Of a DNA stretch of 64,000 nucleotides, positions 1 to 64,000 are shown piece after piece. A program made the position numbers and the translations under genes. This stretch comes from Candidatus Shapirobacteria bacterium (GTDB lineage: Bacteria > Patescibacteriota > Microgenomatia > UBA12405): assembly GCA_041665485.1 (NCBI GenBank), contig JBAYIT010000005.1, forward strand, positions 1,974 through 65,973. Reading direction: 5' to 3'. The notes below the pieces were generated by a model, which saw only the letters and a list, made by a program, of their open reading frames with translations, made no database searches and was not told the DNA's origin. Position 1 is the first letter of the stretch; every line of letters starts with the position of its first letter.

Positions 1-1939
1 AACCGAAACTGTCGGTGGTGCCACCAATTTGGCCACGGCGGGAAGAAAGATCACCAATAACTGTGCCTAAGAATTCCGAGGGAGTGGCCACCTCGAACTT
101 CATGATCGGCTCGAGAATCAAAGGCCTGGCTTGAGCAAAAGCATCTTTAATGGCGTAAGCGCCGGCTAATTTGAAGGCAGCTTCGGAAGAATCAACTTCG
201 TGATAAGTGCCATCATAGACAGTGACTTTAACGTCGGTGGCCGGATAACCGGCAATAATCCCCTTCTGGAGAGTTTCTCTAACCCCTTTCTCAATGGCAG
301 GAATAAAGTTGCTAGGAATAGCTCCACCTTTAACACCGTTGACAAATTCGACACCTTCACCCCTGTTCTTGGGCTCAATTCTGATTTTACAATGACCGTA
401 TTGACCGTGACCGCCGGATTGGTGGATATATTTTCCCTCACCTTCGGCATTGGCCGAAATAGTTTCCCGATAAGCGACTTGAGGAACACCGGTTTTGACA
501 TTAACACCAAATTCGCGCTTGAGACGATCGACAATGATTTCAAGGTAAAGCTCGCCCATACCGGCAATAATGGTTTGACCGGTTTCGTGGTTGTAAGTGA
601 CCTTAAAAGTTGGATCTTCAGTAGTAAGGCGGTTAAGGGCAACGCTCATTTTTTCCTGATCATCGGTAGTACCGGGCTCAATGCTTAGAGAGATAACCGG
701 GTCGGGGAACTGGATGGGAGAAAGAGAGATGGGGTTGGCTTTGTCGCAAAGAGTGTCGCCGGTGACGGATTCTTTAAGACCAATACAGGCGACAATTTCT
801 CCGGCATAACCTTCTTCAATCCCCTCGCGCTTGTCGGCGTGCATCAATAAAAGACGGCCGATACGTTCGGATTTCTGCTTGGTGGGGTTGTAGACCTCAA
901 CACCGGTTTTAACGGTGCCAGAATAGACACGGAGATAAGAGAGGGTGCCAACATGGGCGTCGGACTGGACTTTGAAAATAAGACCGGAAAAGGCATCGTC
1001 TTTTTCGGGACGGCGGGTGATTTTTTCGCCGGTAACAACGTCAAAACCTTCGGTGGGAGGAAGATCGATAGGAGAAGGAAGATAATCAACGATAGCGTCT
1101 AAAATCGGATGAATACCCTTGTTTCGCCAAGCGGCGCCACAGAAAACCGGAAAAAGTTTGCGGTGAATAGTGGCTTGCCTTAGAGCTGATTTCAACTCGG
1201 GAATAGAAATTTCCTGATCGTTTAGGAATTTTTCCATTAGGGCTTCGTCTTCCCCGGCAATTTTTTCCACCATTTGGGCACGGGCCTTGGTGGCAGAATC
1301 AAGATATTCCGGAGTGACATCTTTGACGGTAAACTCGAGACCTTCTTCGTCTTTGTCGTAAATAATCATCTTCATTTCCATTAGATCGATAACACCGGTA
1401 AAATCGTGCTCTTCACCGATGGGCAAGACCATAGGAATGATAGGACAGTGGAGTTTTTGGTTGATGGAATCGAGAGTTTTTTGGAAAGAAGCGCCAACTT
1501 TGTCCATTTTGTTGACAAAAGCCAGGCGGGGAACGCCGTATTTGTCGGCCTGACGCCAGACGGTTTCGGATTGGGCCTGAACACCGGCATTGCCATCGAA
1601 AATCATGATAGCGCCATCCAAGACACGCAAAGATCGCTCGACTTCGGCGGTGAAATCGACGTGGCCGGGGGTGTCGATGATATTGATACGAATGTCTTTC
1701 CAAAAGGTGGTAATACAGGCAGATTGAATGGTGATGCCCCGCTCGCGCTCCTGATCCATGGTGTCGGTGGTGGTGGTGCCCTCATCGACGGAGCCAATTT
1801 TGTGGATTTTACCGGTATAAAAGAGGATGCGCTCGGTGGTGGTGGTTTTACCGCCGTCGATATGGGCAATAATGCCGATATTACGGACTTTGTGCATAGG
1901 AACATCACGATTTTTGGAAAGTTTGATTTGATCAGCCAT
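1..1939 (-). CDS. fusA: elongation factor G (partial; C-terminus runs off the window start)
   Basis: Minus-strand frame open from ATG (rc of cat at 1937-1939) to position 1. N-terminus reads MADQIKLSKNRDVPMHKVRNIGIIAHIDGGKTTTTERIL (G1 P-loop), then RGITIQSA and IIDTPGHVDF. Absent from the ORF track because there is no in-window stop. Confidence 0.9.
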   Translation of the reverse strand, partial: MADQIKLSKNRDVPMHKVRNIGIIAHIDGGKTTTTERILFYTGKIHKIGSVDEGTTTTDTMDQERERGITIQSACITTFWKDIRINIIDTPGHVDFTAEVERSLRVLDGAIMIFDGNAGVQAQSETVWRQADKYGVPRLAFVNKMDKVGASFQKTLDSINQKLHCPIIPMVLPIGEEHDFTGVIDLMEMKMIIYDKDEEGLEFTVKDVTPEYLDSATKARAQMVEKIAGEDEALMEKFLNDQEISIPELKSALRQATIHRKLFPVFCGAAWRNKGIHPILDAIVDYLPSPIDLPPTEGFDVVTGEKITRRPEKDDAFSGLIFKVQSDAHVGTLSYLRVYSGTVKTGVEVYNPTKQKSERIGRLLLMHADKREGIEEGYAGEIVACIGLKESVTGDTLCDKANPISLSPIQFPDPVISLSIEPGTTDDQEKMSVALNRLTTEDPTFKVTYNHETGQTIIAGMGELYLEIIVDRLKREFGVNVKTGVPQVAYRETISANAEGEGKYIHQSGGHGQYGHCKIRIEPKNRGEGVEFVNGVKGGAIPSNFIPAIEKGVRETLQKGIIAGYPATDVKVTVYDGTYHEVDSSEAAFKLAGAYAIKDAFAQARPLILEPIMKFEVATPSEFLGTVIGDLSSRRGQIGGTTDSFG

Positions 1940-2002
1940 GGGAATCAGTTAACAGTTTTCAGTTACGAGTTGCGAGTTGAAAAACAGTTTAATTAAATAA
2001 TT

Positions 2003-2035
2003 TAAAAAATAAAAAAGATTGCAGGCATGGCCTGC
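2003..2035 (-). terminator. rho-independent terminator candidate after the Bro-N gene, about 65 nt upstream of the fusA start
   Basis: Perfect 6-bp GC stem gcaggc-atg-gcctgc (2021-2035). On the minus strand it is followed by UCUUUUUUAUUUUUU (rc of 2003-2020). Confidence 0.45.
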
Positions 2036-2065
2036 GAATGAAGTTATGATAACACAAGTACAGAA

Positions 2066-2107
2066 AATTTTTAATTTTAAATTTTTAATTTTTAAACAAT
2101 TTTTAAT
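2066..2107. repeat. 42-bp AT-rich dispersed repeat, copy 1 (second copy at 59768-59809, 41/42 identical)
   Basis: aatttttaattttaaatttttaatttttaaacaatttttaat matches 59768-59809 with one mismatch. Both copies sit on the upstream side of a minus-strand core gene (fusA, gatB) at the edge of an accessory insertion. Confidence 0.7.
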
Positions 2108-2398
2108 ATCTAATTTTTAAATACTAAAAAAACAAAACAGGGGTGGGGTGGAGAGGAGGAAAAGGGCTTGATATAATTCGACATGGGAAAATGTGTAATT
2201 AGTATGTCGATGCATGATTGGGGACGTAACATTCAAGAAAGAATAGATATAATTGATGAGGTTAGTGGTTGCAGTTACTTTTCTGCTTGTGGGACTAAGG
2301 GAAACCGTTGCTCGGCTACCAAAGAAGAACAGTGCCCGGCGACAAAATTTCCAGAACTGGCGCAAGAAGTTGAAGCGAGATGGAAAGGAGAAAAGAAT

Positions 2399-3238
2399 CT
2401 ACTTTAACTCTTTTTTCTTATCTTTTGCTTTTGGTAAATAGTTTTCTTTGGAAACGATTGGCCGACCTAATTCTTTTTCGGTTTGTTTTCTGGCATTTCC
2501 AGCAATGTTTCCGCCCCTGTTGGCGACTTTTTTATTTGCCACAAAAGTATCTGGCTTTTCTTGTTGAGAAATTTCTGTGGTCACCCGCTCACCAAGCATG
2601 TTAAAAATTAATTCCAAATCATTCATATGATCACGTAAATTTTGCCGTTTTAATCCCTTTAATCTTTTGTATTCACTGGGTGTTACGCCAAAAGTGGCTT
2701 TGGAAATTTCAGCGGTCAAAATCTCATATTCTTTTTGTTCTTTTATACCTCGTTTTTGCCACTCATCGGTTAATTCTTCGCGAATGGCAATGCCCCGCAT
2801 TCGTCTCTCTATCCAACTTTCGGGGTACCCCTTGAGTTTATAGAGCAGTCTTGTTCTTTTAGTTGCCAATTCCGGATCTTCAATTTCTTGGACTCGCTCA
2901 TAGCCAACTTTTGCTAGCCAGCGTTTGAATGGCTCGGCTTTGGGTGAGGGAATTGATTGAATAATACGAAAAATTCCTTCTGTATTAGCACAATCTGTTT
3001 CGCGCATTTTTCCATCTGGGGCGAGTACCTTCAACCGGTGACAATTTGTCACCACTTCACTTCCTTCGTCTCTTAATCTTTGAGAGAGTTTGTTCCAATA
3101 TTTTCGTGCTGTTTGATCGTCTTGTTGGCTTGTAAGCGCCTGGACGATATCTACCATTGAAAACCACCACTCGTTATTGTAAATAACTTTGCGTATTTCT
3201 TTTTTTTGAAATATGGCTATTTTTGTTGTGATTTCCAT
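2399..3238 (-). CDS. Bro-N domain protein (DinD / phage antirepressor-like)
   Basis: 279 aa. N-terminus has IYNNEWWFSMVDIVQALT, typical of Bro-N/DinD family proteins; C-terminal half is unrelated. Family assignment is from memory of the domain, not a search. Confidence 0.5.
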   Translation of the reverse strand: MEITTKIAIFQKKEIRKVIYNNEWWFSMVDIVQALTSQQDDQTARKYWNKLSQRLRDEGSEVVTNCHRLKVLAPDGKMRETDCANTEGIFRIIQSIPSPKAEPFKRWLAKVGYERVQEIEDPELATKRTRLLYKLKGYPESWIERRMRGIAIREELTDEWQKRGIKEQKEYEILTAEISKATFGVTPSEYKRLKGLKRQNLRDHMNDLELIFNMLGERVTTEISQQEKPDTFVANKKVANRGGNIAGNARKQTEKELGRPIVSKENYLPKAKDKKKELK

Positions 3239-3454
3239 GCTGGTTTAATTGTATTCCATTTCTTTATACGAAAACAGCCATGTTTGCCTCACACTGTGGC
3301 CTTGCGGGTGTTAGTGTCATGAGGGCTTCGAGCCCTTCAAACAGGTTATTTTAACAAAAGACGACTGTAATTTTTCAATCCCTCTAAATCTCCCTTTAAC
3401 CCGTCAGGTGCCGGGCACGGCAATGGGACTTTAATAAAGATGTTGGTATAAAAT

Positions 3455-4648
3455 ATGGAGATGAAGAAAAAAACGGTGGGGATAATTGGGGGAGGGATTG
3501 GGGGGTTGGTGGCGGGATTACGGCTTTGCCAAAAAGGCTATAAAGTAACGATTTTTGAAAAGGGGGAGGTGTTGGGGGGGCTTTTAGCCGGATTTAAGGT
3601 GGAAGGGACAAACTTGGAGCGGGCCTACCACCATATTTTTGAGAGTGACAAAGAGGTAATTGGTTTAATTAAAGAATTGGGATTGTCAGAAAAGATGGTT
3701 TGGAAAAAAGGAACAATCGGGGTGTATTGGCAAAAAGAGATGTGGCCATTTAATGGCCCAGTCGATTTGCTACGATTTGGGGCGATTCCCCTACTGGACC
3801 GGATTCGGATGGGATTAGTTGGCTTGTGGCTTCAAAAAGATGAAAACTACCAAAAATATATAAAAGTTACGGCGGTGAGTTGGATGAAAAAGTGGGTGGG
3901 AAAGGCGGGCTTTGAAGTGGTGTGGGAGCCACTACTAAGGGCCAAATTTGGGGAAGATTACGACAAAGTATCAATGGCCTGGCTCTGGGCCCGGATTCAT
4001 ACCAGAAGCTCTAAACTTGGCTATTTACTGGGCGGGTTTGAGCAAATTACTAATCGGCTGGCGGAAGAAATTAAAAAAGCGGGCGGAGTTATAAAACTAA
4101 AGACAGAAGTAGATTTGGAAAAAGTTAAAAAAGATTTTGATTTAGTGATTAATACGGGGCCGGTTCCGAGAGTAAAGTATTTGGGAGCGGTGATAGTGGC
4201 ATTTACGTCGAGCCAAAATTTAAGCCAGTATTATTGGCACAATATTAATGACCCTCAGTCCCCCTTCCTGGCTTTTATTCAACATACCAATCTTGTTGAT
4301 AAGAGTGAGTACGGCGGGAAACATGTTTATTATATGGGCGCTTACCTTTCTCACGATGACCACAGATTTGAAGCGGATGAAGAAACGATTAAGAAAGATT
4401 TTCACGAATACTTAAAGCGGATTTTCGCCGATTTTGACCCGGGGCAGATTGATCAGGAGTGGGTGTTTAGATTTAAAAATGCCCAGCATGTGGTGACGAC
4501 GGATTACCAAGAAATAATAAATAAGACAAAGAAGACCAATAGGACCGATAAAATAATTAATTTAAATTTTGCCATGATTTTTCCCCAGGACAGAGGAATT
4601 AATTATGCGGTGCGGGAGGCGGAAAGACTAATAAAATGTCGTTTTTAA
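3455..4648 (+). CDS. FAD/NAD(P)-binding oxidoreductase (amine-oxidase / UDP-galactopyranose-mutase-like fold)
   Basis: 397 aa. N-terminal Rossmann dinucleotide motif VGIIGGGIGGLVAG followed by an acidic residue (FEKGEVLGG); substrate unknown. Confidence 0.6.
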   Translation: MEMKKKTVGIIGGGIGGLVAGLRLCQKGYKVTIFEKGEVLGGLLAGFKVEGTNLERAYHHIFESDKEVIGLIKELGLSEKMVWKKGTIGVYWQKEMWPFNGPVDLLRFGAIPLLDRIRMGLVGLWLQKDENYQKYIKVTAVSWMKKWVGKAGFEVVWEPLLRAKFGEDYDKVSMAWLWARIHTRSSKLGYLLGGFEQITNRLAEEIKKAGGVIKLKTEVDLEKVKKDFDLVINTGPVPRVKYLGAVIVAFTSSQNLSQYYWHNINDPQSPFLAFIQHTNLVDKSEYGGKHVYYMGAYLSHDDHRFEADEETIKKDFHEYLKRIFADFDPGQIDQEWVFRFKNAQHVVTTDYQEIINKTKKTNRTDKIINLNFAMIFPQDRGINYAVREAERLIKCRF

Positions 4649-6024
4649 CAATAAAGTTTTTGCTATTTTTTTTGGCAGTTTGGGGGCTGGCAATAATTTT
4701 TCGGCCCTACAAGAGAGCTTATAAATTATTGATAATTGGGGCGAATTTAGTTTTCTACAGTTTTTTTGGAGTAACAGGACTGGTGGTTTTAGTAAGTGAT
4801 GTTTTACTAAATTACGGACTGCTAAAAATTTTGGGGAGACTAAAAGCGAAAAAAAAGGTTTTGGGGGTTGGAGTGGGTTTGAATTTACTGCTTTTGAGCA
4901 GTTATAAATATTTTAATAATCTGACGGGAATAACGGGGATGGAAATAATTGCCCCGATTGGAGTGTCGTTTTTTACTTTTAAAATTATTAGCGTTCTGAT
5001 TGATAGCTACCGACAAAAGATTCAGGTTAACAGTTTGGCCGACTACTTGGCCTATGTTAGCTTTTTTCCCCAAATATCGGCCGGGCCGATTGCCAGGTTT
5101 AAAGAATTTGCCGAGGATATAAACCAAGAGGAGCAAGGAGAGACGGAAAACAACAATATTGGGCCAAGATTTTGGACCTTAATAATTAGTGGCTGGCTTA
5201 AAATGTATTTAATTGGGAGCTACTTGTATGAAATAGTTAATCAAACGATTAATGCACCTCAAAGCTTTGGCCGGGTGGACTTAATTTTGGGCATGATGAG
5301 CTTGAGTTTTTTTATTTTTGCTAATTTTAGTGGCTATTCGGACATTTCGGAGGCGCTGGCGATGGCGCTGGGATTTAGAACGCCAAAGAATTTTAATAAC
5401 CCTTATCGGGCAGTGGGGATTCGAGATTTTTGGCAAAGGTGGCACATGAGCCTATCGACCTGGCTTAAGGACTACCTTTATATACCAATGGGGGGAAACC
5501 GGCGGGGACGGGCATGGAAATATTGCAATTTACTGGTGACCATGGTGGTGGGCGGAATGTGGCACGGAGCGGAAATTAACTTTTTGGTGTGGGGAGGGCT
5601 ACAGGGAGAAATGCTAATGATTGATCATTTTTTGCATGATACGGTGTGGCCAAAATTGAGAGGGGTGGCTAACTGGATAAAAATAGCGGGGAGAGGCGGG
5701 GGGTGGCTGATAACCTTTGGACTGATAAATATTAGTTGGATTATCTTTTATCCAAAAAACATGGAGGCGTCGGTGACCTATTTTGAATACTTGATTAGAC
5801 CAAGAGAGAACCTGGTGGTGCTGGGCTCGGGTGGGCTTCTGACAATCCTAATTTTGGCGGGGATTTTGAGCGTGAGAGGAGATAAATTTGAGGAAATAAT
5901 GGCCAAAACGTTAACTAAAGCCCCGGGAGTGGTAAGATATGTAGTACTAGTAGTGATATTTTATTTGATTATTACCTTCGGACCAAGTAACTATGTGGCT
6001 CCAGCCGCCTACTTTAATTTCTAA
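4636..6024 (+). CDS. MBOAT-family membrane O-acyltransferase (AlgI/DltB-like)
   Basis: 462 aa, multi-pass membrane protein. Has the MBOAT signature RWHMSLSTWLKDYLYIPMGGNRRG with the catalytic His. Confidence 0.85.
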   Translation: MSFLTIKFLLFFLAVWGLAIIFRPYKRAYKLLIIGANLVFYSFFGVTGLVVLVSDVLLNYGLLKILGRLKAKKKVLGVGVGLNLLLLSSYKYFNNLTGITGMEIIAPIGVSFFTFKIISVLIDSYRQKIQVNSLADYLAYVSFFPQISAGPIARFKEFAEDINQEEQGETENNNIGPRFWTLIISGWLKMYLIGSYLYEIVNQTINAPQSFGRVDLILGMMSLSFFIFANFSGYSDISEALAMALGFRTPKNFNNPYRAVGIRDFWQRWHMSLSTWLKDYLYIPMGGNRRGRAWKYCNLLVTMVVGGMWHGAEINFLVWGGLQGEMLMIDHFLHDTVWPKLRGVANWIKIAGRGGGWLITFGLINISWIIFYPKNMEASVTYFEYLIRPRENLVVLGSGGLLTILILAGILSVRGDKFEEIMAKTLTKAPGVVRYVVLVVIFYLIITFGPSNYVAPAAYFNF

Positions 6025-6889
6025 ACGCCGAAAAGAATCGACAAGATTGTGGTTGTGGGCAGTAATAATACTGACTTCGGTGACTGGCTTGTTTAAAATT
6101 AGGACGCAGGCAAAATCGGCAGAAATGGTTAGCCCGCTGGCACTGGCTCAACTACCGACAACGATACCAACAATTATGCCGACAACGATACCGGCAATAA
6201 CACCAACGATAATACCAACGATAGCACCAATAATAGAAATAAAAGAAATCCAACCAGCCAATATATTAATTATTGGTGACTCGATGGTAATGGAAGGCTT
6301 TGGCCCGGTAGTGGCAAACGATCTGTTGGCTTATTCGGACTTCAAAGTAGTGAGAAAGGGGAAATTTTCAACCGGACTAAACAGGACGGATTTTTTTGAT
6401 TGGTATAAATACTCACTAGAGCTGATTGAGGAATATAAGCCAGAGGCAATGGTGATAATGTTTGGCGCCAACGACAACCAAAATATTTTGGACGGAGGGG
6501 GCAGGGCTTACACGGTAGGCGAGGCGGGCTGGGACGAGGTGTATACCCAAAGAGTGGCCCAATATATGGCCTTAATTAGCCCAATGGTAGAAAAAGTTTA
6601 TTGGGTGGGACAACCGCCGGCCAGAGAAGCGGGGTTTTCCGGAAGATTGAAGCACCTAAACGATATCTATGAGGCCGAAGCGAAAAACTGGAGCAATATT
6701 AAATTTATTTCGACGTGGGAGAGGTTTACTGTTGAGGGGAAATATCAGGCCTCGGTGGCAAACGATCAGGGACTAAAACAGAGGGTAAAAACAGATGACG
6801 GAATTCATTTGACCATTCATGGGGCAAAAATTATGAGTGAAATGGTGATTGGAGTAATCAGGCAAGACCTTAATCTGGCGACGAGGTAA
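5993..6889 (+). CDS. SGNH/GDSL-type hydrolase (AlgJ/DltD-like partner of the MBOAT protein); true start probably internal (about 6124, MVSPLALAQ)
   Basis: Signal/TM segment, PT-rich linker, then IIGDSMVMEGFG (GDS block) and MFGANDNQ (block III), DGIHLT near the C-terminus. The annotated start overlaps the MBOAT gene. Confidence 0.7.
   Translation: MWLQPPTLISKRRKESTRLWLWAVIILTSVTGLFKIRTQAKSAEMVSPLALAQLPTTIPTIMPTTIPAITPTIIPTIAPIIEIKEIQPANILIIGDSMVMEGFGPVVANDLLAYSDFKVVRKGKFSTGLNRTDFFDWYKYSLELIEEYKPEAMVIMFGANDNQNILDGGGRAYTVGEAGWDEVYTQRVAQYMALISPMVEKVYWVGQPPAREAGFSGRLKHLNDIYEAEAKNWSNIKFISTWERFTVEGKYQASVANDQGLKQRVKTDDGIHLTIHGAKIMSEMVIGVIRQDLNLATR
6148..6232 (+). repeat. imperfect tandem repeats (about 24 bp units) encoding a P/T/I-rich linker in the SGNH hydrolase
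   Basis: ccgacaacgataccaacaattatg / ccgacaacgataccggcaataaca / ccaacgataataccaacgatagca encode PTTIPTIMPTTIPAITPTIIPTIAP. Confidence 0.6.
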
Positions 6890-6973
6890 AGAGAGGAATT
6901 ATGAATTTACGAATTTAGAATTTACGAATCTGGAGATAAGAAATAAAATTTAAGAATTTAAAAAATAAGATTT

Positions 6974-7393
6974 ATGAATATCGATAAACGGAATCATTTG
7001 GAAAAAATTCAAAAAGTATTGGTGATGGTGGCGGAAAAAACAAATACGTTGGGTATAGATTGGTATTTAGGATCGAGCGGGGCATTGATGGTTCATGGAA
7101 TAGATGTTGTGCCTAAAGATTTGGACATTTTAACTAATTGGAAAAACATCGAAAAAATAACCGGTGAATTTAAGTCATTTGTTGTTGACAATAACCCCGA
7201 CGGAATTAAACTGGAAATTGAAGGGATTGAGGTGGAGGTGTTAGGATTGTCGGATTTGAGAGAACCAAAACTTGTTTTGTTTAAAAATAGGCTGATACCG
7301 GTTAGTTCTCTTGATGATTTACTTTTATTTTACAAAAGTAGACCCGGTAAAACGGAGATAGTGAGGATGATTGAGGAAAAAACGAGAGGCTAG
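6974..7393 (+). CDS. minimal nucleotidyltransferase-fold protein (Lnu / ANT(2'')-like)
   Basis: 139 aa. IDWYLGSSGALMVHGIDVVPKDLDI fits the pol-beta-type NTase GS...DxD motif and resembles the lincosamide NTase stretch YWLDGGWGVDVLTG...DIDI (recalled, not searched). Confidence 0.45.
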   Translation: MNIDKRNHLEKIQKVLVMVAEKTNTLGIDWYLGSSGALMVHGIDVVPKDLDILTNWKNIEKITGEFKSFVVDNNPDGIKLEIEGIEVEVLGLSDLREPKLVLFKNRLIPVSSLDDLLLFYKSRPGKTEIVRMIEEKTRG

Positions 7394-7431
7394 GAAATTA
7401 GGTGTGGACGTGGCGCAATGACGTTAGATGT

Positions 7432-8787
7432 TTACGGCGTAACCGTAGGAGAAGCGGTGGCGGTGGAGGCGCCGGTTTTGAGGTCGGTGCCGATAGTGAA
7501 GACGATGTCGTAAGTGCCGGTGGCCGGCAGAGTGGCAGAGAAAGTGGCCGGGAAATCGGCTAGTTTAGACTGGAAATAAGCCGAAGACGAGGCTAATTCC
7601 GGCTTGGTGTTGACCAAATTTTCGGTGGCTTTGGTTTTGCTGTTGCCAGTAGTGACATCGGTAAAGCCAAGAGCGACAAGCTTTTGCTTTAAGACTGAAG
7701 CTTGACCGTTAATATCGGTGCCGTTTAAAACTTGAAGCTTGAGAGTTTTGCTGATTTCGGCAATAGAAGGAATGGGAGTGGCAGTGGGAGGAGCAACGGC
7801 AGTGGTGGGGGTGACTTGATTGCCCGGCTCTAGGGGGGGCTCGCCATTAAGAACATTATTGCGACTAACAACGTACCAGATAATGATCGAGGCCAGAGCG
7901 GCGGTGACGATGAAAACAGCAACGATGGGGAGGTAGTTCTTTTTTGGTTCCATTGGTTTTTGGATAGGTAAATTACTATTTGGTAATGAGATTATAGCAG
8001 AAGAAAGGGCGCCGATGACCGGCAAGGGCAAATTGGCGGGGAGGCTAAGCTGGAGAGCAATTTGAGAGGGATTGTATTCGGTGGACTCGATCTTGGGGAA
8101 AATCTCCGATTTTTCCTTGAAATCGACAGGGAGAAAGACCTTTTCCACCGGAGAGCCAAAATAAAGCTGGCTGTAGTTGACGATTTTTTGAATATCATTT
8201 TTTTGATTTTTGACGATACTGGAAAGATAAACCTCACTACCTTGGGCTAAAACCAAAACTGACTCCTGATGAGTTTGGGGATAAACGGCAAAATAGTTGG
8301 GTTTGTAGTATTTGGAAAAAACATTGGCAATGGATTGGGAAACCGAGGCGGTGGTGATAACTTTAAGGCCAAGCTGGCTAAGATTGGCGTAAAGATTTTT
8401 AAGCTTTTCCTGGCAAAGAATGGTGGTTTTGATTAAAGTCTTGCCGGTTTTTTTCTCTAAAACGGCCGAAATCGAATCAGACTCGAGAGGAAAATCGACG
8501 TAACCCTTGGCGAGAACGATGAGCTCTTTGTTGTCGATAGTATCGATTTCGGAATCGTAGACGAAGGTGCGGGTGAGAATAACGTCGTCGGGGATGATTA
8601 ATTTGGCTGATTTAAGGCGGTTTTGACTGAGATAGACTTTAAGAGGAGAGAGGTCGGCCTCTTCCAAGGGCTGGTAGAGATTGAGGTCGAAAGAAGTGAG
8701 GGTGGCAACTGAAGAGGAGATGAGGTAAAGGTCGAGCCCGGCACTTTTGGGCCAAACAACCAGCTGGGGACGAGAAAAGAGTGACAT
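7432..8787 (-). CDS. membrane protein: PilM/FtsA-like actin-fold N-terminal region, TM helix, C-terminal LytR_C-like domain
   Basis: 451 aa. N-terminus GLDLYLISSSVATLTSF ... AKLIIPDDVILTRTF resembles PilM phosphate motifs. TM segment YLPIVAVFIVTAALASIIIWYVV. C-terminal LKLQVLNGTDINGQASVLKQKLVALGFTDV resembles LytR_C. Confidence 0.45.
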   Translation of the reverse strand: MSLFSRPQLVVWPKSAGLDLYLISSSVATLTSFDLNLYQPLEEADLSPLKVYLSQNRLKSAKLIIPDDVILTRTFVYDSEIDTIDNKELIVLAKGYVDFPLESDSISAVLEKKTGKTLIKTTILCQEKLKNLYANLSQLGLKVITTASVSQSIANVFSKYYKPNYFAVYPQTHQESVLVLAQGSEVYLSSIVKNQKNDIQKIVNYSQLYFGSPVEKVFLPVDFKEKSEIFPKIESTEYNPSQIALQLSLPANLPLPVIGALSSAIISLPNSNLPIQKPMEPKKNYLPIVAVFIVTAALASIIIWYVVSRNNVLNGEPPLEPGNQVTPTTAVAPPTATPIPSIAEISKTLKLQVLNGTDINGQASVLKQKLVALGFTDVTTGNSKTKATENLVNTKPELASSSAYFQSKLADFPATFSATLPATGTYDIVFTIGTDLKTGASTATASPTVTP

Positions 8788-8836
8788 CTATGTATAGATT
8801 AGACTAAAAGCTCCAAAATAACAAATTGACAATTAA

Positions 8837-9604
8837 CTAATGTTGAAGTTTTCGATACTCCTCAAACAAGTATTTTATTTCGGGTAGAGCGTAATTCATT
8901 CTTTTTTCCAGTTCCATTGGATCACTCTCCTTTTCGATTTTATACTGTTGAGGATCTTTATCAAAAACAAACGGATCTTCCCAAGATAACCAATCGACCT
9001 CTTTTGTTGATGTTCTATCTCTAAAATAGAAAGCAAGTTGTGAAAGCACCACTAAATCGTGAGCATTGAGGCTGGGAATGGCATCGCCTAATTGTTTGGC
9101 AGTAAGGGCTAAATGACACCAGGTAAAATCTAATGTTTTACCGAACAAAATTCTTCCAGCCTCTGTGACCATTGATTCAACCATGTGGTAATTTTTTGGG
9201 TGAGTTGCCCAGGCTTTTGGAGATCTAAGAAAAAGAGTTGGGGTGTTTTTTGGGCCAATACTATTAATGTCCTGAAAAAAGGCTTGCTTATAGTTTAACA
9301 AGGTGAAGATTGTTCTGTCTGAATAACAAAGATGCAATATTTGATCAGGCTCAGATTGCTTTACGGCGTTTTTGTATCCAGCAACGAGATGATCCCCAAC
9401 AAATGAGTCGTCTGAATTCGTATTGACCAAAAAGAAATCATCATGCTGGAAAAAATTAATTGATTCCGGATTAGAAATTACTGTTTTTGGCGTAACACTG
9501 ACGAAAGCCTTATCAAAGTTCTGCTTCAAAATAGGTAGTATTTGTTTCAGTAACTTTGTTTCGATATTGTTGGGATCGTGAAACGGGAAAACTAACGATG
9601 ACAT
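8837..9604 (-). CDS. hypothetical protein
   Basis: 255 aa ORF in the accessory island; no motif I can assign. Confidence 0.4.
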   Translation of the reverse strand: MSSLVFPFHDPNNIETKLLKQILPILKQNFDKAFVSVTPKTVISNPESINFFQHDDFFLVNTNSDDSFVGDHLVAGYKNAVKQSEPDQILHLCYSDRTIFTLLNYKQAFFQDINSIGPKNTPTLFLRSPKAWATHPKNYHMVESMVTEAGRILFGKTLDFTWCHLALTAKQLGDAIPSLNAHDLVVLSQLAFYFRDRTSTKEVDWLSWEDPFVFDKDPQQYKIEKESDPMELEKRMNYALPEIKYLFEEYRKLQH

Positions 9605-9684
9605 TGAATTATAGTAACATGTACGAGTTTACAAACGAAACATGTTGGTTGAGACGAAAATTAGGACAATAAAGTTATAACCAG

Positions 9685-10155
9685 TTATAACTTTTCCTGA
9701 AGATACTCCTGAAACAACTTTTTTGTGGCCGAATAAAGTGGCATTGAAGCAATTTGTTCTACAGAAAACCATTTTGCGTCTTTAATTTCGTCTTTGTTTA
9801 TTTTGATTTTTTCTTCTAAAATTTCACACTGCCAAAAAGAAAGCATGACATTCGGTATATCGGCCGGTAATTTGACAATTAATTTAACCGGTACAACCTG
9901 AAGATTAAGCTCCTCGAGAAATTCTCTTTTTATTGCTTCCTGCTCTGTTTCACCTTCATTAACACCTCCACCAGGAGGGTAATATTTGTCGGTATAATTA
10001 TCGTTATCGGAGTTTGGTTTTATAAATAAGTATTCCCTTTTCTGTTTATCATTTACCCTTGACACAATTCCTATTACAGCCTGTTTCATCTTTTTAATCA
10101 TAGCACTACCCTCTTTATGTACGAACGAATGAAAGCTTGAAAACGCTTGACTCAA
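9685..10155 (-). CDS. NUDIX hydrolase (likely start at internal Met near 10101)
   Basis: Nudix box GGGVNEGETEQEAIKREFLEELNL (Gx5Ex7REuxEExGu). Confidence 0.8.
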   Translation of the reverse strand: MSQAFSSFHSFVHKEGSAMIKKMKQAVIGIVSRVNDKQKREYLFIKPNSDNDNYTDKYYPPGGGVNEGETEQEAIKREFLEELNLQVVPVKLIVKLPADIPNVMLSFWQCEILEEKIKINKDEIKDAKWFSVEQIASMPLYSATKKLFQEYLQEKL

Positions 10156-10487
10156 AGAAGAGGCCCTCTATATTTACCATCCACATCAAAGTCTTGGCTT
10201 GGAGGAATAGGTTTGTTGCCCTGACAATTTCGTCTTCGACAAAACGGATTGTCATTACCGACAGGACCCAGGCTACCCGCTTTGAATCGAACATAGAAAG
10301 ATGATAGTAAGTCATTCCGATTCATAAGTTTAGACTCAGCGCGATCTACAATTACGGCACAATGATTACATTGAGATCCATCTTCGGGTGGATCAATGAC
10401 AATTACACCAGTGAAGCCATTTCCAATTACCTCCCTGCCAAGTATTTTCATATAACCTATAATAACACGAAGTAGGAGGTTTGTCAA
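10152..10487 (-). CDS. hypothetical protein (Cys-containing, 111 aa)
   Basis: ORF only; the CNHC ... CRRRNC pattern is the only feature. Confidence 0.25.
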   Translation of the reverse strand: MTNLLLRVIIGYMKILGREVIGNGFTGVIVIDPPEDGSQCNHCAVIVDRAESKLMNRNDLLSSFYVRFKAGSLGPVGNDNPFCRRRNCQGNKPIPPSQDFDVDGKYRGPLL

Positions 10488-10573
10488 ATATAGGCTGGGT
10501 GTTTATTTCTATATCGAAGTGGGGAGTTGGGTGAGGAAAGATAAATCGTAATTCGTGATCGGTAAACCGTGAA

Positions 10574-10598
10574 CCGTAAAAAACCGCTTAAGGGGTTT
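10574..10598 (-). terminator. terminator candidate downstream of rpsG (end of the rpoB-rpoC-rpsL-rpsG unit)
   Basis: Imperfect hairpin aaaccgcttaaggggttt; the minus strand then reads UUUUUU (rc of the A-run at 10577-10583). Confidence 0.35.
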
Positions 10599-10612
10599 GT
10601 GCTGATTCCGAC

Positions 10613-10654
10613 GAGATTGCCACGTCGCTTTTGTAACTGCTCCTCGCAATGACG
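10613..10654. repeat. REP-like palindromic dispersed repeat, copy a
   Basis: gagattgcCAcg ... cctcgcaatgacg: conserved 5' GAGATTGC(T/C)(T/A)CG and 3' CCTCGCAATGACG ends with a variable middle. Confidence 0.6.
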
Positions 10655-10684
10655 TTGTTTTTATTAGGCTGGATTGGTCGAAAC

Positions 10685-10730
10685 GAGATTGCTTCGTCTC
10701 CCGATAGCTATCGGGATCCTCGCAATGACG
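10685..10730. repeat. REP-like palindromic dispersed repeat, copy b (contains the perfect palindrome tcccgatagctatcggga)
   Basis: gagattgcttcg-tctcccgatagctatcgggat-cctcgcaatgacg. Confidence 0.65.
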
Positions 10731-10775
10731 TATTTAGAGGCAATGACCCTTCGACAGGCTCAGGGTAAACTACAA

Positions 10776-11258
10776 TTACCAACGTAAATGGGCGAAGGCT
10801 TTGTTGGCGTCGGCCATTCTTTCGATTTCGGCTCTTTTGGCAACAGAGGTGCCTTCGCTTTTGAGGGCGAGGGTGAGCTCGTTGGCCAATTTCAGACCAA
10901 ATGAGTGGAACTGTTTGTTTGGAAGTTTACGGGAATTGGCAATTAACCACCTGACGGCTAGGGAATCCTGACGATGACGACGGACGGGGGTGGGAACCTG
11001 GTAAACGGCACCACCAATGCGACGGGGGCGGACTTCAATTTTGGGACGGATGTTTTCTAGAGCTTGATCGACCAGAGTGGCGACTTCATCTTTGGGATTT
11101 TCTTTTTTTAAAATCTCTAAAGCTTGATAAACCTGCTTTTGGGCAGAAATTTTCTTACCGCCAATAAGGGAAGCGTTGATGATTTTTTGAACCAAAACAC
11201 TCTGATAGATGGGATCGGGGGTGATTTCCCGGGGTTTGATTGGACCTTTGCGTGACAT
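10776..11258 (-). CDS. rpsG: 30S ribosomal protein S7
   Basis: 160 aa; ends ...AEIERMADANKAFAHLRW, the S7 C-terminal signature. Confidence 0.95.
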   Translation of the reverse strand: MSRKGPIKPREITPDPIYQSVLVQKIINASLIGGKKISAQKQVYQALEILKKENPKDEVATLVDQALENIRPKIEVRPRRIGGAVYQVPTPVRRHRQDSLAVRWLIANSRKLPNKQFHSFGLKLANELTLALKSEGTSVAKRAEIERMADANKAFAHLRW

Positions 11259-11263
11259 ATATA

Positions 11264-11343
11264 AGTTATAAAGTTATAAAGTTTGAAAGTTATAAAGTTT
11301 GATAGTTATAAAGTTATAAAGTTTGAAAGTTATAAAGTTTGGA
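11264..11343. repeat. tandem array of ten 8-bp units AGTT(A/T)(T/G)AA (two copies of a 40-bp higher-order unit) in the rpsL-rpsG spacer
   Basis: agttataa agttataa agtttgaa agttataa agtttgat | agttataa agttataa agtttgaa agttataa agtttgga. Occupies almost the whole intergenic region directly before the rpsG ATG. Confidence 0.85.
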
Positions 11344-11346
11344 GGT

Positions 11347-11769
11347 TTATTTGGTGGCGGGGGCGGGGCGTTTGGCACCGTATTTGCTGCGGGACTGAAG
11401 GCGACCGACAACAGCACCGGCATCATATTTGCCACGAACAACATGATAACGAACACCTGGAAGGTCGCGGACACGACCGCCACGGACAGAAACGATGCCG
11501 TGCTCGGCCAGGTTGTGACCAACACCGGGGATATAAGCGGTGACCAGAGCATGATTGCTCAATCTGACTTTAGCGACTTTACGCAAAGCCGAATGGGGCT
11601 TTTTGGGAGTCATGGTTTTAACAACAGTGACAACGCCCTTTTTGGTGGGGTTGATGGTGTTGCTTAACTGGTTTTTAATGGAGTTGAAATTACGGCGAAG
11701 AGCGGCAGTTCTCTGCTTCTCGGTTCTGTCGCGACGACCTTTTTTGATGAGTTGATTGAATGTTGGCAT
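11347..11769 (-). CDS. rpsL: 30S ribosomal protein S12
   Basis: [13 protein letters not shown] ... [18 protein letters not shown] ... [19 protein letters not shown]. Confidence 0.95.
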
Positions 11770-11780
11770 AATTGAAGCAG

Positions 11781-14700
11781 TTAAAATTTAGCTGCCGGTA
11801 TTAAACGTCCGATAATAACATTTTCCTTAAGACCGATCAAGTTGTCGACCTCGGCCAGAAGTGAGGCTTCGGTGAGAACACTGGTGGTTTGCTGGAAAGA
11901 TGAGGCAGAAAGCCAAGAACCAGTTGATAAGGCCGATTGAATCAAACCAAGAAGAACCCGCTTGCCGGTGGCTAATTTGGCGGTTTTGTTGGCGAATTTA
12001 GCTTTTTCATTTTCATCAACAAAAACGGCTCGGGTGATGGTTTGACCATAGAGGAAGTTGGTGTCGCCTGGGTCTTCAATTTTGATCTTATCGCTCATTT
12101 CCTTGACGATAACTTCAAAGTGCTTATCGTGAATGGCGATGCCCTGGGATTCGTAAACACCCTGAATGCTATTGATAAGATACCTTTGAGAGGCTTCGAT
12201 ACCTTTGACCTCCATGACTTCCCGAACATCGAGAGAGCCGGAGCAAAGCTGGGTGCCGGCGGCGATGAGATCACCATCAGCAACTAGCAAGGAAACATTT
12301 GAAGGCAAGAGATAGGTGACAACTTTGGCTTTTTGGTTTTGATCTTTACCACTAAGTTTGACTTCAAAGCCATCAAGAGTTTCCTTAACTTTGACCTTAC
12401 CGCTGATTTCGGCCAGAGGTGAAGGAATTTTTGGAGTTCTGACTTCAAAAAGCTCCTGAACACGGGGCAAACCTTGGGTAACGTCGATACCAAGAACACC
12501 ACCGGTGTGCTTAGTTCGGAGAGTAAGCTGGGTGCCCGGCTCACCGATAGATTGAGCGCCGATGACACCGACGGGGACACCCATATCAACCAGTTTACGA
12601 GTGGAAAGATCCCAACCATAGCACTTTTGACAAATGCCGGTTTTGGAGTCGCAGGTAAGAGGCGAGAAGACGTCGACGGAATCGACACCACAAGAATCAA
12701 TTTGAGAAACGAGCTGATTATCTAAGAGAGTGCCCTTAGTAACAATGACTTTTTTGGTGGTAGGATCGATACAATCGGAAGCAATATAGCGACCCAAAAT
12801 CCGACGGGCAAAGTAGCGCTCGCGGTTTTTGTCGTTACGATTAATAGTAATAAACTGGCTAGTGCCACAATCAGCCTCGCGAATAAGGGAGGTGTGAACG
12901 GCGTCGACCAAACGGCGGGTAAGATAACCGGCATCGGCAGTTCTAAGAGCAGTGTCGGCTAAACCTTTACGAGTACCCCGGGCGCCGGTGACGTATTCAA
13001 AAACGGATAAGCCTTCGCGGAAGTTGGATTTAGTGGGCAGGGGAACAATTTTACCGGTGGGATCGACCATAAGACCTCTCATACCGGAGAGCTGTTTGAT
13101 TTGGTCTTTGGAAGCCCGCTTGATACCGGCGGCAGAAACAATTTTGATGGGAGAATCAGGAGAAAGAGTGTCCCAAGTTTTTTCGGCGATAACTTCGGTG
13201 TAATCCATCCAAATGGCCTGACTTAGACGTTTTTTCTCTTCCTGGCTAATAAGACCATTTTTAAAGTTGTCTTCAACCTGAGAAACTTTAGCATTGGCTT
13301 CGGAAATTAATTTTTCTTTGCCGGGAAGATAGCCACAATCAATCATTGATAATGACAAACCGGAAAGAGTGAAACCGAGGAAACCAATGTCTTTAAGATG
13401 GTCAATAAGCCTGGCGGTTTTGACTCGACCTAAAGTTTCAAGAGTTCTGACAACCAGGTCACTAATCGATTTGGAACCAGCCATAGGCTCGTTGACGTAG
13501 CCGAATTCGGAAGGAAGAATGCGATTAAACATGATCCGACCATAGGTGGTTTTGATAAATTGACCTTCAATTTTTAGGACAATAAGCTCTCTTAAACCAA
13601 GTTTACCGGATTGGTAGGCTAAATCAGCTTCAGCCCGACTACCCAAGATGGGGAGAGTGGCAAAACCGGGCGACTGCTCTTTGGCAAGATCTTCCTCGCG
13701 GACGGAAGTGATGTAATAACAACCGACGGCCATTTCTTGGGAAGGAACGGAGATGGGGTTGCCATCAGCCGGCTTGAGCAAGTTTCGGGAAGGCAACATG
13801 AGAAGTTTGGCCTCTTTTTGGGAATTAACCGAAAGGGGCAAGTGGACACCCATTTGGTCGCCATCGAAATCGGCATTGAAAGCTTTACAAATACAGGGAT
13901 GAAGACGAATGGCGAAACCATCGACCAAAACTGGCTTGAAGGCCTGAATGGAAAGCTTATGGAGAGTTGGGGCACGGTTGAGAAGAACGTAGGTGTTTTT
14001 GGTTATTTTTTCGAGAATGTCGTAGACCTCGTTGACCCGATGATCGATGAGGTTTTTAGCGCTTTTGATGTTGGGGGCCAAACCGGAAATCATCAGTTCA
14101 CGGAGAACGAAGGGGCGGTACATTTCCAGGGCAATTTCCTTGGGAAGACCGACCTGATTTAATTTAAGTTCGGGACCGACGACAATGACGGAACGACCGG
14201 AGTAATCGACGCGCTTACCGAGAAGGTTACGACGGAAACGACCCTTTTTACCACGAAGCAAATCAGACAGAGAGCGAGGGGTACGCTTGGTGGTTTTTCT
14301 CTTATTTTTGGCTGATTTTTGGGAGTCAATTAGAGCATCAACTGATTCCTGAAGCATTCTTTTTTCATTTCTAAGAATGATCTCGGGAGCATTGAGCTTG
14401 AGAAGTTTTTTCAACCGATTGTTGCGGTTAATTAAACGACGATAAAGGTCATTAAGGTCGGAGGTGGCAAAACGACCGCCGGTTAGTTGGACCATTGGAC
14501 GGAGATCTGGCGGAACGACTGGGACATTTTCCAAGATCATCCAAGAAGGAGAAATGCTGTTGGCGATCATGCCATTGAGAATCCTGATTTTGTACATGAT
14601 CTTCTTTTTCTTAAGACGACTGTTGGTTTTGTCGAGTTCTTTTTTGAGATTTTTGACGGTAGCTTCGAGATCTAATTGACCAAGTACCTGAGAAATGGCC

Positions 14701-15536
14701 TCAGCACCCATTCTTGATTCGTAAAAAATATCGGCTTTAAATTGGGAAAGATAAAAACTTTCTTCGTCAGTAATAATAGAGAGAACCTGGATTGACTCGA
14801 TCTTTTCCCTTAGGTATTGAACGAGGCTTTCGATGCGAGTTTTCTCGCTAACAGCCTTGTTTTCCAACTTTTGAATATCCTGCTTCAGTTTGACCTCTCT
14901 TTCTTCAATGGCGATTGAGAGCTGATCTTTGTTTTTGATCTTGGTTTTTAGTTCTTTAAGCTCGGTGGCAGTTTCCAGCTTTTTCTTTTCGGTGGCTGAT
15001 TTAGTTTCGGTGTTGATTTGATCCTGGCGATTTTTAGAATTGACCTCGAGGTTGGTCAAGGCTTCCCGACGCTTGTCCTGATTAACAGAGGTAATAAGAT
15101 ACTTAGTAAAATAGACGACAGATTCCAGCTCTTTTTGAGGAATGTCTAGGATGACACTTAGGGGTGAGGGGGTGTTGCGAAGATACCAGAGATGAGTAAC
15201 GGGGGCAGCGAGGGCGATATGGCCCATTCTTTCCCGCCTGACTTTGGAAGTGGTGACTTCAACACCGCAACGATCACAAACGACGCCCTTAAAACGAATT
15301 TTCTTGTATTTACCACAGTAACATTCATAATCATGGCTCGGTCCAAATATTTTTTCGCAAAAAAGACCATCTTTCTCAGGACGCCAACTACGATAATTGA
15401 TAGTTTCCGGCTTGGTGACTTCTCCGTTTGACCAAGAGAGAATGTCGGCAGGAGAGGCTAATTTAATTCGAAGGCCGCTAAAATCGTTGAGATTTTTGAA
15501 TTTAAACATATGTTTATTCCTGATTTGAGTCATCAA
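11781..15536 (-). CDS. rpoC: DNA-directed RNA polymerase subunit beta'
   Basis: 1251 aa. Catalytic NADFDGDQM motif; N-terminal zinc-binding Cys cluster (YECYCGKYK ... CDRCGVEV). Confidence 0.97.
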
Positions 15537-18500
15537 TTATAACTGTTTTTGGTTCTTCGGATGGAGTGGCGGAAGCGTCGACAATAGCCGTTTCTTCTTC
15601 GGTGGACTCGACTGGTTGATTACCGGTACCTACCGGAGAAATCTCGATTGCCAAACCAGCTAATTCCTTGGTCAAAACCTTGAAAGATTCGGGGATGGCT
15701 GGCTCGGGGATGGGTTGACCTTTAATTATGGCTTGGAAAGCTTGGGTTCGGCCTTCAATATCGTCTGATTTGATAGTCAACATTTCCTGGAGAGTGTGGG
15801 CAGCACGATGTGCTTCGAGAGCCCAAACTTCCATTTCACCTAAGCGCTGACCACCCATTCTGGCCTTGCCACCGAGGGGTTGTTGAGTAACCAGAGAGTA
15901 TGGACCGGTGGACCGAGCGTGAACTTTGTCGTCAACCATGTGGACCAACTTGAGGATATAACTGACACCAACCACCGAGGGTTGATCGTATGGCAAACCA
16001 GTTCGACCGTCAAAAAGCTGGGTCTTGCCAGTGGGAGAAATTCCGGCAGACACGGCTTCGGTAGCAATTTTATCTTCGGAATATTTTTCAAAGACAGGGA
16101 CGGCATAATTTTTGCCTAATCTGAAACCAGCAAAACCAAGCATGGTTTCAAGTATCTGCCCTAAGTTCATACGAGCAATAACGGAGAGTGGAGAAATGAC
16201 CAGGTCTACGGGAGTACCGTCGGCAAGACAGGGCATGTCGTATTCTGGCATAATCCGACAAATAACACCCTTGTTTCCATGGCGACCAGCAATTTTGTCG
16301 CCTTCCTGAATTCGACGTAGTTGAGCGACATAGACCTTGACGGTTTTATTGACTCCGGGATCGAGCTCATCATCCTTTTCTTTATCTAAAATATCTACTT
16401 TAATAACAACCCCACCTTCGCCGTTGGGAATTCTTAAAGAGGTATCTTTAACTTCTCTGGCCTTTTCACCAAAAATGGCTCGAAGTAGTCTCTCTTCGGC
16501 AGTTAACTCCTTTTCTCCTCTGGGCTCAACCTTGCCAACCAGAATGTCGTTGGGGCCAACAGTGGCACCGATCATAACAATACCATCCTGTGTCAATTTT
16601 GATAGCTCATTTTCTGAAACTCCTGGTATATCCTTGGTAAGTTCTTCGCTACCAAGTTTTGTTTCAACAATATCTGCCTTATATTCATAGACCTGAATAT
16701 TAGTCAGAACGTCTTCTTTGACCAGCCGACTGGAGATAAGAAAAGAGTCTTCATAACTTAGACCGTCTATTGAAGCATAAGCGACCAAAATATTGCGACC
16801 GATTGCAAGCTCGCCACCAGATGTTGACGGGCCATCGGCGATAAGATCACCAACGGAAATATTTTGACCTAAGTCAACGACAACCCTTTGGTTATAACAC
16901 GTACCATAAGGCGATGTTCGAGCAAACTTAGTTAAAAAGTATGTTTCTGTTTTTTCGTCGTGGCTAACCTGGCTAAAACTAGTCAGTAGTTTATTTTTTG
17001 GTTTTGAATCGAGACTGACGGTTACTTTCTCTGCATCAACATTAATTACTTTACCACCATGATTGGCTAATATTGCTCTACTCATGGATGACGCAACAAC
17101 TGTTTCCATTCCAGTTCCAACAATCGGTGCTTCTGGTGAAACAAGCGGTACGGCCTGTGTTTGCATGTGTGAACCCATTAGTGCCCTAGTGGCATCATCA
17201 TGATCAACAAAGGGAATTAAAGACGCAGAAGATCCAACTATTTGATTTGGAACCAAGTCAATATATTGTGCAAGTTCAACTGGACCTTCGGAGAATTCTC
17301 CCTGATAACGCAGAGGAATCCATTCTTGCTTAATGTTGTTATTTTCGTCAATATTAATACCAAGGTTTGTTATATAAACTCCATATTCATCATCGGCGTC
17401 AAGATAAACAAAATCGTCGGAGATAGAATAGCTTTTCCCTTTTTTCTCTACTTTTCTAAAAGGTGCCTGAATGAAGCCATAGCTGTCTACTTGTGCGTAA
17501 AGAGCCAGGTAAGTTACCAAACCAATATTGGGTCCTTCCGGAGAGCGAACAGTACAGATACGTCCATATTGAGAGCTGTGAACGTCACGAATGGAAAAAG
17601 CAGCTCGTTCACGGGTTAATCCTCCAACACCAATAACAGTGACACGACGAAGAAGGTCTAATTCTGAAAGCGGATTTGTTTGGTCGAGTATTGCAGAAAG
17701 TTGATTACTCCGGAAAAAAGTATTTAGCGAAGAGATTAATGGTTGGGGGTTAATCATTTGAGAGGGGGTTGGTTTTTCCTTTGTGGAAATAAGACTCATT
17801 CTTTCTTTAACCATTCTTTCGAAACGAGACAAAGCGGGGCGGATGGCAATTTGAGAAACAATTTCACCACAACGACGAAGACGACGGTTGGCAAGACTAT
17901 CGATATCGTCAACTCTCTTAACTTCTCCTTTTTGGAGTTGAATGAGGTATTTGATTGTGGCGATTAAATCTTCTTGACGAAGTACCCAGTTTTGTTTATC
18001 ACTATCATTGAGTTTAAAACCAAATTTTTTATTGAATTTGTAGCGACCAACATTGCCCAATTCATAGGTTCTAAGATCAAAAAATCTCTCTTGAAGAAAG
18101 CGGGTAGCGTTTTCTATAACTGCTGGTTCACCAGGACGAAGTTTTCGATAGAACTCGAGAATTGCATCTTCGGTGGTTTTGGCAACATCGGCCTGAAGTG
18201 TGTTGTTGATGTAGTCAGAAAATTCGGAGACCAACTGTTTGTCTGACATTTGGCAAACTGCACGAAGAAGAATAGTGGCCGGAAATTTCTTTTTGCGGTC
18301 GATTCTGGCAAAAACGACATCCTTCTTGCCAACAAAGAATTCAAGCCAAGAACCGCGACTGGGACGAATTTCGGCATTAAAAAGATTTTTACCGGTGGCT
18401 GGGTCGACTTCGGAGGTGAAATAGACACCCGGAGAACGAACAAGCTGGCTAATAACTCCCCTTTCAATACCATTAATAATGAAAGTCCCCTCATCAGTCA

Positions 18501-18834
18501 TGGTTGGCAAATTAAGAAAAAAGACTTCTTCTTCTTTGGTTTGACCGGTTCTTTTGTTTGTAAGTTGGGCGTTTACCCTCACTGGAACGGTAAAATTCAA
18601 ACCTTTTCTTTTGGCGATTTCAGGAGTGATGGTGGGCGGGTCGATGGTAACTTGGCCGAGTTTTAACTCCCAGTTGTTACCGGTGTAGTCAGAAACCGGC
18701 GAAATTGAAGTGATTGTTTGGGAAAGTTCGGTGTCAAGAAATTGCTGCCAGGATTCTTTTTGGATTTTAATTAAATCAAGCTTGGGAAGATTTGGGTATT
18801 TTTTACCCCAGTTAATACGTTTTGCCGATGACAT
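15514..18834 (-). CDS. rpoB: DNA-directed RNA polymerase subunit beta
   Basis: 1106 aa; conserved beta-subunit blocks throughout; overlaps the rpoC start by 23 nt. Confidence 0.97.
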
Positions 18835-18898
18835 CTACGGTTTTTGTAAAACAATTAAAGCAGCAAGTTATGTGCCAACGGCTTGCCGAATGTCGTCA

Positions 18899-18927
18899 AT
18901 TATAAACCCCATCTCAAGCAAGAGCAA
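18899..18927 (-). promoter_or_regulatory. sigma70-like promoter candidate for rpoB (-35 TTGCTC, 17-nt spacer, -10 TATAAT)
   Basis: Minus strand reads ttgctc-ttgcttgagatggggtt-tataat; the -10 element lies about 65 nt upstream of the rpoB ATG. Confidence 0.35.
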
Positions 18928-18936
18928 GGGGCAGGT

Positions 18937-20340
18937 TTAGAGGAATTTGAAAGTGGAGAGGATTTGGTCAAATTCTGGTTTTGAATTGATGACATCATCT
19001 TTATTGCCACCGCTAAAGTTGAAGACATATGTCGATTTTCCATTGTGAATAACATAAACATAGGCAAAAGATGGAGCCTCTTGATTGGAATTTAAGTTGT
19101 CAATGGAAAAGAGAACCGCTGGTTTTTCTCCTAAAGTTAGACTGGCAATCTTTGTGTTTTGCGAATTGTCGGCAAATGAGTCACCAACTTTGGCGGTAAA
19201 AGCAGAAGAATAAGGGTCTAGGGGCATATTATCGTACCAAATACCCTTGTCGACACGAAGTTCTATCTTCTTGTTTGATGAGCTAGAAAAAATAGATTCG
19301 CCACTTAATTTGGGAGTAGACCAGGTGGACGGGTATTTGTATGTAGAATTAAGTGTGCTGTTGGTATATGTCTTCCAATCGGTAGGGATAGAAGATGTGG
19401 TGGAATCGGTAAATTTGAAGGTGGAGAGGATTTGATTGAACAGGTCTTTGTCAATCTCTAGTAAAGATTCTTTCTCTGGTTCAATTTTTGTAGACGAATA
19501 CTTTAATAAACTTAGACATGTTTTACTGTCGATTTGAGTCTCAACTCTGTCTTCGACAAAATAGTTACCATTCATTTGGTCGGAATTAGTGAATCTGACA
19601 GCCTTCTTATTGTCCAGATTAGTGTCTATTAGTTCGGCCGGATTATTACATTGCCTGTTCTGGACAGAAATTGATATTGTTGAAGTAGTTTTAGAAAGTT
19701 GCATCTTCAGTGGTACATTAGCTAGATCTCCTCCACTACCAGTAACGTCTTTAAGGACATATTTTGGAGAATACTTGAAAGAAAAGTTGTATTCTTTGTT
19801 TTCATAGGTTTTCCAATCGGAGGGGATAGTCGAAGAGGAGCAGTCAAGCTCGGTGCAGGTGATGGTGAGGTCGGAACCACAGGTGCAGGTGTTGCAACCA
19901 TCGGCAGCGGGGAAGGTTTCATTGATGTGATAGCTTTTGTCGTTTAATTGGCAAACAGCAGTAGAGGTGGGGGTGGTGGCGACTGATGGAGTTGGAGATT
20001 GGGACGTAGCTGGCGGGGTGGTGGCAGAAGAAATACTAAAATATTGTTTATATAAATTGTAGGCCAGAGTGGCGACAACGCCAAGAAATATAATTAAGGA
20101 AAGAAAAAAGGCGTATTTGAAAATATCAAAACCTGGTTTAACCGGGGCCACAGTGGCAACAGCCTCAACTGGTAGAGGTGGAGGTGTAGGTGTAGTAGTG
20201 GGTGTGGGTGTGGGTGTGGGTGTGGGTGCAGGAGGAGTTGGTGGCGCTGATGGGATAATGATTGGAGTTGGTTCCGGTTCGGTTGTAGTTAACTTAGCAT
20301 AATCGTCGAGCACTTTTTGATAATCTTGGTTTTCATCCAT
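18937..20340 (-). CDS. membrane-anchored surface protein: PT-rich low-complexity N-terminus, TM helix, Cys-rich segment, two copies of the paralogous domain ending in DQILSTFKF
   Basis: 467 aa. PTPTPTPTPTTTPTPPP, TM FFLSLIIFLGVVATLAY, two domains starting S/TDWKTY and ending FNQILSTFKFT and FDQILSTFKFL. Confidence 0.6.
   Translation of the reverse strand: MDENQDYQKVLDDYAKLTTTEPEPTPIIIPSAPPTPPAPTPTPTPTPTTTPTPPPLPVEAVATVAPVKPGFDIFKYAFFLSLIIFLGVVATLAYNLYKQYFSISSATTPPATSQSPTPSVATTPTSTAVCQLNDKSYHINETFPAADGCNTCTCGSDLTITCTELDCSSSTIPSDWKTYENKEYNFSFKYSPKYVLKDVTGSGGDLANVPLKMQLSKTTSTISISVQNRQCNNPAELIDTNLDNKKAVRFTNSDQMNGNYFVEDRVETQIDSKTCLSLLKYSSTKIEPEKESLLEIDKDLFNQILSTFKFTDSTTSSIPTDWKTYTNSTLNSTYKYPSTWSTPKLSGESIFSSSSNKKIELRVDKGIWYDNMPLDPYSSAFTAKVGDSFADNSQNTKIASLTLGEKPAVLFSIDNLNSNQEAPSFAYVYVIHNGKSTYVFNFSGGNKDDVINSKPEFDQILSTFKFL
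20180..20227. repeat. (GTGGGT)n hexanucleotide microsatellite (5 perfect units plus degenerate units) encoding the (PT)n tract
   Basis: ggtgtaggtgtagtagtg then gtgggt x5 at 20198-20227. Confidence 0.8.
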
Positions 20341-20392
20341 AAATTAATATCTCATTTATTGACAGCAGTGTCAATTTGGAATAGGCTAAATT

Positions 20393-20866
20393 ATGATAAA
20401 AATAATCGCTTTGTTTTTTTTATGGATGGCCTTACCGGTGGGGGTAATGGCCGGAGGATTTAATTTAAAATCAATTGGCGAGGTGGATACTTCAGGCAAG
20501 CAAATTAGACAGTGGTGGTACACAGGAACTCAACCAGTTTTACGCGGTGAAGCCAGCCCGGGAGCGACAGTAATGATTACTATCGACAGTACTCCGGTAG
20601 AAATTAATGCCGACAGCTCGGGTAACTGGGATTACGCAGTGCCGACAGCTTTAACTGAAGGCGACCATAAAATTGAACTAACGAGTGGTGGTAGTAACAT
20701 AAATTTTACTTTAACCATAGGGAACGGTAATGTTAATTGGGAGGCAGTCAATAATGATAGTGAAGCATTGCCGGCGGCAGGCAATTCGATGCCAACAGCG
20801 GTGTTGCTGGTTTTGGGACTCATGTTGACGGGAATGGCCGGGGCTCTGGTAAAATCGAGATCGTGA
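20393..20866 (+). CDS. secreted protein with a C-terminal sortase-type sorting signal (LPAAG, hydrophobic segment, KSRS tail)
   Basis: 157 aa. N-terminal signal peptide; C-terminus ...EALPAAGNSMPTAVLLVLGLMLTGMAGALVKSRS. Confidence 0.55.
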   Translation: MIKIIALFFLWMALPVGVMAGGFNLKSIGEVDTSGKQIRQWWYTGTQPVLRGEASPGATVMITIDSTPVEINADSSGNWDYAVPTALTEGDHKIELTSGGSNINFTLTIGNGNVNWEAVNNDSEALPAAGNSMPTAVLLVLGLMLTGMAGALVKSRS

Positions 20867-21888
20867 AGAAAATTTATATAAAAACGTTTGGATGTGTGCA
20901 GAATAGGGCTGATAGTGAGCGGATAAAAAGTTATTACTGGAACGAGGGCTATGAGCTGACGAACAAGTTAGAGGAGGCGGATTTAGTAGTAATTAACACC
21001 TGTGTCATTCGGGAGTCGGCGGAAAACAGGGCATATGGACTAATAAATCAGTTAAAAGTTAAAAGTTACAAGCTGAAAGTTGTGGTAACAGGATGTTTGG
21101 TGGGAACGGCGATAAGACAGAAAAAAATAAGAGCATTAAAGGCAAAGTTTCCCGAAGTGAATGAGTTTTTGCCGATAACCAAGTTTGATTATCCCAATCC
21201 CCCACTCCGGGATAAAACTAAAGCGGCGATGATACCAATTAGTTCGGGGTGTAACCATTTTTGTTCGTACTGTATTGTGCCATTTGCCCGGGGGCAGGAA
21301 ATTTCAAGAGATATAGAAGGGATATTAAAAGAGGTTGATTGGGCGATTAAAGACGGATTTAAAGAAGTGGTCTTAATTGGACAAAGTGTAAATTCCTATA
21401 ATGATGGCAAATTTTTTGAATTATTAGAAAAAGTGGCCAAAAAGCCATTGGAGAAAGTCTCGTTTATTAGCAGTAACCCATGGGATTTTTCGGATGAATT
21501 GATTAAAGTGATAGCTAAATATAAAAATATTGATCGGTTGATCCACCTACCAATCCAGTCGGGTGATGATGAAATACTAAAAAAGATGAACAGAGGTTAT
21601 ACTAGAGCTTTTTATTTGAAACTAGTCGACAAAATTAAAAAGGAAATTGAAGGGGTGAGAATTTCGACAGATATAATTGTGGGGTTCCCAGGAGAGGACG
21701 AAAAAGCCTTTCAAAACACGGTTAAGCTTTGCGAAAAAGTAAATTTTGATATTGCCTATATCAATAAGTATTCGCCCAGAAGAGGAACGGTGTCGGCCAA
21801 AATTTATGCCGATGATGTGCCGATGGCGGAAAAGAAAAGAAGGTGGATGGTGTTGGAGAAATTGGTTAACGAGAAAGAATTACTTTAA
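20863..21888 (+). CDS. radical-SAM methylthiotransferase (MiaB/RimO family, short form)
   Basis: MTTase N-terminal domain IKTFGCVQN plus radical-SAM cluster SSGCNHFCSYCIVPFARG. 341 aa, so the C-terminal TRAM domain looks truncated. Confidence 0.8.
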   Translation: MKKIYIKTFGCVQNRADSERIKSYYWNEGYELTNKLEEADLVVINTCVIRESAENRAYGLINQLKVKSYKLKVVVTGCLVGTAIRQKKIRALKAKFPEVNEFLPITKFDYPNPPLRDKTKAAMIPISSGCNHFCSYCIVPFARGQEISRDIEGILKEVDWAIKDGFKEVVLIGQSVNSYNDGKFFELLEKVAKKPLEKVSFISSNPWDFSDELIKVIAKYKNIDRLIHLPIQSGDDEILKKMNRGYTRAFYLKLVDKIKKEIEGVRISTDIIVGFPGEDEKAFQNTVKLCEKVNFDIAYINKYSPRRGTVSAKIYADDVPMAEKKRRWMVLEKLVNEKELL

Positions 21889-22881
21889 GTATTTAGCAAT
21901 GTTTTGGTTGTGCTCATCGAGGGTGGTGGCGTAGTACATTTGGCTGTCGAGGCCGGAGATGTAGAAAAGATAGTTGCTTGAAGTTGGATTTTGGGCAGCG
22001 AAAAGGGAGTCAACTCCGGGGTTGCAAATCGGACGGGGAGGCAAGCCAGTATTTTGGTAAGTATTGAAAGGTGAGTTAACTTTAAGGTCTGATTTAGTGG
22101 CAGGAAGCCAGTATTTGACGGGGGGGGTAAGACTATCGCGGGCATACTGAACCGTGGCGTCGATTTGAAGATGCATTTTTAGGGCAAGACGATTTTGCAA
22201 AATACCGGCAACTAGTTGTTTGTCGGGCCGAGTTTTGGCCTCACGCTCTAAAAGTGAGGCGAGAATAATAGTTTCAGAGTTATTTTGAGAAAGTGAGGAA
22301 ATTTTGGTGGCGATTTCTTCGGAAGTAAAACGGCGAGAAAGGCGATAAGTGTCGGGAATAATATAACCCTCGAGACTGGGGTTTAGAGCGATTTGGGAAG
22401 GGAAGAGTTGATTAATTTCTTCCAAACGCATACCGGGCTTAATGGTAACGGTGTATTCAAAGTCGCCACCACGGGTGATAGTGTCAAAAATTTCGGCTAA
22501 ATTTTGATGGCGATTTAAAGTGAATTGGCCAGCGTGGATTTTTGAGGCCTGGCCACTGATTTTGGCATAGAGATAAAAGCTAAGGCGATTCTTGATGAGA
22601 TTGGCGTTAACTAAGGTTTGAGAAATAAGGGACAAACCATCACCTGGGTTAATAGTGATACTTTGGGGCGAAGAAACAGGGGAAACCGGCAAAAAAGAGT
22701 AAATTAGAAAGGCAGGAATTAAGAGAAAAAGAAGAAGACTATATTTCATCAAACAAAGCTCGACGATAAGAGTTTTTCTTGGTGTCGTGAATGAAAATAC
22801 GGCCACAACGGCAAGTAACAGTATTTTTAGTTCTGACAACTTTGGAAATGCCCCGGGAGAGATTGTCGCCACAACCAACAC
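21880..22881 (-). CDS. mltG: endolytic murein transglycosylase MltG/YceG-like (probable true start MKYSLLLF near 22746)
   Basis: YIIPDTYRL, ASLLEREA, LQIDATVQYA, SPFNTYQNTGLPPRPICNPG: the YceG-like signature blocks. Confidence 0.8.
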   Translation of the reverse strand: MLVVATISPGAFPKLSELKILLLAVVAVFSFTTPRKTLIVELCLMKYSLLLFLLIPAFLIYSFLPVSPVSSPQSITINPGDGLSLISQTLVNANLIKNRLSFYLYAKISGQASKIHAGQFTLNRHQNLAEIFDTITRGGDFEYTVTIKPGMRLEEINQLFPSQIALNPSLEGYIIPDTYRLSRRFTSEEIATKISSLSQNNSETIILASLLEREAKTRPDKQLVAGILQNRLALKMHLQIDATVQYARDSLTPPVKYWLPATKSDLKVNSPFNTYQNTGLPPRPICNPGVDSLFAAQNPTSSNYLFYISGLDSQMYYATTLDEHNQNIAKYLK

Positions 22882-22936
22882 AACGGCCTTGAGATAATAG
22901 CCAAGCCTGAATAGGAGAAATTAAATTTTTAAACAT
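22739..22936 (-). CDS. small zinc-ribbon protein (hypothetical)
   Basis: 65 aa with CVGCG ... CRCG; compatible with mltG if mltG starts at the internal Met. Confidence 0.3.
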   Translation of the reverse strand: MFKNLISPIQAWLLSQGRCVGCGDNLSRGISKVVRTKNTVTCRCGRIFIHDTKKNSYRRALFDEI

Positions 22937-22946
22937 TTTTTATTTA

Positions 22947-23333
22947 TTAACTAATAACTCGACGAAGGATAACTGCTGCTGCCAGCGAATCAATGTCTTT
23001 GGAATAATCTCTTTTTTTTCGCCGATTGTCAACAAAGACGGAATTGGCTTCGATAGTACTAACCGCTTCCTCAACCGTCTCTATTGGTAATTTTATCACG
23101 GAGTGGAGTCTGTCAATAAACTTAAGAGTAAGCTTGCCTATTTTTCCCTGACTTAGACCAATATAAATGGAATCAATTTGATATTGGTCAACATAGTCTT
23201 GAATAAAGCTAAAGATGTTATGGTCGTTTTTTATTGACGAAAGAGGGGAAATGACACCGCGAACAGAAATAGCCAGGCCAACTCTTTTGGTGCCAAAATC
23301 AATACCGAGGTAATTCATATTAATTGTCGGCAA
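22947..23333 (-). CDS. ruvX: Holliday-junction resolvase-like RuvX/YqgF
   Basis: LGIDFGTKRVGLAIS N-terminal RNase H-like motif. Confidence 0.85.
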   Translation of the reverse strand: MPTINMNYLGIDFGTKRVGLAISVRGVISPLSSIKNDHNIFSFIQDYVDQYQIDSIYIGLSQGKIGKLTLKFIDRLHSVIKLPIETVEEAVSTIEANSVFVDNRRKKRDYSKDIDSLAAAVILRRVIS

Positions 23334-24036
23334 TTTGAGTTTTAATGATTAGACGGCGAAGATATGTGCCGGGAGGGCTACAAGTGATAAGGGTTAGATA
23401 GCGGTTATCGAAACGTTGTTCGAGAACAGAGAGATCGGTTGGTTGAACTTCGTAAATTTCGGAAACAAGGTATTTATAACCTACAGTATCGTAATTGACA
23501 AAAATCTCGTCGCCAATTTTAAGCCGATAGAGAGTGGAAAAAATAGTCAAGTAAGATTTGGAATTAAAAAATTGGGGCAGAACTGAATGGCCAAAAATAA
23601 CAGTGTTGCCAAGTTGGCCGGGAAGGGCAGTTTCTGGATATTGAATAAGACTTTTTTTGAGATCATTACTACCAACAAGTACCTGAGCATCCTGAACTTT
23701 GAGTTTAGGAATGGAAAGGCGGTAATTTTGGGGAGAACCAGAGTCAAAAGACGGACTGGTGGTGCTGGGAGAAACAAACCAACTTGAGAGTTGAGTAAAA
23801 TCTTCAGATTGGCCCAGAACTACTCCCTGCCGATTATAAAAACTGGCAGATAAAGGATTGACAACCTGATGAAAACGGCTGGCATACTCGATTTGAAAAC
23901 TGACGAGAGGAAAAATAGCAGAAAATAAAAATCCGGCACCGGAAATAAAAAGAGTGAGAGCTAAAAGACGACGAAAGGGAAATTGCTGAGTAGAACGTTT
24001 AGGAGGCTGACTTTTTTTTAGGTAGATGTAGGCCAT
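23320..24036 (-). CDS. sortase (transpeptidase)
   Basis: N-terminal TM anchor; conserved His in GNTVIFGHSV, catalytic Cys in LTLITCSPPGTYLRR (TLxTC ... R). Confidence 0.75.
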   Translation of the reverse strand: MAYIYLKKSQPPKRSTQQFPFRRLLALTLFISGAGFLFSAIFPLVSFQIEYASRFHQVVNPLSASFYNRQGVVLGQSEDFTQLSSWFVSPSTTSPSFDSGSPQNYRLSIPKLKVQDAQVLVGSNDLKKSLIQYPETALPGQLGNTVIFGHSVLPQFFNSKSYLTIFSTLYRLKIGDEIFVNYDTVGYKYLVSEIYEVQPTDLSVLEQRFDNRYLTLITCSPPGTYLRRLIIKTQIADN

Positions 24037-24038
24037 AT

Positions 24039-26054
24039 TTATTGGCTTTTAATTTCAACATTTATCCGGTTGGGATTAAAGGGGAAAAGATTGGTGATCT
24101 GAACCAGATTGAGAGGGCTGGTAAAGCGCCAATTATAAAGCCGAGAAAGAGAGCGACGAAGGATGTTGAGGGCAAGATCGGGACGGCGCCCGGCAATTAA
24201 CTTGGCTATTTGAGCAGTGTCGGCCGACGGAGTGAATGAGCCTTTAATTTGGAGGAAACCCTTGGCGGTAGTGGCTTCGAATTTTTCGGGGATAAATTCA
24301 AAGCTAAAATCGGATAAATTATAACTTGAGGATGAAAGCTGGCTATCTTTGGAAATAAGGCTTTTTATTAGGTCGGAACGACTGGATTCGGAAAGAAGAT
24401 GGGCGGTAAGAGAAATCTCTGCCTTGGCCGATAAAAGGTCAGAGACCTCGCCAACCTCACGGTTCAATTGGATCTTTTCTGATTTGGTCTGCCAAGAGCC
24501 GGAAAGGAGATCGGGAGTAGAAGAGGGAAATTTGATGTTTTTCTTAACTTCTTGAGTAATCTTAGTTTTATCGGCAGTGGAAACTATTTTTACTTCAGAA
24601 CGGTTACCTCCGGAAATTTCCGAACTAGTTCGGGCAACTAACTCGGTTTCGGGATAATCTTTAAAAACTAAATTAGTATTGGTGGCTAAATTAAATTCCG
24701 GGCCGATGTCTGAAGCAATAATGGAAACTTTTGTTTGGCCCATTTCAATAATCCCCTCCTCAAGTTTGGCGGTGCTGGGAGGAACTTGGACAGGCGAGGC
24801 TAGTTCATATTTTTTTTTGCCCTGATCCAAGAGAATTAATCCACGAGGCAAATTTTTTGCTTGGCTAACTTTATTGTAAAGAGTGATTTCACCTTTGGCG
24901 TTGTCACCAATAACTTTAGTGCCAGTGGTGGAAATAGTGGCTGATGTGGCAATATCGAGATTAATTAGACTAGTAGGAACGGAGGACGAACCAAGAACAA
25001 CCGGAATCTTCTCGTCAACAGAAAAAGGAGAGAGAAAAACAATAACACTGGCCGATGGAAGAAGATAAAATAAAACGGCAAAAATAATAACGAAGGCAGG
25101 AACTAACCAAATTTTATGGCTGAAGTTGGGGACCTTGATTTTTGGCAAATTAAGTTCGGGTAACTTGACTGAGGGGCCAGGAACTTTAGGTTCTATCTTT
25201 AGTTCTTCTTTTGGTTCTTCTTTTGGCTCTTCGGGTGGAAGATTGTTACTAAAACCAAGATCGGTAGGATCAACATCAACCAATGAGGGCGTGGTCACAA
25301 GAGGAGCAGATGGAGGCAGAGGCGAGGATGTAGGTGGAGTGATAACAGAAGAAAAGGCGAGAAAGGAGTCTATTGAACTTAAGCTGGTAATTTCAGGAAG
25401 ATGAAGAAAAAAGTCGCGACCATTGAGGGTTGGCCAACGAAAATTAGTGGTTAATTGGATGATTGAGGGGGTGGTTTGGCCAAAAAGAAAGATTTGGGGC
25501 GGAAAAACGGAATCCGGCGGAAAAAGAGAAAAGCAATCCTGAAATATTTGGGGGTCAAAAGGCTTAGTAAACGGATGACGAATTCGTTGAGTTATTTTAC
25601 CGACAATTACCAATGAAACAACAAAAGAAACATCGTCAAAATATGTCAAAACAAAGCTTTGGGGATTAGAATCTTTGCTGGCAAAATACTCAACAACCGC
25701 CTCATCAGAAGGAACAAAACCAAGAGGTTTAAGGGTTAGATCTTTGCAGACTTTTTCAACTAAGCCTAATTTTGAGGAAGTAATTTTACCGTCGGAACTA
25801 ACCCAAAAGGGAGGAATAACGAAACCAACTGAATCCGGTTCTTGATCCTCGGGAAGAGAGATATTGGCAGAGATGGTGAGGATAGCTGAATCAATGGCCT
25901 TAATTAAAGTTTCCGGGCTGTCAGCTTGCCAAGGAGAAATAGGGGCTAAATTTATAGTAGGCAGTGACGTTTGACTTGAAGAAACTAGGGCAACTGTGGC
26001 CGTCGTTTCATCAACATTGATCAACCAGAAACTTGGGTAGATAGTCCTCTCCAT
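24039..26054 (-). CDS. large membrane protein with a PilM/FtsA-like N-terminal region and a proline/lysine-rich repeat linker
   Basis: 671 aa. WLINVDETTATVALVSSS N-terminus; PPEEPKEEPKEELKIEPKVPGP; TM IWLVPAFVIIFAVLFYLL; long extracytoplasmic C-terminus of unknown function. Confidence 0.4.
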   Translation of the reverse strand: MERTIYPSFWLINVDETTATVALVSSSQTSLPTINLAPISPWQADSPETLIKAIDSAILTISANISLPEDQEPDSVGFVIPPFWVSSDGKITSSKLGLVEKVCKDLTLKPLGFVPSDEAVVEYFASKDSNPQSFVLTYFDDVSFVVSLVIVGKITQRIRHPFTKPFDPQIFQDCFSLFPPDSVFPPQIFLFGQTTPSIIQLTTNFRWPTLNGRDFFLHLPEITSLSSIDSFLAFSSVITPPTSSPLPPSAPLVTTPSLVDVDPTDLGFSNNLPPEEPKEEPKEELKIEPKVPGPSVKLPELNLPKIKVPNFSHKIWLVPAFVIIFAVLFYLLPSASVIVFLSPFSVDEKIPVVLGSSSVPTSLINLDIATSATISTTGTKVIGDNAKGEITLYNKVSQAKNLPRGLILLDQGKKKYELASPVQVPPSTAKLEEGIIEMGQTKVSIIASDIGPEFNLATNTNLVFKDYPETELVARTSSEISGGNRSEVKIVSTADKTKITQEVKKNIKFPSSTPDLLSGSWQTKSEKIQLNREVGEVSDLLSAKAEISLTAHLLSESSRSDLIKSLISKDSQLSSSSYNLSDFSFEFIPEKFEATTAKGFLQIKGSFTPSADTAQIAKLIAGRRPDLALNILRRSLSRLYNWRFTSPLNLVQITNLFPFNPNRINVEIKSQ

Positions 26055-26072
26055 TGATATAAGAATACAGCA

Positions 26073-27830
26073 TTAGGCAACTATTTCAGCATAGATTCGC
26101 CTTTTGCCTGAACCGGCCGATTCCTCTTTGGTAATTTTGAGTTTACCAATCTCGCCGGTGGCAGACACATGGGGGCCAGTGCAAACCTCTTTTGAAAAAG
26201 AGTCGATGGTGTAGACAGAAACTATTTCTGGGTATTTATGGCCAAAAAAGGCCAGAGCGCCCTGATTTTGGGCATCGGTAAATTTCATCTCTTCTCGAGT
26301 GACAGGTAGGTTTTTGGAAATTATTTGGTTGACAATTTTTTCGACTTCTATAATTTGGTCTGGAGTTAATTTTTCTTGATGGCTAAAGTCAAAACGAAGG
26401 CGGTCGGCGGTAATATTGGAACCTGATTGCTCTACATGATTGCCCAAAACTTGGCGCAAGGTGGCATGTAAAAGATGGGTGGCAGTGTGGTATTTGGTAA
26501 TAACTTCGGAGTTATCAGCCAGGCCGGATTTAAATTTCCCAGCCGAAAGAGTTTGGGAAAGTTTGATGTGATCAGATTTATATTTTTCAAATTCGCCTTC
26601 ATCTAAATCGAGATTGTTTTTGTTTAATTCTTCCTTAATTAATTCAAGGGGAAAACCAAAATTTTGATAAAGATCAAAAGCCTCTTTGCCGGTAACTTTG
26701 TGATTTCTTTTGATTAATTTATTTATTTCGTTTAGTCCTTTATCTAACGATTTCCTAAATCGGTTTTCTTCGGCTTCTAGAATTGATAATATTTTGACTT
26801 TGTTCTCATTTAATTCAGGGTAGGTGCCGGCGTAATTGGATTGGTTATCTAAAACAGATTGGCCGATAATTGAACAAATATTTTGTTCAATGCCGAGTAA
26901 TTTGCCATGGCGAATACTGCGGCGGATGAGGCGGCGGAGAACGTAGCCGGCTTCTTTGTTGCCAGGCTCGACTCCGTCGGCGATGATAAAAACGGCGGAG
27001 CGGATGTGGTCGGCAATAATTCGAAATGATTTTTGATAATTTAGATCTTGATAACTTTTCCCCGAAATTTCTTCAATTTTTTTGATAATCGACTGCCAGA
27101 TATCAGTAAGATAATTGTCGGAAAAACCATTGAGGACAGCAATGGTCCGTTCGACTCCCATGCCGGTGTCGATATTGTTTTGAACTAATTTTTCATATTT
27201 ACCCTGATCGTTTTTTAAATATTGAATCAAAACATCATTCCAAATTTCCAACCAATTAGGATTTTTAGGATCAAATACTTTGGGTGGATTATTGTCTTTC
27301 CACCAATAAAACATTTCCGTGTCGGTGCCACAAGGGCCGGTAACTCCAGGTGGCCCCCACCAATTATCAACAAGAAAATTAATTCGTTCCGGGGATAAAC
27401 CTAAATCGAGCCAGAGCTTTTGCGAGACAATGTCTTTTTCAGTGTCGCTATTGCCAGCAAAACAAGTGACAGCCAATTTATCAACAGAAATATTTAGGGT
27501 TTTGGTTAAAAATTCAAAACTCCAGGGAATGGCTTCGGATTTAAAATAGTCGCCCAAAGACCAATTGCCAAGCATTTCAAAAAAAGTGTGGTGATAAGAG
27601 TCGCCGACCTCATCGATGTCCCCTGTCCGAATACATTTCTGAATATTGGTTAGTCTCTTGCCAACCGGGTGAGATTCACCGAGAAAATAAGGAACTAAAG
27701 GCTGAATGCCGGAGGAAGTAAAAAGGGTTGATGGGTCGTTTTCAGGAACTAAAGGAGCGCTGGGGATTTCGACATGGCCCTTTTCGACAAAAAAGGCAAT
27801 GAATTTAGCTTTGAGTTCCGAGGCGGTCAT
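26073..27830 (-). CDS. alaS: alanine--tRNA ligase (short form lacking the C-terminal C-Ala domain)
   Basis: Class II AlaRS catalytic core and editing-domain HxxxH motif (HTATHLLHATL); 585 aa. Confidence 0.9.
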   Translation of the reverse strand: MTASELKAKFIAFFVEKGHVEIPSAPLVPENDPSTLFTSSGIQPLVPYFLGESHPVGKRLTNIQKCIRTGDIDEVGDSYHHTFFEMLGNWSLGDYFKSEAIPWSFEFLTKTLNISVDKLAVTCFAGNSDTEKDIVSQKLWLDLGLSPERINFLVDNWWGPPGVTGPCGTDTEMFYWWKDNNPPKVFDPKNPNWLEIWNDVLIQYLKNDQGKYEKLVQNNIDTGMGVERTIAVLNGFSDNYLTDIWQSIIKKIEEISGKSYQDLNYQKSFRIIADHIRSAVFIIADGVEPGNKEAGYVLRRLIRRSIRHGKLLGIEQNICSIIGQSVLDNQSNYAGTYPELNENKVKILSILEAEENRFRKSLDKGLNEINKLIKRNHKVTGKEAFDLYQNFGFPLELIKEELNKNNLDLDEGEFEKYKSDHIKLSQTLSAGKFKSGLADNSEVITKYHTATHLLHATLRQVLGNHVEQSGSNITADRLRFDFSHQEKLTPDQIIEVEKIVNQIISKNLPVTREEMKFTDAQNQGALAFFGHKYPEIVSVYTIDSFSKEVCTGPHVSATGEIGKLKITKEESAGSGKRRIYAEIVA

Positions 27831-27831
27831 G

Positions 27832-27845
27832 AGGGAATTATAACA
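27832..27845 (-). promoter_or_regulatory. conserved extended -10 motif TGTTATAAT-TCCCTC abutting the alaS ATG (possible leaderless transcript)
   Basis: Minus strand reads tgttataattccctcATG; the same 15-nt motif recurs upstream of rpsO and nusA. Confidence 0.35.
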
Positions 27846-27853
27846 ATTTTCGA

Positions 27854-28564
27854 CTATATCCTACCTAGAGATGTTGGGTTTGTTAGATATTGAGAATGAT
27901 CTGGCAATTTCGCATCCAGCAATGCTTGATTTCTTCTTCTACAAGCTCTACATTGTCCACATTGTTGACCATCACTAGATGGTTTTAAACAACTGAAAGT
28001 TGCGACACTTAATAGGTCAGCTTCTAATCCTTCTTCGGAAACGGCTTGAGCAAAGACGGTAGATTTGTCTATATTTAATAGAGGTGCTGATATTTTAAGC
28101 CTACTCCCGGCCCCTGAAACACTATTTCTTGGAGTTAATGCTTGCATTTGTTGAAGGCAGTCTAGCATGGCTCTAGTTTGTGGCATATCTCTCGCATCTT
28201 CTAGAATACTACCGTTAGCGACTTCAATACCACCATGCATCCTGGCATAATCTGCGGCTAATCCATGAATTGAAAAAACGTTGCGCAAAATTGGTAACCC
28301 CCCAAATTCTCCAACACCCCAAAAATTTGTGGCCAAAGATTCAACTCGTAATACTCTTAGTTCAACTCCACATATTTCAGCAACTTGTTTGGCTGACATG
28401 TATTCCTGATAAGCATAATGAGCCCCCCAAGATATGTGCAATCCAACTACTTCCTGTTGGTCACCTCGATATCTTGCTTCTAGTTTTTTGTGCCAAAGTA
28501 AGGCAAATGAGTCAGGACCTCCCGATACTTCGACAAAGACTTTTGGTTTTTGGAATTCAGGCAT
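27854..28564 (-). CDS. queC: QueC-family PP-loop ATPase (7-cyano-7-deazaguanine synthase-like)
   Basis: SGGPDS PP-loop; C-terminal zinc motif CGQCRACRRR as in QueC (CGxCxxCxxR); overall colinear with E. coli QueC from memory. Confidence 0.7.
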   Translation of the reverse strand: MPEFQKPKVFVEVSGGPDSFALLWHKKLEARYRGDQQEVVGLHISWGAHYAYQEYMSAKQVAEICGVELRVLRVESLATNFWGVGEFGGLPILRNVFSIHGLAADYARMHGGIEVANGSILEDARDMPQTRAMLDCLQQMQALTPRNSVSGAGSRLKISAPLLNIDKSTVFAQAVSEEGLEADLLSVATFSCLKPSSDGQQCGQCRACRRRNQALLDAKLPDHSQYLTNPTSLGRI

Positions 28565-28572
28565 ATGTGTTG

Positions 28573-29358
28573 CTAATTTGTAATGTGCTTGACCAGTAAA
28601 CTATTATAAATTTCCACACAGTGCGCAACGTGATCGCGAAAACCCCTATCTTCTGGAAATTCGGTAACATCAGGAACTCTTTCTGTTGGCGATTCAAGAC
28701 AAGTGCTTTGAAGGACGCGAGTGTATAGATGACTATGATCGCCCTCTAGATTATCTAAATTGACGTCATTAGCACTTGGCCAAACGAGATACGAAGGATC
28801 AAAGTCTAAATTAAAACAACTAAAGACTGATGGGAAAACAGAATGAGGATATTGACGAAATTTAGTGGCGTCAACCAAAAAGTATGGCTTTTGGTTGGCT
28901 CGGCACCACTCGATTTGTTTAGCTAAGAGTTCCCAACCGGATTCAATAAATGGAAATAAAGGGCTAGCACCGACTTCTGTTTTCTTTTTCATGCGAGAAT
29001 CGATGCTAAGTCGAGGATCCCGAATAAGGAAAGCTATGGGGTATTGTGTTAAAGAAGCTAGTAGAGGAAAATTCTCACCAACTTGATAGGGCATTTCTTT
29101 TATAACCAGGCCACCGCGTGTTTTTGGCTTATCGCACAGATGACTTATATCAATTGGGTTAAGAATCTTTCTTAAAGCAACTTCGGTCGTATCCCCGCGA
29201 TAATAAGTAGTTTCAAATGGTTCGTGACAATAATATTGTACTTCTGGTGACTGCCAAAATACCCGAGCAAAAACGGTAGAACAACAACGAGGCGGAGATA
29301 CTGCTAAATAGATGTTTGGATAATTTTGCCTTATTTGTTCGGCAGATATTGATCCCAT
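28573..29358 (-). CDS. sulfotransferase-like P-loop protein (tentative)
   Basis: VSPPRCCSTVF resembles the 5'-PSB loop; AFLIRDPRLSIDSR resembles the 3'-PB RDPRD-type motif. Assignment is from motif memory only. Confidence 0.4.
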   Translation of the reverse strand: MGSISAEQIRQNYPNIYLAVSPPRCCSTVFARVFWQSPEVQYYCHEPFETTYYRGDTTEVALRKILNPIDISHLCDKPKTRGGLVIKEMPYQVGENFPLLASLTQYPIAFLIRDPRLSIDSRMKKKTEVGASPLFPFIESGWELLAKQIEWCRANQKPYFLVDATKFRQYPHSVFPSVFSCFNLDFDPSYLVWPSANDVNLDNLEGDHSHLYTRVLQSTCLESPTERVPDVTEFPEDRGFRDHVAHCVEIYNSLLVKHITN

Positions 29359-29471
29359 TGGCTTTGAATGTTAACATCAGGAGGACGAGGTGTCAACAAC
29401 CCACTACATATTGCCTACATATTTAACTTAGATTAAACAGCTTGGCTTGAAAGACGCAGGATTTTTATTAC

Positions 29472-29735
29472 TTATGGTTTTCGTAATCGCTTTGGGCCGA
29501 AGAGGGCGTTGAGGGTGGCCAGGGCGGATTTAATGACCATGATAAGTTTGGAGGCAGAGGTAACTGGGCCGGCAACTGAATTGGTGATTTGTTTGGTGTC
29601 GTCGAGGATGGAGTTGGTTTTTACTAAAATGCTTTTAACATCGGCATAAATTGAGAATATGAAAAAGGCAAGGGCAGCAAATAAAGTGCCCAGGGCTAAA
29701 AGAACACCAGCGGAGAGAATTTGATTTATTTCCAT
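29472..29735 (-). CDS. small membrane protein (hypothetical)
   Basis: 87 aa with one TM segment. Confidence 0.4.
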   Translation of the reverse strand: MEINQILSAGVLLALGTLFAALAFFIFSIYADVKSILVKTNSILDDTKQITNSVAGPVTSASKLIMVIKSALATLNALFGPKRLRKP

Positions 29736-29749
29736 AGTTTCAGTATAGA

Positions 29750-30355
29750 CTAAAAATGATAATTTTTGCTAGTGATAGTAGTTTTGCCGGAAATTGAGCG
29801 GGACTCAATGGTAACATCAAGGCCGGTTTGCGGTATTTTCAGTTCAGTGGAAAATTTACCATCGGGGTCAACTAAAATCGGTTCACCGTTAACAGAAACA
29901 GTGGCTTCAGAATCGGTTTGACCGGTAATGTTGGCAGTATTATCAATAATCAAATTATTTTCCGGCCAAATAACTGATAATTTGGGTGGACGGCTGTAAC
30001 TTAAGTATTCAAAATAGAGATAACTGGCAAAAGCCAAAAATAGGACTAATAAAGATAACTTAAAAATAAAATTGGGAGTTATTCCCAAACTTTGACGACG
30101 GAGAGGGCTAGATGACGACTCACGATTGAAGTCGCGACGGAAAATTCTTAATATTTCTTCACCATTAAGATTGAGAAAGTTGGCGTAATCTTTAATTATG
30201 AGTGAACAATATGGTTCTTGGGGAAAAAGTGACTTATTTTCTTCTTCGATGGCCTGCAAATATTTCTGAGGGATTTTGAGTTTTTTGGAAACCTCAACAA
30301 AATCTAGTTCTTTATCCAGACGGGCGTGAGAGAGAATAGTTGAAGCGCGAAGCAT
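29750..30355 (-). CDS. RodZ-like cytoskeleton protein (XRE-type HTH, TM, C-terminal domain)
   Basis: N-terminal HTH LRASTILSHARLDKELDFVEVSKKLKIPQKYLQAIEEEN, TM FKLSLLVLFLAFASYLYF, C-terminal beta-rich domain. Confidence 0.6.
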   Translation of the reverse strand: MLRASTILSHARLDKELDFVEVSKKLKIPQKYLQAIEEENKSLFPQEPYCSLIIKDYANFLNLNGEEILRIFRRDFNRESSSSPLRRQSLGITPNFIFKLSLLVLFLAFASYLYFEYLSYSRPPKLSVIWPENNLIIDNTANITGQTDSEATVSVNGEPILVDPDGKFSTELKIPQTGLDVTIESRSISGKTTITSKNYHF

Positions 30356-30364
30356 AGGTATTTT

Positions 30365-32485
30365 TTATTCGAGGGTGTCGGATGGCGGAGCATGAGGAAT
30401 AAGAATATCTCTTGGCTTTGCCCCCTGGCCCGGACCAACAACACCAGCCTTTTCGAGTTGATCAAGAAGTCTGGCAGCTCTAGCATAGCCAAGCTTAAGG
30501 TGACGCTGAAAAAGAGAGGCAGAAGCCTTGCCGGAACGACTAATAAGATCAATGGCTTGGGAATAAACAGCGTCGCGATCTTCACCGTCAACAGTCATAA
30601 TATTCGGACTTAGAGAGGTGGGACTTTGAACTGGTTGAGCAATAATCTCGTTATTGTATTCAACCGAGCTTTGTTTTTTCATAAAATCAATAAGGCGACC
30701 AATTTCCTTGTCGGAAATAAAACAGCCCTGGACTCTAACCGGCTTGGCCAGATCAGGAGGAATATAGAGCATGTCTCCGCGACCAAGTAACTTTTCGGCG
30801 CCGGGAGTGTCTAAAACCACCCTGGAGTCAGTCATCGAAGCAACAGCAAAGGCAATGCGGGTAGGGATATTGGCTTTAATTAGGCCGGTAATAATGTTAA
30901 CTGAAGGACGCTGAGTGGCTAAAACAAGATGAATACCAACGGCCCGAGCCATTTGAGCGATACGGCAAACATTGCCTTCAACTTCAGCCGGAGAGAAAAG
31001 CATGATTTCGGCCAATTCATCGATAACGATAACGATATAGGGAATGGACTGAAAGCCAGCCATATTATTGTAACCCTCAATATTTTTGGCGCCAACTTGG
31101 GTAAATTTTTTATAGCGCTCTTCCATTTCGTGGACAGCCCATTTGAGAGCAGAAACCACTTTTTCCGGTTCGACGATAACCGGAGTGAGAAGATGGGGAA
31201 TGCCGTTATAAGGGGTCAGTTCAACCCGCTTGGGGTCGACCATAATAAAGCGAACCTCTTGGGGAGAAGCGCGATAGAGGAGAGTGGAAATCCAAGAATT
31301 AACACAAACTGATTTTCCAGAGCCAGTTTGGCCGGCAATAAGGACATGGGGCATTTTGGAAATGTCGGCAACTTTAGCATTACCGGCCACGTCAAGGCCA
31401 AGAGGAATGGTAAGTTTTGATTTTGCCTGTTTCATAACTTCAGACTCGATAATCCGGCGGATCGGGACCACCTCAAGAGAACGATTGGGAACTTCAATAC
31501 CCACCAAGGGCCGACCAGGAATGGGGGCTTCAACCCGAATTTGACCGCCAGGAGCAGCCAGGGCCATGGCCAAGTCGTTACTTAAACTTAAAATTTTGGC
31601 CAGTTTAGTTCCCAGGGCAACTTCAAGGGCGTACTGGGTAACGGAGGGACTATTGTTGACTTCAGCTACCCGGGCAGTAATACCAAAAGAATCAAGAGTT
31701 TGCTCGATAATTTGAGCATTTTTGCGAACATCACCCCGGTCAGCCTTAGCGCCGGGAGTGTCATCAAAGATGGCGGGGGTGGGATATTCCCAAATACGGC
31801 TAACGGAGTTGGAAACTGTGTCCATCTGATTTGAATTGGTTTTTAAAACGGGAGGAATATTGACAACAATGGGATCTTCATTACGTTTTGGTTTAGAAAT
31901 ATCGGGAAGCTCGACCTGGTCGGCATTTGATTGAACATAGGTGGGCTTAGAATCAGATTTTTCCGATTTTCTTTTGGAAGATAAGCCAATAGTATATTTT
32001 TTAATAACAAGAAAGACATGAACGGTGGTTTTAATAATTTGAGCAATAGAAGTATCAAAAAGAACGACAAAACCAACTATTGTGGTGAAGAAAAAGATAA
32101 TAAAAGAGGTAAGCTCGCCAAAAAGAGTAACCATTTGATCCCAGAGAAATTGGCCGGCAATCCCCTGCTTTAAGAGGCTAGTCAGGGAAACAAACATGAT
32201 TAAAAAACCCAAAAAAATGTTGGGTTCTTTAATGGGAGACTTAATTTTGGCAAACATAAAGGCGATTAAAACTAAAAGGAAGGGAACAAAAATAGAAGTA
32301 AAACCGAAATATTGATTTAAAAGAAGATTGTATTCGGTGGGAATGGGGCCGGTTTGAAGAAAAGAAAATACGGAAATCGTGGCCAAAATTAAAAAGAAGA
32401 TGAAGAAGATAGTTTGGATGGTTTCCGGTTTAAGGGAAAAGGAGGGTAATCCCACAGCCCGCTTTTTTCGCCCACGTTTAGCCAT
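30365..32485 (-). CDS. ftsK: DNA translocase FtsK/SpoIIIE
   Basis: N-terminal TM helices; HVLIAGQTGSGKSVCVN Walker A; C-terminal gamma winged-helix domain. Confidence 0.92.
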   Translation of the reverse strand: MAKRGRKKRAVGLPSFSLKPETIQTIFFIFFLILATISVFSFLQTGPIPTEYNLLLNQYFGFTSIFVPFLLVLIAFMFAKIKSPIKEPNIFLGFLIMFVSLTSLLKQGIAGQFLWDQMVTLFGELTSFIIFFFTTIVGFVVLFDTSIAQIIKTTVHVFLVIKKYTIGLSSKRKSEKSDSKPTYVQSNADQVELPDISKPKRNEDPIVVNIPPVLKTNSNQMDTVSNSVSRIWEYPTPAIFDDTPGAKADRGDVRKNAQIIEQTLDSFGITARVAEVNNSPSVTQYALEVALGTKLAKILSLSNDLAMALAAPGGQIRVEAPIPGRPLVGIEVPNRSLEVVPIRRIIESEVMKQAKSKLTIPLGLDVAGNAKVADISKMPHVLIAGQTGSGKSVCVNSWISTLLYRASPQEVRFIMVDPKRVELTPYNGIPHLLTPVIVEPEKVVSALKWAVHEMEERYKKFTQVGAKNIEGYNNMAGFQSIPYIVIVIDELAEIMLFSPAEVEGNVCRIAQMARAVGIHLVLATQRPSVNIITGLIKANIPTRIAFAVASMTDSRVVLDTPGAEKLLGRGDMLYIPPDLAKPVRVQGCFISDKEIGRLIDFMKKQSSVEYNNEIIAQPVQSPTSLSPNIMTVDGEDRDAVYSQAIDLISRSGKASASLFQRHLKLGYARAARLLDQLEKAGVVGPGQGAKPRDILIPHAPPSDTLE

Positions 32486-32552
32486 ATGGAATCAGTATAT
32501 AGCATTGAGAACCAAGAATTAAGAGCTAAGAACTAAGAAGCAAGAATAAAAG

Positions 32553-33998
32553 TTAATAAGACAAGCCAAAAAGCCAGCGATGGGTGGAGGGGGCGCCACA
32601 GCGGACACATTTACCTGATTCTTCGACTGAATCAAGGGGTAGGCAACGAGTGGTGGCTTTGGTATCTTTTTTAATTTCGGCTTCGCAGTCAGCGTTTTCA
32701 CACCAATTGGCGCGGATAAAGCCACGGGTGGTATCCATAATTTTCTTAAAATCATCGTAATTATCGACAGTGAAAGTGTGATCTTGGGTAAACTTTTTGT
32801 GGGTTTCAAATAAGTTAATCTGGATTTGATTTAATAAATCAGAAACCGTTTGGTGAAGATTATCCAAAGAAACGGTAATTTTTTCACCAGTGTCGCGACG
32901 GCAAACAACCACTGAATTACTAGCTACATCGCGATCGCCGATTTCCAGGCGAAGTGGCACGCCTTTCATTTCCCATTGATTAAATTTAAAACCGGCGGTT
33001 TCGCCATCACGGATATCAATTTCCACCCGGAAATCTTTGATCTTTTCAAGAGTTTCTTTGGCAAAATCTTGGGCTTTAGTGTGCCCCGGAATAGGAATGA
33101 TGATGATTTGGATGGGGGCAATATTGGGAGGTAGTTTTAAACCTTTGGCATCGCCGTGGGCCATAATCAGGCCACCGATTGATCTGGTAGAAAATCCCCA
33201 GGAGTTTTGATAAGGCATAATTTTTTCACCATTTTGGCCCTGAACTGTCCAGTCAAAAGACTTGGAAAAATTTTGGGCTAGATCATGGGAGGTGCAAGAT
33301 TGAAGAGATTTACCATTGGGCATTAGGGTTTCAAAGGTGAAAGTGTCGCCGGCGCCGGGGAATTTTTCTGATTGAGATTTTTTACCCTTAATACCATAAA
33401 TACCGAGTAATTCATTATAAGTTGTTTGATACATATCAAGAGCCCAGTGAACCATGTCTAAATTCTCGGTGGCAGTAGCATGGGCGCAATGGCCTTCTTG
33501 CCATAAGAATTCGGAAGTGCGTAAAAATAAATAAGTTCTTTTTTCCCAGCGAACAACATTACACCATTGATTAATTAAAACCGGCAGGTCGCGCCAAGAG
33601 GATGTCCACTTTTGATACATGTCGTACATGATGGTTTCGGAGGTGGGACGAACAGCCAGACTTTCGGCCAATTTTTCGCCACCGCCGTGGGTGACAACAG
33701 CCAATTGAGGAGCAAAACCTTCAACGTGCTCTTTTTCTTTTTGCAAATAATGCATGGGGATAAAGAGAGGGAAATAGGCGTTTTTAACTCCCCTCTCTTT
33801 AATTTTTTTGTCCATAAAGGCTTGAATGCCTTCCCAAAGGGAATAGCCGTAGGGGCGAATAACCATACAGCCTTTAACCGGGGCATAATCGGCCAATTCG
33901 GCCTTAAGAACAATGTCGTTAAACCATCCGGCAAGATCAGTATTAAAGTCTTTTAGTTTGTCAGCCATATCTTTATTGTAGACGATTAACTTACCCAA
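32553..33998 (-). CDS. proS: proline--tRNA ligase, archaeal/eukaryotic type
   Basis: 481 aa class II core with a C-terminal zinc-binding region (CENADCEAE ... CVRCG) ending in Tyr. Confidence 0.88.
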   Translation of the reverse strand: MGKLIVYNKDMADKLKDFNTDLAGWFNDIVLKAELADYAPVKGCMVIRPYGYSLWEGIQAFMDKKIKERGVKNAYFPLFIPMHYLQKEKEHVEGFAPQLAVVTHGGGEKLAESLAVRPTSETIMYDMYQKWTSSWRDLPVLINQWCNVVRWEKRTYLFLRTSEFLWQEGHCAHATATENLDMVHWALDMYQTTYNELLGIYGIKGKKSQSEKFPGAGDTFTFETLMPNGKSLQSCTSHDLAQNFSKSFDWTVQGQNGEKIMPYQNSWGFSTRSIGGLIMAHGDAKGLKLPPNIAPIQIIIIPIPGHTKAQDFAKETLEKIKDFRVEIDIRDGETAGFKFNQWEMKGVPLRLEIGDRDVASNSVVVCRRDTGEKITVSLDNLHQTVSDLLNQIQINLFETHKKFTQDHTFTVDNYDDFKKIMDTTRGFIRANWCENADCEAEIKKDTKATTRCLPLDSVEESGKCVRCGAPSTHRWLFGLSY

Positions 33999-34161
33999 GG
34001 ACGATTTGATTTCGTGGTACCACCTTAGTTACTTCTCTTGGCTTTACACAGGTTGCATCTGGACCAGCTTGTCGCTGTCATCTCCACGGCGGGAAACCGC
34101 TTCATTGATTTGAAGTAATAATATCAGAGTTTTAAAATAAAAACACCTGATATAATTTGAT

Positions 34162-34506
34162 ATGGCAGAAAGTTTTAAGTGGGAAAAATTTAATATTACA
34201 ATGGCAACTAAAGACGAACTAAGTGGTCTAAAATGGTGGACACGTAGGGGACGTGTGCCAAAAGATGGTGGTTCAGACAACTTAACTGGTGGAACTGCAG
34301 AAGTGGCAACAATTATTCGACAACGTGGTCAGGTGGCAAGGATATCTGGAACAGGAGAAGGGGCAAATACCTATCTTGCAGCGCAGGTGGTTTTGGCCCG
34401 ACTTAAGCACCATGAATGGACTGGGGTAAGTTACAGGATGGGTTCTGTCGATGAGGAAGGAGGTATCAAACGGAGAGTTGCTTACTTAAGGCTAAATTTG
34501 GATTGA
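34162..34506 (+). CDS. hypothetical protein in the compositionally distinct islet; preceded by an extended -10 (TGATATAAT) 6 nt before the ATG
   Basis: 114 aa ORF; tgatataat at 34147-34155 then ATG at 34162. Confidence 0.35.
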   Translation: MAESFKWEKFNITMATKDELSGLKWWTRRGRVPKDGGSDNLTGGTAEVATIIRQRGQVARISGTGEGANTYLAAQVVLARLKHHEWTGVSYRMGSVDEEGGIKRRVAYLRLNLD

Positions 34507-34508
34507 AT

Positions 34509-35826
34509 TTACTCAACTGCTCCATTGGCATAAACCACAGCTTTTGGGCCAACTAGGTTACCTCTGATTAGACACATAATGGTTTCTGAAACAGTTTCCC
34601 AACTCGGTATTATTCGACCATCTGGTTCAGTAGTAAACAGTGACGTTAAAAAAACGAGAACACGCTTAACATCTGGGTGTTGATCTAACGTCGCAAAGTG
34701 CGTATTTTCCCTATCAGTTAATGCTTGGGTCAAATCACCAATCGCACTTTCTAGATTCCTAATCGCCGCTAATCTTAATCTGCGCACATGTTTCCGTCCA
34801 GGTTGAAAGTCTTGTTGTCTGTCCGGTAGTTTGAGAACAGATTCAAAATCATTTCTTGCTGGTACAACTAAACGACTGCCTATACAATCTGAAATATGGT
34901 CGTGATTTACGAGGAACATATTTGCTAAAACCAGAAGGTCTGTAAGATCAAAGTCCCCAAATTTGATATTATCAAACCTAACGGAAGGATGGTCTATTTT
35001 TTTTAATACCTTCTGTTACGTTCCAAGTAGAAGCTCGTTGGCCGGGGACTTTTGTAAAGCAAAAAAAATGAGGATTTGCGCTTAGCGTTGCACTAATGAT
35101 TCTGTCGTTCATTTGATAAGGTTTACCGTCCAGCGCTTTAATTGAGAATCCTCTTGATAACTCAAGTATCTGACGTGCTGTTGAGTTAGGATGTGCTTCT
35201 AAGATCGCCAGAATAGCCCCAGGACACCCTAATATTCTTAACCCTCTTTCTTCATCAAGATAGGTTACTGGTGGTTTTCGTTTGCCTTTTGTACCGGTTT
35301 GTTCGCTGATAACAGGTTTAACTCCTTCAGTTTTTTCAATGGCTAATTCCGAGGGTGAAGAGTCTCTGATGGCAATAACGTCTTCTCTGTGCTGTCTGGT
35401 GGAGGTAAGAAGATCTTCAGATACAGCTCCAGCTTTGAACCCTAGCTCTAGGGTGGGTATTAAACCTTCAATACCTGCGAGATAATCTGGAATAGCTGGT
35501 TGGGCTACTTCTCGCCAAACTCTTTGTGATGAATCCATGTCGCATAATTCCGACTGTAGTGCTTCGATATAACCTGCGACACATTTCACTTGTTCGGTTT
35601 CTGCAACCCTTGAGATTACTTTATCAGCTAGCGCTGACACATCCAATAGACCGTCTGGAGTCAATGTCACCTGACCTGAGGCGAGAGGTTCAGTTTCTTG
35701 AACACTTTGTCTAAGTAATACTTGCTCTGATTTAAGTCTTGCTTCGATAGCTGAAATCGCTTGCTTACCAAAAAGGGCTTTTGATAGTGCCGACCTAGCC
35801 TCTGAAAGATTCTGTTCTGCTGACAT
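34509..35826 (-). pseudogene. about 435-aa gene of unknown function split by a frameshift in a T8 (A8 on the coding strand) homopolymer at 35003-35010
   Basis: ORFs 34978..35826 and 34509..34919 join into one continuous frame if the A8 run is read as A7 (...GIKKIDHPSVRFDNIKFGDFDLTDLLVLANMFLVNHDH...). Codon usage is unlike the flanking core genes. Confidence 0.5.
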
Positions 35827-35881
35827 ATACTCGTATTATATAGGACACTTTAGACATATTCAATACTCAAATCTAGGTTAA

Positions 35882-37624
35882 TTAAACCTCAATCAACAAA
35901 GGCAAGACCATGGGCTCACGGCCGGTTTTGGACATAATGATTTGTTCAATGTGGGCCTGAAGTTGCTCGCGAAGGTATTCGAGATTGGCCGGTTTACTGG
36001 TTGACTCGCTAAATTTCTTAATAATTTCAAGTTTTAGAAATTCCAAAAGATCGGCGTTTTCTTTAACAAAAACAAAGCCACGACTTAAGATGACGGGGTC
36101 TTTTTGCAAAGTACCGTCAACAGTGTTGACTAAAAGAATGACAGTAAACATACCGTCTTCGGCCAGAAGTTTGCGGTCGCGCAAAACGGTGGTGCCTACA
36201 TCCCCAACTCCAAGTCCATCGATGAGGACCTTGCGGAGAGAAACATGATTGTCAATATTAAATTTGCCTTGAGAATTGAAAGTGACAATTGAATCGTAAT
36301 CAGGATTAACAAACTGGTCCTCGGTATAGCCAAGTAACTTGGCCATATTTTGATAACTCTTGATATGGCGGAAGTTTCCGCCAATGGGCAAGAGATATTT
36401 GGGGCGGAGAAGGTTTATCAAGAGAGCATGCTCTTTTTGATAACCGTGGCCGGAAACATGAAGTTCTTCTTTTTCACCATAAACAACCAGAGCGCCCATT
36501 TTGGAAAGGTTATCAATCATGCTGTAGATACTGCTAGTAGTGCCGGGGATATAGTCGGGGGAAGAAAAGATAACTTTGTCACCCGGTTTGATTTTAATTC
36601 GGTGCTTGCCCATGACCATTTTAGAAAGAGCGGAGTCTGGCTGGCCGGCAAATCCGGCGGCCAAAATAAGCAATTTATTGTCGGGGAAATTTTTAATCCT
36701 CTCAATTTCGACAATGTCGGTGTCAGAAAGACTAAGATAGCCCAGTTCTTTACCAACCTTAATGGCACGTTCCACCGAGAAGCCAACAATGACAACCTTA
36801 CGGCCAACAGATTTAGCATATTCGATAGCCTGACTCCAACGAACAATATTACTACTAATGGAGGTGACGAACACCCGGCCTTTGGCAGAAATTATTTCCT
36901 GGCGAAAATGGTCGGCAATTGAAGACTCGGAGGGAGAAAAGCCCTCATGGTCGGAACCCAAGGAATCGGATAAAAGGCAAAGAACACCTTTGTCGCCAAC
37001 TTGAGAAATTTTGTGATACTCAGTTGGTTTGCCATCGAGAGGAAAGAGGTCAAATTTGAAATCAGAACCGTGATAAACAACACCGACTGGAGTAGAAACA
37101 GCCAGATGAAAAGTGTCGGGAATAGAATGATTAACCCGAATAGGAGTTAGAGAAAAAGGGCCAGAAACCAGAGAGGATTTTTCGTCGTAAACATTAATTT
37201 TGGCCCGAATATCGGTTTCAGAAAGCCTGGCTTCAATAAAGGCGGCAGCCAGACGAGGGGCAAAAATCGGCACGTTTTTGCCAATAATGGGGAGAATAAA
37301 GCGGACAGCGCCAATATGGTCTTCGTGGCCGTGGGTAATATAAATACCCAAAATCCGGTCTTTTTTATCTTCAAGATAATGGGTATCGGGAATTTGAAGG
37401 TCGACACCAAAGGCGTCTTCTTCAGGAAAGCCAACACCGCAGTCGACAATAATAATCTGACTGCGTTTGGGGTCGCCTTGAGGCAAATATTCATAAACGA
37501 ACATGTTTTGGGTGACGTCGCCGAAACCACCAAGTGAGATAATTTTAAGTTGATCGCCAGTGGAATTAGTAAATTGTGTCCGCTCAAACTGCGGACGTGA
37601 ATAGTTTTGATTACGTTGAATCAT
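35882..37624 (-). CDS. rnj: ribonuclease J (metallo-beta-lactamase / beta-CASP)
   Basis: HxHxDH motif ITHGHEDHIGAV; 580 aa. Confidence 0.9.
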   Translation of the reverse strand: MIQRNQNYSRPQFERTQFTNSTGDQLKIISLGGFGDVTQNMFVYEYLPQGDPKRSQIIIVDCGVGFPEEDAFGVDLQIPDTHYLEDKKDRILGIYITHGHEDHIGAVRFILPIIGKNVPIFAPRLAAAFIEARLSETDIRAKINVYDEKSSLVSGPFSLTPIRVNHSIPDTFHLAVSTPVGVVYHGSDFKFDLFPLDGKPTEYHKISQVGDKGVLCLLSDSLGSDHEGFSPSESSIADHFRQEIISAKGRVFVTSISSNIVRWSQAIEYAKSVGRKVVIVGFSVERAIKVGKELGYLSLSDTDIVEIERIKNFPDNKLLILAAGFAGQPDSALSKMVMGKHRIKIKPGDKVIFSSPDYIPGTTSSIYSMIDNLSKMGALVVYGEKEELHVSGHGYQKEHALLINLLRPKYLLPIGGNFRHIKSYQNMAKLLGYTEDQFVNPDYDSIVTFNSQGKFNIDNHVSLRKVLIDGLGVGDVGTTVLRDRKLLAEDGMFTVILLVNTVDGTLQKDPVILSRGFVFVKENADLLEFLKLEIIKKFSESTSKPANLEYLREQLQAHIEQIIMSKTGREPMVLPLLIEV

Positions 37625-37754
37625 AGTTAATTAATGCTTGAATCTTTTCCAATAATAATAAAGTCTATTGCGAATGTAGGATAAAACCTGTTGCGAAGGA
37701 CTCGAATCGATTTCAAAGCTTCCGAGAATTCTAACAGGGTTGTTACAAAATAGC

Positions 37755-37812
37755 AATGGCATATGTTATAATGAATTCAATCACGCCCCTCGAGCAATCG
37801 GGGGGATTATTT
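37755..37812 (+). repeat. hairpin/T-run element copy 1: TGTTATAAT - aatcacgcc - hairpin - attattttt
   Basis: atgttataatgaattcaatcacgcccctcgagcaatcggggggattattttt; the plus strand looks like an extended -10 followed by a terminator-like hairpin. Confidence 0.5.
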
Positions 37813-38343
37813 TTGGCATTGTAAAAAAGTAAATCTGGTTTTAAATAATCCTCGTTTGATATTCCAAATTTCTCTACCCAAGTGCCCGTGTTCATAAACA
37901 ACCAATACTTGCTTTTTCTTTTCTATTAAATATCGATAGATTGGCTCAAAGTCGCCATCACCAGTAAAAAAGACAAAAGTTTGATAATTTTCTTCGATAG
38001 ATCGATAAACACTCATACATATTTCAATATCGAAATCACATTTCCGAATTTTAATTAATTTACCCCTAATATTGGCAATGGTGATGTATTTAACCGGCTT
38101 AGTGGTTAGGTTATAGCCAATTTTTTTTATTTGAGTTAAAAAATTTTTTGACTGAGGATTACTATCAGAACCATAATAAAAGTTAATTGATTCGATTTGA
38201 GAATAGGTTTTTAGATATTTATAAAGTTTATTTGGGTCGACTGGTTTTACCAACTCATCCCGCCAGCCATAAACATTGGCGTAGTCAATAAAAACCGCCG
38301 TTTTGCCTTTTAAAAGTAGTTTCTGTGGGCTGGTGTCAGACAT
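37807..38343 (-). CDS. NYN-domain (LabA-like, PIN-like) ribonuclease
   Basis: AVFIDYANV ... FVFFTGDGDFEPI NYN signature. Confidence 0.7.
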   Translation of the reverse strand: MSDTSPQKLLLKGKTAVFIDYANVYGWRDELVKPVDPNKLYKYLKTYSQIESINFYYGSDSNPQSKNFLTQIKKIGYNLTTKPVKYITIANIRGKLIKIRKCDFDIEICMSVYRSIEENYQTFVFFTGDGDFEPIYRYLIEKKKQVLVVYEHGHLGREIWNIKRGLFKTRFTFLQCQK

Positions 38344-38344
38344 G

Positions 38345-38392
38345 TGTTATGCTATTTTAATCACGCCCTCCGATATTATGTCGGAGGGACAT
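38345..38392 (+). repeat. hairpin/T-run element copy 2: tgttatgct - aatcacgcc - ccctccgat/gtcggaggg hairpin - acatttttt
   Basis: Direct repeat of copy 1 sharing the aatcacgcc flank and the hairpin plus T-run; together the copies bracket the NYN gene. Confidence 0.5.
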
Positions 38393-38395
38393 TTT

Positions 38396-39328
38396 TTATG
38401 GGGTATAAACTTGCATTAACCAATTAACTTGGCCGGCTTGGTCAAAATCAATTTTAAATAAATTAGTGTTAAAACAAACGTCACTATCGTAGGAAATGGT
38501 TTTATTGAACTCAGCAACATCTATTTTAGACAGTAGCGCTACGTCGTGGATATCAAGGCAATTAATTTCAGTTTCGAGTGGGAGCTTAAAAGTTCGCGTT
38601 AATTGGTTGCCACCATTTTCTATTCTGTAACCGTTTGGGGCCGAATCATCGTCTATCCACTCGACGTAGTCAATGTCAAAATATGGTTGGTTATTTTTTT
38701 GGTAAACCTTTTTGATGTTGCCAACTTTTACGGTTTTAGAGTTTAGGTGAAAAACATCTTTAGTCGAAGTGGTGGAAGTTGGGGTGGGTAAAAATTTAAA
38801 AGTGGAGAGGATTTGATCGCGGGTATTGTTATCGAAATTCAAAAACACAAACTGAACATAATGTTTATTATCAGGAGTTTTCTTTATGTAGTAATCTCCT
38901 TCGACAACATAACTTGGGCCAGTAAAATTAGTAAAAGTGTTGCTTCCCTTAATGGCAATTGGTAGCAATTTGCAACCCATACCGACTTCACATGAATCAA
39001 CTTCTTTTTTGACAATTTTTAATTCTGAATCATTTGAGATTAAAACATCGATTGTTACCTGTGGGCCAACGGAGTTTTCCGCATATGGGTAATCTATTTT
39101 TTTGAGTGTACGATTATCATCCGGATTTATTTGGTACTCGTTTTTTGGATATTGAAATTCAAAGCTGTATTTTTCATTAACATACGTTTGCCAGGTTGTT
39201 TCCGGAATAGGAGTTGGTGAAGTTGTTGATGGAACTGTCCTAGGGGTTAGTTGGTATTTGTTACTAATGGCGGCTAAAAGTAAAACTATGAAAATCGACG
39301 GAATGAAGAAATAAATAAATTTTGGCAT
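38396..39328 (-). CDS. secreted protein, paralogous-domain family (WQTYxNxKYSFEFQYP ... DQILSTFKFLP)
   Basis: 310 aa. Signal/TM MPKFIYFFIPSIFIVLLLAAISNKYQLTP nearly identical to the downstream paralog; T/P-rich linker. Confidence 0.6.
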   Translation of the reverse strand: MPKFIYFFIPSIFIVLLLAAISNKYQLTPRTVPSTTSPTPIPETTWQTYVNEKYSFEFQYPKNEYQINPDDNRTLKKIDYPYAENSVGPQVTIDVLISNDSELKIVKKEVDSCEVGMGCKLLPIAIKGSNTFTNFTGPSYVVEGDYYIKKTPDNKHYVQFVFLNFDNNTRDQILSTFKFLPTPTSTTSTKDVFHLNSKTVKVGNIKKVYQKNNQPYFDIDYVEWIDDDSAPNGYRIENGGNQLTRTFKLPLETEINCLDIHDVALLSKIDVAEFNKTISYDSDVCFNTNLFKIDFDQAGQVNWLMQVYTP

Positions 39329-39334
39329 TAATGA

Positions 39335-39913
39335 TTAATAAATAAAACTAAAAGTGGAGAGAATTTGATTAAATAAGGTACTCCATTTATTTTCGTACGC
39401 TTTACTGTAGATTGTTTGTATAGAAATACAGTATGTATCAGTGGAAATATTAATACTTCGGATTTTATCGGCTGGTTCATTGCTTAAGTATTCAATAACT
39501 GCTGGGTATTGGTTATTTAACTTAACTTGTTTGGTTAAAATCCCAACTGTTCCACGGGGTAGTTCTGAACATCTGTTGTTGTCGACAGTTATTAATAGCT
39601 TGATACCGGAAACTGTGTCGTATCCAAAGTTCTCATTGATAAATTTTTCTTCATAATCATTGGATTTAATTTCGATTCTTGATCCATTATCTAATCGCGA
39701 TGTTACTGGTTGAGAAAAGTTGTCTGGATATCTGATTTCGAAACTATATTGCTGGTTTTCGTAAGTTTTCCAAGATGTGATTGGAGTCGAAGTTGGGGTT
39801 GGTAAAACAGGGATTGGGGTGGTTTTGGGGATAAGTTGGTATTTACTACTAATCGAGGCAAGGAGGAGGACGATAAAAATGGCGGGGATGAAGAGGAAAA
39901 TAAACTTTGGCAT
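39335..39913 (-). CDS. secreted protein, tandem paralog (WKTYENQQYSFEIRYP ... FNQILSTFSFIY)
   Basis: 192 aa. N-terminus MPKFIFLFIPAIFIVLLLASISSKYQLIP. Confidence 0.6.
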   Translation of the reverse strand: MPKFIFLFIPAIFIVLLLASISSKYQLIPKTTPIPVLPTPTSTPITSWKTYENQQYSFEIRYPDNFSQPVTSRLDNGSRIEIKSNDYEEKFINENFGYDTVSGIKLLITVDNNRCSELPRGTVGILTKQVKLNNQYPAVIEYLSNEPADKIRSINISTDTYCISIQTIYSKAYENKWSTLFNQILSTFSFIY

Positions 39914-40035
39914 TTAGGGACTTAAATAGTAATAACGGGAGAGAGTGAGGAGAAGGAGAACAAAAGCGGTGGCGAGAACTAAAAGGGGAAGTAGGGGAAA
40001 ATTTAATTTGTTAATGAGGGCAGGGCGGGTTTTTT

Positions 40036-41094
40036 TTACCATTGGGGGAGGAAATGTTTAACATTGCTTGAATCGACGATAATTTGTTTGGTTTGGCCGT
40101 CAAAAACCATTAGAGCAACTTTACGGCACATACCTTCAATATTGCGCTTAAGTGTGCGGACACCGGCGTCGAAGCCTAATGGCCTAACAATTTGAGGCCA
40201 AATTTCGGGATTAATTTTAATTTCGTCGGGAGAGAGGCCAGCGTCTTTGAGAGCTTTGGGGAGAAGATAATCTTTGCCGATGTTGACTTTTTCGTCATCG
40301 GTGTAAGAGGGCATCTGAATTACCTCAAGACGGTCCATGACGGCGGTGGCAATCCGAGCAGTGTTGTTGCAAGTGGAAACGAATAGGGCCTGGGACAGGT
40401 CGAAGGGATAATCCAAATAATGATCAGTAAATCGGCTGTTTTGCTCGGGGTCGAGGAGTTCAACAAGAACACCCATAATGGTATTGAGAGCGTCGTCGGC
40501 AACCCGGTCGATTTCGTCAAGAAGAATGACAGGATTATTAGTGCCAGCTTGAGCCAGGCCACGAATAATGGCCCCTGGCTCAGCGTTGGGGTAAACCCGA
40601 GATTGGCCTCTTAAATATAACGGGTCGCCCAAACCACCAAAGGGAATACGAATAAGTTCTCGCCCGAGAACCTCGGCAATCGACATGGCCATGGTGGTTT
40701 TGCCAGTACCGACCAAACCAACAAAAAGCATGATAGGGGCCCGCATTTTCTGATCTGGCTGACGGTGTTTTTGGAGAGCAAGAACGGAGACGTATTCCAA
40801 AATTCTTTCTTTGACGGCATCGAGGCCGTAATGATTTTTATTGAGCTTTTCTTTGGCAAAATTAATGTCGAGAACGTCTTGACTTTGATGATCCCAGGGA
40901 AGTTTGATGACCCATTCAACGTATTTGGAGGCAGATTGATAAAAGGCCCAAAAAGTTTCTTCTGATTTTGAATTAATCTCTAGTTCGGAAAAAAGCTCCC
41001 CTAGTTTATCTTTAAGGCCAACCGGAAGAGAGAGACTGCTAGCTTTGGCCGATAATTTTTCAATCGCTTCTTTAGTCGTCAAAACAGAATCCAT
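40036..41094 (-). CDS. Lon-like AAA+ ATPase core lacking both the Lon N-terminal domain and the protease domain
   Basis: NHYGLDAVKERILEYVSVLALQ, Walker A GLVGTGKTT, ILLDEIDRV Walker B, sensor region; the ORF stops where the Lon protease domain would begin. Confidence 0.7.
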   Translation of the reverse strand: MDSVLTTKEAIEKLSAKASSLSLPVGLKDKLGELFSELEINSKSEETFWAFYQSASKYVEWVIKLPWDHQSQDVLDINFAKEKLNKNHYGLDAVKERILEYVSVLALQKHRQPDQKMRAPIMLFVGLVGTGKTTMAMSIAEVLGRELIRIPFGGLGDPLYLRGQSRVYPNAEPGAIIRGLAQAGTNNPVILLDEIDRVADDALNTIMGVLVELLDPEQNSRFTDHYLDYPFDLSQALFVSTCNNTARIATAVMDRLEVIQMPSYTDDEKVNIGKDYLLPKALKDAGLSPDEIKINPEIWPQIVRPLGFDAGVRTLKRNIEGMCRKVALMVFDGQTKQIIVDSSNVKHFLPQW

Positions 41095-41117
41095 GATTCA
41101 GTATAGAACAAAACCTA

Positions 41118-41182
41118 CGTCATCGCGAGGCCAAAGGCCGTGGCGATCTCAACGGGATTGCTTCGCTACGCTCGCAATGACG
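41118..41182. repeat. REP-like palindromic dispersed repeat, copy c (12-bp inverted arms cgtcatcgcgag / ctcgcaatgacg)
   Basis: Contains gggattgcttcgctacgctcgcaatgacg, near-identical to copy e at 58125-58153. Confidence 0.65.
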
Positions 41183-41188
41183 AAAAAC

Positions 41189-41220
41189 TATCTCCTCGGG
41201 GGGCGGAGGTCGGCGCGGAA
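41189..41220. repeat. 32-bp direct repeat, left copy (orphan duplicate of the pnp 3' end)
   Basis: tatctcctcggggggcggaggtcggcgcggaa is identical to 42359-42390, which encodes the pnp C-terminus RFRADLRPPRR plus the stop. Confidence 0.85.
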
Positions 41221-41261
41221 ACAAAAACTCTGAATCGGTGTGATATTATTCGTTTATATAT

Positions 41262-42350
41262 ATGCCTACTGACAAACTTCCTGAACTGTTTGGAAGAGAA
41301 GGTAATGAGGGTTTTGAGAGAGTCAGACCTTTTTGCTTAGATGTAGCAGATAGAGTAGATGCAGAATTAGCGACAAATAATGGTATTGTAGACCTACCAA
41401 CAATAACGGCATATAGTTATACTCTGTTGCTGGAAGGGGAGTATAGTGAGGGACTTAAAGCGATTTCATATACAAATCAACTTGATGATTATGCTAGAGG
41501 CGTATATGCTTTATCAGAAAAAAATGTTGGTAATGTGGCTGATCTTGGCTCCGAAGATAAGGCTTTATTGGCTTTAGTTCTGTCTATAAATTACTACCGA
41601 ATTGATAATGGCCACAAATATCAACTCAGTCATTTGAAACAGAATGAAGAATATTACCCGGGAAAAGATTTTAGAACTGGACTACAGATGGAAGAGACTT
41701 ACCTGGACCGGATCGGTGGCTGTCTTAGCTCTCTCGGTCTTGACCCAAACAGAACAGCTGATTACATTGCGAAGGCTGATGGCCAAGTACCATTTTCTAA
41801 ATGGCTAGTTCCTGGCGACATTATTGGGTTTGTAGAAGATCCGAGCAAATTTTTAAAGATAGCGCCAGCAAAACAAGAAGAAGTAGCGGTAGGTTTAGTT
41901 ACCCAGGACACAAAAGATACGTTTCCTTCGGTACATTCTCCCTACAGAGATGCAATGAGAAGGGCTATTGACGGATATCAAATAAAAGAAGAACGAGGGC
42001 GAGACCCTAATGTTTTTTTAAGAGAATCGAGGGCGGTAGCCAGAGTTATAAGTAAAAATGCCGATACAGAAACACTAAGACAAACGGGTATATGTTCTGA
42101 TAGCAAATCGATTGGTCGGGCGCTTGGTGATATTCGAAAGAATGGCTTGGTTGTTAACGGGTTGGATCTTGGTGGAGAAGGAAAAAAAAGATTAAGAGAT
42201 TTTCGGAAGGCGATTGTTTACGTTATGGATCCTAGTAGGTTGAAATTAGAAGAGGGAGAAAATCCAGCTGAAATTAGGAGTGTGTTTGAGGAATATTTAA
42301 GAGTACTTGACGAGGTAGGAGCAAAAAAATACAGTAAAGTGATGATTTAA
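41262..42350 (+). CDS. hypothetical protein (cargo of the DR-flanked insertion)
   Basis: 362 aa, no recognisable motif; tgtgatattat 13 nt upstream of the ATG is promoter-like. Confidence 0.5.
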   Translation: MPTDKLPELFGREGNEGFERVRPFCLDVADRVDAELATNNGIVDLPTITAYSYTLLLEGEYSEGLKAISYTNQLDDYARGVYALSEKNVGNVADLGSEDKALLALVLSINYYRIDNGHKYQLSHLKQNEEYYPGKDFRTGLQMEETYLDRIGGCLSSLGLDPNRTADYIAKADGQVPFSKWLVPGDIIGFVEDPSKFLKIAPAKQEEVAVGLVTQDTKDTFPSVHSPYRDAMRRAIDGYQIKEERGRDPNVFLRESRAVARVISKNADTETLRQTGICSDSKSIGRALGDIRKNGLVVNGLDLGGEGKKRLRDFRKAIVYVMDPSRLKLEEGENPAEIRSVFEEYLRVLDEVGAKKYSKVMI

Positions 42351-42357
42351 CCTCTTA

Positions 42358-44547
42358 TTATCTCCTCGGGGGGCGGAGGTCGGCGCGGAAGCGGCCAAAT
42401 TGGGGCCGGGGGCCGAAGTTAGCTTGAGACTCCCGGGGGCCATCGGTTGAACCAGGATGAGCAGATTTAAATTCCGGAGCAGATAACTTTATCTGATGAT
42501 TATCGTTGAAGCCGGAGACACGAACTTTAAGTTTGTCGCCGATTTTCATAATAGTGTTGGGGTCAGATAAAAAGCCACCAGTCATCTCGGAAACGTGAAG
42601 TAGGGCTTCACGGCCGGGAAGGAATTCAACAAAGGCGCCAAAATTTTCAATGCGGGTGACGGTGCCGTCAAACTCTTCGCCAACTTGGACTTCACGAACC
42701 ATCGATTCGATAGCAAAGACGGCTTTGTCAACATTGGCAATATCGGGCGAACAGACGGAAACCCGGCCATCGTCTTCAATGTCAATTTGAACTTGATATC
42801 TCTCCATTAAGGCTTTGATAGTTTTGCCACCACTGCCAACAACTTCGCCAATTTTTTCAACGGGAATGCGGACCATTTTAATTTTGGGGGCAAAAGGGGA
42901 AAGTTCGGCTTTGGGAGCAGTAATGGCTCTGTCCATAACATCAAGAATTTGGAGTCGGGCTTTAGTGGAAGCAACAAAAGTATCCCGAATCATGTCAAGA
43001 GAGAGGCCGGAGCGTTTGATGTCCAGCTGGATGGCAGTAATACCATCCCGAGTACCGGTAATTTTGAAATCCATGTCACCGTGATGATCTTCAATACCGG
43101 CAATGTCGGTTAAAAGCAAATATTTGCCACTGTCGTCGGAAACCATACCAACAGAAATACCGGCAACTTTGTTTTTGATGGGAACACCAGCATCCATTAA
43201 GGATAAAGTTGAACCACAAGTTGAGGCCATCGAAGATGAGCCGTTTTGAGACATAACTTCCGAAGTTAAGGTAATAGTGTAAGGAAACTCATCAACAGAA
43301 GGAATGACTGGCAAAAGAGCTTTTTCGGCCAAAGCTCCGTGGCCAATTTCCCGGCGGCCAGGGCGGCCGAAACGGCCGGTTTGACCGGTAGAAAATGGCG
43401 GAGCGGAGTAATAGTGAATATAGCGCTTAGTAGTTTCTCCTAAAGAATCCTGCAAATATTGTTGTTCGGATAGTGGGCCGAGAGTAGTAATAGTAACCGC
43501 TTGGGTTAAACCGCGTTGGAAAAGAGCCGAGCCATGAGTACAAGGTAAAACGCCGGTTTCAACGGAAACCGGGCGAATTTCGTCAAATCCACGTTTGTCG
43601 TAACGCTGGCCAGCAAGGGTCTGTTGACGGAAATAGCGGTGAATTAACAGGTCGAGAGCTTCCATCAAAAGGGACAGTTTAATTTCGCCTAATTTGATTT
43701 GAGGCTCGTAGGTGGATTCAACTTTTGATCTCAGAGCGATTTCGCCGGCAACATGGGCGCCGTCAGCGCCGGTAGCCATAAAGCTGGCAATATCATCTTT
43801 AAGTAAAGCATCAAGTTCAGAAATAAGACTCTCGGAGGGAGAACCGTTAATAAACTCAATTTTATTTTTACCGTATTTTTTAGCAAATTCAATCAATGAA
43901 GAATTGATTTGATCGCCAGTTTGGAAGGCAGTTTCCATACAAGCAAACATGGTGTCGTTATCAACTATCTGGGCGTCGGCTTCAATCATATTGATACCCT
44001 GACTATCGCGACAAACAAGAAGATCAAGACTGGATTTTAAACTTTCACTAATACTGGGGAATAAAGCCGGCTGGCCGTCAATATGACCAACTCGAACAGC
44101 AGAAACCGGGCCATTGAAAGGAATGTCAGAAATCATTAAAGCAGCGCTGGTGGCCAAAAAGGCGGGAACAACTACGTCGTGGTCTTTATCATTACTTAAA
44201 ACAGTAGCAATGACTTGAACTTCGTTTTTGAAACCAGAGGGAAAAAGAGGGCGGATGGCGCGATCAATAATCCGGCCAAAAAGGACGGCGGTGTCGGAAG
44301 GGCCACCTTCACGTTTAATCCATTTACCACCTTTGATAAAACCACCGGCATAAAGTTTGTCGGAAAATTCAACTGAAAGAGGAAAGTAATCTTTGGTTTC
44401 ATCGAGAGCTCCAAGGGTAACGGTGGCTAAAACAACGGTTTTGCCAAAAGTGGCTAAAACCGAGCCGTTAGCTTGAGGAGCGAGAGTGCCGGTTGAAAGG
44501 GTAACGATTTTGTTCCCAACAGAAATATCAAAGGAGTTGTTGTTCAT
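42358..44547 (-). CDS. pnp: polyribonucleotide nucleotidyltransferase (PNPase)
   Basis: 729 aa; two RNase PH domains, KH and S1 domains; C-terminal basic tail. Confidence 0.95.
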   Translation of the reverse strand: MNNNSFDISVGNKIVTLSTGTLAPQANGSVLATFGKTVVLATVTLGALDETKDYFPLSVEFSDKLYAGGFIKGGKWIKREGGPSDTAVLFGRIIDRAIRPLFPSGFKNEVQVIATVLSNDKDHDVVVPAFLATSAALMISDIPFNGPVSAVRVGHIDGQPALFPSISESLKSSLDLLVCRDSQGINMIEADAQIVDNDTMFACMETAFQTGDQINSSLIEFAKKYGKNKIEFINGSPSESLISELDALLKDDIASFMATGADGAHVAGEIALRSKVESTYEPQIKLGEIKLSLLMEALDLLIHRYFRQQTLAGQRYDKRGFDEIRPVSVETGVLPCTHGSALFQRGLTQAVTITTLGPLSEQQYLQDSLGETTKRYIHYYSAPPFSTGQTGRFGRPGRREIGHGALAEKALLPVIPSVDEFPYTITLTSEVMSQNGSSSMASTCGSTLSLMDAGVPIKNKVAGISVGMVSDDSGKYLLLTDIAGIEDHHGDMDFKITGTRDGITAIQLDIKRSGLSLDMIRDTFVASTKARLQILDVMDRAITAPKAELSPFAPKIKMVRIPVEKIGEVVGSGGKTIKALMERYQVQIDIEDDGRVSVCSPDIANVDKAVFAIESMVREVQVGEEFDGTVTRIENFGAFVEFLPGREALLHVSEMTGGFLSDPNTIMKIGDKLKVRVSGFNDNHQIKLSAPEFKSAHPGSTDGPRESQANFGPRPQFGRFRADLRPPRR

Positions 44548-44551
44548 AAAT

Positions 44552-44821
44552 TTATTTTTTCAAACCGAGATCTTTAATTAATTTAGCGTATCTTTCTGGG
44601 CTATGTTCGGAAAGATAACGAAGCAGACGACGGCGTTTGGCAATTTTGCTTAATAATCCCCTTTTGGCGGGAGAATCGTGCTTGTTGTCGCCCAAGTGGC
44701 CTTGAAGCTTTTCAATCTCTTTAGTAAGAATTGCAACTTGGATTTCCGGAGAACCAGTGTCGCCCTTAGCTTGAGAAAACTTGGTAACGATGGCGGTTTT
44801 TTCGTCTTTAGTTAATGCCAT
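44552..44821 (-). CDS. rpsO: 30S ribosomal protein S15
   Basis: 89 aa; GDTGSPEIQVAILT ... RRRLLRYL. Confidence 0.93.
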   Translation of the reverse strand: MALTKDEKTAIVTKFSQAKGDTGSPEIQVAILTKEIEKLQGHLGDNKHDSPAKRGLLSKIAKRRRLLRYLSEHSPERYAKLIKDLGLKK

Positions 44822-44891
44822 AAAATTTAGCTAAATTCGGTAAAAAAGTAATCGTTTGGGGATGGCTCCCCAAAGACCGAGTTTAGTTACA

Positions 44892-44906
44892 GGAGGGATT
44901 ATAACA
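44892..44906 (-). promoter_or_regulatory. conserved motif TGTTATAAT-CCCTCC upstream of rpsO, followed by a leader hairpin (44856-44873)
   Basis: Minus strand reads tgttataatccctcct, then hairpin ttgggga-tggc-tccccaa, then a U-rich stretch, then the rpsO ATG. Confidence 0.35.
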
Positions 44907-44932
44907 TAAGATCAAAGATCAAATCTCAAAAA

Positions 44933-45160
44933 TCAAAAACTTGACACTAGATTTTTTCTGCCTGCAATTGCCGTGAGGTTAACTCCAACGTCTTTTGGTT
45001 GTCTCAATCCAAAGCCGATAAGAGATTCTAAGGGGGTTTGTTCCCTTAATAAATTATGTGATGGTAATCCGTAATGGTGAGCTTCACCAGGAGAAAAAAC
45101 GCGAACTAGCTCACGTTTAGACCCAAAAAAACCGAGAATTCCGTTGATCTCACGAAGCAT
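44933..45160 (-). CDS. hypothetical small protein
   Basis: 75 aa ORF only. Confidence 0.2.
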   Translation of the reverse strand: MLREINGILGFFGSKRELVRVFSPGEAHHYGLPSHNLLREQTPLESLIGFGLRQPKDVGVNLTAIAGRKNLVSSF

Positions 45161-45166
45161 ATTTAT

Positions 45167-45427
45167 TTAAGCAGTGGGGGTAATGGTAAACGTTGCACCT
45201 CGCTTAAACATACAACCATCGCAATCATTGGCAAACTCTGGATGGACTTCGGGAATAAGACATCTAACTGTCAAGGTTAAATTAGGATCACCCATCATTC
45301 CGACCGATATTTCATCTCTGTGAACAATCCCTGAAGCAGCGCAAGGTTGATTACTTAAACGTCGAACAAGACCGGCGGCAATCAATTCTTCGGGGGTGGA
45401 TTTTGGATTAGAAATTGTTTCGGGCAT
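45167..45427 (-). CDS. hypothetical small protein with a Cys cluster
   Basis: 86 aa; CLIPEVHPEFANDCDGC. Confidence 0.25.
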   Translation of the reverse strand: MPETISNPKSTPEELIAAGLVRRLSNQPCAASGIVHRDEISVGMMGDPNLTLTVRCLIPEVHPEFANDCDGCMFKRGATFTITPTA

Positions 45428-45445
45428 AATTGATTATTGTTTTTT

Positions 45446-46285
45446 TTAAGCTGTGGGGGGGGTAGAGGTACCGGAGGGGGAGAAGGTGCCACCATTATTA
45501 TTAATAAAGGCGGGTTTGGATTCGACGGCTTCGATAGGAGTGGGATTAATTACCGGCTGGGAGAGGCCATTGCCGGGGGCAACTGGCATTTCCGGCTGAG
45601 TGGCTCGGAGGCAGATAGCGCCGGCTTCAAAACTTTCCGGAGAAACATTAATAGAGAAGGACTGGGTAGCAACCCGAAGGCCAATGAGAAGATCTTTGCC
45701 AATATCGGCATTAAGACTTAGCCCAAGCATGGGTAATAAGAAAGTGAAGATTTCGGAAAAGGGAGCGTCGGGGTCAATAATTGAAGCTTTGGCCCAAGAC
45801 TTTTGAACATTAACGGGAGAAACAAAAACCCAGTTGCCTCGATTGACAATTGATGCGTTGGGGCCAAGAGAGCCTTCGTCGCCGAGCATAAAACAAATGT
45901 CAGCCACGGCCGACTGATTGTTGATACTAATTTGATTATTGTCGATTTGAGGCCCAGTGGATTTGGTTTTGACAACCAAGTTCAATTTTCCACCGTCGTC
46001 ATTGTAAGAAACCTGATCGATTTGATCGAGGGGATAAGTTAGGGAAATAACCAGGTCACTACCGCTAAAACTATCGCTTATTAGCTCTAATCCACTAAGT
46101 TTGGAATAATTTTGATCGGTTTTTTGGGGAGAGTAAACTTTAGCCTCAATATTCTTTTGTTTAAGGGAAAGGGCTAAGCCCAGGGCGGCGCCAACACTAT
46201 CAACACTAATTTGAGGAACAACAATGAGAGCAGTTTTGGCAGTGGAAAGAAGTGGGCTAATGGAAGAAACGTTATAATTTTTCAT
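45446..46285 (-). CDS. hypothetical protein, possibly a degenerate DHH-family (NrnA-like) protein by position between infB and rpsO
   Basis: 279 aa. Weak similarity around VVPQISVDSVGAALGLAL and MLGDEGSLG; the canonical DHH His residues are not evident. Confidence 0.25.
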   Translation of the reverse strand: MKNYNVSSISPLLSTAKTALIVVPQISVDSVGAALGLALSLKQKNIEAKVYSPQKTDQNYSKLSGLELISDSFSGSDLVISLTYPLDQIDQVSYNDDGGKLNLVVKTKSTGPQIDNNQISINNQSAVADICFMLGDEGSLGPNASIVNRGNWVFVSPVNVQKSWAKASIIDPDAPFSEIFTFLLPMLGLSLNADIGKDLLIGLRVATQSFSINVSPESFEAGAICLRATQPEMPVAPGNGLSQPVINPTPIEAVESKPAFINNNGGTFSPSGTSTPPTA

Positions 46286-47729
46286 CCTTATAGGCTATTA
46301 TAGCATCGTTTATAGCAAAATCAACATAGGGCTTAAAAGTCAGGCCACATTCATTACCCATTTTGATTTCTTCAACGACGTTTTTGCCTTGTCTGATACC
46401 CTCGATTTTGGTGTCTTTAATTATTTTACCGTCGCGACTTAAATGAACCTGATCACCTTTGGCCAAGCGACCTTTGGTAATTTCAAGGCCAGCAATCCTA
46501 ACCTTGTCGATTTTGAATTCGGCGGTGATTTTGGCTTCACCAAGAGTAGTTTCTTCGATAGTTGGGTCAAGAAGCTTGAGAACCTGAGACTGAATGTTTT
46601 CAATGATTTCGTAGATTATTTTAGATTCAAAGATAGGTACTTTTTCATTATCAGCTAGGTTTTTGATAAAGCGGGGAACAGAAACATTAAAAGCAAATAT
46701 TTGAGCACGACTTGGAGAAGCCAAAAAAACATCATTATCGGTTACGGCTCCAATACCTTGAGAAAGGATAATGACATCGTCTGAAAGTGAGGCTTTGAGG
46801 GCTTCGAGAGTACCTTCAACATCTGCCTTGAGAACTATTTTAAGTTTGGGAGTGTCGGAGATAGTGGGTGAAATTGTTTGATTTTCGACTTTAGAAAGTA
46901 ATGGAGTACTTTCTGTTTTTTGGGAAGAGATAATTGACCCAACTGAAGGCACTTCTTCAAAGCCAAGGATTTCTAGCGGGTCGCCGGGGAGAGCAATATT
47001 AATTTTTTGGCCGTCGGTGCCAGTCATAGCTTTAATCCGGCAGACAATGTTGCCGGCGTAAATAGTATCTCCGACGGTCATTTTTCCTGTTTTAACGATG
47101 ACTGAAGCGATTGGACCGCAGGACTTATCGAGGCGAGATTCGTAAATGAAAGCGGAAAGTGGCGAAGTGGCTCCGTCGGTTAGCTCCATAACATCGGCGT
47201 GAAGTAAAATTGATTCGAGCAATTTATCAACTCCCTGGCCGGTTTTGGCTGAAACAGGAATTAAGGCGACTTGGCCACCATATTCTTCAGGAGTTAGCCC
47301 GGCTTCAACCAATTGGCCCTTAATTTTTTCCGGCTGGCTATTTTCAAGATCAATTTTGTTCATGGCAACAATGACAGGGACGCCGGCTTTAGTGATCTCT
47401 TTTATACACTCCTTTGTTTGAGCCATAACACCGTCGACGGCAGAAATTACCAAAACAACCAGATCAGTGGTTTGAGCACCGCGAACACGCATTTGGCAGA
47501 AGGCTGCATGGCCGGGAGTGTCGATAAAGGTAATAGAACGAGGACTGCCGGAAGTGGACTTGACTTGGGTTTTGTAAGCAGAGATATGTTGGGTAATGCC
47601 GCCAAATTCTCGTTTAGTAACGTTGGCACTGCGAATTCGGTCTAAAAGGCTAGTTTTGCCATGGTCAATGTGGCCCATAACGGCGACAATAGGCGGACGA
47701 AATTGGTCGGTTTTGACTTGATTGGGCAT
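46272..47729 (-). CDS. infB: translation initiation factor IF-2 (short form starting at the G domain)
   Basis: PPIVAVMGHIDHGKTSLLD G1 motif, DTPGH, NKID. Confidence 0.92.
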   Translation of the reverse strand: MPNQVKTDQFRPPIVAVMGHIDHGKTSLLDRIRSANVTKREFGGITQHISAYKTQVKSTSGSPRSITFIDTPGHAAFCQMRVRGAQTTDLVVLVISAVDGVMAQTKECIKEITKAGVPVIVAMNKIDLENSQPEKIKGQLVEAGLTPEEYGGQVALIPVSAKTGQGVDKLLESILLHADVMELTDGATSPLSAFIYESRLDKSCGPIASVIVKTGKMTVGDTIYAGNIVCRIKAMTGTDGQKINIALPGDPLEILGFEEVPSVGSIISSQKTESTPLLSKVENQTISPTISDTPKLKIVLKADVEGTLEALKASLSDDVIILSQGIGAVTDNDVFLASPSRAQIFAFNVSVPRFIKNLADNEKVPIFESKIIYEIIENIQSQVLKLLDPTIEETTLGEAKITAEFKIDKVRIAGLEITKGRLAKGDQVHLSRDGKIIKDTKIEGIRQGKNVVEEIKMGNECGLTFKPYVDFAINDAIIAYKDEKL

Positions 47730-47740
47730 ATTCGTATTTA

Positions 47741-47781
47741 CGTCATTGCGAGGAATTCTAATTTACGACGAAGCAATGACG
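47741..47781. repeat. REP-like palindromic dispersed repeat, copy d (reverse orientation; perfect 9-bp arms cgtcattgc / gcaatgacg)
   Basis: cgtcattgcgagg-aattctaatttacga-cgaagcaatgacg in the 53-bp nusA-infB spacer. Confidence 0.6.
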
Positions 47782-47782
47782 T

Positions 47783-48769
47783 TTAGGTTTTTTCGGCTTG
47801 AACTTTGATTTCAACTCCGGCTAAAATTCCAGCTAAATGGACGTTGTCACCACCGGAACCAATAGCCAAGGCTAATTGATTTTCAGGAACGGTGACAAAA
47901 GCAGTTCCGTTTTCGACAGAAACAACCTTAACACCTTCAGCCGGTGATAAGGCCTGGGCAATAAATTGAGACAGATTTTTGGAGAATTGAATAACATCAA
48001 CCTTCTCTTCATGGGAAAGTTCGCCAAGAATTGACTGAACGCGGGAGCCTTTTTGACCAATACAGGAACCAATTGGGTCGATCCCGGCTTCCTTGGAAGA
48101 GACAGCAACTTTAGTTCTGACGCCGGCGTTGCGGGCAATTTTTTCAACAATAACGGAACGATTGCCAACTTCGGGAACTTCCCTAGCAAAGAGCTGTTTT
48201 ATAAATTCGGGGTCACGGCGGGAAAGAATAATATCGCTTCGGCCACTTTCGTCTTTAATAATATCCTTAATAAGGAAGAGTTTTTTATCGCCAACGGCCA
48301 AGTCTTCAGCTTTAACCTGTTCTTCACGGGGGCAAATGGCCTCAATTCGACCGACGCCAACAGTTTGTTTGAATCCGTCAATTTTGAGAATGGTGCCAGA
48401 AATCAGGGCGCCAATTTTCTTTCGATATTCAGTTAAAATGGTTTCTTTTTCGGCCTCATGAATGCTTTGATCAATAACTTGTTTGGCAGTCTGGGCAGCG
48501 ATGCGACCAAAGCCGGGAGGAGTAACATCTTTTCTTTTGTCGTCGTCGACTTCAACTATCTTAAAAGACCCTGTTTCCGGGGAGAGTTCGGCTTCAAATT
48601 TAGTTTCTTCATCAATAATTGTTCCGTGTTCTTTTTGGTCACGCTTGTAAGCAGAAATTAGGCCAAGCTCGATGGAATCCAAAATTAACTGAACATCAAT
48701 GTTTCTTTCGCCGGCAATTTGAGCAACGGCGGCGGCAAACTCGGTTTTAGGTAATTTTTTTAAATCCAT
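47783..48769 (-). CDS. nusA: transcription termination/antitermination factor NusA
   Basis: 328 aa; N-terminal domain, S1 and KH domains. Confidence 0.9.
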   Translation of the reverse strand: MDLKKLPKTEFAAAVAQIAGERNIDVQLILDSIELGLISAYKRDQKEHGTIIDEETKFEAELSPETGSFKIVEVDDDKRKDVTPPGFGRIAAQTAKQVIDQSIHEAEKETILTEYRKKIGALISGTILKIDGFKQTVGVGRIEAICPREEQVKAEDLAVGDKKLFLIKDIIKDESGRSDIILSRRDPEFIKQLFAREVPEVGNRSVIVEKIARNAGVRTKVAVSSKEAGIDPIGSCIGQKGSRVQSILGELSHEEKVDVIQFSKNLSQFIAQALSPAEGVKVVSVENGTAFVTVPENQLALAIGSGGDNVHLAGILAGVEIKVQAEKT

Positions 48770-48780
48770 ATTTTGTTGAG

Positions 48781-48811
48781 CAACAAAAATGGGGACGATT
48801 CCGCCCCCATT
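48781..48811 (-). terminator. hairpin plus U-run downstream of dnaJ, in the nusA leader (terminator or attenuator)
   Basis: aatgggg-acgattccgc-ccccatt; the minus strand then reads UUUUUGUUG (rc of 48781-48789). Confidence 0.45.
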
Positions 48812-48838
48812 CCGCCGCTTCAGATTAAATTCTTAGAT

Positions 48839-48853
48839 AGGAGGATTATAACA
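48839..48853 (-). promoter_or_regulatory. conserved motif TGTTATAAT-CCTCCT about 76 nt upstream of nusA
   Basis: Plus strand aggaggattataaca; third copy of the 15-nt motif. Confidence 0.35.
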
Positions 48854-48870
48854 CCGCCAGAGCTTTAAAA

Positions 48871-49734
48871 CTACAAAGCCAATTCCTTGAGTAAATCTTT
48901 TTGCCGAGAATTCAAACGGGTGGGGATGGTAACGAGAAGACGGATATAGAGATCGCCAACACCATAGCCGTTAACATCCCGAATCCCTTGCCCTTTAAGG
49001 CGAATAAGAGTGTGGGGTTGAGTGCCGGGTTTAACCCGAACTTTGAGGGGACCAGAAAGGGTGGGAACTTCAATGTCGGCGCCAAGAGTGGCGGTCCCAA
49101 AACTGATTTCTTGATTAACAAAAACATCGTTGCCGTCGCGCTTAAAAATTTTATCAGGGAGAACATTAATATAAAGAATAAAGTCGGAAAACTTAATTCT
49201 TTGACCATCATCAACGCCGGCAGGGATTTTAATACTTTTAGTTTTACCGTCGATACTAACCTCTTTTTGACAACCTTTAGCGGCATCTAAAAAAGAAATA
49301 TCAACCCGATAGGTGGCCAATTGCTGTTGGCGCCGGCCACCGTTGAAGTTACCACCACCGCCAAAAAATTGCTCAAAAATATCAAAGGGATTACTAAAAC
49401 CACCAAAGTCAAAATCGGCATTGCCAAAAGGGCTACCACCGCCACTACTCCAGGTGTAGGAGAAGGGGCCGTTTTGGTCGGTATAAGTGTGGCCACCAAA
49501 TCCGCCAGAGCTTGGGTCAAAAGCAGCGTGGCCGAATTGATCGTAGGCACCCTTCTTTTGATCGTTACTTAAAACTTCATAGGCCTCGTTGATTTCTTTA
49601 AATTTTTCCTCAGCGTCGGGCGATTTATTGCGGTCAGGGTGCCACTCGAGGGCTTTTTTGCGATAGGCGCTTTTAATATCCTCTTTCGAGGCCGATTTAG
49701 TTACTCCCAAAACATCATAAAAATCGGGTTTCAT
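48871..49734 (-). CDS. dnaJ: DnaJ-family co-chaperone lacking the CxxCxGxG zinc-finger domain (CbpA-like)
   Basis: J domain with HPD ([13 protein letters not shown]), G/F-rich region, C-terminal substrate-binding domains; no Cys repeats. Confidence 0.85.
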
Positions 49735-51638
49735 TATTTGACGATTTCGCCTTCTTCGGCGTCCTTTTTATCCTCGGGCTTTTTGTCGTCCGATTTTGAC
49801 TCTTCAGTGGAGCCTGCTGAAGGCCCGGTTTGACCGGGCTGGGAATAAACCGCTTGGCCGACGGTTTGAAGAATTTGACCTAATTCTTCACTGAATTTGT
49901 CCATTTCGTCTTTTTTGACGTCAGTTTTAGTAAGTAATTCCCGGCCGGCTTTAAGTTTCTCCTCGATTTTGTCTTTGTCTTCTGGCTTGACCTTATCGGC
50001 AAAATCTTTAAGAGTTTTTTCGCCGGAGAAAATAGTTGCATCAAGTTTGTTGCGACTTTCAGCTAGGCCACGTTTTTCTTCATCGTCCCGAGCGTGAGCC
50101 TCGGCATCTTTTTTCATCCTCTCGACTTCTTCTTCGGAAAGATTGGTGGCATTTTGAATAGTAATTTTTTGTTCTTTACTAGTTCCCTTGTCTTTAGCGG
50201 AAACAGAAAGGATTCCATTACTATCAATGTCAAAAGTTACCTCAATTTGGGGTGTACCACGAGCCGCGGGAGCAATGCCATCAAGAATAAAACGGCCGAG
50301 AGATTTGTTGTCGGCACTCATGGGACGTTCCCCCTGAAGAACGTTTATCTCTACTTGGGGCTGATTATCAGAATAAGTAGTGAAGACTTGCGATTTTTTG
50401 GTGGGAACGGTGGTATTACGGTCGATAAGAGGTGTTCTAACCCCACCGGCGGTTTCAATACCTAATGTTAGTGGGGTAACGTCGAGCAAGACAATATCTT
50501 TAACTTCGCCAGTTAAGACTGCCCCTTGAACAGCGGCGCCAATAGCAACAACCTCATCTGGGTTAACAGTGGTGTCAAGATCTTTGCCAAAAAAGTTTTT
50601 GACGACCTCGAGAACCTTGGGCATGCGGGTCATTCCCCCAACCATAACAATATCACTGATGTCTGATTTAGAAACACCGGCGTCTTTAAGGCATTTCTCA
50701 ACCGGAGTAATGGTCTTTTGAATCAAGTCGTCAACCAACTTTTCCATTTCCGAACGAGTCAACTTGACCGTTAAGTGAAGTGGCTGTCCATCTTTTTGGG
50801 TAATAAAGGGCAAATTGATTTCAGTCTCGGCAGTGCTACTTAACTCAATTTTGGCTTTCTCGGCGGCTTCACGAATACGCTGGAGAGCTTGAGGATCTTT
50901 ACTTAAATCAACACCGTGCTCTTTTTGAAAATTATCGAGAAGCCAGGAAGAGATTCTTTGATCAAAGTCGTCGCCACCCAAGAAAGTATCACCATTGGTA
51001 GCCTTGACTTCAAAGATGCCATCACCGATTTCAAGAATAGAAATATCAAAAGTGCCTCCACCAAGATCATAAACAGCCACAATACCTTTCTTTTTCTTGT
51101 CGAGGCCATAGGCCAGAGCGGCGGCGGTGGGCTCGTTGACAATTCTTTCTACTTTAAGACCAGCAATTTCGCCAGCTTGTTTGGTGGCTTGGCGTTGGGA
51201 ATCATCAAAGTAAGCCGGAACAGTAATAACAGCACTATCAACTCTTTCACCAAGATATTTTTCAGCATCGGCTTTGGCTTTTTGAAGAATCATGGCGGAA
51301 ATTTCTTGAGGAGTGTAAATCTTACCGCCAATCTCAACAACGGCGGTTTTGTCCTTACCGGAAACAATTTTATAGGAAGCGATTTTTTTGGTTTTTTCGA
51401 CTTCCGGATCGTCAAAACGGCGACCCATCAGGCGTTTTATACTAAAGATAGTATTTTGAGAATTAAGCACCATTTGCCGTTTGGCCAGGTCTCCGACGAG
51501 TTTTTTGATCGGCTCGACAACTGAAGGGATGGTGTTACGACCTTCAGAACTTAAAATAACTTTTGGAACGCCGCCTTCCATAACAGCGACACAGGAGTTG
51601 GTGGTACCTAAATCGATACCAATTATTTTGTTAGACAT
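49734..51638 (-). CDS. dnaK: chaperone DnaK (Hsp70)
   Basis: [22 protein letters not shown], and the other Hsp70 signatures. Confidence 0.97.
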
Positions 51639-51742
51639 ACTTGTTTAATTAATTTAATAACCAATAACCAAAAAACAATTTCCAAACAATTTCCAATTTT
51701 TCAAATTACAATGACCAAACTGTTTGAAATATTGAATATTGG

Positions 51743-52207
51743 TCATTGGGTATTGTTTGGAGTACTTGTAATTTGGTCATTGGTGATTGGAGTTGTTGGC
51801 TTCTTACCAACAACGACCTGGGCTGGGCGGAGGCAGTGGCCATTGAGAAGATAGCCCCGTTTATTAACTTTAATAACTTCATTTTCGGGCCCAGAAGCAG
51901 TGGCGATACACTCCATATTTTCGGCATTAAATGGCTCGTTAATGGCTTTAATTTCAGTCAAGCCTTCGGAGACAAGAACGGTAGCAAATTTATCGATGGC
52001 AATTTTAAGGCCGGGATCTTTTAAGTGGTCGAAGGCCAAATAAAGATCGTCGAGGATATCGATCATTTTACTAATGATGGCCGTAGCTGTCAGGGTAACA
52101 AAGAGCTGACGTTGGGACTCAATTCTTTTTTCGAGGTTGGCATAATCAGCCAACGATCTCTTTAGTTTTTCGGTTAATTCTTGATTTTGTAATTTAAGGT
52201 TGGCCAT
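51743..52207 (-). CDS. grpE: nucleotide exchange factor GrpE
   Basis: 154 aa; coiled-coil N-terminus and GrpE C-terminal domain; gene order hrcA-grpE-dnaK-dnaJ. Confidence 0.8.
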   Translation of the reverse strand: MANLKLQNQELTEKLKRSLADYANLEKRIESQRQLFVTLTATAIISKMIDILDDLYLAFDHLKDPGLKIAIDKFATVLVSEGLTEIKAINEPFNAENMECIATASGPENEVIKVNKRGYLLNGHCLRPAQVVVGKKPTTPITNDQITSTPNNTQ

Positions 52208-52214
52208 AATGGAT

Positions 52215-52955
52215 TTAACTGGTAATAGTGCAAATTAATTCAGCAAAATAATCAACGACCGGGATTATTCGCTGATAATGTACCCTGGCCGGGCCAACAA
52301 CGCCAAGAATTCCCCGATGAGGCCCCGATTGATAAGTTTGATAAACAAAACCACAGGGCTCAAGGTGTTCAACTCCCAGATCTTCGCCGATAAGAAGATG
52401 GATTAACTTCTCCTGGGCAATATCATCAGCAACCGTCGATTTATTGACAATGTCATACCAAAAGGAAGAATTATCAATAAGCGAGAGAACGGTTTTGGTG
52501 ACATCGATATTATAAAATTCCGGCTGTTCTAAAAGATTAGAGGCGCCGAAACTGTAGATTTGACCTTGATCGATAGTGGCAATGGCCAGAGACCGTGTTC
52601 GGCTGGCTAATTCACGGGTAGTTTCCTGAAGAAGACGATCAAATTCATTGCGATAGTCCCAGACTTTTTCTTTAACACCGATTTCTTCGGAAACCTGAAG
52701 CGATTTAGGAGTCATCAGGTTACGAACATAGTATTTAAGACCAATTGAAGTTGGGCACCGGCCGGAAGAAGAGTGACTTTTTTTAAGGTAGCCAAGTTCG
52801 GTCAAAGAGGCCATTTCGTTACGAATAGTGGCTGAGGAAACACCGAGATTAAATTTTTTCTCAAGGTTTTCTGAGCCGACGGCTTCGGCGGTGTTGATGA
52901 ATTCCTCAACAACACATTTTAAAATTTTTATTTGGCGCTGGGTTAAATCCGGCAT
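52215..52955 (-). CDS. hrcA: heat-inducible transcription repressor HrcA (short form)
   Basis: N-terminal winged helix LTQRQIKILKCVVEEF ... GVSSATIRNEMASLTELGYL; position upstream of grpE. Confidence 0.75.
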   Translation of the reverse strand: MPDLTQRQIKILKCVVEEFINTAEAVGSENLEKKFNLGVSSATIRNEMASLTELGYLKKSHSSSGRCPTSIGLKYYVRNLMTPKSLQVSEEIGVKEKVWDYRNEFDRLLQETTRELASRTRSLAIATIDQGQIYSFGASNLLEQPEFYNIDVTKTVLSLIDNSSFWYDIVNKSTVADDIAQEKLIHLLIGEDLGVEHLEPCGFVYQTYQSGPHRGILGVVGPARVHYQRIIPVVDYFAELICTITS

Positions 52956-52956
52956 A

Positions 52957-52983
52957 TTAGCAATATGATAAGCCGACTGCTAA
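52957..52983. promoter_or_regulatory. degenerate CIRCE-like inverted repeat TTAGCA-N15-TGCTAA immediately upstream of hrcA
   Basis: ttagcaATAtgataagccGACtgctaa matches the CIRCE outer arms (TTAGCACTC-N9-GAGTGCTAA) at 14 of 18 arm positions. Confidence 0.35.
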
Positions 52984-52989
52984 AGAGTG

Positions 52990-54168
52990 TCAAGGTAGCA
53001 AACTTGGTTCAGAAAGATTTTGGACTTTGTTGAGTTTGCCAACGATGTTACGGGATTTAGAAGATGCCGAATCAATGGCAGTACTGGCTTCGTGAAGCTT
53101 CTTTTGGGTTTTGTCCAGAAGTTCACCAAAGGTGCCAAATTCTTTACGAATAGATCCCAAAACTGCCCAAACTTCGGAAGATCTTTTTTCCACCGTTAGA
53201 ACCCGGAAGCCCATTTGGAGACTATTAAGCAAGGCAGTGATAGTGTTGGGGCCGGCGACAGTCACCCGATACTGGCGTTGGATAAAATCGATTAGAGACT
53301 GATTCTGAGTCACTTCGGCGTAAAGACCTTCAAGAGGTAAATAAAGAATGGCGAAATCAGTGGTGTGGGGTGGGTCGATGTATTTTTCAAAGATATATTT
53401 GGCTTCGCCCTTAACCCTATTTTCGAGAGCCTTGGCAACAACTTCAATTTGGGAAATATCGGCTGATTTTTGAATTTCTAGGAGGCGCTGATAGTCCTCA
53501 AGAGGGAATTTGGAATCGATTGGCAGCCAACATTGTTTTTCTCTATCGTCTTTGCCGGGGAGTTTGATGGCAAATTCAACCCGGTCATTACTGCCCGGTT
53601 TAACGGCAACGTTTTTGTCGTATTGTTCAGAAATTAAAATTTGTTCAAGTAGACTGCCAAGTTGGACTTCGCCCCAAGTTCCCCGAGTTTTAATATTGGT
53701 TAAGACGTTTCGAAGAGTATCAACACCAGTGGTTAAAGATTTAATTTCACCTAAGTTCTTGTAAACAGCCTCAAGTTGAAGACTAACTTGTTTGAAAGAT
53801 TCACCCAGTCTTTTTTCGAGAGTGTTTTGGAGTTTTTCATCAACAGTTAGCCTCATCTTTTCCAGGCTTTCGGAATTATCTTTTTGAATAAGTTCGAGAC
53901 GTTTTTCGATAGATTCCCGAACTTGGTTAAGGTTTTGGGTGATACCGAGAATTAATTGATCAAGTTTTTGAGAAAAATTATTAAAAGAAGCTCCTAACTC
54001 CTGGCGGTTTAAAGAAAATTCTTCTTTAATATTTTTTTCTAAGCGGTCGCCTGATTCAGTAATTTTCTTTTGAATTTCTTCGGAATTATTGGCCTGTTTT
54101 CTAGTAAAAATCACTGCCAAAACAGCAATGTTTAGAATAAGGGAAATGATGGTTAGGGTGAGGAGCAT
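52990..54168 (-). CDS. rmuC: DNA recombination protein RmuC
   Basis: N-terminal TM, coiled coil, RGTWGEVQLGSLLEQIL RmuC motif. Confidence 0.75.
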   Translation of the reverse strand: MLLTLTIISLILNIAVLAVIFTRKQANNSEEIQKKITESGDRLEKNIKEEFSLNRQELGASFNNFSQKLDQLILGITQNLNQVRESIEKRLELIQKDNSESLEKMRLTVDEKLQNTLEKRLGESFKQVSLQLEAVYKNLGEIKSLTTGVDTLRNVLTNIKTRGTWGEVQLGSLLEQILISEQYDKNVAVKPGSNDRVEFAIKLPGKDDREKQCWLPIDSKFPLEDYQRLLEIQKSADISQIEVVAKALENRVKGEAKYIFEKYIDPPHTTDFAILYLPLEGLYAEVTQNQSLIDFIQRQYRVTVAGPNTITALLNSLQMGFRVLTVEKRSSEVWAVLGSIRKEFGTFGELLDKTQKKLHEASTAIDSASSKSRNIVGKLNKVQNLSEPSLLP

Positions 54169-54174
54169 AGTATA

Positions 54175-54492
54175 TTATTTTATAAACTTTTTGACTTCTT
54201 GGTGGTCGCCGACAAAAACTAAAATTACTTGTTTTTCGGCATGAACAAGATAAAAAATACAGCGATAGCTCAAGTTTATACGAAACTCGCCAACTTCGTC
54301 GACTTGGTTAACTTTAAGGAACTTTTGGCTAACATTTAATTTCTTGATGTTAAGACTTGGGTATTTTGGATCGTTTGATAATAATTTAAGCTTTTGATCA
54401 AAACTCTTTTTTAAACCCTTGGGGATATTCTTGGCAAAGGACCTAGAAAATGATTTGTCAAAAAATACGCCGTAACTGGAATCAAAATTCAT
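54175..54492 (-). CDS. RelE/ParE-superfamily toxin-like protein
   Basis: 105 aa; FRINLSYRCIFYLVHAEKQVILVFVGDHQ resembles the RelE/HigB C-terminal pattern; overlaps the upstream Panacea-domain gene by 11 nt. Confidence 0.5.
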   Translation of the reverse strand: MNFDSSYGVFFDKSFSRSFAKNIPKGLKKSFDQKLKLLSNDPKYPSLNIKKLNVSQKFLKVNQVDEVGEFRINLSYRCIFYLVHAEKQVILVFVGDHQEVKKFIK

Positions 54493-55027
54493 AGGGAATG
54501 AGATTTTTTCTATTTACTAGCGGCAGTTTGTTTTCATCAATAGAGAGAGAATCACCATTATCATCAAAAAAAGTTTCGAGGGAAGAAAGTTTCTTGTCGA
54601 TTATTTGCCCCATTTTTTTGCCGTTACCGGTGGTAATACGGTAAGAATCGGTGGCATGGGACAGAGTAACTAGTTCGCTCTCACTAAGACTGGAATATTT
54701 TTCGATCAATGGATCAATGACTTGACCAACTTCTTTGGAGAGATTAATGGCTGGAGTTGAAGTTAGATGAACAAAATTACCGTCAATTTTAATTAACCCC
54801 CGCTTCTCCATGTTAGCCAACAATGATTTATAGTCGTGAATAACCGGACCGTAATTAATACCGGCGTAAGAGGCCGAAGATAGGTCTTGACCAGTTTTAA
54901 AACGGTAGCCAAACTCAACAAAAAAGGCAATTTTATTAAGCTTTAATTTGCCGCTTTGTTTAGGTTCGAGACGAGCAAGTAAATAAAGGAGATAATCCGA
55001 TGGGGAGAATTTGAATTTTGTAGTCAT
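54482..55027 (-). CDS. Panacea-domain (DUF4065, SocA/PanA-like) antitoxin-type protein
   Basis: KLNKIAFFVEFGYRFKTGQDLSSASYAGINYGPVIHDY matches the Panacea core (KLqKLlYf ... YGPV). Confidence 0.6.
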   Translation of the reverse strand: MTTKFKFSPSDYLLYLLARLEPKQSGKLKLNKIAFFVEFGYRFKTGQDLSSASYAGINYGPVIHDYKSLLANMEKRGLIKIDGNFVHLTSTPAINLSKEVGQVIDPLIEKYSSLSESELVTLSHATDSYRITTGNGKKMGQIIDKKLSSLETFFDDNGDSLSIDENKLPLVNRKNLIPYEF

Positions 55028-55050
55028 GGTTACATGGCGATTTAATTATA

Positions 55051-58000
55051 CTACTTAAACCACTTGCCCTCGAGGGAGTGTAGATGATCGGGGTCGGGGC
55101 AGGCGGGATTAATGGGAAACTCTAGGGCAGTTATTTTAGCGTAGGTGTCGGCAATAAGATTAGTGAGGTTTAACTCGTCTTCGGGTGTAATTTTAAAACT
55201 GGGACGGACAAATTGATCACGGCTATTTTTTTGAATAAAATCAATAGTACCGGTAAGATGGGTATACTTAAAGCTTTTACTTTGGTCAACTAATAATTTA
55301 TAAAAGACTAATTGGCGAAAGTAACTGCCATCGGGCCTTAGATCTTTGGATTTAGTGTCGGGATTGCCGGTTTTAAAATCAACAAGGTTAATTAGGCTGT
55401 CTGGCAATATCTCTATCTTATCTATTTTGCCAGTGATGGGAATGTTTTTAAGCTGAATATTGTAGCTCCTAAAATCTTTCTCACTAAAGCAGTTGGTGGA
55501 AAATTCTCTTTGATAGTGGTTATAGTAATCGGTAAGATGAAGTTTGCCGGTAACCAACAAATCATCATAGTCTTGTTTGACTAAATTTTCCCGGTAAAGA
55601 TTTTTTTGAAAAACGGCTAAAAATTGATCAAGATCAATAAGTTGGCCTGTATTTTTGTAAACAGAAAAAAGATAAGCCAAGCTTCCATGAACACTAGTAC
55701 CAAAAGAGAGGGGTTTAGATTTGGCCTTGGGAATTTTTAAGATAGTGTTGAAAAAAAAGCAGAGGGGGCATTTAAGGTAAGAGTTGAGGTGGGTAATATT
55801 GAAGCGATATTTTTGACTAAAGTAAGTAATTAAATAACCGGCGATATCAGGCTTGAGCGAGGTCAATGGCTTTAGGGTAAATTGGTTTTGGAGAGCCAGT
55901 TCTTCAACTTTTACGTCGGCTGATTTTATATCAAGTAGACTTTTGTCGATTTCACTTAAAAAACGGCTTTGGGGTTGCTCTCGGCCATCGGGGGTTTTGG
56001 TGGTGGAAGAAATATAAATCTGGTCTTTGGCCCGAGTGAGAGCGACGTAGAAAAGACGGCGATTTTCCTCAAGTTCTTCATCATAAAGGGCTTCGGTGAC
56101 TCCGGTTTCAATGATGCCGAGGGGGAGTTTGAGGAGATTTCTACCCCGTGATTCTTCCCAGTGGGAGGCGAGAGTTTTGATCAAAAAAACGTGTTCGAAT
56201 TCGAGACCTTTGGCCTTATGAACAGTTAAAAGATGAATCGATTTGGATGAATCTGACAAAAGCGGAGGAGAAACAAGAGAAATATTTTCTGATTGAAAAA
56301 TAGTAAGGCGAGCAACAATATCACCAAAGTTTAGATCGGAGTTGTTTTTAAACTCGGAGTAAAGCCGATCAAGTTGTTTTAAGAGATTTAGGTTTTGTTT
56401 TTTAAGGACTGATTTAACAAAACCAAATCGGCGGATAATTCGATTAAAATTTTCTTGTGATGAAAAATTATTTAGACGAAGATGGGCCTTTTTTATATTT
56501 ATAAATAATTTGGTCTTTTTTAGGAGTTTGTTTTTAAAGATACGGTAAACTTTTTTGTTTGAGTAGCCAATAAAATCAAAACACAGAACCCGACCCAAGA
56601 GATCTTGACTGTCGGGATTAATAACAAGACGAAAAAGATCGATAAGCTGGTTAATTTCGAGAGTGTTAAAGATATTAGCGCCAAAATCTTTTTGAAAATA
56701 GATTTCGTTTTGAGTCAGAACAGGAATCAGATCATCAAAGTCTTTATTGTTTCGAGCTAAAATAGCGATTTGATTAGGAAGAGTGCCGGAGGTGATTAAA
56801 TCTTTGATGGTCGAGATGATCCAAAAATTCTCTTCAGTGGCCGAGCCAGCCGTGAAAAGATTAATTGGATCGGGGTCAAAACCACGGGTGGGGACGAGAG
56901 TCTTGGCAATCCTATTTTGATTAAAATTAATTAATTGTTGGCTGGCATTGATGATTGAGTGATGACTACGATAATTATTTTTTAAGACAATATTCTGTGG
57001 AGAAAAATCTTGGGAAAACCGTTGAACATTTTCAACAGAGGCGCCCTGAAAACGAAAAATTGACTGATCGTCATCGCCAACAACAAAAATATTGGGTTGT
57101 GATTGATGGCTGGTGAGGAGACGAATAATTTGATTTTGAGCAGAGTTGGTGTCTTGATATTCATCAACCAAAATGTACTGATATCTTTCTTGATATTGAG
57201 ACAAAAGAGTGGGATTTTGGGAAAAAGAATTAATGACTTCAAGAATGAGATCATCAAAATCAAAACGGCGACGGACTAAAAGTTCCTGTTGGTACTGGGG
57301 GTAAAGAGAAACCAGTTCCAGTTGTTTTGGATAATTTTTTTGGCAGTCGTCACAAAAGGCGATAAAGGCTGATTTCATTAATTTTGGATTTATTAGATCC
57401 TTAAGAATGGCCGATATTTTAACCCGGTAGGCAGAGTTCAGATCGGGTATTTTAATAATTTGCTCAAAAATATCGGTGATTTGGGAATAGTTTTTTGGGT
57501 AGGCAGTGATTGATTTTAGTTGTTGATAAAAAGAAAAGGTTAAATCAAGAAAGTTTTTAGCCTGATTAACCAAAAGAGATAAGCTTTCTTTGGAAATATT
57601 TTCTTTTTTAAGGCTACTAATGGCAGAAATAATTTGTTCTTGATAATAGTAGGTATCAACCGGACTTTTGAGAGGGCTTTGAGGAGGAAGAGAGTCAATT
57701 AAGTGGCGGATAATTTGGATTTGTTCGATTTTGTCCAAAGGCTGGCTGTCAAACTGAAATCTAATGAAAAACTCGGGGTTGGACTTAATAATGGAAAAAC
57801 AAAGTGAGTGAAAGGTACCAATTTTGACCGAATGGGCGGTGGAACCAATAATTGACAGAAGCCGAGAACGCATATTTTGAGCGGCATTATCGGTAAAAGT
57901 TAAACAAAGGATAGAACTAGGATCGACTTGGGTTTCCAGTAAAATTTTGGCGACTCTTAGGGCAATAGTTTGAGTTTTGCCGGTGCCGGCTCCAGCAAAC

Positions 58001-58089
58001 ACCATTACTGGCCCTTCGATAGTGTCAACGGCCAGTTTTTGCTCAGGGTTGAGAGAGTTGTATAAATTTAAAAAATTTGTTTTGTCCAT
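55051..58089 (-). CDS. UvrD/PcrA-family helicase fused to a C-terminal RecB-family PD-(D/E)xK nuclease with a Cys cluster (AddA/AddB-like)
   Basis: Walker A FAGAGTGKTQT; helicase motifs; C-terminal CPLCFFFN, DFKTG ... QLVFYKLL nuclease motifs, terminal CPDPDH. Confidence 0.8.
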   Translation of the reverse strand: MDKTNFLNLYNSLNPEQKLAVDTIEGPVMVFAGAGTGKTQTIALRVAKILLETQVDPSSILCLTFTDNAAQNMRSRLLSIIGSTAHSVKIGTFHSLCFSIIKSNPEFFIRFQFDSQPLDKIEQIQIIRHLIDSLPPQSPLKSPVDTYYYQEQIISAISSLKKENISKESLSLLVNQAKNFLDLTFSFYQQLKSITAYPKNYSQITDIFEQIIKIPDLNSAYRVKISAILKDLINPKLMKSAFIAFCDDCQKNYPKQLELVSLYPQYQQELLVRRRFDFDDLILEVINSFSQNPTLLSQYQERYQYILVDEYQDTNSAQNQIIRLLTSHQSQPNIFVVGDDDQSIFRFQGASVENVQRFSQDFSPQNIVLKNNYRSHHSIINASQQLINFNQNRIAKTLVPTRGFDPDPINLFTAGSATEENFWIISTIKDLITSGTLPNQIAILARNNKDFDDLIPVLTQNEIYFQKDFGANIFNTLEINQLIDLFRLVINPDSQDLLGRVLCFDFIGYSNKKVYRIFKNKLLKKTKLFINIKKAHLRLNNFSSQENFNRIIRRFGFVKSVLKKQNLNLLKQLDRLYSEFKNNSDLNFGDIVARLTIFQSENISLVSPPLLSDSSKSIHLLTVHKAKGLEFEHVFLIKTLASHWEESRGRNLLKLPLGIIETGVTEALYDEELEENRRLFYVALTRAKDQIYISSTTKTPDGREQPQSRFLSEIDKSLLDIKSADVKVEELALQNQFTLKPLTSLKPDIAGYLITYFSQKYRFNITHLNSYLKCPLCFFFNTILKIPKAKSKPLSFGTSVHGSLAYLFSVYKNTGQLIDLDQFLAVFQKNLYRENLVKQDYDDLLVTGKLHLTDYYNHYQREFSTNCFSEKDFRSYNIQLKNIPITGKIDKIEILPDSLINLVDFKTGNPDTKSKDLRPDGSYFRQLVFYKLLVDQSKSFKYTHLTGTIDFIQKNSRDQFVRPSFKITPEDELNLTNLIADTYAKITALEFPINPACPDPDHLHSLEGKWFK

Positions 58090-58124
58090 GGATTAATTTA
58101 TAGTGGGCAGTGATATGTCCAGAC

Positions 58125-58153
58125 GAGATTGCTTCGCTACGCTCGCAATGACG
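58125..58153. repeat. REP-like dispersed repeat, copy e
   Basis: gagattgcttcgctacgctcgcaatgacg, 28/29 identical to the core of copy c. Confidence 0.65.
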
Positions 58154-58164
58154 TGGTTGTTTTA

Positions 58165-58333
58165 CCTATTTTACAAGACAGGGGGCGCCGGGTTGAGGAG
58201 ATGAAGGATGGCCGTGCATGGCCCAATAGCCATTACTACATACCCAAGTGTCTTCCGGAGTCATGACGCGGGCAAAAGAAACGAAGAGGATTATGAAAGC
58301 AATGATAAGGATAACTGGCCTCATGGGCCTCAT
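58165..58333 (-). CDS. small ORF (about 55 aa) encoding a putative secreted/membrane peptide (coordinates approximate)
   Basis: MRPMRPVILIIAFIILFVSFARVMTPEDTWVCSNGYWAMHGHPSSPQPGAPCLVK; below the ORF-track size cutoff. Confidence 0.25.
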
Positions 58334-58352
58334 AAGTATAACAGAATAAACA

Positions 58353-59762
58353 TTAGATAAGTAGTTTTTCGAGGATTTGGCGGGCGAGGGCGGGATTGGC
58401 GGAACCAGCGGAAAGTTTCATAAGTTGACCAACTAAAAAGCCGATAGAATTGGGATTCTTTTTGTAGTCGTCGATGGCTTTAGGATTATCGGCTAAAACC
58501 TTTTTGGCTAAGTCTTCGATTTTGCCAGTATCAGAGACTTGAAAAAGATTTTGGTCTTTGGCTAAACTCAAGGGATCAGTGCCAGACTGATAGGAATCAA
58601 TAATTAGTTGTTTGATGGCAGTTGAGGATAATTCGCTTTTGTGATCAAAAAGATTTTTAAAGTGGATGGGATTAATTTTTCCAATATCAATGGAAATAGT
58701 TTTTAATGGTCCGATCATTAAATTGGTAACAAATTTAGCAAATTGAGGGTCAGTAGATTTATCTATGGCTTTTTCAAATGAGGAGGAAAAATCCGAATCT
58801 TCGGCCAAAAGACTGGCGTCGTAGTCGGAAAGGCCAAGTGATTTATATTTGGCAATTTTTTCTTGGGGAAGCTCGGGGATGACGGAGCGAATGGCTTCGA
58901 TATCTTCGTTGGTGAATTCAAAAGGAGGAATGTCGGGCTCGGGGAAATAACGATAGTCGGCACTTCCCTCTTTTTCCCGCTGTAAAAAAGTTTGGTTTTT
59001 ATCGGCATCCCAGCCGCGAGTAGTCTTATTACTAGAATTTTTGGTGATGCCGGTTTGTTGCCAGTCTTGATACTGGCGGTCGATTTCGAATTGAATGGCG
59101 GTCATGACGCCGGTTAGCGAAGCGACGTTTTTGATTTCGGCTAGGGGTGTATAAACAGTCTCTTCCCCTGTCTCAATTTTGAGGTTAACAGTGGGTTCGC
59201 AACGCATACTGCCTTTTTCAATATCAGCATCGGAAATGCTCAAATAACGAATTATTTGCTGAATTTTGTTTAAGTATTTTTTGGCCATTTGAGGGCTTTC
59301 GATATCCGGCTCGGAAACAATTTCAACTAGGGGTACACCGGAGCGATTGTAATCGAGAAGAGTTAGATCGTTAAGATGAACAGATTTACCAGTGTCCTCC
59401 TCCATGTGGACACGATTGATGCGAATGAGGTGGCCATCAATATCGATTTGACCGCCAATAGTAAATGGTTTTTGATATTGGCTAATTTGGTAGCCCTTGG
59501 GAAGATCGGGGTAAAAATAATTTTTGCGCTCAAAAAAAGACTGTTTGTTGACCGAACAGCCTAATGATAGCCCAAGTTTTAAGCACCAGTCGATAGCAGT
59601 TTTGTTGGGGACGGGCAGGGCGCCGGGGAGGCCAAGGCAGACGGGACAGGTGTGAGTGTTGGGGTCAACATGAAAGTGGTCGGCATTACAGTCGCAAAAC
59701 ATTTTGGATTTGGTTTTGAGTTCGACGTGGACTTCAAGACCGATGATGGGAGTAATAACCAT
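58353..59762 (-). CDS. gatB: Asp/Glu-tRNA amidotransferase subunit B
   Basis: PIIGLEVHVELKTKSKMFC N-terminus and C-terminal YqeY-like tail. Confidence 0.93.
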   Translation of the reverse strand: MVITPIIGLEVHVELKTKSKMFCDCNADHFHVDPNTHTCPVCLGLPGALPVPNKTAIDWCLKLGLSLGCSVNKQSFFERKNYFYPDLPKGYQISQYQKPFTIGGQIDIDGHLIRINRVHMEEDTGKSVHLNDLTLLDYNRSGVPLVEIVSEPDIESPQMAKKYLNKIQQIIRYLSISDADIEKGSMRCEPTVNLKIETGEETVYTPLAEIKNVASLTGVMTAIQFEIDRQYQDWQQTGITKNSSNKTTRGWDADKNQTFLQREKEGSADYRYFPEPDIPPFEFTNEDIEAIRSVIPELPQEKIAKYKSLGLSDYDASLLAEDSDFSSSFEKAIDKSTDPQFAKFVTNLMIGPLKTISIDIGKINPIHFKNLFDHKSELSSTAIKQLIIDSYQSGTDPLSLAKDQNLFQVSDTGKIEDLAKKVLADNPKAIDDYKKNPNSIGFLVGQLMKLSAGSANPALARQILEKLLI

Positions 59763-59767
59763 AATTT

Positions 59768-59809
59768 AATTTTTAATTTGAAATTTTTAATTTTTAAACA
59801 ATTTTTAAT
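59768..59809. repeat. 42-bp AT-rich dispersed repeat, copy 2 (overlaps the last codons of the ClbS-like gene and the gatB upstream region)
   Basis: aatttttaatttgaaatttttaatttttaaacaatttttaat. Confidence 0.7.
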
Positions 59810-60246
59810 GACTTAATTGTCTGTAAGTGATCGGTAACATGTTGGATCCAGATTGAAAGATATTTTTGTGGAGTACGACTTTTTTTCTCTGGAAATAGCG
59901 GTTTGTCCCAATAAATTTTATCCAAATTTCTTAATTTGTTAATTAGTTTTTGACTGGTCTGTTGATAGGTTTTAATCACATTTTGATAACTATCGTTTTT
60001 GAACTTGGCGGTAGAATTTTTATTAAGATTAGGGATAGTAACCCAAATAGATTTTTCAATTTTATTATTGATTAGGTTGTCTAATTCTTCAATAAAATGT
60101 TCATCCCAGCCAACAAGATGGGCAATGACATCTTTCAAACTCCACTTATCGAATATAATTTCCTCTCTTTTGGCGGCAGGAAAAGAGGAGATGGTTTCAA
60201 AAAAATCTTTTGAGGCGGATTGGAACTGGCTGATTCGGTCGGTCAT
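59794..60246 (-). CDS. ClbS/DfsB-like (DUF1706) four-helix-bundle protein inserted between gatA and gatB
   Basis: 150 aa; WSLKDVIAHLVGWDEHFIEEL resembles the DUF1706 core (family recalled, not searched). Confidence 0.4.
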   Translation of the reverse strand: MTDRISQFQSASKDFFETISSFPAAKREEIIFDKWSLKDVIAHLVGWDEHFIEELDNLINNKIEKSIWVTIPNLNKNSTAKFKNDSYQNVIKTYQQTSQKLINKLRNLDKIYWDKPLFPEKKSRTPQKYLSIWIQHVTDHLQTIKSLKIV

Positions 60247-61712
60247 AATTTAGGGGATTTCAGATGGTAATCGGTGAGGTTTTGGAACTGGTGGCCGAGG
60301 GAGAAGAGTTGAGATTCGGCAAAGTAATTGCCAATAAGCTGGAAGCCAACAGGAAGGTTTTGGGCAGTGAAACCGCCTGGAAGAGCGAGGGAGGGAAGGC
60401 CGGCGACATTAATACAGACAGTGTAAACATCGGCCAAATACATTTGAAGTGGATCGTTGGCTTTTTGGCCAATAGGCCAAGCGGGGGTGGGAGAAACGGG
60501 CGCCAGGATAACATCAACTTTTTCAAAAGCTTTTGAAAATTCCTGTTGAATTAAGTGCCTGACTTTCCAGGCTTGAGTGTAATAAGCATCGTAATAACCC
60601 GCAGAAAGGGCGTAGGTGCCAATAATAATCCGGCGCTTCATTTCCGGCTCCATAAATTCACCACGAGTGGAGAGATAATATTCAAGAAGGTTGGTTTGAT
60701 CACGTTTTGATTGGCCGAAACGAAGGCCGTCGTAGCGGGCCATGTTAGAAGAAATTTCGCAAGGAACTAAAACATAATAGACATCAATACCAAGACCAGT
60801 ACTGGGAAGACTAATATCGATAATTTGGGCGCCTTGAGCTTTAAGAGCTTCGACATTGTTTAGAACAATTTTTTTGACTTCGGGATCAAGGCTACCTTCA
60901 AAATATTCCTTAGGTAGGCCAATTTTTAGGCCAGTAAATTTTGATTGGTTTAGGAGGTTTAAATAATCGGGAACTGACTCTAGACTCGAAGTGGCGTCGA
61001 ACTGATCGTGGCCGGCCATAATGCCAGTAATTAAAGCGGCGTCCTGACTAGTTCTAGTAAAGGTGCCAGGGCAATCAAAAGAAGAGGCCATAGCAGTAAT
61101 ACCATAGCGGGAATTTCGGCCGTAGGTTGTCTTAATGCCAGTAAGACCACAAAGAGAAGCTGGTTGGCGGATAGAACCGCCAGTGTCGGTACCAAGAGCG
61201 AAAGTGCAAAAACCGGCAGAAAGGGCGGCAGCCGAACCACCACTAGAACCACCGGGGACTAGATCCAAATTCCAGGGATTGTGTGAAGTGAAAAAACCGC
61301 TATTTTCAGTACTGGCGCCAAAAGCAAAAGTGTCGGTGTTGGTTTTGCCAATTAAAATAGCATCTTCGTCAATCAGATGCTGATAAACAGTCGAGGAATA
61401 TTGAGGAATGAAACCCTTTAAAACTTGAGAACCAGCGGTGGTTTCGACACCTTGAGTCAAATAAATATCTTTAACGGCCATGACAGCGCCGGCGAGTTTA
61501 CCAAGGGGTTTGCCGGTGGCGATTTTAGTGTCAATCTCCTTGGCTTTATTGAGGGCAACTTCTTTTGTGACAGTAATAAAAGCTTTAACTTGAGGGTCAA
61601 ATTTTTCAATTCTGTCTAAATATTTTTGGGTTAATTCGAGACAACTAATTTGTTTGCTAACCAAGAGGTCACGGATTTCTAAAATAGTTAATAAATTTAA
61701 ATCGAGGGTCAT
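60243..61712 (-). CDS. gatA: Glu-tRNA(Gln) amidotransferase subunit A
   Basis: Amidase signature GGSSGGSAAALSAG; 489 aa. Confidence 0.95.
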   Translation of the reverse strand: MTLDLNLLTILEIRDLLVSKQISCLELTQKYLDRIEKFDPQVKAFITVTKEVALNKAKEIDTKIATGKPLGKLAGAVMAVKDIYLTQGVETTAGSQVLKGFIPQYSSTVYQHLIDEDAILIGKTNTDTFAFGASTENSGFFTSHNPWNLDLVPGGSSGGSAAALSAGFCTFALGTDTGGSIRQPASLCGLTGIKTTYGRNSRYGITAMASSFDCPGTFTRTSQDAALITGIMAGHDQFDATSSLESVPDYLNLLNQSKFTGLKIGLPKEYFEGSLDPEVKKIVLNNVEALKAQGAQIIDISLPSTGLGIDVYYVLVPCEISSNMARYDGLRFGQSKRDQTNLLEYYLSTRGEFMEPEMKRRIIIGTYALSAGYYDAYYTQAWKVRHLIQQEFSKAFEKVDVILAPVSPTPAWPIGQKANDPLQMYLADVYTVCINVAGLPSLALPGGFTAQNLPVGFQLIGNYFAESQLFSLGHQFQNLTDYHLKSPKL

Positions 61713-62005
61713 TTGTCGATGGTTTGGGGAACAATAAAATAGCCGTTTTGTGAGTTTGCCTGACCCAAGGCTTTATCTTGGGGTAATGACTCTTTGATTT
61801 CGTCGGGGCGAAGAACATTTTTAGTCTTGCCGATTTGAAAAGTGGGAACAATTTGACTAACGTCGACTTGAGACAGATGGCCGATATGTTCCAAAATAGG
61901 CAGTAATTGAGAAGTGTAAAGTTCTTTTTCTTCGGGAGTTAATTTGAGCCGGGCCAATTTGGCCACGTGGTCGATATCAATTTGGGGTGTTTGACTGTTA
62001 TCCAT
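61709..62005 (-). CDS. gatC: Glu-tRNA(Gln) amidotransferase subunit C
   Basis: 98 aa; IDIDHVAKLARLKLTPEE. Confidence 0.85.
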   Translation of the reverse strand: MDNSQTPQIDIDHVAKLARLKLTPEEKELYTSQLLPILEHIGHLSQVDVSQIVPTFQIGKTKNVLRPDEIKESLPQDKALGQANSQNGYFIVPQTIDK

Positions 62006-62026
62006 CTTTGGGTTGATTATAACAAC

Positions 62027-63036
62027 CTAATTTCCAGACTTGAACAGTCTAGCTTTGAGGCGGAGGAGTTGCCAGCGGTATTTGTCAATTAAGTTATAAA
62101 GTTTATAAAGTTGCAAGTTTATCAAGAGATCGTAAGTACCGACGAATTGGACTAGGTCGCCGCCATAGCCTTGTTTGAAACGATGAAAGCCGTAACCATT
62201 GTCTATTTCCTTGGCATCGGGGCCAAGACAACCCCACATATCAAAAGATTTGAGTTTTAGAGATTTACCCAGTTTGATTACTTCCCACATCAAAAGAGTG
62301 GGGGCCATGACTTCGCGGTTGGTGTCTAGTGAAGCGCCGTATGGGTAAAAAAGGCGGTCTTTTTCAATAAAAAGCATGAATGAGGCAAGGGGTTGGTTTT
62401 GATAACTGGCAGTCATTATTCGAACTTTACCGGTGTTTTTTAATAGTTGCCAAAGTTTTTGATGATAAGAACGAGTATGGAGATAAAAACCCTGGCGCTT
62501 GGTGGTGTCGAAAAGTAGGTCTAAATAAACTTTAAAACCAGCGTCGGTGGTGGTGTCTTCAACTTTAACGTTGTAACGATTGGCGATACGAATGTTTAAC
62601 GGGTTTTGGGGTGCATGATAGCGAGAAGTTCGTCTTCGGTTTTAGTGAGATCAACGATAAAAGAATAAGGGTAAAAAGCAACTTTGGGAGAAACAACAAG
62701 GTTCTCGAAACCATAGCCAGTTTTACCAATAACATCGGGCTCAAATTTAACAAAAATAGCGTTTTCGTCGAGGGCGATTTTTTGAATATTGGTAATAGTC
62801 TCCTGCGTAATCTCCGGACCACGGAGAACGGTGCCGATAGAAAAGTTAGTGTGAGGAATTTTGTGGAAGGAAACGGAGTAGGCCGAGACCATTTTGGCTT
62901 TATCAAAAACTCCAAGGCGATAAACCTTGTGGCCCTGGCTTGTTTGAAAATCACCCCATTCCCAGGTTTGAACTGGATGGCGAACTAGGTCGTTGTATTG
63001 CTTTTTTTCTTCGGTATAGAGAATTCTGGTAATCAT
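62027..63036 (-). pseudogene. FemX/FemAB-family aminoacyltransferase gene with a frameshift at a ccccaaaaccc tract near 62605-62625
   Basis: N-terminal ORF (62596..63036) has QTWEWGDFQ. C-terminal ORF (62027..62416) has FHRFKQGYGG. A third frame (APQNPLNIRIANRYNVKVEDTTTDAGFKVYLDLLFDTTKRQGFYLHTRSYHQKLWQLLKNTGKVRIMTASYQNQ...) bridges the two pieces without a stop. Confidence 0.6.
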
Positions 63037-63039
63037 GAC

Positions 63040-64000
63040 TTAGTATATATCAGGATCGTAGATGAAATCGGAATCTGACCCTGGTTTTTGGGAACGGAGG
63101 TCGTGGATGATTTGGGTAGATTCGCGAAGTTCGGTTAAATCTGTGGGGATTTCATGGAGAAAACGAGAAGGTTCGTTTAGAGAACTTTTACCATAAAATA
63201 GGCGACGAGTGGCATAAGTTAAACATAAAAATTCTTTGGCCCGAGTAATGCCAACATAACAAAGACGACGTTCTTCTTCGATATCGTCATCAATTAGACT
63301 TCGAGAGTGGGGCAAAATCCCCTCTTCAAGTCCGACAATAAAGACGGCTTCAAATTCCAAACCCTTACTACTGTGCAAAGTCATTAGCCGGACGCCTTGT
63401 CTTTTTTCTTTGGAGCGGTTTTTTTCTTGAAGAGAATATTCCTGTTGAACCAGAGCAATGTTTTCTAGAAAATCGGCAAGTTTGGGGAAAGAAGTGGCCA
63501 CCGATTTTAGTTCTTTAATATTTTCTAAACGACGTTGATCATCTTCATCACTAGGGTCAAATTTATTTAAATAGCCGGAATTGGTTAAAACTGATTCTAA
63601 GACATCAATTGATTTTGATTTAGGAGAAAAGTTACCGAGATTAGAAACAAAAAGGGTTTTGAGTTTTTTGCCCAAGGCTTTTTCGATCCGGCCTTCCGAC
63701 AATTTGTCTTCAGGATTAAAGATAAAACGGAGCATGGCGACTAGATCTTTGATTTCAGCTCGGTCGTAAAAGCGTAGACCGCCAACAAGAACATAAGGGA
63801 TCTCGGCTTTAAGAAAGGCTTCTTCGATTACCCGTGATTGAGCATTGGTGCGATAAAGAACGGCAATATCGGAAAAAGCGAGATGGTAATTCATAACCAG
63901 AGTATTGATTTCATTCCCTACAAAACTGGCTTCATCGAGCTCCGAGGCGGCGGAAAAAACATGAATCAACCGGCTGTCTGGTTTGGTGGCCTTGAGGCTT
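63040..64000 (-). CDS. UvrD/PcrA-family helicase, C-terminal portion (5' end lies beyond the window end)
   Basis: MTLHSSKGLEFEAVFIVG (motif V/VI region), GITRAKEFL; the frame is open to the window edge. Confidence 0.8.
   Translation of the reverse strand, partial: SLKATKPDSRLIHVFSAASELDEASFVGNEINTLVMNYHLAFSDIAVLYRTNAQSRVIEEAFLKAEIPYVLVGGLRFYDRAEIKDLVAMLRFIFNPEDKLSEGRIEKALGKKLKTLFVSNLGNFSPKSKSIDVLESVLTNSGYLNKFDPSDEDDQRRLENIKELKSVATSFPKLADFLENIALVQQEYSLQEKNRSKEKRQGVRLMTLHSSKGLEFEAVFIVGLEEGILPHSRSLIDDDIEEERRLCYVGITRAKEFLCLTYATRRLFYGKSSLNEPSRFLHEIPTDLTELRESTQIIHDLRSQKPGSDSDFIYDPDIY

Follow-up and report, generated by a model that had tools for sequence, protein, structure and literature searches.

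How can a gene be added at the very end of an essential gene and leave that gene intact? This question is raised by a locus in the genome of an uncultured groundwater-type bacterium (Candidatus Shapirobacteria), in which pnp, an essential RNA-degradation gene, is followed by a single orphan gene and then by a second copy of its own 3′ end. The locus lies in a stretch of 64,000 nt that was analyzed as a whole (hereafter the window). Here, we describe the locus, compare it with related loci, and weigh the ways in which the duplication could have arisen.

The pnp locus, its repeat, and its insert

The pnp gene (positions 42358–44547, minus strand) encodes a polynucleotide phosphorylase of 729 residues with two RNase_PH domains and RNase_PH_C, KH_1, and S1 domains (Pfam). 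Its product ends in ...RFRADLRPPRR, and its stop codon, TAA, occupies positions 42358–42360. Orthologues in approximately 45 Shapirobacteria-type loci show 56–73% amino acid identity, and the closest pnp in the metagenome and genome scans is 73% identical. The conserved downstream neighbor of pnp, as judged by synteny, is a gene for a Lon-like AAA+ ATPase (40036–41094, minus strand, 352 residues). The initial annotation named this gene lon, which fits its AAA and Lon_lid domains (Pfam) but not its lack of a protease domain. A TATACT −10-like box (41100–41105, minus strand) lies 5 nt upstream of the start of the AAA+ gene, and a reading of the sequences of relatives places the same motif 5–9 nt ahead of the start codon. 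This matching position suggests that the AAA+ gene may be transcribed from a promoter of its own as a leaderless mRNA; in scans for promoters and terminators, nothing exceeded the shuffled background.

A 32-nt direct repeat (TATCTCCTCGGGGGGCGGAGGTCGGCGCGGAA) occurs exactly twice in the window, at 41189–41220 and 42359–42390, with a spacing of 1170 nt. The two copies are identical at 32 of 32 positions, in agreement with the perfect repeats around a one-gene insert that had been noted at the pnp 3′ end. No further copy was found in the window even when three mismatches were allowed, and a match appeared in none of 100 shuffles. The gene-attached copy (42359–42390) consists of the last 30 coding nucleotides of pnp and the TA of its stop codon. 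The orphan copy (41189–41220) is followed by a G on the pnp-sense strand and reads ...RFRADLRPPRR-TAG. Hence, the repeat had been correctly described as the pnp tail with respect to its coding part, but it does not hold the full stop codon, the third base of which differs between the copies (TAA at pnp, TAG after the orphan copy). The orphan copy with its TAG is probably the original end of pnp. Sequence identity falls from 100% to none exactly at the edges of the 32-nt repeat.

The inserted DNA, as delimited by the ends of repeat identity, spans positions 41221–42358 (1,138 nt, 40% GC), and its last base (42358) now completes the pnp stop codon (TAA) at the third position. Its ends (ACAAAAACTCTG... 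and ...AACCTCTTAT) are not inverted repeats of each other, and no terminal inverted repeats were found. Searches with blastn and tblastx revealed no similarity between the insert and either the remaining window sequence or approximately 2 Mb of related loci, which led us to reject the idea that it is a degenerate copy of pnp or of another gene nearby. The insert has no Rfam match at gathering score and no tRNA; a weak Rfam match to the rpsL sRNA (E = 0.13) was dismissed because it falls inside the ORF.

The only ORF between the two copies (41262–42350, plus strand) is convergent with pnp, and its stop codon lies 7 nt from that of pnp. It encodes an orphan protein of 362 residues. The 41 nt upstream of the ORF are AT-rich and, as in host genes, lack a Shine–Dalgarno sequence. 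With GC1/GC2/GC3 values of 0.53/0.38/0.28, the ORF shows the order GC1 > GC2 > GC3 that is typical of normal coding sequence. The initial annotation had also stated that its codon usage is unlike that of core genes; this is weakly true (synonymous-codon likelihood z = −1.3 and GC3 z = −1.8), and the other plus-strand genes of the window are similar in this respect.

Database searches agree with the earlier impression of a protein without a recognizable domain. There was no match in Pfam, NCBIfam, or PADLOC, and neither a methyltransferase nor a nuclease domain was found with Pfam and PADLOC. PHROGs gave two matches only, both below significance (E = 0.015 and 0.083), and a tblastn search of phages and plasmids and a scan of IMG/VR gave none. 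A search of 5.8 billion clusters returned only the protein itself. The sole match of an exhaustive phmmer search (1.84 billion representatives) was a MucBP-like repeat protein of 1,307 residues, which was judged spurious, because 11 repeats inflate its score and the individual pairwise alignments cover 34–36 residues at 38–39% identity. Among PDB sequences, only de novo designed helical proteins were returned (E > 0.05), and an AlphaFold2 model built without an alignment had a pLDDT of 40. The cargo is not a recognizable defense, mobility, or metabolic gene; it probably encodes a real, expressed, and lineage-specific accessory protein.

Next to the orphan copy lies an imperfect palindromic repeat element of 65 nt (41118–41182), flanked by AAAACCTA (41110–41117) and AAAAACTA (41183–41190). 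This is the REP-like palindrome that had been placed just outside the left repeat; the element exists at that position, although the z-score of its DNA fold is only −2.0. Its right half has a partial copy at 58123–58153, and a 27-mer from it matches 15 IMG/VR contigs exactly. The palindrome is a separate, widespread, and earlier small insertion at the pnp stop and lies outside the cargo insertion.

Short exact repeats can mislead assemblers, and the initial annotation had raised the possibility that the second 32-mer is an assembly duplication. The arrangement is, however, identical in two contigs that each span both junctions, one from MEGAHIT (k141, 75 kb) and one from JGI (41 kb). A Logan contig built with k = 31 covers exactly 41191–42388. 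That it ends at the repeat is expected, because a 32-nt repeat breaks a k = 31 graph, which fits a circular or an integrated form alike. Taken together, these assemblies indicate that the arrangement is not an artifact. A tandem copy of pnp sequence that arose locally and later decayed is likewise contradicted by the sharp loss of identity at the repeat edges and by an insert that resembles neither pnp nor anything else in the window. Both explanations are extremely improbable and effectively refuted.

Related loci and sister cases

As the initial annotation had proposed, we compared the interval between pnp and the AAA+ gene in relatives. In approximately 29 of about 43 related loci (about two-thirds), the AAA+ gene follows pnp after 18–77 nt with a single pnp tail; in the closest relatives, the gap is 19–20 nt. 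When the insert, one repeat copy, and the palindrome are removed from the window, exactly 20 nt are left. The adjacency of the two genes in some two-thirds of the related loci indicates that the window carries an insertion with duplication of the target. The data show that the ancestral order was pnp, TAG, a 20-nt spacer with the TATACT box, and the AAA+ gene, and that the 65-nt palindromic element was added before the cargo segment. After the insertion, pnp retains its full C terminus and stop codon, and the AAA+ gene retains its upstream region. The junction of an empty site would read ...GCAATGACGAAAAAC + 32-mer + GCGGCCAAATTGG..., and that of an excised circle ...GATTTAACCTCTTAT + 32-mer + ACAAAAACTCTGAATCGG.... 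Exact look-ups with pnp and the AAA+ protein gave the filled site only, and no conspecific empty site, donor, or excised circle was found. The pnp tail that forms the repeat is species specific and poorly conserved between species. Ranks of gene-by-gene identity around pnp hint at mosaicism, the relatives being too distant to place a breakpoint in the window.

Four sister cases were found in about 1.8 Mb of related sequence. They share an architecture in which one to three small orphan genes separate two copies of the last 27–44 coding nucleotides of a gene, the duplication ending at the stop codon. Together with the window, this gives five inserts of 0.3–1.3 kb with one to three tiny ORFs each, and no recombinase was detected among the cargo ORFs of the sister cases. 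In locus L108, it is again the pnp tail that is duplicated (41 nt, 37 of 41 identical), here around a 96-residue orphan ORF that is unrelated to the cargo of the window. This arrangement is fixed in more than 10 samples, and a relative of L108 at 96% nucleotide identity, L006, has a true empty site. Two further loci, L005 (32 nt) and L033 (31 nt), have duplications at the 3′ end of the gene after infB. In L018, 51 nt are duplicated at the 3′ end of an RNase J gene, for which L013, L015, L025, and L027 have empty sites. The insert of L018 is also present in L020, but without the distal copy, which means that more complex histories are possible. A sixth candidate, the 170-nt repeat of L047, was rejected since it stems from two adjacent genes with a common dockerin-like C-terminal domain.

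All five duplications finish between −1 and +4 nt from the end of the stop codon. Their lengths are 31–32 nt in three of the five cases and 41 and 51 nt in the other two. The window and L108 have their upstream boundary in common, at homologous TTCCGC Phe–Arg codons. Between the copies of the sister cases there are eight differences, seven of which are at synonymous third positions; when a case at the 5′ end of rpsO is added, the count becomes 10 of 12. Under a model in which a sequence is duplicated and the orphan copy is then left to decay, this bias has a P value of approximately 0.003–0.009, a test that rests on 8–12 differences and gives P ~0.03 by hand estimate if transitions dominate. 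The test covers the sister cases, the two copies in the window being identical. On either side of the L108 insertion, identity to L006 changes from 96.4% (pnp side) to 87.4% (AAA+ side), which points to a recombination breakpoint at the insertion.

Origin of the duplication

We consider it an even call that the insertion arose by recombination with DNA from a related strain or its virus, the displaced pnp tail being left behind as the repeat. The incoming DNA, originating in a closely related strain or in a virus of that strain, would have borne a pnp 3′ end followed by the cargo and would have paired with the chromosome through the pnp coding sequence. Its nonhomologous far end would then have undergone illegitimate joining at a point 32 nt upstream of the stop codon of the resident gene, and the resident tail would have been pushed downstream to become the orphan copy. 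Such a process would resemble homology-facilitated illegitimate recombination or, alternatively, a single crossover of a circularized fragment through the 32-nt homology. Duplications that end at stop codons would be expected if homology between the incoming and the resident DNA did not extend beyond the coding sequence. The mostly synonymous differences in the sister cases suggest that each copy has a history as coding sequence, like one of two alleles, and this pattern appears to favor recombination with a related strain over cut-and-fill transposition. In the window, the host-like GC content and leaderless start context of an insert whose repeats are still 100% identical suggest a related donor rather than long residence. 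Some observations count against this explanation. The TTCCGC boundary common to the window and L108 is not predicted by random joining and hints at a site preference, and the three duplications of 31–32 nt look more like a stagger set by an enzyme than like random joints. The explanation also needs a donor in which the cargo already lies beside pnp, and none was observed. Moreover, the usual outcome of homology-facilitated illegitimate recombination is a deletion, not a duplication, of recipient DNA.

Two other explanations, each of which we regard as unlikely, involve a dedicated enzyme. An unknown nuclease or transposase-like enzyme could have made staggered nicks about three helical turns apart, after which foreign DNA was ligated and the gaps were filled, selection having kept only those events that spared pnp and the downstream promoter. 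The identity of the copies in the window and the clustering of lengths at 31–32 nt speak for this route, and the IS1202 group is reported to make duplications of 24–29 bp. The class to which such loci belong has itself been called target duplication (PMC2853133). The synonymous bias of the sister copies, on the other hand, is not predicted by fill-in followed by decay, and the ends of all five duplications at a stop codon require the additional argument from selection. A transposase, terminal inverted repeats, and multiple copies, by which insertion sequences and transposons are recognized, are all lacking here, the cargo being a single-copy orphan.

The other enzymatic route is the one put forward in the initial annotation: the 32-mer would be an att core, through which a small element with its own pnp 3′ end integrated by means of a tyrosine or serine recombinase encoded elsewhere. 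The element could be a satellite or resemble a cis-mobilizable element (CIME), or it could be the remnant of a larger island that has lost its integrase; the probability we assign to this route is low and covers these variants jointly. Elements that enter the 3′ end of a gene and restore that end follow the classic att pattern, and pnp tails are duplicated in two species with an identical upstream boundary. The four mismatches of L108 are spread as would result from one reciprocal crossover of an L006-like attB with a different attP, and synonymous-only differences would also be expected if the element-borne copy had to act as the end of the gene. Nevertheless, no recombinase is encoded in the 64-kb window: Pfam annotation and a scan found neither integrase nor transposase in it, as had been noted at the outset, and the annotated neighboring part of the 75-kb contig has none either (Pfam). 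A 24-nt core of the repeat has no match in IMG/VR, and none in a metagenome collection that also lacks the source contig, which makes the latter a limited negative. The cargo has no homologue in any of the databases searched and the element was not seen in a second place, which is unexpected for DNA mobilized in trans. Because the pnp tail is species specific, an element-borne attP would fit only this lineage, and each species would need a matching one; the recurrence of the architecture at other genes, with other unique repeats and unrelated cargo, implies that each of these would need its own recombinase specificity. Also, five inserts of 0.3–1.3 kb are unlikely all to be decayed islands that have kept both att sites. 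On the sequence covered, the proposal of an att core in a satellite or decayed island is not well supported. A dif/Xer-type site was rejected as well, because inspection of the 32-mer revealed no dif-like dyad symmetry and because the coding tail in which it lies differs from species to species.

Relation to known systems

Compared with what has been described, the sequence of the locus matches a known but poorly understood class, insertion with long target duplication (Nobusato et al. 2000, Gene 259:99; Furuta et al. 2010, PMC2853133). In the latter study, target duplications of more than 30 bp occur “with no other mobile elements” and chiefly in species that are naturally competent; the repeats often span a stop or start codon, and solitary genes are also inserted in this fashion. 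The present locus has in common with this class a unique direct repeat of more than 30 bp (uniqueness was checked over 64 kb of the genome), the lack of a transposase or integrase, a repeat that spans the stop codon with the target gene left intact, and, together with the sister cases, repeat lengths that vary between events. In that class, the repeat is found once at the empty site; the true empty site of L006 is the counterpart for the sister case L108, and for the window there are the approximately 29 related loci with a single pnp tail. The 1,138-nt insert with its single ORF also lies within the limits used by Furuta et al., namely, no mobility genes and less than 20 kb. Unlike the cases reported from Helicobacter, Haemophilus, Neisseria, and others, which carry restriction–modification genes or solitary R/M genes, the cargo here is an orphan gene without a nuclease or methylase signature, in a genome of the Patescibacteria (CPR); restriction–modification cargo was a search criterion in that work and not a mechanistic requirement. 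The repeats of 31–51 nt are at the short end compared with the 46 to >400 bp reported.

The C-terminal displacement in Rhs, CDI, and T6SS loci, which leaves orphan 3′ ends, has been attributed to homology-facilitated illegitimate recombination (PMC5361080 and references therein). There, as proposed here, DNA that is anchored in the conserved portion of a gene introduces a new 3′ end together with one or more downstream genes and orphans the resident end. In those systems, however, the new 3′ end codes for a different toxin domain and long orphans result, whereas the tails described here are identical or nearly so and comprise 30–44 coding nucleotides, and pnp is a housekeeping gene, not a polymorphic toxin gene.

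CIMEs are also integrase-less stretches of DNA between direct repeats that copy the 3′ end of a housekeeping gene, an example being the ICESt1/ICESt3-related elements of Streptococcus thermophilus, which lie at the 3′ end of fda. CIMEs are bounded by attL and attR and lack an integrase (PMC6323972); they derive from, and are mobilized by, a cognate ICE whose integrase recognizes their att sites. By contrast, we found no such ICE, no integrase or other cognate recombinase, no attP-bearing element or second occurrence of the repeat, and no use of the same site in other hosts, and the inserts are 10–100 times smaller.

Genomes of CPR/Patescibacteria are small, highly syntenic, and rich in orphan genes. 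The window and the four sister cases provide a concrete way in which such genes can join a conserved row of housekeeping genes without damage: the insert is placed at a stop codon, and the displaced gene tail stays as a short direct repeat. The hints from the sister cases (the synonymous differences and the shift in identity between L108 and L006) point to recombination with related DNA rather than to transposition and are testable. Recombination between the direct repeats can subsequently remove or amplify the insert.

A more far-reaching reading, which we put forward as a long shot, is that Patescibacteria possess a class of minimal, integrase-less, single-gene cassettes that insert exactly at the stop codons of housekeeping genes. 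The last 30–50 nt of a gene would then serve as the recombination site, and the cassettes would be moved by the machinery of competence and recombination or by an unrecognized recombinase of the host or of a virus. If this were true, such cassettes would be a main route of orphan-gene gain in streamlined genomes, and the 1,170-nt unit at pnp would be a recent and still mobile example.

The duplicated end of pnp

The 32-mer TATCTCCTCGGGGGGCGGAGGTCGGCGCGGAA has exactly two copies in the 64-kb window, at 41189–41220 and 42359–42390. A third copy with up to three mismatches was not found in the window, and none of 100 shuffles gave a match. The right-hand 32-mer forms the 3′ end of pnp (minus strand, 42358..44547; 729 aa with two RNase_PH domains, RNase_PH_C, KH, and S1), taking in its last 30 coding nucleotides and the TA of the stop codon. 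The two copies part at the third stop base: pnp now ends in TAA, and the orphan copy continues with G to make TAG. The 1,138 nt between the copies hold a sole ORF of 362 aa (41262..42350) on the strand opposite to pnp, with its stop 7 nt from the pnp stop. The arrangement described in the initial annotation, perfect direct repeats bracketing a single opposite-strand ORF, is thus confirmed. A 75-kb MEGAHIT k141 contig and a 41-kb JGI contig show this structure unchanged, and a Logan contig (k = 31) covers exactly 41191–42388, as expected of a k = 31 graph broken at a 32-nt repeat. The duplication is real, and the repeat-flanked insert is no assembly artefact.

The ancestral state was assessed using approximately 45 loci from genome and metagenome collections (handles beginning with L), with pnp genes 56–73% identical. 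In these loci, rpsO, pnp, and a Lon-like AAA+ gene follow one another in conserved order. In about two-thirds of them, the pnp stop lies 18–77 nt from the AAA+ start (19–20 nt in the closest relatives), compared with 1,263 nt in the window. The pnp tails of relatives finish in ...RPRR or ...RPPRR, meaning that the duplicated peptide is native to pnp; upstream of this ending, the tail is poorly conserved between species. If a 65-nt palindrome (41118–41182), the 1,138-nt insert, and one of the two 32-mers are taken out, pnp with a TAG stop is separated from the AAA+ start by a 20-nt spacer. This spacer includes the TATACT box found before the AAA+ start of every relative. The short gaps in relatives therefore bear out a single-gene insertion that duplicated the pnp stop region.

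In about 14 loci, approximately one-third of the related genomes, the gap between pnp and the AAA+ gene holds unrelated small genes without detectable pnp-end repeats; the gap is a permissive spot, or hot spot, for gene gain. Gap genes occur in L009, L016, L018, L023, L088, L095, L099, L105, L106, L109, and L114, one being common to L009 and L095 and another to L016 and L109. Judged by eye, the 162-aa ORF in the L018 gap is putatively CYTH-like, and the 92-aa ORF in the L114 gap is a putative XRE-type HTH protein.

The cargo protein and the search for an integrase

The 362-aa protein had no match in Pfam, NCBIfam, or PADLOC, only insignificant matches in PHROGs, and none in the PDB, phages, plasmids, or IMG/VR. 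A search for homologues among 5.8 billion clusters returned only the protein itself. The only match from an exhaustive phmmer search (1.84 billion representatives) was a repeat protein and was judged spurious. AlphaFold2 without an alignment gave an all-helical model with a pLDDT of 40, which is not usable. Still, the ORF looks like a real gene, with 362 codons, GC1 > GC2 > GC3 (0.53/0.38/0.28), and an upstream region that, as for most genes of the genome, is AT-rich and without a Shine-Dalgarno sequence. Its overall GC content is 39.9% (window mean, 41.6%). Codon usage, initially described as unlike that of the core genes, deviates mildly (z = −1.3) and is akin to that of other plus-strand genes of the window, which makes this a weak argument. 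The insert showed no similarity to the rest of the window or to approximately 2 Mb of related loci.

Pfam domains, taken from the precomputed contig annotation and, for the other ORFs, from a separate scan, pointed only to housekeeping genes, except for a protein with the phage-associated Bro-N domain (2399–3238) and a SocA/Panacea-domain antitoxin-like gene (54482–55027), whose small partner is the adjacent 105-aa ORF. Neither is a recombinase or transposase, and none was found by Pfam in the window, which upholds the earlier statement that it contains no integrase. Neither gene is linked to the insertion, nor is a UvrD-PDDEXK (AddA-like) helicase-nuclease (55051–58089). Neither IMG/VR nor the metagenome collection, which itself lacks the source contig, contained a match to the 24-nt core of the repeat.

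Sister cases and the mechanism of insertion

Running blastn with the pnp tail of each locus against the DNA that follows it revealed a second pnp case, in L108. This locus, from another Shapirobacteria-type species (pnp 72% identical), carries an independent duplication of the pnp 3′ end, with 41-nt copies (37/41 identical) at 1336–1376 and 1730–1770, and the same in L185–L194. Here, pnp ends in ...FRNFGPPSRPRR-TAA and is followed by a 354-nt insert with a 96-aa orphan ORF, unrelated to the window cargo and without a homologue found, and then by the orphan copy (last 38 coding nucleotides plus stop), 27 nt, and the AAA+ start. More than 10 independent assemblies share exactly this arrangement, and L006, whose pnp is 96.4% identical to that of L108, has an empty site with one copy (around 7119–7159).

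Comparing the full 1.78 Mb of collected loci with itself yielded further cases. In L005, a 32-nt duplication of the end of the gene after infB (7034–7065 and 7361–7392) surrounds an 89-aa ORF, L006 again having the empty site. In L033, an Amesbacteria genome, 31 nt from the end of the orthologous gene (5973–6003 and 7247–7277) surround three small ORFs; the duplicated stretch reaches only to TA, like that of the window, and the gene reads TAA where the orphan copy reads TAG. In L018, 51 nt from the end of the RNase J gene (14290–14340 and 14952–15002) surround a degenerate IS200-like ORF, and four relatives have empty sites; L020 has the same insert but no distal copy, so histories can be more complex. 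In L073, a 124-nt duplication of the rpsO 5′ end (4750–4873 and 6874–6997) surrounds two ORFs. In all five 3′-end cases, the duplication stops within −1 to +4 nt of the stop codon's last base. No recombinase domain was found in the cargo ORFs scanned with Pfam; five ORFs from L005, L033, L018, and L073 had no family match except for a weak Y1_Tnp match in L018. The 3′-end duplications (31, 32, 32, 41, and 51 nt) approximate whole helical turns, which may be coincidence. L073 also carries 48-nt direct repeats (1171–1218 and 2680–2727) from the 3′ ends of two paralogous genes (123–132 aa), between which lies a 324-aa gene for a putative Xer-like tyrosine recombinase, identified by eye.

[quoted passage not shown] Its traits are repeats of >30 bp, often spanning a stop or start codon, and no other mobile element, and it is found mostly in naturally competent bacteria (PMC2853133). 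Here, in contrast, the hosts are Patescibacteria and the cargo is an orphan rather than restriction-modification genes.

The sister-case copies differ at eight positions, seven of which are synonymous third positions (10 of 12 with the rpsO case). If the orphan copy had merely decayed, approximately 40% synonymous differences would be expected (P about 0.003–0.009; about 0.03 by a hand estimate if transitions dominate). Such an excess makes the two copies look like alleles, each of which evolved as coding sequence. Moreover, L108 and L006 share 96.4% identity on the pnp side and 87.4% on the AAA+ side, a drop that locates a recombination breakpoint at the insertion. Together, the synonymous differences and the identity break favor recombination with related DNA over cut-and-fill duplication. 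Incoming related DNA would recombine with the resident gene, and every 3′-end duplication would end at the stop codon because homology between the two ends there. The nearest described parallel is homology-facilitated illegitimate recombination, which for Rhs/T6SS loci has been proposed to displace the resident 3′ end (PMC5361080); a circularized fragment entering by a single crossover through short homology would give the same product. Since the copies in the window are identical and no conspecific empty site, donor, or circle was found, we infer its mechanism from the sister cases.

Two other explanations, a site-specific recombinase acting in trans, which we consider unlikely, and a staggered cut of enzyme-set length, likewise doubtful, are kept alive by three observations: the window and L108 duplications begin at homologous TTCCGC codons, three of the five duplications are 31–32 nt long, and the four L108 mismatches lie as expected after a single reciprocal crossover. 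A single att/integrase system is hard to reconcile with unique repeats that differ from gene to gene, species-specific target sequences, tiny, unrelated, orphan cargoes, and the lack of a recombinase in the window or among the cargo ORFs scanned. [quoted passage not shown]

Palindromic repeats and other features of the window

The palindrome at 41118–41182 lies between AAAACCTA and AAAAACTA, an 8-nt direct repeat (7/8 identical), and contains GATTGCTTCGCTACGCTCGCAATGACG. Its right half recurs at 58123–58153, and a fragment lies near 47730–47760, upstream of infB. Exact matches to its 27-mer number 15 in IMG/VR, all in unrelated viral contigs, which makes it a very widespread small element. The palindrome is distinct from the cargo insert: a small repeat element that entered at the former pnp stop. 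Other palindromes, of the type GTAGAGACGC...GCGTCTCTAC and GTAGGAACATGCCGCGGCATGTTCCTAC, occupy the same intergenic spots, namely the L010 gap after pnp (about 10217–10443) and the L018/L020 insert. In the latter (L018, about 14341–14950), the palindrome adjoins the truncated IS200-like ORF (weak Y1_Tnp match), which suggests a REP/RAYT-like system in these genomes.

Between the AAA+ gene (40036..41094, minus strand) and an NYN gene lies a low-GC islet (38396–39913; 30–37% vs 42–47% in the flanks) with paralogous orphan ORFs of 310 and 192 aa (N-termini 62% identical) and a 42-aa ORF. The related loci lack these ORFs, and the islet showed no repeat at its flanks. The window pnp is nearest to the L087/L104/L004 group (71–73% aa identity), and the AAA+ gene, a flanking 279-aa gene (45446–46285), and NusA (47783–48769) are nearest to L008/L093 (73–77%); these unlike relationships may reflect gene-level mosaicism around pnp. 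In most window genes, a Shine-Dalgarno sequence is missing and a TATAAT/TATACT-like box lies 5–10 nt before the start codon (e.g., 41095–41105, 9605–9634, and 35827–35856), start contexts that suggest widespread leaderless mRNAs in this organism. In the rpsL–rpsG spacer (11256–11357), an 8-nt unit (AAGTTATA / AAGTTTGA) is repeated in tandem approximately 12 times immediately before the rpsG start (11258).
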